Made by a program: the position numbers and the translations under genes
Shown here: in pieces, positions 1-41,138 of the stretch
Numbering within the stretch: the stretch's first letter is position 1
How the letters are laid out: every line of letters starts with the position of its first letter
Assembly (NCBI GenBank): GCA_022561095.1
Contig: JADFRV010000002.1
Location: 1-41,138 of the forward strand
DNA length: 41,138 nt
Source: Chloroflexota bacterium
GTDB lineage: Bacteria; Chloroflexota; Dehalococcoidia; SM23-28-2; RBG-16-64-32
Direction of reading: 5' to 3'
The notes under the pieces: generated by a model
Told to the model about the DNA's origin: nothing
Seen by the model: only the letters and a program-made list of their open reading frames with translations
The model's database searches: none

Positions 1-1
1 C

Positions 2-454
2 TCCGAGCGGTTCCTCGTTGACATCCTCGGTCTGGGCTGGGCGGAGGCGCACGAGGAGGCGCATCGGTTCGAGCATGCCATTTCGCCGCGCGTGGATGAG
101 CGCATCTTCGCCCTCCTCAACCACCCGACGACCTGCCCCCACGGCAGCCCCATCCCCGGCACGGGCGCCAAGCTGGACCCCAACCTCGTGCCCATGAACG
201 GACTGAAGAAGGGAGATAAGGCCACGGTGCGCTTCATCTCCGAGGAGCTGGAGGAGGACCTGGAGCTTCTGCGCTACCTGGAGCGGGGAAACGTCAAGCC
301 GGGCCGGGAGATCACGGTGCAGGAGATGGTGCCCTCCACCGGGGTGGTGGTGATCGATACCGGCGGCCAGAGCGTCTCCCTGGGGCTGGCGGTGGCGGCG
401 AAGATCCGCGTCGAGACCTCGCGGCGGTCGGCGAAGGCCGGCGCCGGGGCGTAG
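2..454 (+). CDS. DtxR/MntR-family metal-dependent transcriptional repressor, C-terminal part (5' end outside window)
   Basis: The reading frame is open from the window edge (SERFLVDILGLGWAEAHEEAHRFEHAISPRVDERIF...HPTTCPHGSPIPG). This matches the DtxR dimerisation/metal-site region followed by an SH3/FeoA-like C-terminal domain. The listed ORF 92-454 is only the part after an internal Met. Confidence 0.8.
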   Translation, partial: SERFLVDILGLGWAEAHEEAHRFEHAISPRVDERIFALLNHPTTCPHGSPIPGTGAKLDPNLVPMNGLKKGDKATVRFISEELEEDLELLRYLERGNVKPGREITVQEMVPSTGVVVIDTGGQSVSLGLAVAAKIRVETSRRSAKAGAGA

Positions 455-464
455 GTTTCAGGGC

Positions 465-1340
465 TCACAACCTGATTTCGCCCTCGATCACCGTAACGGC
501 GTGGCCGCCGATCTCGATTCCGCGGCCGTCATTGAATACTCTCACGAAGACCTTGCCGTCACGCCCCATCTCGGTCCCCTGGCTGGCCACGTACTCGTCG
601 CCGATATCCTTCAGCATCCCTGTCTTGGAAAGGTATGCGGCCACGGTGGCGTTGCCGCTTCCACAGACAGGATCCTCGAGGATGCCTTCGGCCGGCGCGA
701 AGGATCGGACGTGTACTGCCGCGCCGTCGCCGGACTCGAGGCCAAAGACGGTTACACCGACCACGCTCAAGTCATGGCTCAGTTTGGCGACGGCGGCCAT
801 GTCTGGCTCGAGGCGACGAAGCGACTCTACGTCTTCCATGAGAGCGACGAGCCAGATGGCGCCGACATCGATCGCCATGGGCGCGGGCCGCCTCGCGATG
901 GGCGCGCCGAGCGCCGCCGAGATGGCGTCCGCCGACGCCTCGTGGGTGCCCACTACCTTCGCCTCGGGGACGCGTACGAAGATGCGCCTGTCCTCGCCTG
1001 TACTCTCCATTGTCAAGGGCAGCACTCCCGCCAGACACTCTTGGCGGATGCTTCTGGATTCGGAAGGCAGGATGCCGCTTTCCAGGACGGCGTGGGCGGA
1101 GCCGACGGTGGGGTGGCCGGCGAACGGCAGCTCTTGGCCGGGCGTGAAGATGCGCAGCCGGTAGTCTGCGTCTGCGGTCGGCTTCAGCACAAACGTCGTC
1201 TCTGAGAGGTTGGTCCAGGAGGCTATGCGCTGCATCTGTGCGGGGTCGATGTCGTCTGCGTCCAGCACCACGGCTACTGGATTGCCGAAGAAGGGCCGGC
1301 CGGTGAACACGTCTACCTGCTTGAACCTGTAGGTGGGCAT
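465..1340 (-). CDS. PhzF-family isomerase (phenazine biosynthesis PhzF-like)
   Basis: 291 aa. The N-terminus FKQVDVFTGRPFFGNPVAVVLDADDID and the overall length are typical of PhzF/YddE family proteins. Confidence 0.85.
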   Translation of the reverse strand: MPTYRFKQVDVFTGRPFFGNPVAVVLDADDIDPAQMQRIASWTNLSETTFVLKPTADADYRLRIFTPGQELPFAGHPTVGSAHAVLESGILPSESRSIRQECLAGVLPLTMESTGEDRRIFVRVPEAKVVGTHEASADAISAALGAPIARRPAPMAIDVGAIWLVALMEDVESLRRLEPDMAAVAKLSHDLSVVGVTVFGLESGDGAAVHVRSFAPAEGILEDPVCGSGNATVAAYLSKTGMLKDIGDEYVASQGTEMGRDGKVFVRVFNDGRGIEIGGHAVTVIEGEIRL

Positions 1341-1445
1341 AGTGCGGCCTTTCGAACTAATTGAGCGCTTTGATTGTACTAACGAGGGTCTTCAGAAAAC
1401 GTCACGGGGGCGCCGCTCGCGAAATCAGGCGTTGCGCCGAACCGT

Positions 1446-2309
1446 CTAGCGCTTGGCCAGCTCCGGACGGCCGGACCAGGTCCAGGCGAGGTTGGTGCGG
1501 GAGACGCCCAGGAGCATGCCGTGCAGCGCCGTGGGGTGGATGAACAACCCCTCAGGGTTGGGGTCGTTGGTGCGACCGGCGTAGCGACCGCCCCGCGCCT
1601 CAAGTGCCCTCTGAATCGCCGCCACGTCGTCCGTCTCCACATAACCCATGTATATGCTCTGGCCGCGCCTGGCGTGGAAGCGGCCCATGGCCCGCGACGG
1701 CTCCGTGGGCTGGGACAGCTCTATACGGTCTAGCTGTTGCGGCGGGTTGAACAGCGTGAGCTGGCCGGTGTAGCCGTACTGCTCGCTCTCGATGGGAGAG
1801 AAGTTGGAGTCGTCAAGCCCGAAAATATCGGCGTAGAACGCCGCCGCCCGCTGGTGGTCGTCCACGAGGTTCGTCACCTCGTACAGCCACTTGACGAGGC
1901 CCACGGGCGAGCGCTCCTCGTGCGGCGATAGGACGATGTTCATCCCCGGCGTCTGGTCCGAGGCCCCGCCTGCCGGACGGGCAGGGATGAACAGCCGCCC
2001 GTCCTCCCCGCTGTGGGTTATGCCTCGCTCGGAGAGGCGGCGGCCGAGGGTGGAGAGATCGGTGGTGGAGAAGCCGACGCCCAGGATGCCCTCACCCCAG
2101 CGCTCCAGATGCGTTGCGACCGGGCCTTCGCCGGCCGGCTCCAGCAGATCGAACTCGGAGATGCCCGCCTGCACTACCGTTCGCCGCGCCGCCAGGAGCT
2201 TGCTGGTGTCATCGCGAACGGGCTCGGCGCCGAGGATGGCGCGGAACGTGTCCGCTGCCACCGCGCGGTCGCGGACGGCGAGAAGCATCCGGTCGACGTG
2301 TTTGAGCAT
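1446..2309 (-). CDS. VOC (glyoxalase/bleomycin-resistance/dioxygenase) superfamily protein, two-module
   Basis: 287 aa. The repeated beta-alpha-beta-beta-beta-like modules resemble VOC proteins. GAGGAGG lies 7 nt upstream of the ATG on the minus strand. Confidence 0.65.
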   Translation of the reverse strand: MLKHVDRMLLAVRDRAVAADTFRAILGAEPVRDDTSKLLAARRTVVQAGISEFDLLEPAGEGPVATHLERWGEGILGVGFSTTDLSTLGRRLSERGITHSGEDGRLFIPARPAGGASDQTPGMNIVLSPHEERSPVGLVKWLYEVTNLVDDHQRAAAFYADIFGLDDSNFSPIESEQYGYTGQLTLFNPPQQLDRIELSQPTEPSRAMGRFHARRGQSIYMGYVETDDVAAIQRALEARGGRYAGRTNDPNPEGLFIHPTALHGMLLGVSRTNLAWTWSGRPELAKR

Positions 2310-2426
2310 GGCGGCGCCTCCTCATAGGTGCATGTGACGCTGGCACGGCGATTCTAGCATAAGTTTGATCTTTTCAAGCAGAAACTGTCTCCCTATCATT
2401 GAGGTCGATCCTGGAAGGAGGCTCCA

Positions 2427-3221
2427 ATGACCACCACCACCGACACTGTGCTCCTCGACGTCGCCGAGCACGTCGCGACCGTGACGTTGAACCGCCCCGA
2501 AAAGCTCAACGCCCTTAGCGGAGAGCTGATGGACGGGTTGACCCCCACCATCGAAGGAGTGGCGGAAGACAGCGAGGTGCGCTGTGTGGTGGTCACCGGC
2601 GCCGGCCGCGGCTTCTGCGCCGGCGGAGACATCGCCGGTATGGCCTCCGGCGAGGCGGTGCCGAACGAGAGCCCAATCGCCCATCTCCGCCGCCGTGAGG
2701 AGGTCTCCCGGCTGCTGCACGAGATGCCCAAGCCGACGATCGCCATGATCAACGGCCCGGCGGCCGGCGCGGGGCTGAGCATCGCTCTCGCCTGCGACAT
2801 CCGCATCGCCGGGGAGAGCGCGCGTATGGGCACCGCCTTCGTGCGGGTCGGCTTCTCCGGCGATTACGGGGGCACCTGGATGCTCCAGCGGCTGGTTGGG
2901 ACGGCCAAGGCCCGCGAGCTCTACTTCACCGGCGACCTGATCGACGCGCGAGAGGCGGAGCGCATTGGACTGGTGAACCGCACCGTGCCCGACGATCAGC
3001 TGGCCGGCGAGACGCGCGCCCTGGCCGAGCGCATCGCCAAGGGGCCGCCTATCGCCCTCGCTCGCATGAAGCAGAACATGAACCTGGGCCTGCACTCTGA
3101 CTACGCTACTCTGTTGGACGCGGAGGCGGAGGGGATGGTAATGACCGGCGCCACGGAGGACAGCAGGGAGGCGCTAAAGGCGTTCCTGGAGAAGAGGACG
3201 CCCACGTTCCACGGGCGGTAA
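2427..3221 (+). CDS. enoyl-CoA hydratase/isomerase (crotonase) family protein
   Basis: 264 aa. It has VATVTLNRPEKLNAL, VVVTGAGRGFCAGGDI and INGPAAGAGLSIALACDIRIA crotonase signatures. GGAAGGAGG precedes the ATG. Confidence 0.9.
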   Translation: MTTTTDTVLLDVAEHVATVTLNRPEKLNALSGELMDGLTPTIEGVAEDSEVRCVVVTGAGRGFCAGGDIAGMASGEAVPNESPIAHLRRREEVSRLLHEMPKPTIAMINGPAAGAGLSIALACDIRIAGESARMGTAFVRVGFSGDYGGTWMLQRLVGTAKARELYFTGDLIDAREAERIGLVNRTVPDDQLAGETRALAERIAKGPPIALARMKQNMNLGLHSDYATLLDAEAEGMVMTGATEDSREALKAFLEKRTPTFHGR

Positions 3222-3225
3222 GAGG

Positions 3226-4275
3226 CTAATGCTCGTTCAGGGCGTCGATGAAGCGGCGCAGGCGGCCGTAGCTGCGCTGGTTGAAGTCCAGCGCTAGCCG
3301 TGCCAGTTCGGGGAAGTCGCCTTCCTCAACCTCAGCCTCGGACGGCTCCACCGCTCTCAGCGTACCGGAGCGCAGGATATCGGCGAACTCCTCCGCGAGG
3401 CGGGCCAGGGCGCGCTCGTCGGGGAGGCGCTGGAGGCGCAGGACGAGGACGCCGTCGACGTAGCGCTGGGAGTGGTAGTTGCGGTAGAACCCCTCGATCT
3501 CAGCCACGGCGGATTTGATGCTATCCGTGATGTGGACCAGGTCCATGTCCTCGGGCGAGATGAGGCCCTGGCCGGCGAGATGACCTTCTATGAACCGCCG
3601 CCAATCGGACCAGTACCGCCCGCCTTCCGCCTCCATCAGGACCACGGGGTGCAGATCGCTCTTGCCCGTCTGCATCAAGGTCAGCAGCTCGAACGTCTCG
3701 TCCAGGGTGCCGAAGCCTCCCGGGAACAGGGCGAAGGCATGCGACTCCTTGAGGAAGGTTACCTTGCGGGTGAAGAAGTACTTGAAGTTGATCAGCTTGG
3801 GGTCGCCCTCAATGACTACGTTGGGCTCTATGTCCATAGGCAAGCGGATATTGGCGCCGAAGCTGCGCTCTGCGCCCGCGCCCTCGTGTCCGGCCTCCAT
3901 GATCCCCGGCCCGGCGCCGGTGATCACCATCCACCCCCGCTCCGCGATCTCCTCGGCGAACATGCGGGCGCACTGATAGTTCGGGTCCTCCGGGTCGGAC
4001 CTTGAGGAGCCGAAGATACTGACCTTGCGCACGCCCCGGTACTGCTTGAACACCTTGAAGGCGTAGGCGAACTCCTTCAGCGCCGCGTTCACCAGCTTCA
4101 TCTCACCGCGGTCGGAGCGGTCACGGGCGACGCGAAAGCAAGCGGTGATCATCTCCGCTACCAGATCGCTATCGTTAGATATGCCGCTGGCCTCGACCAG
4201 CTTCGCGATGTTGGTGTCCAGCTCCTTGTCGCCGGTGCGGTAACGGCGGCGAGTACGTTCGGCCCTTTCTGTCAT
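3226..4275 (-). CDS. LOG-family (TIGR00730-like) nucleotide 5'-monophosphate nucleosidase with N- and C-terminal extensions
   Basis: 349 aa. The LOG core motifs are GAGPGIMEAGHEGA and PGGFGTLDETFELLT. About 100 aa of N-terminal and about 80 aa of C-terminal extra sequence are present compared with minimal LOG proteins. Confidence 0.8.
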   Translation of the reverse strand: MTERAERTRRRYRTGDKELDTNIAKLVEASGISNDSDLVAEMITACFRVARDRSDRGEMKLVNAALKEFAYAFKVFKQYRGVRKVSIFGSSRSDPEDPNYQCARMFAEEIAERGWMVITGAGPGIMEAGHEGAGAERSFGANIRLPMDIEPNVVIEGDPKLINFKYFFTRKVTFLKESHAFALFPGGFGTLDETFELLTLMQTGKSDLHPVVLMEAEGGRYWSDWRRFIEGHLAGQGLISPEDMDLVHITDSIKSAVAEIEGFYRNYHSQRYVDGVLVLRLQRLPDERALARLAEEFADILRSGTLRAVEPSEAEVEEGDFPELARLALDFNQRSYGRLRRFIDALNEH

Positions 4276-4290
4276 AGCGTCTTCAGTCTA

Positions 4291-4319
4291 TCACCAGCCG
4301 GCGGCCGGGACGCTATTAT
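4291..4319 (+). promoter_or_regulatory. putative promoter giving a leaderless dinB mRNA (-10 TATTAT 4314-4319, weak -35 TCACCA 4291-4296)
   Basis: The -10 box ends 6 nt before the A of the ATG at 4326, and no SD is present. Confidence 0.4.
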
Positions 4320-4325
4320 GAAGAC

Positions 4326-5399
4326 ATGCCGCGCACGATTCTGCATGCTGACCTGGACGCCTTCTACGCCTCGGTGGAGCAGTTGGACAGGCCGGAGCTG
4401 CGGGGCAGGCCGGTGGTGGTGGGAGCGCCGCCGCAGGCGCGCGGGGTTGTGGCCGCAGCCTCCTACGAGGCACGCCGCTTCGGTATCCACTCCGCCATGC
4501 CCATGAGCCGCGCTCTCCGCCTCTGCCCGCAGGCGGTGCAGGTGGCGCCTCGCTTCGACCGCTACGGTGAGGTCTCCCGCAGAGTGATGGCGATCTTCCG
4601 CGAGGTGACGCCGCTGGTGGAGCCGCTTTCGCTGGACGAGGCGTTTCTGGACGCCACGGAACAGGTTGGGGCGCATGGCGGCCCCGAAGCGCTGGCCCGC
4701 GAGATCAAGCGCCGGGTGAAGGAGGAGACAGGTCTCACGGCGTCCATCGGCGTGGGCACGAACAAGACGGTCGCCAAGATCGCCTCGGAGATGGAGAAGC
4801 CGGACGGGCTGGTGGTGGTGTCGCCGGGGGAGGAGGCGTCGTTCCTGGCGCCCCTGCCGGTGCGCTCCCTATGGGGTGTCGGTCCCAAGGCGGAGGAAGC
4901 GCTTCTCCAGATGGGGATGCACACTATCGGCGAGCTGGCGCGGGCCGGTGAGGCCGCGCTTGTCGAGCGCTTCGGCGTTCGCGGCCAGTGGTTCCGCCGT
5001 ATGGCTAACGGCCTGGACGATCGGCCTGTGGAGACCGAACAGGAGCGCAAGTCCGTGGGCGCCGAGACCACCTTCCCCCGCGACCTGGCCGACGGTCCGG
5101 AGCTGCGTGAGATTCTGAGCCGGGTGGCGGAGGAGGTGGCGAGACGGCTGCGAGAGAAAGGGGTTAGGGCGAGCACGGTGGTCCTTAAGCTGCGCTATAG
5201 CGACTTCCGCACAATCACTCGTCAGGCCAGCCTGGCGGAGGGGGTGGATAGCGCGCGTGAGCTGGTCACCGTGGCGGGCGCGCTGCTGGACAAGACGGCC
5301 GAGGCCGGCCAGCGGTTTCGGCTGCTGGGGATACACGGGACTAATCTCCAGGCGCCTGGCCCCGCTTCGGGCGGACAGCTTGGCCTGTGGGGGCGATAA
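4326..5399 (+). CDS. dinB: DNA polymerase IV (Y-family translesion polymerase)
   Basis: 357 aa. ILHADLDAFYASVEQ, SLDEAFLD and the little-finger region are characteristic of DinB. Confidence 0.9.
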   Translation: MPRTILHADLDAFYASVEQLDRPELRGRPVVVGAPPQARGVVAAASYEARRFGIHSAMPMSRALRLCPQAVQVAPRFDRYGEVSRRVMAIFREVTPLVEPLSLDEAFLDATEQVGAHGGPEALAREIKRRVKEETGLTASIGVGTNKTVAKIASEMEKPDGLVVVSPGEEASFLAPLPVRSLWGVGPKAEEALLQMGMHTIGELARAGEAALVERFGVRGQWFRRMANGLDDRPVETEQERKSVGAETTFPRDLADGPELREILSRVAEEVARRLREKGVRASTVVLKLRYSDFRTITRQASLAEGVDSARELVTVAGALLDKTAEAGQRFRLLGIHGTNLQAPGPASGGQLGLWGR

Positions 5400-5457
5400 G
5401 GGAAGGTTGGCTACGCGGATACGAGGGGTTGCTTGAGATGTGGAACGGAGACGGTGA

Positions 5458-6966
5458 TCAGACGGCGGGCTCCGGCGTCCGCTCCGCCTGGGGCTTCGCA
5501 GCCGGCACCTGGATCGTCTCCAGGAACACGCGCACCACCGTCGGGTCCCACTGGCTGCCGGCGCCGTCCTTAAGGATCTCGATCGCGGCCTCGTGTGGCA
5601 TCGCCTGCCGGTAGAGTCGGTCGGTGGTCATCGCATCGTAGGCGTCGGCGACGGCGACGATGCGCGCACCTGTAGGGGTGCGCTCGCCGCGGAGGCCGTC
5701 TGGATAGCCCTGGCCGTCCCAGCGCTCGTGGTGATGGTAGACGATCGGGTAGACGTTCATCAGGAAGGGCACCCGCTTGCAAATCTGGCCGCCGCTATAG
5801 CAGTGTTGCTTGACGATGGCGAACTCGTCCGGTGTGAGCTTGCCCGGCTTCTTCAGGATGGCGTCCGGCACGACGATCTTGCCCACGTCGTGGAGCGCCG
5901 CCCCCATCCGCACGACCTCGATCTCCTGCTGAGGTAGGGCTAGCTTGGTGGCTATGTGGGAGGCGTGCTCGGCGAGACGGTGGCAGTGGCCGCCGGTGTA
6001 GGGGTCGCGGCTCTCGATCGCCTCGGTGAGCGCCAGCGCCGTATCGAAGGCGAAGCGGGTCAGGCTCTCCCTCTGCCGCACGCTGCGGATCGCCAGCTCC
6101 GTCTGGCGGGCCAGCCGTTCCAGGCGGGTGAGCTCGTCGGGGGCGAATTGGCGCTCCCTTTCGTAGCAGATCACAAGGGCGGCGGCGACTCCCTCGTCGA
6201 ACTCCAGGGGAGCGGCGGCGGCGGACCGGTATCCCATAGTTTGGGCGAACTCGCGCAGGCTGTCATAGCGCGGGTCATCGAGGACGTTGCTGGAGGTGGC
6301 GATACGGCGGTGAAGGATAGCCCAACCGGAGACACCTTCACCGCGGGGAGCGCCGTTGGGAAACAGACGGAGGAAGTCTTCCGTCTCGAACCCGTGGGCG
6401 GCGTAGGGTCGCTCGCCGCTGGCAGGGTCGGACACCACGAGGCTGCAAAGCTTGGCGCCCGTGAGCTCTGCCACGCGGTGGGTGATCTCCCGGAGCACCT
6501 CCGTCTCATCGTCGCCGGCCATGATGGTGCTGTGGATGACGCTCAACGTCTCCAGCTCATGCTGGCGTATATCGTTGTGGGCCTGCACGTCCAGCAGGTG
6601 TTCTACGGTGTTATCGAGCTTGTCGCGCTGTGTCTTGATGTTCGCCCACTGGTTTATGGTGACGGTGAGGAAGAGGTAGACGGCAGGCCATCCCAGCCAG
6701 AACACCGGCATCACTGATTCGTTCATCTGGACGCCGAAGACGCCCATCGCCGGGCTGCTGGCCACGGAGGCCAGTATCGCTACGGAGAGGGAGTAGGGCA
6801 GGGGGTGGCGGAAAGCGAGGAAGATGATGGGCGCGAAGAACGCCGTAGTGAACACGCTAGGGATGAGGCCATCGTTGATGACCAGGAACGCGATCACGAT
6901 CGTGGCCGTGAGGGCCAGCGTCAGATCGAGTATGGGCTTACGGTTCTGCGCCGCCAAAAGGTTCAT
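5458..6966 (-). CDS. membrane-anchored GAF + HD-GYP domain c-di-GMP phosphodiesterase
   Basis: 502 aa. It has an N-terminal multi-TM region, a central GAF-like region and a C-terminal HD-GYP domain (HDVGKI...HHHERWDGQGYPDGL). Confidence 0.85.
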   Translation of the reverse strand: MNLLAAQNRKPILDLTLALTATIVIAFLVINDGLIPSVFTTAFFAPIIFLAFRHPLPYSLSVAILASVASSPAMGVFGVQMNESVMPVFWLGWPAVYLFLTVTINQWANIKTQRDKLDNTVEHLLDVQAHNDIRQHELETLSVIHSTIMAGDDETEVLREITHRVAELTGAKLCSLVVSDPASGERPYAAHGFETEDFLRLFPNGAPRGEGVSGWAILHRRIATSSNVLDDPRYDSLREFAQTMGYRSAAAAPLEFDEGVAAALVICYERERQFAPDELTRLERLARQTELAIRSVRQRESLTRFAFDTALALTEAIESRDPYTGGHCHRLAEHASHIATKLALPQQEIEVVRMGAALHDVGKIVVPDAILKKPGKLTPDEFAIVKQHCYSGGQICKRVPFLMNVYPIVYHHHERWDGQGYPDGLRGERTPTGARIVAVADAYDAMTTDRLYRQAMPHEAAIEILKDGAGSQWDPTVVRVFLETIQVPAAKPQAERTPEPAV

Positions 6967-7100
6967 AGACTAGCTTCGAGGTGGGCCATCACATCAACAA
7001 CTGGTGCTAGAACTACAGTACATAAGTTAGGACGGGTCTATCTGGAAAGCGTTGCAGAGTCAGCTGCGGGGTTAAGTAACAGTTAAGGTGAATACGGCCG

Positions 7101-7898
<798 letters not shown>

Positions 7899-8041
7899 CG
7901 GGCTAACCTCCTCCGGTGTGAAACCCGGGGGTAGTATAGCGAAACATCGATGCCGGGGAAACGACGCCTCCCGCCACCTCGGCGCGTTATAATACGGCCA
8001 CCGATGGCCGCACGGATGAAAAGCAGAGGCATATTCAGTAG

Positions 8042-9118
8042 ATGACCGTACGCGTTGGTATCGTCGGTTCGGGGTTCGCGGCCAGCCTGCACGCGCAGGG
8101 GCTGAGACAGGTGCCGGGCGCGGAGATCGTGGCCGCCGCCTCCCCCAACGCCGAGCACGCCTGGGTGTTCGCCCGCAGCTTCGGTATCTCGCATACCTTC
8201 ATCGACTACAAGGACATGCTGCGGGGCGACCTTGTCGATGCCATCACCGTCGCCTGCCCTAACGACCTGCACCACGAGGTGACCCAGGCAGCGGCGGCCG
8301 CCGGCAAGCACGTGCTGGTGAACAAGCCGATGGCGCTGAACCTTTCGCAGTGCGACAGCATGATACGGGCCTGCCGCGAGGCGGGGGTGATCCTGATGTA
8401 CGGCGAGAACTTGTGCTTCGCCCCCAAGTACGTGCGGGCGAAGCAGCTGGCGGACGAGGGCGCATTGGGCGACGTCTACTACGTGCGGCAGTTAGAGAGC
8501 CACGAAGGCCCGCATTCGGACTGGCTCTGGGATGTGGAGCGCTGCGGCGGCGGCGTGCTCATGGACCTGGGCTGTCACTCCATCGCCTTCTGCCGCTGGG
8601 TGTTCGGCGACGCCCCGGTGGAGAGCGTCTCCGCTGAGCTGGGCCGCTTCGTCCATGGGGGGCGGACGAAGGGCGAGGACCACTCGCTGTTGACGATGAG
8701 GTTCGCCGGCGGCGGCATCGGCGTGGCCGAGAACTCCTGGGCGCGCGCTGCCGGCGCCGACGACCGCGCCGAGATCTACGGCTCCAAGGGGCTAACGGTG
8801 GCCGATCTGGCCCGCGGTTCCGCCCTCAGCACCTACAGCGAGCCCGGCTACGGCTACGCCATCGAGCAGGGGCCGGGGACGAAGGGCTGGAGCTGGACGG
8901 CGCTGGAGGAGGCCTGGAGCGATGGCTACGTGCAGGAGATGGCCCACTTTGTGGAGTGCGTGCAGGAGGGCGGTCAGCCCGCCCTCAGCGGCGAGGACGG
9001 CCGCGCCGTGCTGGAGATCATCTGCGCCGCTTACAAGTCGGCAGGCACGGGCCAGCGGGTGCGGCTGCCGTTCCAGACGGACGCCCGAAGGCCTATCGAT
9101 CTGTGGCTGGAGAAGTGA
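8042..9118 (+). CDS. Gfo/Idh/MocA-family NAD(P)-dependent oxidoreductase
   Basis: 358 aa. It has an N-terminal VGIVGSGFAA Rossmann motif, a KHVLVNKPMA (EKP-like) motif and a typical C-terminal alpha/beta domain. A TATAAT box lies at 7988-7993. Confidence 0.85.
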   Translation: MTVRVGIVGSGFAASLHAQGLRQVPGAEIVAAASPNAEHAWVFARSFGISHTFIDYKDMLRGDLVDAITVACPNDLHHEVTQAAAAAGKHVLVNKPMALNLSQCDSMIRACREAGVILMYGENLCFAPKYVRAKQLADEGALGDVYYVRQLESHEGPHSDWLWDVERCGGGVLMDLGCHSIAFCRWVFGDAPVESVSAELGRFVHGGRTKGEDHSLLTMRFAGGGIGVAENSWARAAGADDRAEIYGSKGLTVADLARGSALSTYSEPGYGYAIEQGPGTKGWSWTALEEAWSDGYVQEMAHFVECVQEGGQPALSGEDGRAVLEIICAAYKSAGTGQRVRLPFQTDARRPIDLWLEK

Positions 9119-9122
9119 GGCG

Positions 9123-9413
9123 CTAGCCGGCCTGGAGCGCCCTCTCCATCTCCGCCTCGGAGTGAGCGCGCAGCGTCTCGCTGTGCACGTTCCCGGTGGC
9201 GGCGATGTTGAACAGGCCGGCCAGCATCGCGTCCTCGCTGGGCGCGTCCACGATGGAGACGATGTCGTAACGCCCCTGCGTCCAGTAGGTGCCGACGACC
9301 TTGAAGCCGCGCTTCTCGTTCTCGGCTCGGACCTCGCGGGCGCGCTTCACGGTATCCTTGATGTTCTTCAGCCCCTGGTCGCTGAACTTGTACAGCACTA
9401 CGTAGGTGGGCAT
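9123..9413 (-). CDS. GYD-domain protein
   Basis: The start is trimmed to the internal ATG at 9413 (MPTYVVLYKFSDQGLKNIKD...GRYDIVSIVDAPSED), which has GGAGG 7 nt upstream. The longer ORF to 9593 has no coding support. Confidence 0.7.
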   Translation of the reverse strand: MPTYVVLYKFSDQGLKNIKDTVKRAREVRAENEKRGFKVVGTYWTQGRYDIVSIVDAPSEDAMLAGLFNIAATGNVHSETLRAHSEAEMERALQAG

Positions 9414-9551
9414 GAGTACCTCCTTTCGAAAAGCGGACCACGGGATGCATGCGTATTCTATGGCATCGCTCCAGATTTCGGAAGCCGTACGTTCGCTATC
9501 GTTCCACCGCTCGCTCGATGGAGGCACAGAGTTGCTCGCAAGTAGCTGCGA

Positions 9552-9557
9552 TACAAT
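9552..9557 (+). promoter_or_regulatory. -10 box TACAAT placed 6 nt before the GTG start at 9564 (leaderless candidate)
   Basis: Sequence gcgaTACAATtagaccGTG. There is no SD and no convincing -35. Confidence 0.35.
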
Positions 9558-9563
9558 TAGACC

Positions 9564-10970
9564 GTGACTACGGAAACGGCCCTGCCGGCCCACGAAATCA
9601 GCGCGGCCACGAGCGACGACCTGCCGTTCATCCGCGATACGGTGGCGCGCCTGGGCCTGGACGGGGAGCGGCTGGAGCCGCAGCAGTTCATCGTCGTGCG
9701 GCGCGAAGGCGCCGGCATCATCGCCTTCGGGCGCATCAAGCCCTACCAGGAGACGTACGAGCTGGGGTGCGTCGCCGTCGTCGAGGGGGAGAGGGGCCGG
9801 GGTTGGGGTGAGCTGGTAGTCCGGGAGCTGATCAACCGCTTTCCCCAGGACGAGGCGTACGTGACGACCGACCTGCCGGAGTACTTTGAGAGGCTGGGGT
9901 TCCTGCGCACGGAGATCTTGCCTCGCGAGCTGGACGAGAAGCTAGGCCGCGCCCGCCGAGTGGACCATCCGGACGCCGTGGGGATGGTCTACGATCGGCG
10001 CGTTCGGGAGATACCCACACTGGCGGATGTCTACCGCGCCAAGCATGCCATCGAACCGTATCTGAAGCGAACGCCGCTCGTGCACAACCCGTACCTGTCG
10101 CGGCTGTTGGGCTGCGATGCGTACCTCAAGCTGGAGAACCTGCAGCCCATCGGTGTGTTCAAGGTTCGGGGCGGGGTGAACCTGGCGGCTTCTCTGCCGG
10201 AGGCCGACCGTCGGCGTGGCATCGTGGGCGCGTCCACCGGCAACCACGGCCAGTCGCTGGCCTACGCCGCCAAGCTGGTGGGGATGCGCTGCGTCATCGC
10301 CATGCCGGTGGAGTCGAACCCCCTGAAGGTGGAATCGATGCGCGTTCTGGGCGCCGAGGTTGAGTTCCACGGTGGCGATTTTGAGGAGGCGCGGCTCTGG
10401 GCGGAGGAGTTCGCCCGCCGCGAGGGGATGCGCTACGTTCACCACGTTAACGCGCCGGAGCTGATGGCCGGGGTGGCTACCGTTAGCCTGGAGATCGTGG
10501 AGGATTTGCCGGATGTGGACGCCATCATTACGCCCATCGGCGGCGGCAGCGGCGTTATCGGCCATTGCATTGTCGCCAAGGCGCTGCGGCCGGGCGTTCA
10601 GGTCATTGGCGTCCAGGCGGAGGGAGCGCCCTCAGTGTATCGCTCATGGAAGGAGCGCAGGCTCCAGAATGCGCCCATCGACACGATCGCCGAGGGGCTG
10701 GCCACAGGGACGCCGTTCTTCTCGCCGGTCCGCACGTTCATCGACCAGCTGGACGATATGCTGCTGGTGAGCGACGACGAGATGCGGGACGCGATCGCGC
10801 TGCTGCTACGCTCGGCGCGTCAGCTGGCAGAGCCGTCGGGGGCGGCTTCAACGGCGGCGGCGCTGAAGCTGGCCGAGCGGCTAAAGGGGAAGAAGGTAGC
10901 GCTGGTCCTCAGCGGCGGCAACCTGCCTAACGAGGAGCTGCGCCGTATTCTCATCGGGCGCAAGGGGTGA
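9564..10970 (+). CDS. fusion protein: N-terminal GNAT acetyltransferase domain + PLP-dependent threonine/serine dehydratase
   Basis: 468 aa. Residues ~1-140 have a GNAT acetyl-CoA motif (VVEGERGRGWGELVV). Residues ~150-468 have the fold-type II PLP core (GVFKVRGG PLP-lysine motif, ASTGNHGQSLAYAA, GGGSG). Confidence 0.85.
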   Translation: MTTETALPAHEISAATSDDLPFIRDTVARLGLDGERLEPQQFIVVRREGAGIIAFGRIKPYQETYELGCVAVVEGERGRGWGELVVRELINRFPQDEAYVTTDLPEYFERLGFLRTEILPRELDEKLGRARRVDHPDAVGMVYDRRVREIPTLADVYRAKHAIEPYLKRTPLVHNPYLSRLLGCDAYLKLENLQPIGVFKVRGGVNLAASLPEADRRRGIVGASTGNHGQSLAYAAKLVGMRCVIAMPVESNPLKVESMRVLGAEVEFHGGDFEEARLWAEEFARREGMRYVHHVNAPELMAGVATVSLEIVEDLPDVDAIITPIGGGSGVIGHCIVAKALRPGVQVIGVQAEGAPSVYRSWKERRLQNAPIDTIAEGLATGTPFFSPVRTFIDQLDDMLLVSDDEMRDAIALLLRSARQLAEPSGAASTAAALKLAERLKGKKVALVLSGGNLPNEELRRILIGRKG

Positions 10971-11105
10971 ACTGGGGCGCACGTGGGAGCGGAACGGAAA
11001 CAGCACCGCCGACTAAAGTTGGCGGCATGGAAGATGGGAGCCGCGTACTTCAGTGCGCGGGGTTAGGTAGAACCGCATCGACGCAGACAGCATGCGGAGC
11101 AATCG

Positions 11106-11196
11106 GTCATTCTGAGGAGCGCAGCGACGAGGAATCTCGTTCTTTTTCGCTGCCGTCGCGAGATTCTTTATCCGCCTCCGGCGGACTCAGAATGAC
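11106..11196. repeat. 91-nt palindromic (MITE/REP-like) element with 11-bp terminal inverted repeats GTCATTCTGAG / CTCAGAATGAC
   Basis: The terminal inverted repeats are perfect. Internal hairpins are gaatctcg/cgagattc and tccgcc-tcc-ggcgga. It sits in the convergent gap between the dehydratase and HD-GYP genes. Confidence 0.55.
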
Positions 11197-11199
11197 GGG

Positions 11200-12657
11200 C
11201 TAGTCTCCAGCGGCGGACGGGCTGCGCTTGCCGGATCCGGTCGCGGCGGACGAAGCCTCGCCGTTGCCGCGACTAGACTCGTCGTCGAGTAGGCCTCGCT
11301 TCTCCGCCACCAGAAACGCTCGCACCACTTCGGGGTCGAACTGACTGTTAGCGTTACGGACGATCTCTTCGACCGCCTTCCGATGCGGCAGCGTCTTGCG
11401 ATAGGGCCGGTGGGAGGTCATGGCTTCGTAGGCGTCTACAACGGCGAATATGCGGGCGCCCAGAGGGATCTCTTCGCTCTTCAGGCCGCGAGGGTAGCCG
11501 CGACCGTCGTAGCGCTCGTGGTGAGCGTGGATAACCTCCGCGGCGTCGCGCAGGAAGTCGATCTCGTTGATGATCTGGTGGCCCAGCTCCGGGTGACGTT
11601 TCATCTCCACCCAATCGGAGTCGTCCAGCGGTCCGGGCTTGGCGAGGACGGCGTCGGCGACGCCGATCTTGCCGATATCGTGGAGGATCGTCGCCTTTTC
11701 GATCTGGCGCACCTGTTCCTTGCGCAGCCCCATCTGCCAGGCCACGACGGAAGCGATCTCGGCGACGCGCCGGGCGCGGCTCTGGGTTACGTTGTCATGC
11801 AGGTCCAAGGCGGCGCAGAGGACGGCAACAATTGAGTTGTAGCGGGACTTTAGACCGTCCATGCGGGTCTGCAGGTTGGCCTCCTGATGGCTAATAGTAT
11901 TTGACCTGCGACGGACGAGGATTACCAGAACCAGATAGAGGGCCCCTAAGACAGCGGCCATTGAGATGAAGACGCTCCTCTCAATGTCCGTTATCTGATT
12001 GGCGATGGGGGTGAAGTCACGGTACACCTCCGCCACGCCTATGGCTTGGGCGGAGTCGATTTCTGTAAGGGGTACGCCTATCCGGGCTAACTCAGTGTAA
12101 GACTCCAGGCCGGGCTCTCCCAGCGAGGAGGGCTTCCCTGTCTCACTGACGACCTCGCCCTGAAGCGCGGCCTGGGTTGGGACGCGCTCAACAAGCGTCT
12201 CGCCGGAGGCTGCCTGGGCGCTGGAGTAGACGAGGACGCCGTCGCCGTTGAAGACGTTGAGGCGCACCGTACGCGAGCTGAGGACTCCTAGCTGGACCGC
12301 AGTGTCAAAAGCGGCCAGATCAGTGCCCTCTAGCGGCGCAGCCAGCATCTCCGGGCTCAGGTTACTGGTGATGTACGGCCCTACCAACTCGGTCACCTCG
12401 GTCTCCGAGTCGTTCAGAGCCGTGGCTCGGATGTCGGACGCGAGGAAGCGGGTGACAGCGAAGCCGGCGGCAAGGACGAGTACGAGGGCAAACAGCGCGA
12501 ACAAGACCGTGAACTCCAGGAGGAGTGTTCTCTTGCGGCCCCGAGCTGCCGACCTACTGACGCCAGCTAGCGCCGCCAGCTTGCCTATCATTGCCTGTGC
12601 TGCCATCGCTTTTCTCTCTTCGCTAATTCCAGGTGAGATCCTCGGGACCGGGATCAT
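11200..12657 (-). CDS. membrane sensor HD-GYP domain c-di-GMP phosphodiesterase
   Basis: 485 aa maximal ORF. It has TM, a periplasmic-like domain, TM, then HD-GYP (HDIGKI...HHERYDGRGYPRGL). The real start may be the ATG at 12609, since the longest ORF overlaps the upstream GGDEF gene by 35 nt. Confidence 0.85.
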   Translation of the reverse strand: MIPVPRISPGISEERKAMAAQAMIGKLAALAGVSRSAARGRKRTLLLEFTVLFALFALVLVLAAGFAVTRFLASDIRATALNDSETEVTELVGPYITSNLSPEMLAAPLEGTDLAAFDTAVQLGVLSSRTVRLNVFNGDGVLVYSSAQAASGETLVERVPTQAALQGEVVSETGKPSSLGEPGLESYTELARIGVPLTEIDSAQAIGVAEVYRDFTPIANQITDIERSVFISMAAVLGALYLVLVILVRRRSNTISHQEANLQTRMDGLKSRYNSIVAVLCAALDLHDNVTQSRARRVAEIASVVAWQMGLRKEQVRQIEKATILHDIGKIGVADAVLAKPGPLDDSDWVEMKRHPELGHQIINEIDFLRDAAEVIHAHHERYDGRGYPRGLKSEEIPLGARIFAVVDAYEAMTSHRPYRKTLPHRKAVEEIVRNANSQFDPEVVRAFLVAEKRGLLDDESSRGNGEASSAATGSGKRSPSAAGD

Positions 12658-13480
12658 CCGTAAGTGATTGCTGAGGCACGGACGTTGCCGATTGTGGCAG
12701 GCGCCGCCCGACCTTGTTGGCGTACATATCGGCGTCAGCCCAGTGCATCATCTCGTCCACGTCTTCGCCGCCCCAGGGGTACCCGGAGACGCCGATGGAG
12801 ACGTTGAGCAGTACGCGCAGACCTTCGTGCTCGTACATGGGGGTCTCCTCCAGCTCTTCCCAGAGGCGCTGAGCCAGAGCGTACGCCCCGCGCTTGTCCG
12901 TGTCCGGCATGAGCACTGCGAACTCGTCGCCGCCCAGACGGGCGGGAACATCGTGGTTACGGATGTGCTTGTTGATAACCTTGGCCAGATTGGCGATTAC
13001 GATATCGCCCACAGCATGGCCGTACTCGTCGTTGATCTTCTTTAATCCGTCGATGTCCAGGGCTACGAGAGCCAGCGTTTGATTGCTGGTGCGGGCGCGG
13101 GCCAACCCCTCTTGAAAGCGTTCGTAGAAGTAGCGCCGGTTGTAAAGCTCCGTCAGCTCGTCGTGCGATGCCATCTTCTCAAGCTCTATCGAGCGCAGGA
13201 TGAGTCGCCCTTGGTATCCACGCAGTAGGTCCACGTGCGTAATATGTATATAGCGGGCAGAGGCGCTCCCAAACAGGATAGGCAGGCAGACAAGTATGGG
13301 GTAGATGATGTACTGCCATAGCTGGACGGCCTCTGTGAGTATGAAGAAGGTTGCGGCCAATCCCGCCAGAGCGAGCGCAATGAAGATGCTCACCCAGGCG
13401 ATGCGGCCGATCCGCTCCTCGTCCCGTGCCAGCGGCTCTTCCGATGATACCTCTGCCCCGAGCTGTGTTATCGTGTTCAT
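12623..13480 (-). CDS. membrane-anchored diguanylate cyclase (GGDEF domain, with RxxD I-site)
   Basis: 285 aa. It has N-terminal TM helices, and RNHD lies 5 residues upstream of GGDEF (IRNHDVPARLGGDEFAVL). Confidence 0.9.
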   Translation of the reverse strand: MNTITQLGAEVSSEEPLARDEERIGRIAWVSIFIALALAGLAATFFILTEAVQLWQYIIYPILVCLPILFGSASARYIHITHVDLLRGYQGRLILRSIELEKMASHDELTELYNRRYFYERFQEGLARARTSNQTLALVALDIDGLKKINDEYGHAVGDIVIANLAKVINKHIRNHDVPARLGGDEFAVLMPDTDKRGAYALAQRLWEELEETPMYEHEGLRVLLNVSIGVSGYPWGGEDVDEMMHWADADMYANKVGRRLPQSATSVPQQSLTDDPGPEDLTWN

Positions 13481-13844
13481 CCTACGCCTTAATGTGGATT
13501 GCCTTCGCCATCCCTACTCTTCACCCTTTCGAGTGAGTCGCCATTTTCGGTAGCTTGGGATTGACTGAACCGCAACCGAATAACGTTCATTTCATAAGGT
13601 AAGACGCGCCCCTTGGGGGGTAGTTACAGGAACGGCCGCTACTTTAGCGGGCGATTACGTTAAATACGATGCGGGCTAGCCTTGCGTCCTCTGGGGTGAG
13701 CCCGCCGCCTGCCCGCCCCCCACCCAGGGCAGGACGATCTGGGGTAGCTCCGTCACCGAAGGCTGTGAGCATACGCGTAGCGGATGCAGGTTGGCGGGGC
13801 TATAATACACGAGCGACGCCGAGTCCGTCCCAGATCGCTATCTG

Positions 13845-15299
13845 ATGGAGACCGCCGTGGAGCGTAGCCTGCGCCTTGAGGGACACATATCGGCGGAGGA
13901 GGTCCGCCGCAGCCCGTACCTCTACCTGCCGGTCCCCGTGCCGCCTCGCGCCTCACGGCTGCATGTCGCATACGAGTACTCGGATCCCGTGACCGCGCCC
14001 TTCGGCCTGGGCCCCGGTAACACCGTCGATATCGGCATCTTCGACCCCCGCGGCCACGACTTCATCGACGCCGTCGGCTTCCGCGGCTGGAGCGGCAGCG
14101 CCAAGCGCGAGTTCTTCATCGCCCCTCACGAGGCGACCCCCGGCTACATCCGGGGGCCGCTGTTCCCCGGCGACTGGCACGTTCTCCTGGGAATCGAGAA
14201 GGCGAACCCGGAGGGCGTGCGCTACGACGTGACGGTAAGCCTGACGCTGGACGAAGATGACCCACCCACGGCGGAGACGCCGGCTGCGCCGCCGGCACAG
14301 CCAGCGACTAAAGCTAAAGGCCGCAGCCGTTGGGTGAAGGGGGATCTCCACTGCCACACCGTCCACTCAGACGGGCTTAACACGGTGGACGAGATCGTGA
14401 CCAACGCCATCGAGCGTGGCCTTGATTTTCTGGCGGTGACTGACCACAACACTAACACCCACCACGAGGATCTGGCGCGGCTCGGCCACTTGCCGATCAC
14501 CCTCATCCCCGGCGAGGAGGTGACCACGTACTGGGGCCACGCCAACATGTGGGGCCTGCGGGAGTGGGTCGACTTTCGCTGCGCGGACTCGGAGTCTATG
14601 CAGGCGGTGCAGAGGTTCGTGCTTCATAGAGGCGGCCTCATCTCCATGAACCACCCCAAGAGCGTGGGCCCGCCCTGGCTGTTTGAGGGCTGGAACGGCT
14701 ACCCCTGTATGGAGGTGTGGCAGGCGCCCTGGCGCTTCTACAACTGGGAGTCTCTGGAGCGCTGGGATACCCTCCTGCGCGGCGGCGAGCGCGTCATCGC
14801 CGTGGGCGGCTCCGACGTCCACTCCATCCCGCCGAAGCCGCCGCTGCACCCGCACGGCCTGGGCAACCCCTGCACTTGGGTCTATGCCGAGGGCGGCCCA
14901 TCCGAGGAGGGTATCCTGGAAGGCATCCGCGAGGGTCAGGTGTTCATCACGGATGACCCCAACGGCGCCCAGCTCGTCCTGACGGCGGACGCCGACGGCG
15001 ACGGCAAGTTTGAGGCGATGATGGGTGACACGGTTGAAGCGGCCGAGGGGCGGCGCGTCTCCTTTCGTGTCTGGACGAACGGCGGCAGCGACCGTCGGCT
15101 GTGGATCATCTGCGACGGCCTCCCCCTGGATGTGATACCGCTGGACGGCCCGGAGGCGACGCATTCGTTCTCGCTGGAGCTCTCCGGTCGCAGCTATGTG
15201 AGGGCGGAGCTTCGGGGCTTCCGCGGCCGGCCGGAACGGGGCGAGGTGGTGTGGGCGATGACGAACCCGATCTGGCTGAAAGCCCTGGCAGCCAGCTGA
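13845..15299 (+). CDS. PHP-domain (CehA/McbA-like) metallohydrolase with N-terminal beta-rich domain
   Basis: 484 aa. The PHP metal-binding motifs are GDLHCHTVHSDG and LAVTDHNT. A TATAAT box lies at 13801-13806. Confidence 0.75.
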   Translation: METAVERSLRLEGHISAEEVRRSPYLYLPVPVPPRASRLHVAYEYSDPVTAPFGLGPGNTVDIGIFDPRGHDFIDAVGFRGWSGSAKREFFIAPHEATPGYIRGPLFPGDWHVLLGIEKANPEGVRYDVTVSLTLDEDDPPTAETPAAPPAQPATKAKGRSRWVKGDLHCHTVHSDGLNTVDEIVTNAIERGLDFLAVTDHNTNTHHEDLARLGHLPITLIPGEEVTTYWGHANMWGLREWVDFRCADSESMQAVQRFVLHRGGLISMNHPKSVGPPWLFEGWNGYPCMEVWQAPWRFYNWESLERWDTLLRGGERVIAVGGSDVHSIPPKPPLHPHGLGNPCTWVYAEGGPSEEGILEGIREGQVFITDDPNGAQLVLTADADGDGKFEAMMGDTVEAAEGRRVSFRVWTNGGSDRRLWIICDGLPLDVIPLDGPEATHSFSLELSGRSYVRAELRGFRGRPERGEVVWAMTNPIWLKALAAS

Positions 15300-15333
15300 G
15301 AAGGAGGTAGGCCTGGCACTCAGACTCTATCGC

Positions 15334-15699
15334 GTGATTCTCCCTGTTTCCGACATTGAAGGCGCAGCCAAGTTCTACCGTCGTCTGCTCGGCTTCGAAG
15401 GCGAGCGAGTATCGAGCAATCGCCATTATTTCGACTGTGGCGGGACGGTACTGGCCTGCGTCGACCCAGCAGACGAGGGGCTGGAGTTCAGACCCAACCT
15501 CGATCACGTATATTTCGCGGTCGACGATATCGAGGCTGTCTTCGAGCGGGCGAAGGAGGCCGCGTGCAGCTGGCTGGAAGACGAGATCAGCAGCCGCCCT
15601 TGGGGTGAACGGTCGTTCTACGCCAAGGACCCGTTTGGCAACCCGATCTGCTTCGTCGATGAGAGTACCGTATTCACGGGTGGCCGGTTCGTTCCATGA
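15334..15699 (+). CDS. VOC/glyoxalase-family small protein
   Basis: 121 aa with a GTG start. ILPVSDIEGAAKFYRRLLGF...SFYAKDPFGNPICF is a typical single-module glyoxalase-like fold. Confidence 0.7.
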   Translation: MILPVSDIEGAAKFYRRLLGFEGERVSSNRHYFDCGGTVLACVDPADEGLEFRPNLDHVYFAVDDIEAVFERAKEAACSWLEDEISSRPWGERSFYAKDPFGNPICFVDESTVFTGGRFVP

Positions 15700-15723
15700 C
15701 AAGCGCGGCCCGCGCGGGCTGAA

Positions 15724-16848
15724 ATGCGGATTCTTTTCTTTCAGGGGTTCGTCTCGCCGGATATGGAGCACGAGGCCAGCGACGCCATCGGCTACGGCAT
15801 CACCTCGGCCGAGGCGATCGTTGCGGGGCTGTCGGCGCGCGGAATCGACGTTGTGCGGGTGCAGCCGCGTTCGCCCCCGTCGTTCGACCAGGAGAGGCGG
15901 CGGCTCTCCTGGATCCTGGACGGCTACAAGGCCCTCCTCGATCTCGACCTCCAGGCGTTCGACCTGATCTTCATCTTCCACAGCCTCCACCAGTTCCCCG
16001 CTGAGGTGCGGCGAATCCTCTTCGACCTGCAGGTCTCCGTGCCTCTGATCGGGTATAGCCATGGCAGCCACTGGGACCCCACCGACACGTTCCGCTTCAT
16101 CCACTATCCGGATATGGAGGTGGTTGACCTCGCAAACCTTCTTTCGCTTGACCGCGTGCTGTTGCCGTCGGAGTTCGCTCGGGGAGTGATCCTGGAGCAC
16201 GTCGCAGCCTGGCAGCCGGAGGCGGCGCGGAAGCTGGAGGCGAAGCTGGCGGTGGTAGGGTTGCCCATCGACACCCATCGTCTGGACCGCTGCCGCATGG
16301 GGGAGGGGTTCGAGCGGCCGACGCTCGTCTTCAATCATTCGCTGATCCCGAGCAAGCAGCCTGAGCTGTTCGCGGAGGTGGCGGCGCGGGCACTGGAAAG
16401 GCACGAGGTCAACGTAGTCGTTACCCGGCACGTAGAGGACGAGGCGTTGGAGGGGCTGTTCCGGGAGCTTCAGGCCCGCTTCCCGGAGCGGCTCATCATG
16501 GGTAACACCTACCCCATAGATACGTACTTTCGCACTCTGTGGAAGGCCGACCTGCAGGTATCGATGGCTACTCACGAGCACCTAGGTATCGCCACCCTGG
16601 AGGCGATGTACACCCACAACTGCTGCCTCCTCCCCAACCGCTGTAGCTACCCCGAGATCACCGGTGGCTACGAAGACATCCTTTACTCGTCTACGGTGGA
16701 GCTGGAGGAGAAGCTTGACTACTATGTGGAGAACCGCAGCGCCCGAGAGGAAGCGGCCGCGACGCTCCACGAGCGGAGCCTCCGTTACACGCCGGAGGAG
16801 GTCGTCCCCCGGCTCATGGCGGTCTTCTCGGAGCTGGCCGACGAATAG
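15724..16848 (+). CDS. GT-B fold glycosyltransferase (GT4-like), family not resolved
   Basis: 374 aa. The C-terminal half has a GT-B donor-binding-like segment (LGIATLEAMYTHNCCLLPNRCSYPEI). Its composition is far more protein-like than the 491-aa antisense ORF. Confidence 0.55.
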   Translation: MRILFFQGFVSPDMEHEASDAIGYGITSAEAIVAGLSARGIDVVRVQPRSPPSFDQERRRLSWILDGYKALLDLDLQAFDLIFIFHSLHQFPAEVRRILFDLQVSVPLIGYSHGSHWDPTDTFRFIHYPDMEVVDLANLLSLDRVLLPSEFARGVILEHVAAWQPEAARKLEAKLAVVGLPIDTHRLDRCRMGEGFERPTLVFNHSLIPSKQPELFAEVAARALERHEVNVVVTRHVEDEALEGLFRELQARFPERLIMGNTYPIDTYFRTLWKADLQVSMATHEHLGIATLEAMYTHNCCLLPNRCSYPEITGGYEDILYSSTVELEEKLDYYVENRSAREEAAATLHERSLRYTPEEVVPRLMAVFSELADE

Positions 16849-16967
16849 ATCGGATGCAGTTCGGGGGGTTTCCGGCTGCATCCCAACACCTTGGAAATAA
16901 ACTGGGGGAAGCTTGTACAATGGGGTCGTCTTCCGCCGCTAAGCCAGCTCTGAAAGGAGTGATCGCC

Positions 16968-17147
16968 GTGGCTCGTCGTCTGTTCCTCGCCTATGTTGCT
17001 GTTATCCTCGGTCCCCTGATCGCGGTCGCAGGCGCGTTCGCCCTGCGCGACCTCCTGGCGCGGCGCGGCCGACCGGCCTCCGCGGGCAACGGCCACGCTG
17101 AGGCCGAGGCGCTTGAGCATACCGTGGAAGAGGTGCAGGCCAGCTGA
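16968..17147 (+). CDS. possible small single-TM protein (59 aa)
   Basis: GTG start at 16968 with AAAGGAG 8 nt upstream. It has one clear TM helix (LFLAYVAVILGPLIAVAGAFAL). It ends 22 nt before the likely M20 start. Confidence 0.3.
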   Translation: MARRLFLAYVAVILGPLIAVAGAFALRDLLARRGRPASAGNGHAEAEALEHTVEEVQAS

Positions 17148-17169
17148 TGGCAGCGAGAGCGGAGATAGC

Positions 17170-18348
17170 GTGATAGATACGGACGCAGCGAAGCAGCGGG
17201 CGAGGGAGGGCGTCACCGCCGCGGCCGACAAGCTCATCGAGGTCAGCCGCCAAATCCACTCCAACCCGGAGCTTGCGATGGAGGAGCGGCAAGCGGCCGC
17301 TCTGCTGATCGACCGGCTGGAGGAGCACGGCTTTCAGGTGGAGCGCGGCGCCAGCGGCCTGGAGACGGCGTTCCTAGCCAGTTGGGGCGAGGGGCCGGTG
17401 GTTATCGCCTATCTGTGTGAGTACGATGCCCTGCCCGGGATCGGGCACGCCTGCGGGCACAACCTCATCGCCACCGCGGGGTTGGGGGCCGCTTACGGCC
17501 TCAAGGCCGCGCTTTCACCCAGCCAGGTTCGCCTCCTCGTAGTCGGCACGCCGGCGGAGGAGAACATCGGCGGCAAGGCTATCATGCTGGAGCGCGGCGC
17601 CTTCGAGGGCGTGGACGTGGCGCTGATGGCTCATCCTTCGCCCGTGGACGTGGATATGCCTCCCATGTACGGTGTGCAGGAGGTGGATGTTGTGTACACG
17701 GGACAATCGGCGCACGCCTCCTTCGCGCCTGAGATGGGGGTGAACGCCCTGGACGGCCTGGTCCTCGCCTACCAGGGCATCGCCCAGTTGCGGCAGCATA
17801 TCCGGCGCGACGCACGCATCCACGGGATCATCACAGACGGCGGCTCCGCGCCCAACGTGGTGCCGGACCGGGCGGCCGGGACGTTCTACGTGCGGGCGCT
17901 GCGGCCCGCCTACCTGGAGGAGCTTAAGGGCCGAGTGGAGCGCTGCTTCGAGGCTGGGGCGGCCGCCTCCGGGGCTACGGTGGAAATCGACTGGAAGCCC
18001 TGGCCCTACGCGCCGATGCGCAACAACACGTCGCTCGCCGCCGCCTACCGCGCCAACGCCGAGTCGCTGGGGCGCACCTTCATCGATGTGCGGCTGGACT
18101 CTACCGGCAGCTCGGATATGGGGAACGTGAGCCAGGCGCTCCCCTCTATCCACCCGATGTTCGGCATCGGGGCGATGGCGTTCAACCACACGCCGGCGTT
18201 CACGGAGGTGTGCGCCACGGACGCGGCGCACGCTGCGATGGTGCAGGTGGCGCAGGCGCTGGCGATGACCGGCGTCGATGTGGCGCTGGAGCCGGACCTG
18301 CTCCAGCGGGCCAAGGAAGAGTTCGCGTCCGGCAGGGGAAGTCCTTAG
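17170..18348 (+). CDS. M20-family amidohydrolase/metallopeptidase
   Basis: SNPELAMEERQAA..., GHACGHNLI and the dimerisation-domain layout are typical of M20D. The GTG at 17170 follows GGAG. The longest ORF begins at 17113. Confidence 0.85.
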   Translation: MIDTDAAKQRAREGVTAAADKLIEVSRQIHSNPELAMEERQAAALLIDRLEEHGFQVERGASGLETAFLASWGEGPVVIAYLCEYDALPGIGHACGHNLIATAGLGAAYGLKAALSPSQVRLLVVGTPAEENIGGKAIMLERGAFEGVDVALMAHPSPVDVDMPPMYGVQEVDVVYTGQSAHASFAPEMGVNALDGLVLAYQGIAQLRQHIRRDARIHGIITDGGSAPNVVPDRAAGTFYVRALRPAYLEELKGRVERCFEAGAAASGATVEIDWKPWPYAPMRNNTSLAAAYRANAESLGRTFIDVRLDSTGSSDMGNVSQALPSIHPMFGIGAMAFNHTPAFTEVCATDAAHAAMVQVAQALAMTGVDVALEPDLLQRAKEEFASGRGSP

Positions 18349-18434
18349 GATCACTCAGCCTGTCGAAGGATGAGCGGGTCGTAGGGCCGATGGCGCGGGC
18401 GACCTGAAGGTCGACCCTACGGGGTAACTACGGC

Positions 18435-19550
18435 TTACGGTGTGACCACGGCCCGCGAGATCGCCGTCTGCTTCCCCTCCCACTCGGCCTGCTGGAACGC
18501 CTCGTCGATCTGGTCCAGGGGGAACTTGTGGGACACTACGTTGGCCAGGGGGAAGCGGTCCTTGTTGCGGCTGAGGAAGTCCAGCGCCACCGGCAGGATC
18601 CAGGGGTCGTACATGTTGACGGAGATGATGTCCTTGTTGCCCCAGACCAGTTGGGAGGGATCGATCGCCACGGTCTGGCCCAGGCTGATGTTACCAACCT
18701 CCAGGTAGGTTCCGCCGGAGCGCAACATCTGAATCCCCTCCGGGATGACGGCGGGTAGGCCGACGAACTCGGCGACGAGGTCGGCGCCACGGCCGCCGGT
18801 GAGGGACATCACCTTGGATGTCCGATCCATCGGGGCTTTCGCCTCGTTGAGGTCGATCACCTCGTCGGCGCCGCAGGCCTTGGCTAGCTTGAGCCGCTCA
18901 GGCACACCATCGATGACGATGATCATGCCCGCGCCCATGGCGCTGGCCACGGCCGTGGCGTTGATACCGAGGCCGCCGGCGCCCTGGATGACCAGCGTGT
19001 CGCCCATCTTCAGGCCGGCCTTCTGGAGGCCGTAGATCACCTCGGAGAGGGCGCAGTTGACGGTTGTGACCATCTCGTCGGGCAGATCGTCCGGGACCTT
19101 GAACACGAAGGCGGCGGTCTTCATGTAGAAGTACTCGGCGTAGGCGCCGGTGAAGTGGGGAGCGTTGTCTGAGATGGGTGGCGGTGGGTACTTTATCTGG
19201 CAGGCCGCGAACTCGCCGCGCAGGCACTGGTAGCAGCGACGGCAGGGGAAGAAGTACGGGTAGACGATGCGGTCTCCCTCCTTCAGCGGCCGGCCCTGCG
19301 AATCCGTCGTGACGTTGGAGCCCAGCTTGTGTACGTAGCCGGTCATCTCATGGCCGAGGATGCGGGGGCCGGGCCCCATCATGGCGATACGGATATCGCC
19401 CCGCCAGACGTGCAGGTCGGAGCCGCAGATGCCGGCGGAGGTGACGCGGACGACGATGGCGTCCGGGTCGGGGTCGGGCACGGGATACTCCCGTATCTCG
19501 AACTCCTTGCCTGTGTCGAAGAAGACGGCTGCTTTGCCGGTCTCAGACAT
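18435..19550 (-). CDS. zinc-dependent alcohol dehydrogenase family (MDR) oxidoreductase
   Basis: 371 aa. It has the GICGSDLH catalytic Zn motif, a C-x2-C-x2-C-x7-C structural Zn motif and a GAGGLG Rossmann motif. GGAGG lies upstream. Confidence 0.9.
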   Translation of the reverse strand: MSETGKAAVFFDTGKEFEIREYPVPDPDPDAIVVRVTSAGICGSDLHVWRGDIRIAMMGPGPRILGHEMTGYVHKLGSNVTTDSQGRPLKEGDRIVYPYFFPCRRCYQCLRGEFAACQIKYPPPPISDNAPHFTGAYAEYFYMKTAAFVFKVPDDLPDEMVTTVNCALSEVIYGLQKAGLKMGDTLVIQGAGGLGINATAVASAMGAGMIIVIDGVPERLKLAKACGADEVIDLNEAKAPMDRTSKVMSLTGGRGADLVAEFVGLPAVIPEGIQMLRSGGTYLEVGNISLGQTVAIDPSQLVWGNKDIISVNMYDPWILPVALDFLSRNKDRFPLANVVSHKFPLDQIDEAFQQAEWEGKQTAISRAVVTP

Positions 19551-19677
19551 GATGCCTCCTTGCAGGGATACCTAAGCGCGCGCTAAGTATCGGCACTGAC
19601 CGCATCCCCTGTCAACTACGTTCTGCTGCCGGATAGGGGTTTGAGATGGCTGCGGCGGGCCACAGAATGGGGTTGCG

Positions 19678-20751
19678 ATGACGGTCACTCTCTCCGGCAA
19701 GTGGGTCTGGATATGGAACTGGCGTCGCTGCGACGGCGGCGATCCGGCGAAGGTCGCCGCCAGGCTGCGGGACGCGGGCTGTCGCGGCGCCCTGGTGAAG
19801 GCCCACGACGGCCCCCGCTGGTTCGATCAGGGCCGCCCCTGGCGGGAGATCGCTTCCGCTCTCAGGGCGGAGGGCCTCGCCGTCGGCGGCTGGGCTTACC
19901 TTTATGGCCGTGACGCTGCCGGCGAGGCGCGCCTGGTGGCGGAGACGGTCTCTTACGGCCGCGCCGACCTGTTCGTCCTCGACGTGGAGACGGAGTTCGA
20001 GGGCCGGCCAGAGGCGGCGGAAGAGCTCTGCCGTCGCGTCCGCGAGGGCGTAGGCGCAGAGTTCCCGCTCTATTACAGCAGCTTCGCCATCGCCCGCTAT
20101 CACCGCTCCTTCCCCTTCGAGGTGTTCGAGCGCTACTGCCGGGGCGCGGCGCCGCAGGTCTACTGGAACGCCTTCCGCTGGCCCGTCCAGCAGGCCGTCA
20201 ACTGGACCTACGAGGACTACAAGGCGTTGGGAGTGGCGCCGGAGCGCATGTTCCCGGTGGCGGGGCTGTACTCCGATCCGAATCGGAGCGGCGTATCTTA
20301 CCCGGCCGCCGCCGAGGTTGAGGCTTTCGCAGCCGAGGCGGCGGGGAGGGGTTCGCAGGGGGTCAGCTTCTGGTCCTACGAGCACATGAGCGAGGAGATG
20401 TGGGCGGCGGTTCGGGCCGCGCCGGCCGCTGGGCGGGAAGCCCCAGAACAGGAGGTAGAGATGTCCAGTTTGGAGTTCCAGCAGCTCAGCGGCGCCCACG
20501 CTGCCCTGGCGGGCCGCGTGGCCAGCCTGGAGGCGGATGTTGCCGTTCTAAAGACCAGTGGGGCCAAAGCCCCAAAACGCACCCGCAGGCAGGCGCGCAC
20601 CTACACCGTCCGCTCCGGCGATACTCTGTCCGCCATCGCGGCCGGTCTCGGCATAGGCGACTGGCGGCCCCTGTACGAGGCTAATAGGAAGCTGATCGGC
20701 CCAGACCCGGACCTGATCCAGCCGGGACAGGTGCTGACCATCCCAGCATAA
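19678..20751 (+). CDS. cell-wall hydrolase-like protein: TIM-barrel GH25/DUF1906-like domain + coiled linker + C-terminal LysM
   Basis: 357 aa. An LFVLDVETEF (DxE-like) motif lies in the N-terminal domain. The C-terminal YTVRSGDTLSAIAAGLGIGDWRPLYEANRKLIGPDPDLIQPGQVLTIP is a canonical LysM. No signal peptide is present. Confidence 0.7.
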   Translation: MTVTLSGKWVWIWNWRRCDGGDPAKVAARLRDAGCRGALVKAHDGPRWFDQGRPWREIASALRAEGLAVGGWAYLYGRDAAGEARLVAETVSYGRADLFVLDVETEFEGRPEAAEELCRRVREGVGAEFPLYYSSFAIARYHRSFPFEVFERYCRGAAPQVYWNAFRWPVQQAVNWTYEDYKALGVAPERMFPVAGLYSDPNRSGVSYPAAAEVEAFAAEAAGRGSQGVSFWSYEHMSEEMWAAVRAAPAAGREAPEQEVEMSSLEFQQLSGAHAALAGRVASLEADVAVLKTSGAKAPKRTRRQARTYTVRSGDTLSAIAAGLGIGDWRPLYEANRKLIGPDPDLIQPGQVLTIPA

Positions 20752-20883
20752 GCGAAGCGCCACGGCGGCGATTTCGGGTTCAGCCGCATTATCGCTTCCT
20801 CTCGGGGTGGGCCATACGGAACACGGCCTCTATAATAGGCGCCGTGGTCTTACGTTGGCTACACTTGCCCAAGTAGAGGAGGC

Positions 20884-22110
20884 CTTGCTACGAGGTACGA
20901 CTACGATGTCGCGGTAGTCGGCGCCGGGCCGGCTGGGTCCCGCTCAGCGCGGAACCTGGCGAAGGCCGGCCTGCGGGTCGCGCTCCTGGAGGAGCACCGG
21001 CGCATCGGCGTGCCGTCCCACTGCTCCGGGCTGATCAGCCCGCGCACGCTGGAAGAGGCGGGCGTCGGGGAGCAGATAGTGGCCAACCGCGTAACCGGCG
21101 CCTACATCCACACCGCCGGCGGCGGCGTTCTGGCGTTAGGCGGCGGCGAGACCCGCGCTCTGGTGATAGACCGCGTGCGTTTGGATGAGCTGCTCTGCGA
21201 GCAGGCCCAGACCGACGGCGCCGAGCTTCTAAGGGCGCGGATGGTGCAGGCCGAGCGGGAGAACGGGGGCGTTCGCCTCCACTGCCAGCGCGACGGCCGC
21301 GACCTCCAACTCACCGCCCGGCTGGTGCTGGGCGCGGACGGCGCCCACTCTCGTGTGGCCCGCACGTTGGGGCTGGCGGCGCCCCGTGAGCGAGTCTACG
21401 GCCTCGGCATAGAGGGTCGTCTGACGGTGCCCCGAGAGGAGTTTGTGCACGTGTTCGTCGGCCATCGCCTGGCTCCCAGCTGGTTCGGCTGGATCATCCC
21501 TACCGGCGGCGATGGTGTGCGTGTAGGCATCGGCTGCGACGCTTCGGACAAACCGATCTACTGCTACAGGCGGCTCGCGGACGCCTTTCCGCGCCTGTTC
21601 CGGGGCATGGAGGTGTGCCGCATGTACGGCGGCACCATCCCCCTGGGCTTCGCCCCCCGCAGCTACGCCGATAACGTTCTCCTGGTGGGGGACGCCGCCG
21701 GTCAGGTGAAGCCGTTCTCCGGCGGCGGCATCTACACCGGCCTGGTGGCCGGCCGCCACGCCGCGGCGGCCGCGGTGGCCGCCCTGGCCGCCGACGATAC
21801 TACCGCAGCCGGCCTGCGCGGCTACGAACGGGCCTGGAAGTCCGAGATCGGCCGAGAGCTGACCCGAAGCTCGCGCATCCGCCGCTTCGGACTCGGTCTC
21901 AGCGATAGTGATGTCGACCGCCTGGTAGCCGCTCTTGGGCATGAGGCGCTCCAACCGCTCATAGACCGACACGCCGATATCGATTACCCCTCGCGGGTGA
22001 TCCTGCGCCTGGCGCACAGCCTGCCTGCGCTGTGGCCGCTGGTGCGGCTATCGCTCCGCCGTCCGCTCGCTTCTCTGCAAATGCTGCGGGCGCTTCTCCC
22101 CGGCGGCTAG
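20884..22110 (+). CDS. geranylgeranyl reductase-family FAD-dependent oxidoreductase (5' end uncertain)
   Basis: The frame reads ..RYDYDVAVVGAGPAGSRSARNLAKAGLRVALLEE (dinucleotide-binding motif) upstream of the first ATG at 21010. GDAAGQVKPFSGGGI lies downstream. No canonical start codon lies in frame between the stop at 20836 and the motif. Confidence 0.8.
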   Translation, partial: LATRYDYDVAVVGAGPAGSRSARNLAKAGLRVALLEEHRRIGVPSHCSGLISPRTLEEAGVGEQIVANRVTGAYIHTAGGGVLALGGGETRALVIDRVRLDELLCEQAQTDGAELLRARMVQAERENGGVRLHCQRDGRDLQLTARLVLGADGAHSRVARTLGLAAPRERVYGLGIEGRLTVPREEFVHVFVGHRLAPSWFGWIIPTGGDGVRVGIGCDASDKPIYCYRRLADAFPRLFRGMEVCRMYGGTIPLGFAPRSYADNVLLVGDAAGQVKPFSGGGIYTGLVAGRHAAAAAVAALAADDTTAAGLRGYERAWKSEIGRELTRSSRIRRFGLGLSDSDVDRLVAALGHEALQPLIDRHADIDYPSRVILRLAHSLPALWPLVRLSLRRPLASLQMLRALLPGG

Positions 22111-22127
22111 GGCAGGCTTCACCCGCC

Positions 22128-22156
22128 TTAACCCAGTTAGGGCAGCGTGCTATAAT
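22128..22156 (+). promoter_or_regulatory. sigma-70-like promoter TTAACC-N17(TGc)-TATAAT
   Basis: The -35 is at 22128-22133 and the extended -10 TGcTATAAT is at 22148-22156. The ATG at 22168 is only 11 nt downstream, so the RDD gene is near-leaderless. Confidence 0.6.
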
Positions 22157-22161
22157 CCCGC

Positions 22162-22656
22162 TTGACAATGGCACCAACCCAACGGGCTGCCACCCACGCC
22201 GCAGGCGGGCAGCTGGCACCCCTTGCTTACGCCGGCCTACAACTCCGCATTGTGGCTTTTATCCTTGACGGAATGGTTCTCATCTCCTTCGGTACGCTGT
22301 TCGCGGCGGGTATTATCGCCTTCTTGGTCATCGAGAGCGACAGCGGCAACCCGTCCGGCACTGCTTTTTGGATTGCCGTCGGCGTCTTCCTGTTTTATGT
22401 CTTCGCCTTTGTGCCTCTGTACCATGTCCTGCTATGGAGCTGGCGGGGGCAGACTGTAGGCAAGATGGCGGTGCGCATTAAGGTGCTCTCCCGCGGCGGC
22501 GGGCGGGTCTCTCTAAGCCGGTCCGCCCTGCGCCTGCTGGGCTACGCGGCTTCGGTGGCGCCGCTGTTCCTGGGCCTCATCATCGCCCTGTTCGACCGCG
22601 AGTGTCGCGCTTTACACGATCACTTGGCGGGGACGGTAGTGGTGGAGGTGCCGTGA
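22162..22656 (+). CDS. RDD-family membrane protein
   Basis: 164 aa. RIVAFILDG...WRGQTVGKMAVRIKV...LFDRECRALHDHLAGTVVV fits the RDD domain. The likely true start is the ATG at 22168. Confidence 0.8.
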   Translation: MTMAPTQRAATHAAGGQLAPLAYAGLQLRIVAFILDGMVLISFGTLFAAGIIAFLVIESDSGNPSGTAFWIAVGVFLFYVFAFVPLYHVLLWSWRGQTVGKMAVRIKVLSRGGGRVSLSRSALRLLGYAASVAPLFLGLIIALFDRECRALHDHLAGTVVVEVP

Positions 22657-23501
22657 CCGCGCCGTCCGCCGATAACGGCTCCACCCTAAAGCCGCTGCTT
22701 CTGGCCGCCTCTCAATGGCTGATCGGCGCTTCCCTGGCGGTGATGCTTACGCTGCTATTCCTGGCCATCACAGCCGTCCAGCTCAGCTCTCAGAGCGTTG
22801 GTGAGCGCATCCTTCGCAGGAGCGTCGCCGTGAGCACCAACATCGATGCGATCCTGCCCGATCTGCAGGTCGCGCTGAAAGAGGAGGCGCGGGTAGGAAA
22901 CGCGGATCAGGTTCGCCTACCCGATTTTCCGATTCCGGTGGACATTCCTCGCGACGAAGCTCTCGTGCTGGAGGGGAGGGCGCTGCGAGAGCGTATTCTG
23001 AATGAGGCGGGGGCCACGCTCTATCGGGAAGGGGTGTCGGCCTGGGCGGACGCGGACGATGACGGGGATCAGAGGATCGAGACGATCTCAGTAGCCGGCG
23101 CATTGAAGCGCGGCCTGGGGTTGATAATGGACGAGAACCATGACCGTATGGTGATCGCGGCGGTCGTGCTGGGCTTCCTTTCAGCGGCGCTGGCCGCGCT
23201 GCTCATGGCATCGGTGCGGTCGTGGGGAAGGCTCATCGCCCTCAGCACGGTGACGATAGCGGCGGCGCTTCCCTTGCTGGCAGCGGCTGTAGGCGTTCGC
23301 TTCGCCTTTCGGACTGCCCAGGAAGAGGCCGACCCGTTCGTCTATGGCCTCCTGGAGTTGGGCGTGGAGGCTATGTGGGTGCCCATACGCAACTACCTGG
23401 CGCTGACGGTGCTGGGCTTTGCCGTGGTGCTGGTTGCGCTGATGTTCATCTGGGCTAGTTCCCGCTGGGCGACCAGCGCCGCTGACACCGCCTCTACGTG
23501 A
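22653..23501 (+). CDS. hypothetical polytopic membrane protein
   Basis: The GTG at 22653 overlaps the RDD stop (GTGA), which suggests translational coupling. It has an N-terminal TM helix, a ~130-aa soluble segment and 3-4 C-terminal TM helices. Confidence 0.6.
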   Translation: MTAPSADNGSTLKPLLLAASQWLIGASLAVMLTLLFLAITAVQLSSQSVGERILRRSVAVSTNIDAILPDLQVALKEEARVGNADQVRLPDFPIPVDIPRDEALVLEGRALRERILNEAGATLYREGVSAWADADDDGDQRIETISVAGALKRGLGLIMDENHDRMVIAAVVLGFLSAALAALLMASVRSWGRLIALSTVTIAAALPLLAAAVGVRFAFRTAQEEADPFVYGLLELGVEAMWVPIRNYLALTVLGFAVVLVALMFIWASSRWATSAADTAST

Positions 23502-23546
23502 TCCTCAGATCGGATACACTGGTCGGCGGCGGGCCCTGGGTGGAGC
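23479..23546 (+). repeat. degenerate duplicate of the tRNA-Gly promoter block (CTGACA-N17-TCAGAT + CGGATACACTGG)
   Basis: Hand alignment with 24712-24771 gives about 36 of 45 matches over the core. It overlaps the last codons of the upstream CDS. Confidence 0.55.
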
Positions 23547-23604
23547 TAAAGGGGCTTTCGGGCTCGCACCGGCAGTTCGAGGTGGGGCGGCGGGAGGAGT
23601 AGCC

Positions 23605-24657
23605 ATGAGGAGGACGATGCGGATATCCATTGCGCTCGGGCTGGTTAGAGAGAACTGGGATGAGGCGACCACTTATGTGGTTGAGGCAGAACGGCTGGGC
23701 GTTGACAGCGTTTGGTCAGCGGAGGCGTGGGGGTATGACGCCGTAACGCCCCTCGCTTATCTAGCCGCGAAGACATCTCGCATCCGCTTGGGCTCCGGAA
23801 TAATGCAGGCCGGCACCCGCACACCGGCGCTGGTCGCGATGACGGCGATGAGCCTCGCATCGCTGTCGGCCGACCGCTTCCTCTTGGGCCTGGGGGTGAG
23901 CGGTCCGCAGGTGATCGAGGGCTGGCATGGCATCCGCTTCGAGCGGCCGCTGCAGAGGATGAGGGAGATCATCGAGATCGTTCGCCTGGCGGCCAGCGGG
24001 GAGCGGCTCCGCTATAAGGGAAAGGTCTACGAGTTGCCTTTGCCCGGCGGTGAAGGCAAGGCGCTTCGCTCCGGGGCGCAGCCGATGCCGCACGTTCCGA
24101 TTTACCTCGCCACGCTGGGCCCGAAGAGCCTTGAGATGACCGGCGAGCTGGCAGATGGCTGGCTCGGGACGTCCTTCATGCCGGAACACGCGGACGTATT
24201 CTTCGACCACATCGGCGCGGGTGCCGCACGTGCCGGCCGTTCGCTCACGGAGATCGATCTCCAGGCGGGTGGTGTTGTCGCATTCTCAGACGATCTCGAC
24301 CATCTGGTTCCTCGCCGCAAGCCCGGCCTCGCCTTCACGCTCGGTGCGATGGGGTCACGGGCGCACAATTTTTACAACGCCGCATTCAGGCGAGCTGGAT
24401 ATGAGGATATCGCCGTCGAGGTCCAGGACCTCTGGCTCGACGGTAGACGGGAGGAGGCGGCGGCTCGCATCCCGGATGAGATGGTTCTTAAGACTAATCT
24501 CCTGGGGACAGACGCGATGGTGAAGGATCGCATCCGCGCCTATCGGGATGCCGGTGTGACCACGCTACGCGTGGATCCCGACGGGGAAGGCTTGCGTGAG
24601 CGCCTGACAACGCTGGGACGCCTCGCGGACCTCGTTCGCACCGTCAACTCGGAGTGA
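23605..24657 (+). CDS. LLM-class (luciferase-like) F420-dependent oxidoreductase
   Basis: 350 aa. VDSVWSAEAWGYDAVTPLAYLAAKTSRIRLGSGIMQAGTRTPALVAMTAMSLASLS and GLGVSGPQVIEGWHG are typical of LLM/F420 oxidoreductases. GGGAGGAG lies upstream. Confidence 0.85.
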   Translation: MRRTMRISIALGLVRENWDEATTYVVEAERLGVDSVWSAEAWGYDAVTPLAYLAAKTSRIRLGSGIMQAGTRTPALVAMTAMSLASLSADRFLLGLGVSGPQVIEGWHGIRFERPLQRMREIIEIVRLAASGERLRYKGKVYELPLPGGEGKALRSGAQPMPHVPIYLATLGPKSLEMTGELADGWLGTSFMPEHADVFFDHIGAGAARAGRSLTEIDLQAGGVVAFSDDLDHLVPRRKPGLAFTLGAMGSRAHNFYNAAFRRAGYEDIAVEVQDLWLDGRREEAAARIPDEMVLKTNLLGTDAMVKDRIRAYRDAGVTTLRVDPDGEGLRERLTTLGRLADLVRTVNSE

Positions 24658-24714
24658 GTCTACTGCTTGTGCCGATGGTCATCTGAGCCGACTCCCGCCA
24701 GGTGACCGGCTCCG

Positions 24715-24744
24715 TTGACACTACCGCTACGTAATCCCTAAAAT
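24715..24744 (+). promoter_or_regulatory. strong sigma-70-like promoter for tRNA-Gly: TTGACA-N18-TAAAAT
   Basis: The -35 is at 24715-24720 and the -10 at 24739-24744, about 35 nt upstream of the mature tRNA 5' end. Confidence 0.6.
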
Positions 24745-24778
24745 CGGATACGCTGGGCCCCTGGTGGGTCCGCCCGGA

Positions 24779-24853
24779 GCGGGCGTAGCTCAGTGGTAGA
24801 GCATCTGCTTCCCAAGCAGAGGGCCACGGGTTCGATCCCCGTCGCCCGCTCCA
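24779..24853 (+). tRNA. tRNA-Gly (anticodon CCC), CCA encoded
   Basis: Cloverleaf folded by hand:
- acceptor stem GCGGGCG/CGCCCGC
- D arm GCTC-AGTGGTA-GAGC
- anticodon stem TCTGC/GCAGA with loop TTCCCAA
- T arm ACGGG-TTCGATC-CCCGT
- discriminator T followed by CCA. Confidence 0.93.
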
Positions 24854-24874
24854 ATAGTAGAAGAGGGGTCGTTT

Positions 24875-24900
24875 AGATGGTCGTCAAGCGACGACCATCT
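24875..24900 (+). terminator. 11-bp perfect hairpin (agatggtcgtc-aagc-gacgaccatct) followed by GCTTTCT
   Basis: It lies between the tRNA (+) and the end of the ABC operon (-), so it could act bidirectionally. Confidence 0.55.
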
Positions 24901-24954
24901 GCTTTCTAGGCAGAGGGTCGTGATAACATTACTCTGCGCAGGAGTTCCGGACTT

Positions 24955-25682
24955 TTAGTCTGTGTCGGTGAGCTCGAAGGCCTCAAGCCGGCGGACGGCG
25001 AGGACAAGGGCAGCCACGGTGACGACAGCGGCGAGTATGAAGGCCTCGGGGCCGCGGAGGGTTGCTTCGAAGACCTGTTTGCTGACCGTCGCAAAGAAGT
25101 CAGCAATGCCGAGGCAGTACTGGCGGATGCTGAGGTAGCGGCTGCCGGAGAAGAGCTCGGTGATAAGGCCCTCCCAGATGAAGACGTAGCCGAGGCCGAA
25201 GAGGAGGGCGCGGCTGGTGGCGACGCTGAGCAGTATGAAGACTGCGGTGTAGGCGAAGACGCCGACCAGAGTAGCGATCGCGAAGCCGGTGACGATGCCA
25301 TCCTCCGATACGCCCTGGAGGCCGATGAGACCGGAGACCGCGGTGGCCGGGACGACGAACGCGGCGGCGATGAGGACGGACGCCGCGAACTTGGCGGCGA
25401 TGATATCGCGGCGGGGCACGGGCTTCGCGAGGATGTTCACAGCGGTTCCGCCCTCGATCTCAGAGCCGAGGGCGGAGGTGCCGAGGATGAGGCAGGTGAG
25501 CGGGAGGATAGCAGTGATGACGACGTCGGCGAGGAAGTTCGCGGTCTCTTCCTGCTGGTCGAGGTGCTCGCCGAGCCGGTAGATGATGGCAAGGGCTACA
25601 GGGACGAGCGCGAGCAGGAACAAAAGGAGGGAACGGCGCTGCCCGGCGAACTGTCGCAGCGTGAGCGTGAAGACGGTCGCGT

Positions 25683-25686
<4 letters not shown>
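24955..25686 (-). CDS. ABC-2 type transporter permease (second permease of operon)
   Basis: 243 aa with 6 predicted TM helices. Its start overlaps the stop of the upstream ATPase by 4 nt. Confidence 0.75.
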
Positions 25687-26635
<949 letters not shown>

Positions 26636-26639
<4 letters not shown>

Positions 26640-27520
26640 GGCGAGATTTTCTCGTAGCGGCGCAACAGCAGGACGAGCATGAGGAGCACGACCGAGGTGG
26701 CGGCCATCGCGTAGGTGACGCCGGGCAGATCGGCCTCGGCGAGCTGCGTTCCGGGATCGAACGTGGCGTCGAAGAACCAGAAGGTAAGACCCCGGGCAAC
26801 GTGGAACGGACTGAGGAGCAGCACGAAGCGTCCGATGTCCTGATCGGCCGCTTCGAAGACGCTCCCCGCGATGATGGAGGTGAGGACGAACGCGGCGATG
26901 ATACCGACCGTGGAATACGCGCGGCTGGGCATCTGCGCCGCGATGACTAAGCCGATGCCGGCGATGAGGCCCGACAACAGGATGGCGCTGCCGAGAATGG
27001 ATGGCAGGTCTGCCCATTCGTCCCGCAGGTAGTCACCGAAGTCGGCCGCGGCTAGGCCGTTGCCGACGAACATTATTACCTGCGGAATCACGGTGATCGC
27101 GAGCATGCCCGTCATGAGCGCGGCGAACTTCGCGAGAGCATAGTCCTGTCGCCTCAGCGCCCGCGAGAAGTAGAGCGAGAGCGTCTGTGTACGCTGGTCG
27201 CGGCCAACGAGTTCGGGCGCGACGACGGCGCAGAAGACCGCGAGCACCACCTCAATTAACTGGAAGTAGTCCTCCGGTCGGATGACCTCGATTTCCCCTG
27301 GGGCGATGGCGGCGATCCCGAGCTGGAAAGCGGCGGGAATGAACGCGATCACGGCGAGACCGATGGGGCCCACTTTACTCGAAAGCGAGCGGCCGATACC
27401 GAACACGCCTCGAAGGCTGTGTACGTAGAGCGCCCAGATGGCGTGCCGCCGCCCGAGGCGGACGCCTTCGTACCGCTTGTAGCCAAGATCGTAGATGGTG
27501 CCGGCCGTCGTGTCAGCCAC
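26636..27520 (-). CDS. ABC-2 type transporter permease (first permease)
   Basis: It starts at the GTG at 27520 (VADTTAGTIYDLGYKRYEG...), overlapping the upstream ATPase stop by 8 nt. It has 6 TM helices. Confidence 0.75.
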
Positions 27521-28553
27521 GGGGGCCTTCCTCTTCTTCGACGGAAGGTTGCGACTGGAACAGCTCCTCGAGCCGCCGCCGGCCCCGCTCCAGCCGCACC
27601 AACCCGAGCCCGAGGTCAACGACACTGTCCCTGATAAGGTCGAGCAGGGCGTCGTCTTCCTTCTGCACGAGGAGGAAGCGGCCACTCCTGCTCACCGCTA
27701 CGCCCTGCTCCCGCAGGCGATCGGCGAGCCGGTCGCCGTCACCGTCAACCTCGACGGTGAGGACACGGGTGGGCGCAGTGAGTACCGTCATGGGCACGGA
27801 TCGGACGAGGCGCCCGTCTTCTATCTCGACGAGGTGGTCGCAGACACGCTCGATCTCGCTGAGGAGGTGAGACGAGAGGATCATGGCGATCCCGAACTCG
27901 GTACCGATGCGGCGGATAAGGCGCAGCATCTCGTCGCGGCCTTCGGGGTCGAGTCCGTTGGTCGGTTCGTCGAGGAGCATCAGCCGGGGGTCGTGGACTA
28001 GCGCCTGCGCGAGCTTGACGCGCTGCTTCATGCCAGTGGAGTAACCGCGCATCTCGCGATACCGTTCCTCGAAAAGACCGACATGGCGAAGGGTCTCAGC
28101 GGTCCTCTCGCGGGCGGCGGCGCGTGGGAGGCCGCTGATCTGCGCCATATGGGCGACGAACTCGGTGGCGGTCACGTCTGTCGGTAGGCATTCGTGCTCC
28201 GGCATGTAGCCGACGAACTGACGTAGCTCCGGACCCTGGCGAAAGACGTCGAGCCCCATGACTTCGCCGGAGCCGCTGGTGGGTTCCAGCAGACCGAGGA
28301 GAAGCTTAATGAGGGTGCTCTTGCCGGCGCCGTTGGCGCCCACGAGGCCGATGATGCCGGGCTCCAGTTCAAGGTCCAGCGCGTCGAGGGCGGTGACTCT
28401 CGCGTAGCGCTTTGTCAGGCCGATCGTGCGAATTATCGTCAAGTCAGGGGTCCGTTCTGTGTCTCGCGGTTGGGCGTTCGGTTCCCAATAGCGGCGCTCC
28501 AATTGTAGACGGGTGGCCACTGGCTTGTCATTGCGTCCGGTGTGCCGACGCAA
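27513..28553 (-). CDS. ABC transporter ATP-binding protein (first ATPase)
   Basis: Motifs are Walker A GANGAGKST, signature YSTGMKQR and Walker B LMLLDEPTNGLD. The N-terminal ~35 aa of the longest ORF are uncertain. Confidence 0.85.
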   Translation of the reverse strand: MRRHTGRNDKPVATRLQLERRYWEPNAQPRDTERTPDLTIIRTIGLTKRYARVTALDALDLELEPGIIGLVGANGAGKSTLIKLLLGLLEPTSGSGEVMGLDVFRQGPELRQFVGYMPEHECLPTDVTATEFVAHMAQISGLPRAAARERTAETLRHVGLFEERYREMRGYSTGMKQRVKLAQALVHDPRLMLLDEPTNGLDPEGRDEMLRLIRRIGTEFGIAMILSSHLLSEIERVCDHLVEIEDGRLVRSVPMTVLTAPTRVLTVEVDGDGDRLADRLREQGVAVSRSGRFLLVQKEDDALLDLIRDSVVDLGLGLVRLERGRRRLEELFQSQPSVEEEEGPRG

Positions 28554-28650
28554 CCTGAGTCGTCTATCCAGCGCCTGAGAGAGGACACACGTAGTGTCCG
28601 CAGAGGGCCAGCGGCGCAGGTGCGATTGCCGCTAGATTCGGCCCGCCGCG

Positions 28651-28679
28651 ATTGTGCGCCTGGGCTGGGCGGGTGTCAA
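28651..28679 (-). promoter_or_regulatory. putative promoter of the ABC operon: TTGACA-N17-CACAAT (minus strand)
   Basis: The minus strand reads cccgTTGACAcccgcccagcccaggcgCACAATcg. A 6-bp hairpin (ggacac-tacgt-gtgtcc) lies in the ~90-nt leader. Confidence 0.45.
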
Positions 28680-28767
28680 CGGGCGTATAGCATCTGGAAA
28701 GTACGCTCCGTATGCGGCACGAGTTTAGATATATCGGCGCTCACCGACTCCCGCTCACTCGTGCACT

Positions 28768-29295
28768 TCATTGGACGATCAGCGTCCCTTCCATCCCGGC
28801 CTCGCGGTGGCCAGGGACAGAGCAGTAGAACTCGTACTCGCCGGGCTCGTCAACCTTCATGTGCACGACACCGGAGGCCGGCTCGGTAAGTGCGAAGTGG
28901 ACGTCAGCGTCCCTTTCTGGCTCCTGGTGCTGGTGCTGGCCGGTTCCGCCGAGGTATGAGATGTGCACGTCCGCATCGATCTTGTCGATTGTGAAGTCGT
29001 GCAGGGCCGGATCAGCGTTCTGAATCGCGATCTCGAGCACCTCTCCGGTCCCCACCTCTATGACGCTAGGCGTGTACGCGAAGCTCGTCATCTCGATGAG
29101 GGTCAGCGCCTCCTTCGGAGCGGCCTCCAGGTACGCGTTGGGCTCTTCGACACCGTCCGCATCCGTGTGCTCCTCCCCGGTCGGAGTCTCTCCCGCTTCG
29201 TTGCCGTCCCCGTTGCAGGCGGCGAAGGCCAGCATGGCCACCACCAGCAGCATTGCCAGAAACGCTGGCATCCAGCGTGCTCCTCTACTCAGCAT
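28768..29295 (-). CDS. lipoprotein blue-copper (cupredoxin) protein, auracyanin-like
   Basis: 175 aa. It has a signal peptide ending in the lipobox-like LAFAAC. The type-1 Cu ligands are H in ALHDF and C..PGH....M in FYCSVPGHREAGMEGTLIV, as in auracyanin/plastocyanin-type proteins. Confidence 0.8.
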   Translation of the reverse strand: MLSRGARWMPAFLAMLLVVAMLAFAACNGDGNEAGETPTGEEHTDADGVEEPNAYLEAAPKEALTLIEMTSFAYTPSVIEVGTGEVLEIAIQNADPALHDFTIDKIDADVHISYLGGTGQHQHQEPERDADVHFALTEPASGVVHMKVDEPGEYEFYCSVPGHREAGMEGTLIVQ

Positions 29296-29402
29296 CAGAT
29301 ACCTCCTGTCGCTAAACTCCGAAGGTGTCGTTTTCCGTACCCAGGTCTAGGCGCCCCGCCTAGCGAACAGCCGCACCGCCAAGTTCAGGGGCGCGACGCA
29401 CA

Positions 29403-30743
29403 TCAGATTCTTTGGACCGCTGGAGGAGTCCACGTGCCGTCCCAAGCAGCCGGCTCCGGCATGTAGATGCGCAAAACAAGGTAAAAGGGGCCGCCAGGCG
29501 CTGGCAGCCAGTTCGCCTGCTCCTCTGGCGAATCGGGCCGATCGTGTTGGATGGTAATAGTCAGTGATCCGTCATCACCGCGCACTAGTCCCTGTGTGGT
29601 GGAGTTGATCAGGTATCGACTGATCGGGTTTTCGACCAGGTAGCCTGCTGTGCCGTCGTAGGTTGTATCGTACATCGTGACTGACCAGAAGGCTTTCGCT
29701 GGTGGTGCGGTCGCGAGTGTGAGCCGGTATCTGTTCTCGCCATGCAGGGGCTTCCCGTCGGCGTCCTCGCGGCTAATTGGATAGAACGCTTCGATCTTGT
29801 CATTGCCGCCCCAGCCAGCCATCGCACCCGCAGCTCGAAGCAGGTAGTCACCGTTGAAGAAGGATCTGTCTCCAAACGCCTCGGTCAGCTGCCAACCGTT
29901 TACCTTCTCCGAGAGGCTTTCTGCTGCCGCGCTGATCTTGGCTCTCGCACTGTCTACCCCTGCCCGCAATGCCGTACGTACTTCGTTACTCAGAGAGGCT
30001 GCATCGAATTGCACGCCCGCACCAATACCAGCGCGTGCAAATCGTGCCATGAGCTCGACTTCGGATGGATGCGTCGGCTGGCAAAGCTCGAGGAGACGGT
30101 TCACGTAGCCAATGAAACGCTCGTCGCGTGATGCAGTGTCATCCCACACCGGCCAGTCAAATGGAGGCGCCGGCGCGGCATCCTTACCCTGGTACGCGGA
30201 CAGGGCGTGCAGTCGGTACCAGTTCATGACGGCGCTTAGGGCGTCGAGGTCGTCTGGCCCCAAGAGCTGCGTGCGCCCGATGATGAACACCAGGTCTGTC
30301 TCGAAACGCAACACACTTGAGAAGCCGCCTGGGATCTCGCCCTGGTACCGTGGGCCCACAAGGAGGTAGGAGCCTGCGGCCGTTCCCGTGGCGCGAGTGC
30401 CCACGTAGTACGGGTTGGTGCCGAACAAGTCCTCGAACTGCATCACGTAGTATCGATCGGTGACTTCAGGGACCTCGAGTACCAGCGGCTCGGCCCGCAG
30501 GTCGAGACCGGCCATGGAGTATGGCGTGTCGGCATTAGGACTGATTACCTCGCGGAACGTGTGGTCGAGGGTCTGCGGGTCGCTATGGAGCTGGTTGAGA
30601 GGGCCTCGATACGACGGCGCCCCCGCAGCAATGAACATTCCGAACGCGGCCCGGTATCCCATTAGCATCGGGAAGGAGAAGACATACGCCTCTTCGGCGA
30701 TAGCTTGGACGTCATTCATAGACAGCGCCTCATCGGTCCTCAT
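29403..30743 (-). CDS. DUF1254 + DUF1214 two-domain protein
   Basis: 446 aa. The N-terminal AEEAYVFSFPMLMGY... and the C-terminal FWSVTMYD...PAPGGPFYLVLRIY segments match my memory of this family. GGAGG lies 6 nt upstream of the ATG. Confidence 0.7.
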   Translation of the reverse strand: MRTDEALSMNDVQAIAEEAYVFSFPMLMGYRAAFGMFIAAGAPSYRGPLNQLHSDPQTLDHTFREVISPNADTPYSMAGLDLRAEPLVLEVPEVTDRYYVMQFEDLFGTNPYYVGTRATGTAAGSYLLVGPRYQGEIPGGFSSVLRFETDLVFIIGRTQLLGPDDLDALSAVMNWYRLHALSAYQGKDAAPAPPFDWPVWDDTASRDERFIGYVNRLLELCQPTHPSEVELMARFARAGIGAGVQFDAASLSNEVRTALRAGVDSARAKISAAAESLSEKVNGWQLTEAFGDRSFFNGDYLLRAAGAMAGWGGNDKIEAFYPISREDADGKPLHGENRYRLTLATAPPAKAFWSVTMYDTTYDGTAGYLVENPISRYLINSTTQGLVRGDDGSLTITIQHDRPDSPEEQANWLPAPGGPFYLVLRIYMPEPAAWDGTWTPPAVQRI

Positions 30744-30890
30744 TCTCAGCCTCCTATTTCAACGTGGCGTAAGCGGCGGCGCGCATCTCCTGCCAATAGG
30801 TCTCCGCCCAGTCATTTGCTCGAATGCGACCACCAGCCTTTGAAGTAGACGGTCGCGCCTGTCATCCGCGCGGTATAGACGTGATGGAGC

Positions 30891-30927
30891 AAGCGTGCCC
30901 ACCAGATCCGAGCCACTGGGCACGCTT
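30891..30927 (-). terminator. 11-bp stem hairpin (aagcgtgccca/tgggcacgctt) downstream of the DUF1269 gene
   Basis: The stem is perfect with a 15-nt loop and no clear U-tract. A second 6-bp hairpin at 30939-30954 overlaps the stop codon. Confidence 0.35.
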
Positions 30928-30953
30928 GACCTTGGATCAGCCTGCGGTCAGGC

Positions 30954-31445
30954 TTACCTGTCCGCCAGCTGCGTGGCGATATCCTTGCCGATCTCCAGAG
31001 TCATGACGTCGCGTGCATCTTCTTTTAGCGCTGCTTCGACATCACGCACCCAGATGTGGTCGACGACGGCGACAAGAGCGGAAGTGCCGGGCTGCAGCCT
31101 GTCGCCCCACTGCTCGAGGCGGCTGTTGTCGAAGCCGCCGTCCTTGAGCTTGGCGACGAGGCCGCCGATGGCCGCCCCACCGAGCGCCACCCACCCGACT
31201 GGCCCCGCGATCACGCCGACAACGGCGCCGGTAACGCCGCCGAGGACAGCGCCGCGCGTGCCGGTCATGTCCTTCACGTCCCGGATGTGCAGCTTCGAGT
31301 CATGGTCCTTCCGCAGGATGGCGGCGTTCTCGATCTTTATGGACTTCTCCTTCTCCAGCTGCTTGAGGTCGTCGAAAGCCTCTTTCGCGGAGTCCATCCC
31401 GTCGAAAGCCGCTACTATCACCTGAGTTGGTACGTCGTTCGTCAT
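30954..31445 (-). CDS. DUF1269-family membrane protein (glycine-zipper TM between two soluble modules)
   Basis: It starts at the ATG at 31445 (MTNDVPTQVIVAAFDG...), with AGGAG 7 nt upstream. A G-rich TM segment GAVLGGVTGAVVGVIAGPVGWVALGGAAIGG is followed by LQPGTSALVAVV. Confidence 0.8.
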   Translation of the reverse strand: MTNDVPTQVIVAAFDGMDSAKEAFDDLKQLEKEKSIKIENAAILRKDHDSKLHIRDVKDMTGTRGAVLGGVTGAVVGVIAGPVGWVALGGAAIGGLVAKLKDGGFDNSRLEQWGDRLQPGTSALVAVVDHIWVRDVEAALKEDARDVMTLEIGKDIATQLADR

Positions 31446-31531
31446 TTCCGGGCTCCTTCCCATTCTGAACTGGATAGTTGTCTTCCGCTCATTTGAAGCC
31501 TACGAGGATAGCTCCCGCGTTGGACATGCTA

Positions 31532-31563
31532 GGAATAGTGATCTTTGTACCTAATCTTAGGTA
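31532..31563 (-). promoter_or_regulatory. stress-cluster promoter-like module, copy D: TACCTAAGA-N17-TATTCC
   Basis: The minus strand reads cTACCTAAGAttaggtacaaagatcacTATTCCtagcATGtcc. It lies 86 nt upstream of the DUF1269 start and contains the palindrome TACCTA-agat-TAGGTA. Confidence 0.5.
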
Positions 31564-31619
31564 GCCGTCCAGCGCTACGAAAATCGCGATGAGGGAACCG
31601 ATCGTGAGGGTAGTCCCTC

Positions 31620-32018
31620 TCAGGGCAACTCTTCGAACTCTTCGAGGTTCTCAGCGATTATCCGGATGATACCCAAGTTCAGCGCCAAGACGACGATAGC
31701 CCATAGCGGCGCAACGAAGATGATGAAGATTGTAAACGTCGCGCTGACAAACGCTCCGAAAAGCGCGATGATGGCACCGATCGGGCTGCGCGAGAAGAGA
31801 AGGATCCCCGTGATCAGCTGAACGACGCCAACTGTCAGCCAGAGCCAGCCCCAGGTCTCGATATCGATGCCGTAGAGCACTACGCTCAACTGGCCGGTGA
31901 CGGAATCGCTCTCCGCGATGGCGCCAGCCCCGCTCAGCGTGTTGTACAAGCCGGCGATCGCCACCAATACGGCGGCGAACGTGACCCAGCCTGAATGTCT
32001 GCTAGTGGAGTTGGCCAT
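31620..32018 (-). CDS. four-TM membrane protein, DUF7144/HdeD-like
   Basis: It starts at the ATG at 32018 (MANSTSRHSGWVTFAAVL...ETWGWLWLTVGVVQLITGILLF...), with GGAGGTG 6 nt upstream. The longest ORF, to 32270, has no support. Confidence 0.6.
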   Translation of the reverse strand: MANSTSRHSGWVTFAAVLVAIAGLYNTLSGAGAIAESDSVTGQLSVVLYGIDIETWGWLWLTVGVVQLITGILLFSRSPIGAIIALFGAFVSATFTIFIIFVAPLWAIVVLALNLGIIRIIAENLEEFEELP

Positions 32019-32096
32019 TCTCTGCACCTCCAATCTCTGCAGTGTGTCCAAGACGCCGTTTAGTATGTGCGCAGGGGAAGAGCTAGGGCATGGCTG

Positions 32097-32128
32097 ATGC
32101 TCGGTATATTGGTACCTACTTCTCGTTA
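32097..32128 (-). promoter_or_regulatory. stress-cluster promoter-like module, copy F (most divergent): TAACGAGAA-N17-GAGCAT
   Basis: The minus strand reads cTAACGAGAAgtaggtaccaatataccGAGCATcagccATGccc. It lies 78 nt upstream of the ATG at 32018. Confidence 0.4.
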
Positions 32129-32484
32129 GCGAGGGCCTGATGAAGCGAGATCGCGTGAGAACGGCGTCGGCTGGCTGGGTGAGGCGCATAGTTGAAGCTC
32201 GATCGTGAAGGCACATCACGAATGTGCAGGCCTTCTCGGTCATCGCCTCAGGGGTGCCGGTCATCCACATTCCTAGCGTAACCGCTAGCGATGTCTTTGG
32301 TATGGTCGCTCACGAAGGTGATGCTGCAGGTAGCCAAAGGGCTCGTGGCCTGCGCCTGGATATTCCATAACACGGAAGCATAATCGTCCTGAAGAAGGTG
32401 CAGCGCCACAAGGCCGACTTCAAGTGATCCGAGAGAACCAAACAACTCAAGGGAGTCCGCCGCCGACATCCAGATCGAGGTGAG

Positions 32485-32769
32485 CTAGTACGGTGCGATC
32501 TGTCGGCGTCCGCCGTAGCCGCCGCCGAAAAAGGAAACAAGGTCTGCAATGACGGCGAACGCCAGCCACACGACGTCGAATCCAGACAGATGACCCCTGG
32601 GCGCGACCATCACAAAAATCAACGTCGTCCAAGGCAAGAACAGGGATCCAAGGAGGGGCCAGATAAACGTGTCGAACGCGGCGTCCCAGCGATTGGGGTT
32701 GATCAACCACCAAAAGAAGATCGCGGATCGCGGACCGGCCAGAAGCATAATGGCTAAAAGACAGCCCAT
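32485..32769 (-). CDS. small hypothetical membrane protein (94 aa, ~3 TM, GGGYGGR tail)
   Basis: AGGAGG lies 6 nt upstream of the ATG. Its hydrophobic helices are rich in W and F. Confidence 0.55.
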   Translation of the reverse strand: MGCLLAIMLLAGPRSAIFFWWLINPNRWDAAFDTFIWPLLGSLFLPWTTLIFVMVAPRGHLSGFDVVWLAFAVIADLVSFFGGGYGGRRQIAPY

Positions 32770-32879
32770 TTACAGCCTCCTATGCGGCCTACTCTTCGGA
32801 TGGGAGCGGGAAGTGGTCATTCCGGCCCCCAAGTTCATTTCTTTCATTTTCACGCGCGAGGGAGGTGGGCACATGGCAA

Positions 32880-32911
32880 AGACTGAGTACATTCGTAACG
32901 ATTGCTAGGTA
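32880..32911 (-). promoter_or_regulatory. stress-cluster promoter-like module, copy E: TACCTAGCA-N17-CAGTCT
   Basis: The minus strand reads cTACCTAGCAatcgttacgaatgtactCAGTCTttgccATGtgcc. It lies 110 nt upstream of the ATG at 32769. Confidence 0.5.
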
Positions 32912-33370
32912 GCGCCTCCCTGCGTTGAAGAGGTAAGTTTATGAGGCAGCGTCCCTTCGTGCCCGCGCCTATCGTTAAATTTGGCGATGGCTTGGCTTCA
33001 CGGAGGATCGGCGCCAGGGGCTGAGGCCCTCAATGAGCATCGCCCGAGCAGGCGCTCCCTCAGCCCTCCCGACCTTCATAGGCGCGGCGACGAGAAAGTA
33101 TCGGCCGCCGGCATCCGTGGTGGGTTCCCGCTGCTGCTGGCTCTCGGCGGGCTCGCGCTTGCCCCGGCGATTGTGGGCCGTTGCCGAGCTGGCCTGGTCG
33201 CCGGCACGCTGTAGTAGCTATAACGGCGGGCCGCTGGTATGCCAGGAGGAGCTGGCTGCGGTAGGGGACGCGACCGTGCGCCTGGGCTGGGCGGCAGCCT
33301 CTCGCTCCCCCGCGCTCAGTTCGCGCGCTGTAGGTGTCCAGTCGGCGCCGCGGGGGACGGCAGAAATCCC

Positions 33371-33402
33371 TACTGAGAAATCGTTACGGGAATACCTAGT
33401 CT
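33371..33402 (+). promoter_or_regulatory. stress-cluster promoter-like module, copy A: TACTGAGAA-N17-TAGTCT
   Basis: Sequence TACTGAGAAatcgttacgggaataccTAGTCTctgccGTGtgcc. It lies 155 nt upstream of the DUF1269 paralog start. Confidence 0.5.
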
Positions 33403-33557
33403 CTGCCGTGTGCCAGGCTCCTACGGCACGCGACAATCTGTTGTGTTGGTAGTGTTCATGGGGCTTGGGCAGGCGCGACAGCGTATGCTGGCGGCCTCGC
33501 ACCCGTCATGAATAAGCACGTTCACAAGATCGAATTTACCCGGAAAGGAGCATCGTC

Positions 33558-34085
33558 ATGGGAAAGCAGCTTGAGCTAATGGCCTCTGTGTATATGGATG
33601 AGGAGGGCGCCAAGACGATCCTCGACGCGCTCCAGAGGATGCATCGCGCCTCCAACATCACACTGGCCGACGCGGCGATGGTGACGAAGGACGCTGACGG
33701 TAAGCTGCACATCAAGGAGACGCGGGAAGTCACCGCAGGCAAGGGCGCCCGGCGCGGCGCCCTGATCACCGGCGTCCTGGGCCTGATCTACCCGCCTAGC
33801 CTGATCGCTTCGGTGCTCGCCGGCGGGCTGATTGGCGGTGCCTGGGGAAGGCTGCGTGACACCGGCATTAAGACTGGAGCGATGAAGGATCTCGGCAGCA
33901 GCCTGGAGCCCGGGAACGCCGCCGTGGTAGCGCTGGCCGAGCCGCAGTTTGTGGAGCTGATCGTGCAGACAATGGAGGCCTACCCGGGAAAATTCCTCCG
34001 ACACGGTTTCAGCGCGGAAGAAGCCGCGCAGATCGAGGACGCAGCCGCAACCGGCGACGCCAGCCGAGGAGCCGATGAAGCCTGA
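33558..34085 (+). CDS. DUF1269-family membrane protein, second paralog
   Basis: 175 aa with the same architecture as 30954-31445: LMASVYMDEEGAKT..., KDADGKLHIKE, the G-rich TM segment GALITGVLGLIYPP..LAGGLIGGAWG and LEPGNAAVVALA. AAAGGAG lies upstream. Confidence 0.75.
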   Translation: MGKQLELMASVYMDEEGAKTILDALQRMHRASNITLADAAMVTKDADGKLHIKETREVTAGKGARRGALITGVLGLIYPPSLIASVLAGGLIGGAWGRLRDTGIKTGAMKDLGSSLEPGNAAVVALAEPQFVELIVQTMEAYPGKFLRHGFSAEEAAQIEDAAATGDASRGADEA

Positions 34086-34202
34086 ACCGACTCCCGAGCC
34101 TGACATCCTAAGCGCTTCGATGTTTGCCGGCATCAAGGGGGTCGTGACCGTCTCTTAGACGGTCGCTAAGGATGGTCAGCCTTTCAGACCATAGGGTCGG
34201 CC

Positions 34203-35567
34203 GTGCCTGAGCGAAGCGCCGCGGAGGCCGGAGAGCGACCGAAGGTTATCGTCGTCGGAGGCGGCTTCGGCGGGCTGGAGGTCGTCCGCGGCCTTAAGCA
34301 CGCACCCGTTGACGTGATCCTGATCGACCAGCAGAACTACCATCTGTTTCAGCCGCTCCTCTATCAGGTGGCCACCGCAGAGCTCGCTCCGTCTGACGTG
34401 GCCGCGCCCCTCCGCAAGATTCTTCGAGGTCAGAAGAACGTGCAGGTTGTCTTAGCGAGAGTCATGGGTGTTGACCTCCAGGCCAAGCTTGTCAGAGGCC
34501 CTCGAGCTGAGGCCCGCTACGACTATCTCGTGCTGGCAACTGGTGCAACGCAGTCCTACTTTGGGCACCCCGAGTATCAGGAGTTCGCGCCCGGCCTAAA
34601 GACACTAGACGACGCGATCGAAATTCGCAGGCGCGTATTGCTGGCCTTCGAGGAAGCGGAGTGGGAGGCGGACGACGCGTCTCGCCGGGCCAAGTTGACG
34701 TTCATTGTGGTAGGGGGCGGACCGACGGGCGTTGAGCTTGCCGGCGCGATCATGGAGACGGCTTCGCGCTCGATTCCGAAGGACTTCCGATTCGTCGATA
34801 CCAGCACTGCCCGCGTGATCCTAGTGCAGGGGTCGGGACGGCTGCTCAAGGCCATGCCAGAGGCGCTGGGCGAGCTAGCGCGGCGCGATCTGGAAAAGAT
34901 GGGGGTTGAGGTATGGCTCAATACGCGCGTGACTTCAGCTGGCGCTGATGGAGTCGTCATTGGCGAGCGCCGTGTGCCCGCGGAGAACGTCTTGTGGGCG
35001 GCAGGCGTACACGGCCAGCCGGTCGCCCGCGCGCTTGGAGTCGAGCTCGATCGTGCCGGTCGCGTGATCGTGGGATGCGACATGTCGATTCCCGGCCACC
35101 CAGAGGCGTTTGTCATCGGCGATGCGGCACACGCCATCGACTCCAGGACCGGCGAACCCGTTCCGGGCGTCGCCCAGGGCGCGATTCAGACCGGCAGGTT
35201 CGTCGCGGAGATCATCCGGCGAGACCTCCAGGGCGTCAAGCCCCAGGACAGGCCGGCGTTCAGCTACAAGGATAAGGGCTCCATGGCCGCGATCGGCCGG
35301 GGGCGGGCCGTGGTCTCCGTCGGCAAGATTGAACTGGGTGGATTTCTGGGCTGGCTGGCCTGGGGCGGTCTGCACGTTCTGTTCCTGGTGGGATTCCAGA
35401 CCAAGATCTTCGTGTTCCTCTCATGGGTTCGGAACTATCTCTTCGCGGACCGCCGCGTACGCCTTATAACCGGGGATCCGCAGGCGTCGGTCAAGCGGCC
35501 GCGGGGCGCCACGCTCCTTGGCGAGCGACCGTCCGCTGGGGAGGATCACGGTGACTCGCCCGAATAG
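34203..35567 (+). CDS. type II NADH:quinone oxidoreductase (NDH-2), FAD/NAD(P)-binding
   Basis: 454 aa with a GTG start. VIVVGGGFGGLE, NYHLFQPLLYQVAT, a second GGGPTGVE Rossmann motif and a C-terminal membrane-anchoring helix region are typical of NDH-2. Confidence 0.9.
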   Translation: MPERSAAEAGERPKVIVVGGGFGGLEVVRGLKHAPVDVILIDQQNYHLFQPLLYQVATAELAPSDVAAPLRKILRGQKNVQVVLARVMGVDLQAKLVRGPRAEARYDYLVLATGATQSYFGHPEYQEFAPGLKTLDDAIEIRRRVLLAFEEAEWEADDASRRAKLTFIVVGGGPTGVELAGAIMETASRSIPKDFRFVDTSTARVILVQGSGRLLKAMPEALGELARRDLEKMGVEVWLNTRVTSAGADGVVIGERRVPAENVLWAAGVHGQPVARALGVELDRAGRVIVGCDMSIPGHPEAFVIGDAAHAIDSRTGEPVPGVAQGAIQTGRFVAEIIRRDLQGVKPQDRPAFSYKDKGSMAAIGRGRAVVSVGKIELGGFLGWLAWGGLHVLFLVGFQTKIFVFLSWVRNYLFADRRVRLITGDPQASVKRPRGATLLGERPSAGEDHGDSPE

Positions 35568-35572
35568 CTCGT

Positions 35573-35637
35573 GTCACCCGCTCCAAAACTAGACTGAAGC
35601 GTGCTCTGATGGTCGCGGAAGGGTGGTCATCTGCTTT
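35573..35637 (+). repeat. imperfect duplicate of the tRNA-Gly 3' end plus its downstream terminator
   Basis: GTCaCCCGCTCCAA matches 13 of 14 nt of tRNA positions 24841-24854. GATGGTCG and CATCTGCTTT then recur at identical offsets (+35 and +55). About 43 of 65 nt match overall by hand alignment. Confidence 0.55.
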
Positions 35638-35640
35638 ATT
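35608..35640 (+). terminator. weak hairpin (gatggtc...ggtcatc, with G-U pairs) + CTGCTTTATT downstream of NDH-2
   Basis: Its sequence is related to the tRNA terminator, and a T-rich tail is present. Confidence 0.35.
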
Positions 35641-35782
35641 GTGGCACGCCATCGACTCCACTCGATGCAGGGCCGTCCCCGACCCTTCCCGCCACGTACC
35701 AGCTAATTTAATTCTCGTATCTGAAGACAGCCTCTCCTAGATGACCGTCAGACAGCCGGGCAGAAGGACCTATCAAGCTGTC

Positions 35783-35814
35783 TACCTAGAAATAGGTACG
35801 AAAATCATTAGCCT
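35783..35814 (+). promoter_or_regulatory. stress-cluster promoter-like module, copy C: TACCTAGAA-N17-TAGCCT
   Basis: Sequence cTACCTAGAAataggtacgaaaatcatTAGCCTctgccATGcg. It lies 92 nt upstream of the SHOCT gene and contains the palindrome TACCTA-gaaa-TAGGTA. Confidence 0.5.
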
Positions 35815-35906
35815 CTGCCATGCGAAGACATTACGAGGGTGGCACACTCGATGGAGAGTTGGCTGCGGCATTGCCAACCCGAGGGGAGATAGGAGGACAC
35901 TAGCCG

Positions 35907-36128
35907 ATGTTCCTTGACCTCTCGACCTTCTGGTCGGTCGTGATCATATTCTTCGTTTTCGCACCGCTCCTGCTGTTACTGCTCACGCCGCTAGTTGACT
36001 TGGTCATGTGGAGCAACTTTTCTGCGGTCGTTCGAGTGGTTGAGCTCAGGAAGCTAGCCGACCTTCGCAATGAGGGGGTCATCACCGACGAGGAGTTCGC
36101 CAGGCAGAAGAAGAAGCTGCTCGGCTGA
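35907..36128 (+). CDS. membrane-anchored SHOCT-domain protein
   Basis: 73 aa. It has an N-terminal TM segment. The C-terminal LRKLADLRNEGVITDEEFARQKKKLLG fits the SHOCT motif. AGGAGG lies upstream. Confidence 0.65.
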   Translation: MFLDLSTFWSVVIIFFVFAPLLLLLLTPLVDLVMWSNFSAVVRVVELRKLADLRNEGVITDEEFARQKKKLLG

Positions 36129-36215
36129 GCGTGTCGCCGCCCCAGCGCCGGCTGGCTACGGGGATGAACCCTCATGCCCGGCTGCTGAGCAGCTGCGATG
36201 TTGGGAGGTCGACAG

Positions 36216-36569
36216 ATGGCGCTGAGTGCTCCGGTAAAGGTCCTGCTGATCGTTGCTTACACCGCGGCTGTCGCCGCTGGGGCGTTTGGTATCGGCTATG
36301 CCGTTTTCGATTCGGGAGACGAGGACGGAGATGTTGCCCAGGGGATCCAGGATGGGCGCATCGATGAGCTGGCGGACAGCCTGTTGGACCGCATCGACCG
36401 ATGCCCCGATGAGCTATCGCGACTGACGAGACTTGTCGGCCAGGCGCTGATCGGCCACATATCCGGTAGTGACCTCGAGCGAGAGCTCCGTGTGCTCGCT
36501 GGTCAGTACCTGGCCTGCGCCGCGACAGCTCGAGCGGCAGACGGGCCGAGCGGATCAGAGGAGCCTTGA
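36216..36569 (+). CDS. hypothetical N-terminally anchored protein
   Basis: The ATG at 36216 has GGGAGG 7 nt upstream. One TM helix (VKVLLIVAYTAAVAAGAFGIGYAVF) is followed by an acidic soluble region. I recognise no family. Confidence 0.45.
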   Translation: MALSAPVKVLLIVAYTAAVAAGAFGIGYAVFDSGDEDGDVAQGIQDGRIDELADSLLDRIDRCPDELSRLTRLVGQALIGHISGSDLERELRVLAGQYLACAATARAADGPSGSEEP

Positions 36570-36600
36570 CGCAAACGAACGCCTATGCAGCCGTAACCGA

Positions 36601-38577
36601 ATGACTCTTCTTCGCCTCACCCTGTACGTCTGCGCCTTTGGAGCGTTGCTACTCCTCGCTGTTTCGGACGATGGTGCTGTGAGCGCGGAATCTGGGCGCG
36701 CGGACCACGCGCCAGGCGTTCCAGGGCTTGGAGAGCTCCGACAGCAAACAGACGAAGAGCAGCTCGTCGCCAAGTACGCTCCCATCGTCTATCTCGGACG
36801 GCAAGACGAGGAGTGCGATAGTGATGGCGATCCGTTCGACCCGGCGCCGGTCGAGATCGTCCTAGACAACCCAGAGGTGACGCTCAGGGAGGACGCCCCA
36901 GGCAGGCCGGTCGTGATGGAGGGGCCTGGTGCGCAAGACGTCTTCGACAAAGACATCGGCTTCTTTCTTGACTTCCCGGGCAACCCGAGGCGGCCGGGCT
37001 GCACGTACGACCGGGACTACCAGGAGCTGAAGGCCAGCAATCCACCTGTGGCCTACGCTCATATCCAGACGGAACCAGGTTTCGATGGGCTCGCCCTGCA
37101 GTACTGGTTCTTCTACTACTTCAACGACTGGAACAACACTCACGAGGGCGACTGGGAGATGATCCAGCTCGCCTTCGACGCCGACTCAGCGAGCGAGGCC
37201 CTCCAGCAAGACCCAGTGAGGGTGGCGTACTCTCAGCATGAGGGGGGCGAAATCGCCGACTGGGATGAAGGGAAGGTGAAGACGGAGGAGGGTCGGCCGG
37301 CCGTCTATGTCGCCAGGGGGTCGCACGCCAACTATTTCCAGCCGGGGACTTACATAGGAGTGGCCCGTGAAGGCGCCGGATTCGGATGCGAGGACTCATC
37401 GGATCCGCTGAGGCGAGTGGCGCTCGAGGCACAGCTGGTGCCTCCCGAGGTGACCGATGCGGACAGCCCCTTCGCTTGGATCGAATTCGAGGGCCGCTGG
37501 GGCGAGTTGCAGGGCAAGCACTTTGACGGCCCCACGGGGCCAGCGCAAAAGGAGAAATGGGAGAAGCCGTTCACCTGGGAACAGGATCTGCGCAGTTACA
37601 GCGAGAAGATCCCCGAAGGCGAGGCTCTCGGCATCGATCCCTTGGGGCCGATCTGTGCGATCATCGGCTTCGGCTCGTCTCTGATGAACGCGATTGTGCA
37701 GTGGCCGGCGCCGGTTGGCGCGGCGATGGGGGTCTTCTTCCTGGCCACTGTTGGATTCTTGGTCGTAGGTGTACCCAGGCGGGTATTCGGTGGCGCGCCC
37801 GTGGAGGCAGAGGCGCCGCCGAGGAAGGGGTTGCTCCAGCGACGGCGCGCGTTGGGCCAGATTGGGAGAGACGCGGCCATCATGTATGTGAAGAACCTGC
37901 GAGTGTTCGTGCCCATCGGGGTAGTCTTCATCCCGCTGGGCATCGCCGCCACCGCCGTTCAGGCACTACTTCGCCTCGATGACCATATACCCAGCCAAGG
38001 GGCCGCGTCGCTGCTGGTGTTCTCCTTGGGAGGCGCGCAGGCGCTAGTCAGCGCCATCATCTTGGGCGGCGCGATCTTCGCTGCGCTTCGGGAGATCGAT
38101 GGCGGCCGGAGGGCCAGCTTCAGGGACGCTTACCGTGTCGTCTTGCTCCGGTTGTGGACGCTGCTGGGTGCGAACCTCCGCTCCTTGTTCCACATTGTCG
38201 TCCTCGCCTTCACCATCATTGGGACGCCTTGGGCGGTCCACCGGGCCATCGCCTGGGGCTTCGTTGGACAAGCCGTCGTGCTTGATGACAGGGGCGCGAA
38301 GGAGTCGTTGAGCGCCAGCGCTGAGGCCGTCAGGGGCAACTGGTGGCGTACCTTCGCCATATTGACCGCCATCGTAATCATGGTCGTACTGCCTGGCCCG
38401 ATCATAGCCATGGCTCTTCTTCTGTTCGCTTCGCCGCCCGTTACCGATATGGTCTACACGGTGAATGCGGCTTTGTACTCGTTGATGCTTCTCCCGTTCG
38501 CCTTCACGGCCTCGACGTTGCTGTACTCCGATTTGAAGGCGCGGAAGAACCCCGATGTGCCGCCTAGAAACGCCTGA
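36601..38577 (+). CDS. Vps62/DUF946-like extracytoplasmic domain fused to a C-terminal polytopic membrane domain
   Basis: It starts at the ATG at 36601 (MTLLRLTLYVCAFGALLLLAV, a signal or anchor sequence). The core YWFFYYFNDWNNTHEGDWEMIQLAF...YSQHEGGE...GRPAVYVARGSHANYFQPG parallels the plant/fungal Vps62/DUF946 signature (H-x-GDWEH, SQHSGG, HGHA). The last ~280 aa form 6 or more TM helices. Confidence 0.7.
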   Translation: MTLLRLTLYVCAFGALLLLAVSDDGAVSAESGRADHAPGVPGLGELRQQTDEEQLVAKYAPIVYLGRQDEECDSDGDPFDPAPVEIVLDNPEVTLREDAPGRPVVMEGPGAQDVFDKDIGFFLDFPGNPRRPGCTYDRDYQELKASNPPVAYAHIQTEPGFDGLALQYWFFYYFNDWNNTHEGDWEMIQLAFDADSASEALQQDPVRVAYSQHEGGEIADWDEGKVKTEEGRPAVYVARGSHANYFQPGTYIGVAREGAGFGCEDSSDPLRRVALEAQLVPPEVTDADSPFAWIEFEGRWGELQGKHFDGPTGPAQKEKWEKPFTWEQDLRSYSEKIPEGEALGIDPLGPICAIIGFGSSLMNAIVQWPAPVGAAMGVFFLATVGFLVVGVPRRVFGGAPVEAEAPPRKGLLQRRRALGQIGRDAAIMYVKNLRVFVPIGVVFIPLGIAATAVQALLRLDDHIPSQGAASLLVFSLGGAQALVSAIILGGAIFAALREIDGGRRASFRDAYRVVLLRLWTLLGANLRSLFHIVVLAFTIIGTPWAVHRAIAWGFVGQAVVLDDRGAKESLSASAEAVRGNWWRTFAILTAIVIMVVLPGPIIAMALLLFASPPVTDMVYTVNAALYSLMLLPFAFTASTLLYSDLKARKNPDVPPRNA

Positions 38578-38619
38578 CACGGGGCCACCGAGCTCTCTCG
38601 TTTCTTACCCGACTCCGCT

Positions 38620-39768
38620 ATGGACGGAACGGTTGTGAGGAGGTTGTGGCTGCTCGCGACGCGGGCGTACAAGGGGTTCGGCGCGCATAACAGTACCCAG
38701 ATGGCGGCGGCCATCTCCTACTACTTTCTGTTCGCCCTCGTCCCCCTGGCGATGTTCCTCGTTTCCATCTTCGGTCTGGTGGCCGGGAGCGACGACTCCC
38801 ATCAGTCCCTGGCGGACGAGGTGACGGACTATCTCGAGGTCGGAGCGGGCGAACCCGTCCTCGAGCTGAGCGAGGACGCCTTCGTCAGGATTGAGGAGCA
38901 GTACGGCCGAGCCGGGCTGGCAGAGATCGAGAAGGAGCTAGCGGATCTGAACGAGTCTGGGGACAGCGGCGAGGAGAGGCGGCGGATGGCCGACACCCTC
39001 GATGCCGGCGGTACAGTCACCGTGGCGAACCGTCAACTCCAACCGGAAGACTTGTCCGCGGGCCAGGACAACCTCATCACTGATACGTTGGACAACGTGT
39101 CGCAGGCGAGCGTGCCTCTAGGTGTCATCGGGCTGGTTATGGTGGCCTACAGCGCCTCCGTCCTCTTCGGGGCCGTACGCCGATCGCTGAACTTCGTCTG
39201 GGGGGTCGACGCGCAGCGGCCGCTTGTGCAGCAGAAGCTGATCGACTTGGCGATGTTGCTGGGACTGGCGCTGCTGTTGCTCGCCTCTGTTGCCGCTACG
39301 GCGGCCCTGCAGACGGTGCGCGAGATGAACAGCGGCCCCATTTCGTCAAGCGGGGGTATCTTCTGGTCGCTGCTGCCCTTCGCCGCCCCCTGGGCCGTTA
39401 CGTTTCTTTTGTATCTGTTCACGTTCCGATTTGTACCCAACGCCCGAAATAGATTTCGAGACGTATGGTTGGGAGCGGCGCTGGCGGCAACGGCGTTCGA
39501 GGTGCTGAAGTACGGCTACGCCATCTATGTTGCGAACTTCGGCCACTACGACGTGGTCTACGGCGCCCTCGGTGGCATCCTACTCTTCATGTTCTTCACC
39601 TACCTAGTCGCCTATACGTTCCTGCTGGGGGCTGAGGTGGCGTTCGAGTATCCCCGGGTGCTGCGCGGCGGCTTCGACGAGGACGAAGGCCAGCCCGAGG
39701 ACGGTCGCAGCCTTGCAGAGAGGATTCTCAGCGGGGTACGCGGGCTGTTCCTGGCCAAACGCGACTAG
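38620..39768 (+). CDS. YihY/BrkB-family membrane protein with enlarged acidic first loop
   Basis: 382 aa. AAAISYYFLFALVPLAMFLVSIFG, ...GALGGILLFMFFTYLVAYTFLLGAEVAFEY are hallmark YihY segments. About 107 aa lie between TM1 and TM2. Confidence 0.85.
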   Translation: MDGTVVRRLWLLATRAYKGFGAHNSTQMAAAISYYFLFALVPLAMFLVSIFGLVAGSDDSHQSLADEVTDYLEVGAGEPVLELSEDAFVRIEEQYGRAGLAEIEKELADLNESGDSGEERRRMADTLDAGGTVTVANRQLQPEDLSAGQDNLITDTLDNVSQASVPLGVIGLVMVAYSASVLFGAVRRSLNFVWGVDAQRPLVQQKLIDLAMLLGLALLLLASVAATAALQTVREMNSGPISSSGGIFWSLLPFAAPWAVTFLLYLFTFRFVPNARNRFRDVWLGAALAATAFEVLKYGYAIYVANFGHYDVVYGALGGILLFMFFTYLVAYTFLLGAEVAFEYPRVLRGGFDEDEGQPEDGRSLAERILSGVRGLFLAKRD

Positions 39769-39865
39769 GCCGCCTAGATCATTTGCCGCTGAGCCGCCGT
39801 CCCGCAGCGGCTCACCAACACGTTGTGCCCTGAGCGTTTGTGCTGCTGACCCAGTTCGTGAGAAG

Positions 39866-39897
39866 TAACGAGAAATCATTACGAATGTACCTAGTCT
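39866..39897 (+). promoter_or_regulatory. stress-cluster promoter-like module, copy B: TAACGAGAA-N17-TAGTCT
   Basis: Sequence gTAACGAGAAatcattacgaatgtaccTAGTCTctgcactgcg. It lies 85 nt upstream of the YtxH-like start. 27 of 33 nt are identical to copy A over the core. Confidence 0.5.
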
Positions 39898-39982
39898 CTG
39901 CACTGCGTGGGTCTGTTGCGGCCTGAGATACTCGACCTGGCTACCGCCGCAAACCGATCGGAGTGCAGCTAGGAGGCAGAAT

Positions 39983-40144
39983 ATGCGGTTCGTTATTGGT
40001 CTGATGCTTGGCATGGCGTTGGGCACAAGTCTTGGCTTGCTGGCCGCCCCGCAGCGCGGCAGCGAGACCATTCGGGTCATACGCGAGCGGCTTCAACAGC
40101 GAGGCGAAACGGACCCTGACGAGGACGACTTGGCGGGCGTCTAA
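39983..40144 (+). CDS. YtxH-like small protein (53 aa; not in the supplied ORF track)
   Basis: The ATG has AGGAGG 6 nt upstream. MRFVIGLMLGMALGTSLGLLAAPQRGSETIRVIRERL... resembles the YtxH N-terminal helix plus the 'AP.SG.ETR' motif. Confidence 0.55.
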   Translation: MRFVIGLMLGMALGTSLGLLAAPQRGSETIRVIRERLQQRGETDPDEDDLAGV

Positions 40145-40173
40145 CGCTCGCTCGCTGGTAGGTGCGGTACCTG

Positions 40174-40332
40174 CTACAGCAGCCACAACACGAAGAGGAC
40201 AACGAAAGCCAAAAAGAAGAGGGAGAACGCCCGCCTCGCGAGCACAGCCAGGGCGGCCGCCGCAAAGAAGAAGCCGAACGCCCCGGAGGCGGCGGCCAGG
40301 ACCCCAAAGACGAACAAGAGGATCAGTATCAT
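40174..40332 (-). CDS. tiny hydrophobic protein (52 aa, 2 TM)
   Basis: MILILLFVFGVLAAASGAFGFFFAAAALAVLARRAFSLFFLAFVVLFVLWLL. The SD is weak or distant. Confidence 0.3.
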   Translation of the reverse strand: MILILLFVFGVLAAASGAFGFFFAAAALAVLARRAFSLFFLAFVVLFVLWLL

Positions 40333-40356
40333 GGCGGCGGGTATCGTCCCTCCGAG

Positions 40357-40569
40357 CTATCCGTCTGTTCGTCCTCTCGCTTGGCCCACGACCCTGTCGA
40401 GGACCAGATAGCAGGCGACTGTGACCGGGGTCCAGACGGTCGTGGCGGCAGCCCCGAAGACGGCGACCGCCGTATCACGTTCTTCCCGGCCAATCGCGAT
40501 CACGAATAGACAGCTCGCGATAATGATGAGGGTTAGGAACCCGACTACGATCCGCTCTCCCGATGTCAT
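40357..40569 (-). CDS. small hydrophobic protein (70 aa, 2 TM)
   Basis: This is a listed ORF. Its ATG overlaps the stop of the upstream tiny ORF (TGATG). Confidence 0.4.
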   Translation of the reverse strand: MTSGERIVVGFLTLIIIASCLFVIAIGREERDTAVAVFGAAATTVWTPVTVACYLVLDRVVGQARGRTDG

Positions 40570-40724
40570 CAGACCTGCAACAATACGACGACGATAAAGG
40601 CGGCCAGCAGGATGAGGAACAGCACCCTGGCGATGCGGCCGGTAACGGTGGCGAAAGCGGTAAAACCGTACGCCGCGGCGATCGCTGACATCACTCCAAA
40701 GAAGATGGCCAGCACTAGGAGCAC
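40569..40724 (-). CDS. tiny hydrophobic protein (51 aa, 2 TM)
   Basis: The GTG at 40724 has GGTAGGAG 8 nt upstream. The sequence is VLLVLAIFFGVMSAIAAAYGFTAFATVTGRIARVLFLILLAAFIVVVLLQV. Confidence 0.35.
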   Translation of the reverse strand: MLLVLAIFFGVMSAIAAAYGFTAFATVTGRIARVLFLILLAAFIVVVLLQV

Positions 40725-40873
40725 GCCAGTTCTCCTACCGTACTAACCTGCGCCCTGTCCTCACGATTCATCATCGTGGTGCATACGAGAGTTAATCTAG
40801 ATGGAGTTTGCCGCGACCCCACGTCGCGCTTGCCTTGAGGCGCCATGGCAACTACCCCAGTCTCCCTCTTCAT

Positions 40874-40910
40874 CTGCTGTCGCCGTCGCGGGCAGCGACG
40901 GCGACAGCAG
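40874..40910 (-). terminator. 16-bp perfect hairpin (ctgctgtcgccgtcgc-gggca-gcgacggcgacagcag)
   Basis: It lies 16 nt downstream of the stop of the partial minus-strand CDS. No U-tract is present. Confidence 0.45.
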
Positions 40911-40925
40911 CAGAGGATAAAGGCA

Positions 40926-41138
40926 CTAGGAGCAGTCCAAGCCCGAGAACGCCGTATCGTATGCGGCGTCGACGGCGGCCAGTTGAGGCGCGATAGAGGC
41001 GAGGCCCTCTACAATGGTGGCGTCGCCCGGGATGTCGTTGATCGCCTGAGCCAGGTCGTCGTAGGCATCATCGATGGGCTGCGTCCTCACGTCCACAACA
41101 TCCCGCGCCGAAGCGTCAACGTCATCGAGAGCATCGCT
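40926..41138 (-). CDS. hypothetical protein, C-terminal 70 aa (5' end outside window)
   Basis: The minus frame is open from the window edge to the TAG at 40926-40928 (SDALDDVDASARDVVDVRTQPIDDAYDDLAQAINDIPGDATIVEGLASIAPQLAAVDAAYDTAFSGLDCS). Its composition is acidic and helical. Confidence 0.5.
   Translation of the reverse strand, partial: SDALDDVDASARDVVDVRTQPIDDAYDDLAQAINDIPGDATIVEGLASIAPQLAAVDAAYDTAFSGLDCS

Follow-up and report, generated by a model that had tools for sequence, protein, structure and literature searches.

A module of about 42 nt precedes six operons for small stress and membrane proteins in the window, the whole stretch of 41,138 nt analysed here, which comes from an uncultured member of the Dehalococcoidia. 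The module marks a stress regulon that is specific to the lineage and belongs to a familiar general type. This conclusion is based on its presence before unrelated stress operons and, in relatives, before further genes that include one for an ECF sigma factor. With a probability of about 45%, the module may be read as the complete core promoter of a stress/envelope regulon of marine-sediment Dehalococcoidia, which would be recognised by an autoregulated ECF sigma factor and would have the operator of a dimeric regulator embedded in it. The anatomy of the module, its oriented intergenic placement, its conservation in relatives, the gene content of the regulon and the module before the sigma gene are observed; the promoter activity, start site, binding protein or proteins and sign of regulation in this reading are what we infer from the sequences.

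The shared module at six window sites is confirmed. The coordinates and strands proposed in the earlier note all match the sequence, the 17-nt gap between the two boxes is present at every site, and all six modules point toward the next gene, with position 32 located 69-156 nt before the start codon. A 40-nt PWM derived from the six sites gave them scores of 44.7-63.1 bits and the next best window position -1.9; in leave-one-out runs over 82,198 positions each held-out site took the rank immediately after the remaining five. The degenerate pattern TAMYKARVANTNNNTANNNNNNTNNNNA has six matches in the window versus 0.00 expected from 100 dinucleotide-preserving shuffles, and no seventh copy was found in the 41 kb. 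The mean G+C of the 32-mers is 37%, compared with 64% for the window.

Three of the modules are on the minus strand. Module D (positions 1-41 at 31523..31563, found by PWM and pattern match) is upstream of a DUF1269 gene at 30954..31445 on the same strand. The start used here, giving 163 aa, is the one called on contig L001, which is identical, and the ORF extends to 31463; independent gene calls on L001 place the module in an intergenic region. Module F (32087..32128, PWM and pattern) precedes a DUF7144 (HdeD-like) gene at 31620..32018, assigned by Pfam. Module E (32870..32911) lies before the gene of a 94-aa membrane protein (32485-32769) and a 73-aa ORF (32248-32469), together 32248..32769, and neither product has a Pfam family. 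On the plus strand, module A (33371..33412) is followed by the DUF1269 paralog (33558-34085) and NDH-2 (34203-35567), spanning 33558..35567. A terminator-like hairpin with a T-run, predicted by consensus scan only, is located between this operon and module C at 35608..35641 on the plus strand. Module C (35783..35824) precedes a putative operon at 35907..39768 on the plus strand, in which SHOCT (35907-36128), an unknown ORF of 117-123 aa, a Vps62-like membrane protein and YihY/BrkB (38620-39768) are probably co-transcribed, as judged from same-strand order. Module B (39866..39907) is upstream of a YtxH-like gene at 39983..40144 on the plus strand; YtxH is a SigB-regulon family. The families expected behind the modules, DUF1269 twice, DUF7144, NDH-2, SHOCT, Vps62-like, YihY/BrkB and YtxH, were all returned by Pfam, and none of the large ORFs of the window was identified as a sigma, anti-sigma or transcription-factor gene, again as proposed before. 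The 3' part of a lipoprotein gene occupies 40926..41096 on the minus strand; its orthologs in L005 and L014, with similarity judged by eye, are module-driven, and its own promoter would fall past the window end.

A total of 38 distinct modules were collected from related Chloroflexota contigs, and relatives add at least 30 sites with the module to the six window operons. One species-representative MAG accounts for 11 of the 16 strict genome-wide stretches. At loci with independent gene calls the module is intergenic and co-oriented with the downstream gene in 20 of 20 placements, which include five identical copies of window sites and two loci, L009 and L068, that overlap on one contig. The distance to the start codon ranges from 69 to 260 nt, and the start codons have Shine-Dalgarno sequences. 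The suggestion of a dedicated regulon is supported by the recurrence of the module before the same and further small stress or membrane genes in related genomes whose gene order differs; the downstream stress/envelope set comprises DUF1269, PLDc_N, SHOCT, YtxH, DUF7144, STAS-like proteins, sulfatases and lipoproteins. Identical copies of modules C and B are found in the MAG loci L027 and L014, respectively. Module A and about 50 nt of its 5' leader are kept where L027, L005 and L009 have the orthologous promoter, while the DNA upstream has diverged. Orthologous modules differ at exactly the low-information positions, which argues that the spacer is under selection and against a recent copying of the module.

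Regulons of this composition, with many small, poorly characterised stress and membrane proteins behind one promoter common to unrelated genes, are known for Bacillus SigB, alphaproteobacterial EcfG and mycobacterial SigF, and the occurrence of STAS-like, SHOCT and DUF1269-type proteins is a further similarity. The module nevertheless matches neither GTTT-N-GGGTAT nor GGAAC-N16-17-CGTT, partner-switching genes were not seen beside the sigma gene of the module clade described below, and the host phylum is Chloroflexota. A short AT-rich repeat in many copies, of which positions 1-16 could on paper be folded into a hairpin with GAAA as its loop, could also act as transcribed RNA (in a leader or riboswitch-like element), or be a small mobile repeat of the MITE or REP type or a recombination site. 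Such a non-promoter origin is hardly credible: Rfam returned no match at gathering threshold, pairs 3-14, 4-13 and 5-12 are complementary exactly as often as they are after the columns are shuffled, the modules showed neither terminal repeats nor target duplications, orientation strictly follows the downstream gene, and orthologous positions are conserved between species.

The 5' edge of the module is sharp. The 32-nt unit described before is real, but conservation runs to about position 42 (GCCATGYG). Positions 1-32 are indel-free, the geometry is invariant across the 38 sites, and a search of loci totalling about 480 kb found no gapped variants; in site D, 1 nt is deleted between TAnnnT and CATG. 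The hexamer TAMCKA occurs three times, forward at positions 1-6 (H1), reverse at 11-16 (H2) and forward at 23-28 (H3), where it reads TACYTA with information content peaking at its positions 1, 2 and 6. The third copy is overlapped by TAnnnT (positions 27-32), which is followed by the conserved GCCATG. H1 and H2 together make up a 16-bp dyad, H2 and H3 an everted repeat, and T11, A16, A19 and A20 of the spacer are highly conserved. The base-preference profiles of H1 and of the reverse complement of H2 are near-identical, and covariation is absent; these dyad-type preferences over positions 1-16 agree with the protein-binding site that had been suggested to overlap the promoter. The proposed division of the spacers into two subfamilies does not stand, as TCGTTA and TAGGTA are variants of the inverted half-site that combine freely with the upstream half-site, at window sites E and F and in relatives. 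In the distant relatives L013 and L071 the DUF1269 promoter keeps H1, H3 and CATG at unchanged spacing and has lost H2, and H1 and H3 are thus the persistent parts of the module.

An ECF sigma gene located in the same gene island has the module upstream in four relatives (L023, L031, L032 and L068), and it is the only regulator gene found directly behind a module. The protein contains Pfam Sigma70_r2 and r4 and scores 92 bits with TIGR02937 (cutoff 42.9). All seven sigma loci of the module clade, namely these four together with L030, L045 and L048, have a second module directly 3' of the gene. The placement of the sigma gene behind a module implies that it is positively autoregulated; in L045 and L048 no module was found within 420 nt upstream of the gene, so autoregulation is not universal. 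The arrangement resembles autoregulated ECF regulons, with one motif before both the sigma gene itself and several dozen further operons. Among named and solved proteins, the module-clade sigma is closest to BldN (ECF121; 6dxo, E = 4.9e-21) and sigma-ShbA of Streptomyces. BldN is the best NCBIfam family match and also has an N-terminal extension, but the module sigma scores under both family cutoffs (BldN 135.5 vs 206, ShbA 102 vs 209). It differs further in having no co-transcribed anti-sigma partner gene, and its targets would be stress and envelope genes instead of chaplins or hrdB. In a sister clade, a sigma gene is translationally coupled to that of a DUF5667/DUF5666 membrane protein.

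RNA polymerase with this BldN/ShbA-like sigma is the most likely reader of the module. H1 would serve as the -35 element and H3, 16 nt past H1, as the -10 element, with a predicted start near G35. Should the -10 in fact be TAnnnT at 27-32, the start would instead be near A38-G40 and the core promoter would span about -38 to +4. Sigma-ShbA recognises CGTAAC-N16-CGATGA, with critical positions -12, -11 and -7. The earlier note found no match to any sigma-factor consensus, ECF included; H1-N16-H3 does have this hexamer-N16-hexamer geometry, with TAAC in the upstream hexamer of 15 of the 38 sites, and the fit to a canonical ECF promoter is weak. AAC occurs at positions 2-4 in 15 of 38 sites, CGT at 21-23 in six and both in two, while C-12 and G-11 are not conserved. 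The module is also unlike BldN and sigma-ShbA promoters in that both hexamers have the same sequence with an inverted third copy between them, and in its strongly conserved spacer and start-site region; a highly conserved spacer is atypical for ECF promoters. A sigma promoter without any second protein, in which unusually extensive sigma/RNA polymerase contacts or recent common descent of promoter copies explain the extra conservation in the spacer and past the -10, would suit the rigid spacing, the H1-N16-H3 geometry that matches sigma-ShbA promoters, a conserved span equal to a holoenzyme footprint on a core promoter, and the four module-preceded sigma genes. It appears improbable, since sigma recognition offers no precedent for a dyad such as that of positions 1-16 or for H1 and H3 being identical, and the pattern of divergence between orthologs and the weak AAC/CGT signature argue against it as well.

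In the preferred reading, the H1/H2 dyad would be an operator, embedded in the promoter, to which a dimeric helix-turn-helix regulator binds. This regulator may gate all promoters of the regulon, that of the sigma gene included, and so replace the anti-sigma factor absent from the module clade. The leading candidates are PAS-LuxR proteins, whose genes adjoin module-driven genes in L009/L068, L018 and L013 and have no module of their own; with adjacency as the sole link, they are weak candidates. The NarL 7-2-7 site is TACYYMT-N2-AKRRGTA. The module dyad has the same outer bases, TAC...GTA, and TACCTA fits TACYYM, as in GerE/LuxR-family systems, but the putative site is centred at about -30 at a fixed distance from the -10 region and has a third half-site, and in a by-eye comparison the recognition-helix residues differ from those of NarL.

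The main rival of the ECF sigma reading is a LuxR-type activator with a housekeeping sigma. A helix-turn-helix regulator bound as a multimer to the three half-sites, such as a PAS-LuxR protein of the GerE type, would recruit housekeeping or group-2 sigma holoenzyme to TAnnnT and a start at A38-G40, and the ECF sigma gene would merely be one target in a cascade. One hexamer in forward-reverse-forward order with symmetric preferences is expected of a multimeric transcription factor and not of sigma -35 and -10 elements. T27, A28 and T32 resemble a -10 element of group-1 type: A28 is found in 38 of 38 sites, TAnnnY in 33 of 38, T27 in 87% and T32 in 73% (30 sites), with C or T at -13 as in group-1/2 promoters. 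The upstream box is indeed not of the housekeeping type, since no module site passes a sigma-70 consensus scan and the -35 position matches TTGACA at one to three of six bases. Activator boxes are known to replace the -35 element, such as the pho box of PhoB, the T4 MotA box centred at -30 and the operators of the PAS-LuxR protein PimM over the -35. These share with the module a good TAnnnT, no -35 consensus and a conserved putative protein-binding element in the -35 region at a fixed distance; they differ from it in sequence, and in the module conservation continues through spacer, -10 and start site. A site centred near -30 is unusual for a LuxR-type activator, and classical class II/LuxR activators bind at -41.5 or -42.5. 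The persistence of H2-less variants also disfavours a transcription factor acting alone, no candidate regulator gene has a module or lies inside the window, and autoregulation is more to be expected than a chance inclusion of the ECF sigma gene that is conserved across four genomes. On balance we regard this alternative as rather unlikely.

An operator for a repressor only, in the style of DdrO/RDRM, LexA or HrcA over ordinary housekeeping promoters, would place half-sites across the -35 and -10 regions, a classic position for repression, and would suit the stress genes downstream. The Deinococcus RDRM, bound by the DdrO repressor, is a palindrome of about 17 bp that is likewise common to promoters of otherwise unrelated stress genes, with variable position relative to the promoter. 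The module has no sequence similarity to it and a fixed position, and operators of this kind vary in placement around promoters with their own -35 and -10, in contrast to the invariant geometry of 38 sites with no sigma-70-type -35. A repressor alone is thus very improbable. An inspection of the loci, short of a systematic search, showed no DdrO or IrrE genes.

LuxR-type genes are adjacent to module-driven genes in four lineages. In another lineage (L011 and L077), a different module of four GGTGA/TCACC half-sites is found before the same gene families and next to a gene for a MalT-GerE protein; the arms of this module are similar to those of the palindrome of BldM, TCACcCgnncGgGTGA (PMC4125116). 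This parallel module favours a transcription-factor array as a general principle.

All six copies (A-F) of the promoter-like module reported in the earlier note were confirmed in the sequence, exactly in position and with the two boxes 17 nt apart. A position weight matrix (PWM) built from them scores its own sites at 44.7-63.1 bits and the rest of the 41,138-nt window at -1.9 or below, and in leave-one-out scans every held-out site ranks right behind the other five. The degenerate pattern of shared positions gives 6 matches, compared with 0.00 in 100 shuffles. The modules average 37% G+C in a window of 64%. Pfam assigns the downstream genes as the note had named them (two DUF1269, DUF7144, NDH-2, SHOCT, Vps62-like, YihY/BrkB and YtxH), and the claim that regulator genes are absent also holds, as the Pfam scan of window ORFs returned no sigma or transcription-factor gene. 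The remaining genes belong to ordinary metabolism, together with tRNA-Gly, DinB (Pol IV; 4326-5399) and, upstream of the stress island, a c-di-GMP signalling cluster of two HD-GYP-type genes, one with a GAF domain, and one GGDEF gene (5458-6966, 11200-12657 and 12623-13480). A terminator-like hairpin with a T-run follows NDH-2 at 35608-35641 (+), about 140 nt ahead of module C, which is consistent with A and C being separate transcription units. The window ends in a truncated lipoprotein gene (40926-41096, minus strand), after which three small membrane-protein ORFs are found at 40174-40724 on the same strand. Orthologs of this lipoprotein gene are module-driven in two other loci (a 144-aa gene at L005:7883 and a 143-aa gene after L014:3920), and a seventh module probably lies just past the window end.

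The window is a metagenome contig, and four of the loci collected (L001-L004) are identical copies of it. Homologs of its DUF1269 protein come from organisms named Chloroflexi, Dehalococcoidia or Thermomicrobiales. In relatives whose DUF1269 ortholog is 86-87% identical, the gene order differs and the module is present. In locus L005 modules precede PLDc_N-DUF1269-SulP, a lipoprotein gene and DUF1269; in L009 they precede PLDc_N, DUF1269, a cupredoxin-multicopper oxidase-DUF1269 operon and a 194-aa gene. The dedicated regulon proposed earlier is thus supported and extended, with the same and further genes carrying the module in relatives of different gene order. The module-driven genes encode small stress and membrane proteins (DUF1269, PLDc_N, SHOCT, YtxH, DUF7144, STAS-like), Excalibur, sulfatase and metallo-beta-lactamase-fold proteins, a methyltransferase, cupredoxin, DUF6454, secreted lipoproteins and also an ECF sigma factor.

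In loci with independent gene calls, 20 of 20 module placements, counting five identical copies of window sites and the loci L009 and L068 that overlap on one contig, are intergenic and aimed at the next gene. The start codon lies 69-260 nt from position 32 of the module, mostly with a Shine-Dalgarno sequence. Orthologous DUF1269-A promoters of four genomes share the module along with about 50 nt of leader, and their DNA diverges upstream of position -8. The leader conserved after module A (window 33403-33450, plus strand; L005 9913-9960; L009 8231-8280) has a GTGCC...GGCAC stem-loop where transcripts are predicted to start, or close by, and is conserved in L009 although the cupredoxin operon, not DUF1269, comes next. 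One exception in orientation is a strong module (44 bits) in the Chloroflexota MAG B103T1B8 (L015 4745-4776, minus strand), just past the lpdA stop codon and antisense into the lpdA 3' end; possible explanations are an orphan copy, an antisense promoter or what is left of a rearrangement.

The placement, orientation and span of the module say that it is a core promoter, a role predicted here from sequence. That it might instead be a non-promoter element is barely credible. A MITE or REP repeat was rejected, as all modules but that of L015 are oriented toward the next gene and they occupy orthologous positions in different species; the aligned module flanks show no duplications. At the Rfam gathering threshold only the tRNA was matched, and no cis-regulatory RNA at the modules. 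Transcript-derived contigs were rejected as a source of start sites, since the Logan/ENA contigs that hold the DUF1269 and SHOCT genes of the window are of metagenomic origin and continue beyond the module.

A strict 26-nt pattern, which recovers 4 of 13 known sites and should match about 13 times by chance at 50% G+C, was run against 185,579 species-representative genomes. Sixteen stretches were returned. Nine of them, with 11 matches, come from the MAG 'uncultured Dehalococcoidia binchicken_co85_35', two from other Chloroflexota MAGs, and five from unrelated low-GC genomes (28-43% G+C), which is chance level. Scaling the 11 strict matches of this MAG by the 4/13 recovery gives, by extrapolation, a regulon of about 35 operons. 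In PWM scans of all loci the distinct modules number 38, and about 68 kb of the binchicken_co85_35 MAG contain 19 of these. A core-only PWM (hexamers H1 and H3 and the start region) applied to 145 kb of more distant loci found just two sites, in L013 and L071, vs 0 in shuffles, so the module is confined to a narrow lineage. The DUF1269 promoters of these two loci keep H1, H3 and CATG at unchanged spacing and have lost H2, which points to H1 and H3 as the persistent elements; the PLDc_N promoter of L071 keeps all three hexamers and not A19/A20. Near-perfect palindromes ATAAGTACGAA(C/A)GTACTTAT make up the chance matches of the strict scan in Muribaculaceae and Coprovivens MAGs (L019 6838-6869; L026 4972-5003 and 5190-5221, twice in 220 bp); they may be operators of an unrelated regulator.

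To our knowledge, nothing is known experimentally of the transcriptional regulons of uncultured Dehalococcoidia, and literature searches on ECF, Chloroflexi or Dehalococcoidia promoter motifs returned no description of the module. The extrapolated operons represent a concrete regulon in such a group and tie a group of functionally uncharacterised proteins (DUF1269, PLDc_N, SHOCT, YtxH, DUF7144, DUF6454 and several lipoproteins) to one stress or envelope response. We infer that this is a new lineage-restricted regulon with its promoter, of a known general kind and with an unusually rigid triple-hexamer architecture. The module is similar in function to autoregulated ECF regulons and general stress regulons, and in form to GerE-family dyad sites and to activator boxes standing in for a -35.

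The module is laid out as H1 (positions 1-6, forward)-GAAA-H2 (11-16, reverse)-CGAA-nn-H3 (23-28, forward), followed by GCCATG. Columns 1-6 (T A M C K A) have about the same base frequencies as the reverse complement of columns 11-16, and columns 23-28 (T A C Y T A) form a third, forward copy of the hexamer. In the first 30 distinct modules A6, A9, T11, A16, T23 and A28 are invariant, and T1, T15, A19, A20, A24 and T27 nearly so. T32, G35, C36, A38, T39 and G40 are conserved as well; conservation fades beyond about position 43 and is absent upstream of position 1. Split-PWM scans allowing 1-2-nt shifts between parts of positions 1-32 found no variant in about 480 kb, and the sole indel, of 1 nt in two promoter families, lies between T32 and CATG. 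The two spacer subfamilies of the earlier note dissolved into variants of H2 (TCGTTA, TAGGTA, TCATTA and TCGGTA), which pair freely with the variants of H1. Symmetry is strongest about position 8.5, where columns 1-6 mirror 16-11 without base-pair covariation, as expected of a GerE/LuxR-type dyad. Within a site, the bases of pairs 3-14, 4-13 and 5-12 are complementary just as often as shuffling predicts; this is therefore protein-binding dyad symmetry, and an RNA or DNA hairpin at 1-16 with a GAAA loop was rejected.

That the promoters are not of the housekeeping type, as first suggested, is borne out by a sigma-70 consensus scan, which finds 0 of the six modules; at the -35 position they match TTGACA at 1-3 of 6 bases. 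A -10 half TAnnnT (27-32), starting in the last TA of H3, is present in 24 of 38 sites, and A28 in 38 of 38. A repressor whose operator lies over ordinary promoters is highly improbable. Unlike in a SigB/SigF-type promoter, GTTT-N12-17-GGGTAT, no conservation precedes position 1 and no GGGTAT is found at the right distance; compared by eye, the SigB/SigF, sigma-54, LexA (CGAAC-N4-GTTCG), IHF and RDRM consensus sequences do not fit.

The module resembles sigma-ShbA promoters in its H1-N16-H3 geometry and in how information is distributed over positions 23-28 (high, high, lower, lowest, medium, high). Sigma-ShbA reads CGTAAC-N16-CGATGA, of which -12, -11 and -7 are critical, and H1 of the module contains TAAC in 15 of 38 sites. 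A candidate sigma gene with Sigma70_r2 and r4 domains is located in one of the relatives' loci (L023:6676-7311). Its product passes the ECF superfamily model TIGR02937 (92 vs cutoff 42.9); its top NCBIfam matches are ShbA and the BldN family TIGR02952, the latter at 135.5 bits vs a cutoff of 206.45, so that by score it is a member of the ECF superfamily only and not of the BldN family. Its closest solved relatives are BldN (6dxo), SigL and sigma-ShbA, and it shares with BldN/ECF121 an N-terminal extension, here conserved and about 45 aa long. The sigma gene has a module 100-270 nt ahead of it in four loci (L023, L031, L032 and L068), the arrangement expected of an autoregulated factor; the sigma proteins of these loci share 82-100% identity. 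A second module follows the sigma gene in these four and in L030, L045 and L048; in L045 and L048 the gene has no module of its own and comes after an MFS-channel operon.

For BldN an RsbN-type anti-sigma partner would be expected, whereas no anti-sigma gene was found adjacent to or co-transcribed with the sigma genes of the module clade. Translational coupling links a sigma homolog (66% identical) in a sister-clade locus, L067, with a 609-aa DUF5667/DUF5666 membrane protein (10001-12435), likely an anti-sigma factor. The element GAGTAACC-N16-CGTATC upstream of sister-clade homologs (about 70% identity) was rejected as a classic ECF promoter and is given little weight, because the gene before it ends in this TAA, its stop codon, which reads TAG in L067; a looser promoter TAACCT-N17-TATCTA is possible there.

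Our preferred reading, with a probability of about 0.45, is a composite of an ECF sigma promoter, H1 serving as -35 and H3 as -10, and an embedded operator for a dimeric regulator. The regulator, probably a repressor, would take the place of the absent anti-sigma factor, and transcription would start at G35. A sigma factor acting with no second protein would make the module an ordinary, though new, example of an ECF promoter. This is improbable: AAC at 2-4 occurs in 15 of 38 sites and CGT at 21-23 in 6, both together in just 2, so that the canonical ECF register was rejected; moreover the spacer is conserved, and T27/A28/T32 resemble a -10 of group-1 type.

The module also points to candidate co-regulators beside its candidate sigma. 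PAS-GerE (LuxR-type) genes adjoin module-driven genes in L009/L068, L018 and L013, and a MalT-GerE gene adjoins a gene set of this type in L011; in the loci scanned these regulator genes have no module of their own. In the Dehalococcoidia MAG locus L018, a module at 6846 comes directly after the two tandem paralogous PAS-GerE genes (1431-6778; about 880 aa), and L009/L068 have a single ortholog at the equivalent position. The gene families that follow the module elsewhere have another conserved cassette on Thermomicrobiales-like contigs. It is about 45 nt long, TCACC(C)TGGGTGA-N11-12-GGGTGATG-N6-CACCC, with the variant TCACCTGGGTGA-N11-GGGTGATG-N6-CACCC in L011 and L077. It consists of four GGTGA/TCACC half-sites and is found before DUF1269 and other small genes, by a MalT-GerE gene, at L011 6384(+), 9831(+), 7685(-) and 3714(-), L077 3208(+), 4864(+), 10017(+) and 723(-), and L012 3027(+) and 881(-). 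Cassette and window module appear to be parallel solutions.

This similarly built cassette, whose arms resemble the BldM palindrome, favors an activator that alone recruits a housekeeping or group-2 holoenzyme to the module, as do the three copies of one hexamer, forward-reverse-forward with symmetric preferences, which are a signature of multimeric helix-turn-helix binding. Such an activator is possible, though clearly less probable than the composite of sigma promoter and operator. The triple hexamer at fixed spacing and the independent GGTGA analogue of sister lineages offer a useful example of how a promoter and an operator can be fused. A further extension, which we consider doubtful, is that marine-sediment Dehalococcoidia have a general stress response that depends on a BldN-like ECF sigma lacking an anti-sigma factor and on operator-bearing promoter cassettes. 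Every promoter, including that of the sigma itself, would be a rigid 42-bp cassette with one hexamer used twice as -35 and -10, and the third, inverted hexamer would make it an operator for a PAS-sensing LuxR-type regulator. The promoter would then assume the gating role usual for an anti-sigma factor, and sister Chloroflexota would have rebuilt a multi-half-site cassette with GGTGA before the same gene families. In another Chloroflexi MAG, SZUA-185 (L025), a pair of HisKA_3-type kinase and NarL-type response regulator and a CsrA-like gene (2841-4803, minus strand, and 5043-5405, plus strand) lie at most 4 kb from a module-driven PLDc_N gene.
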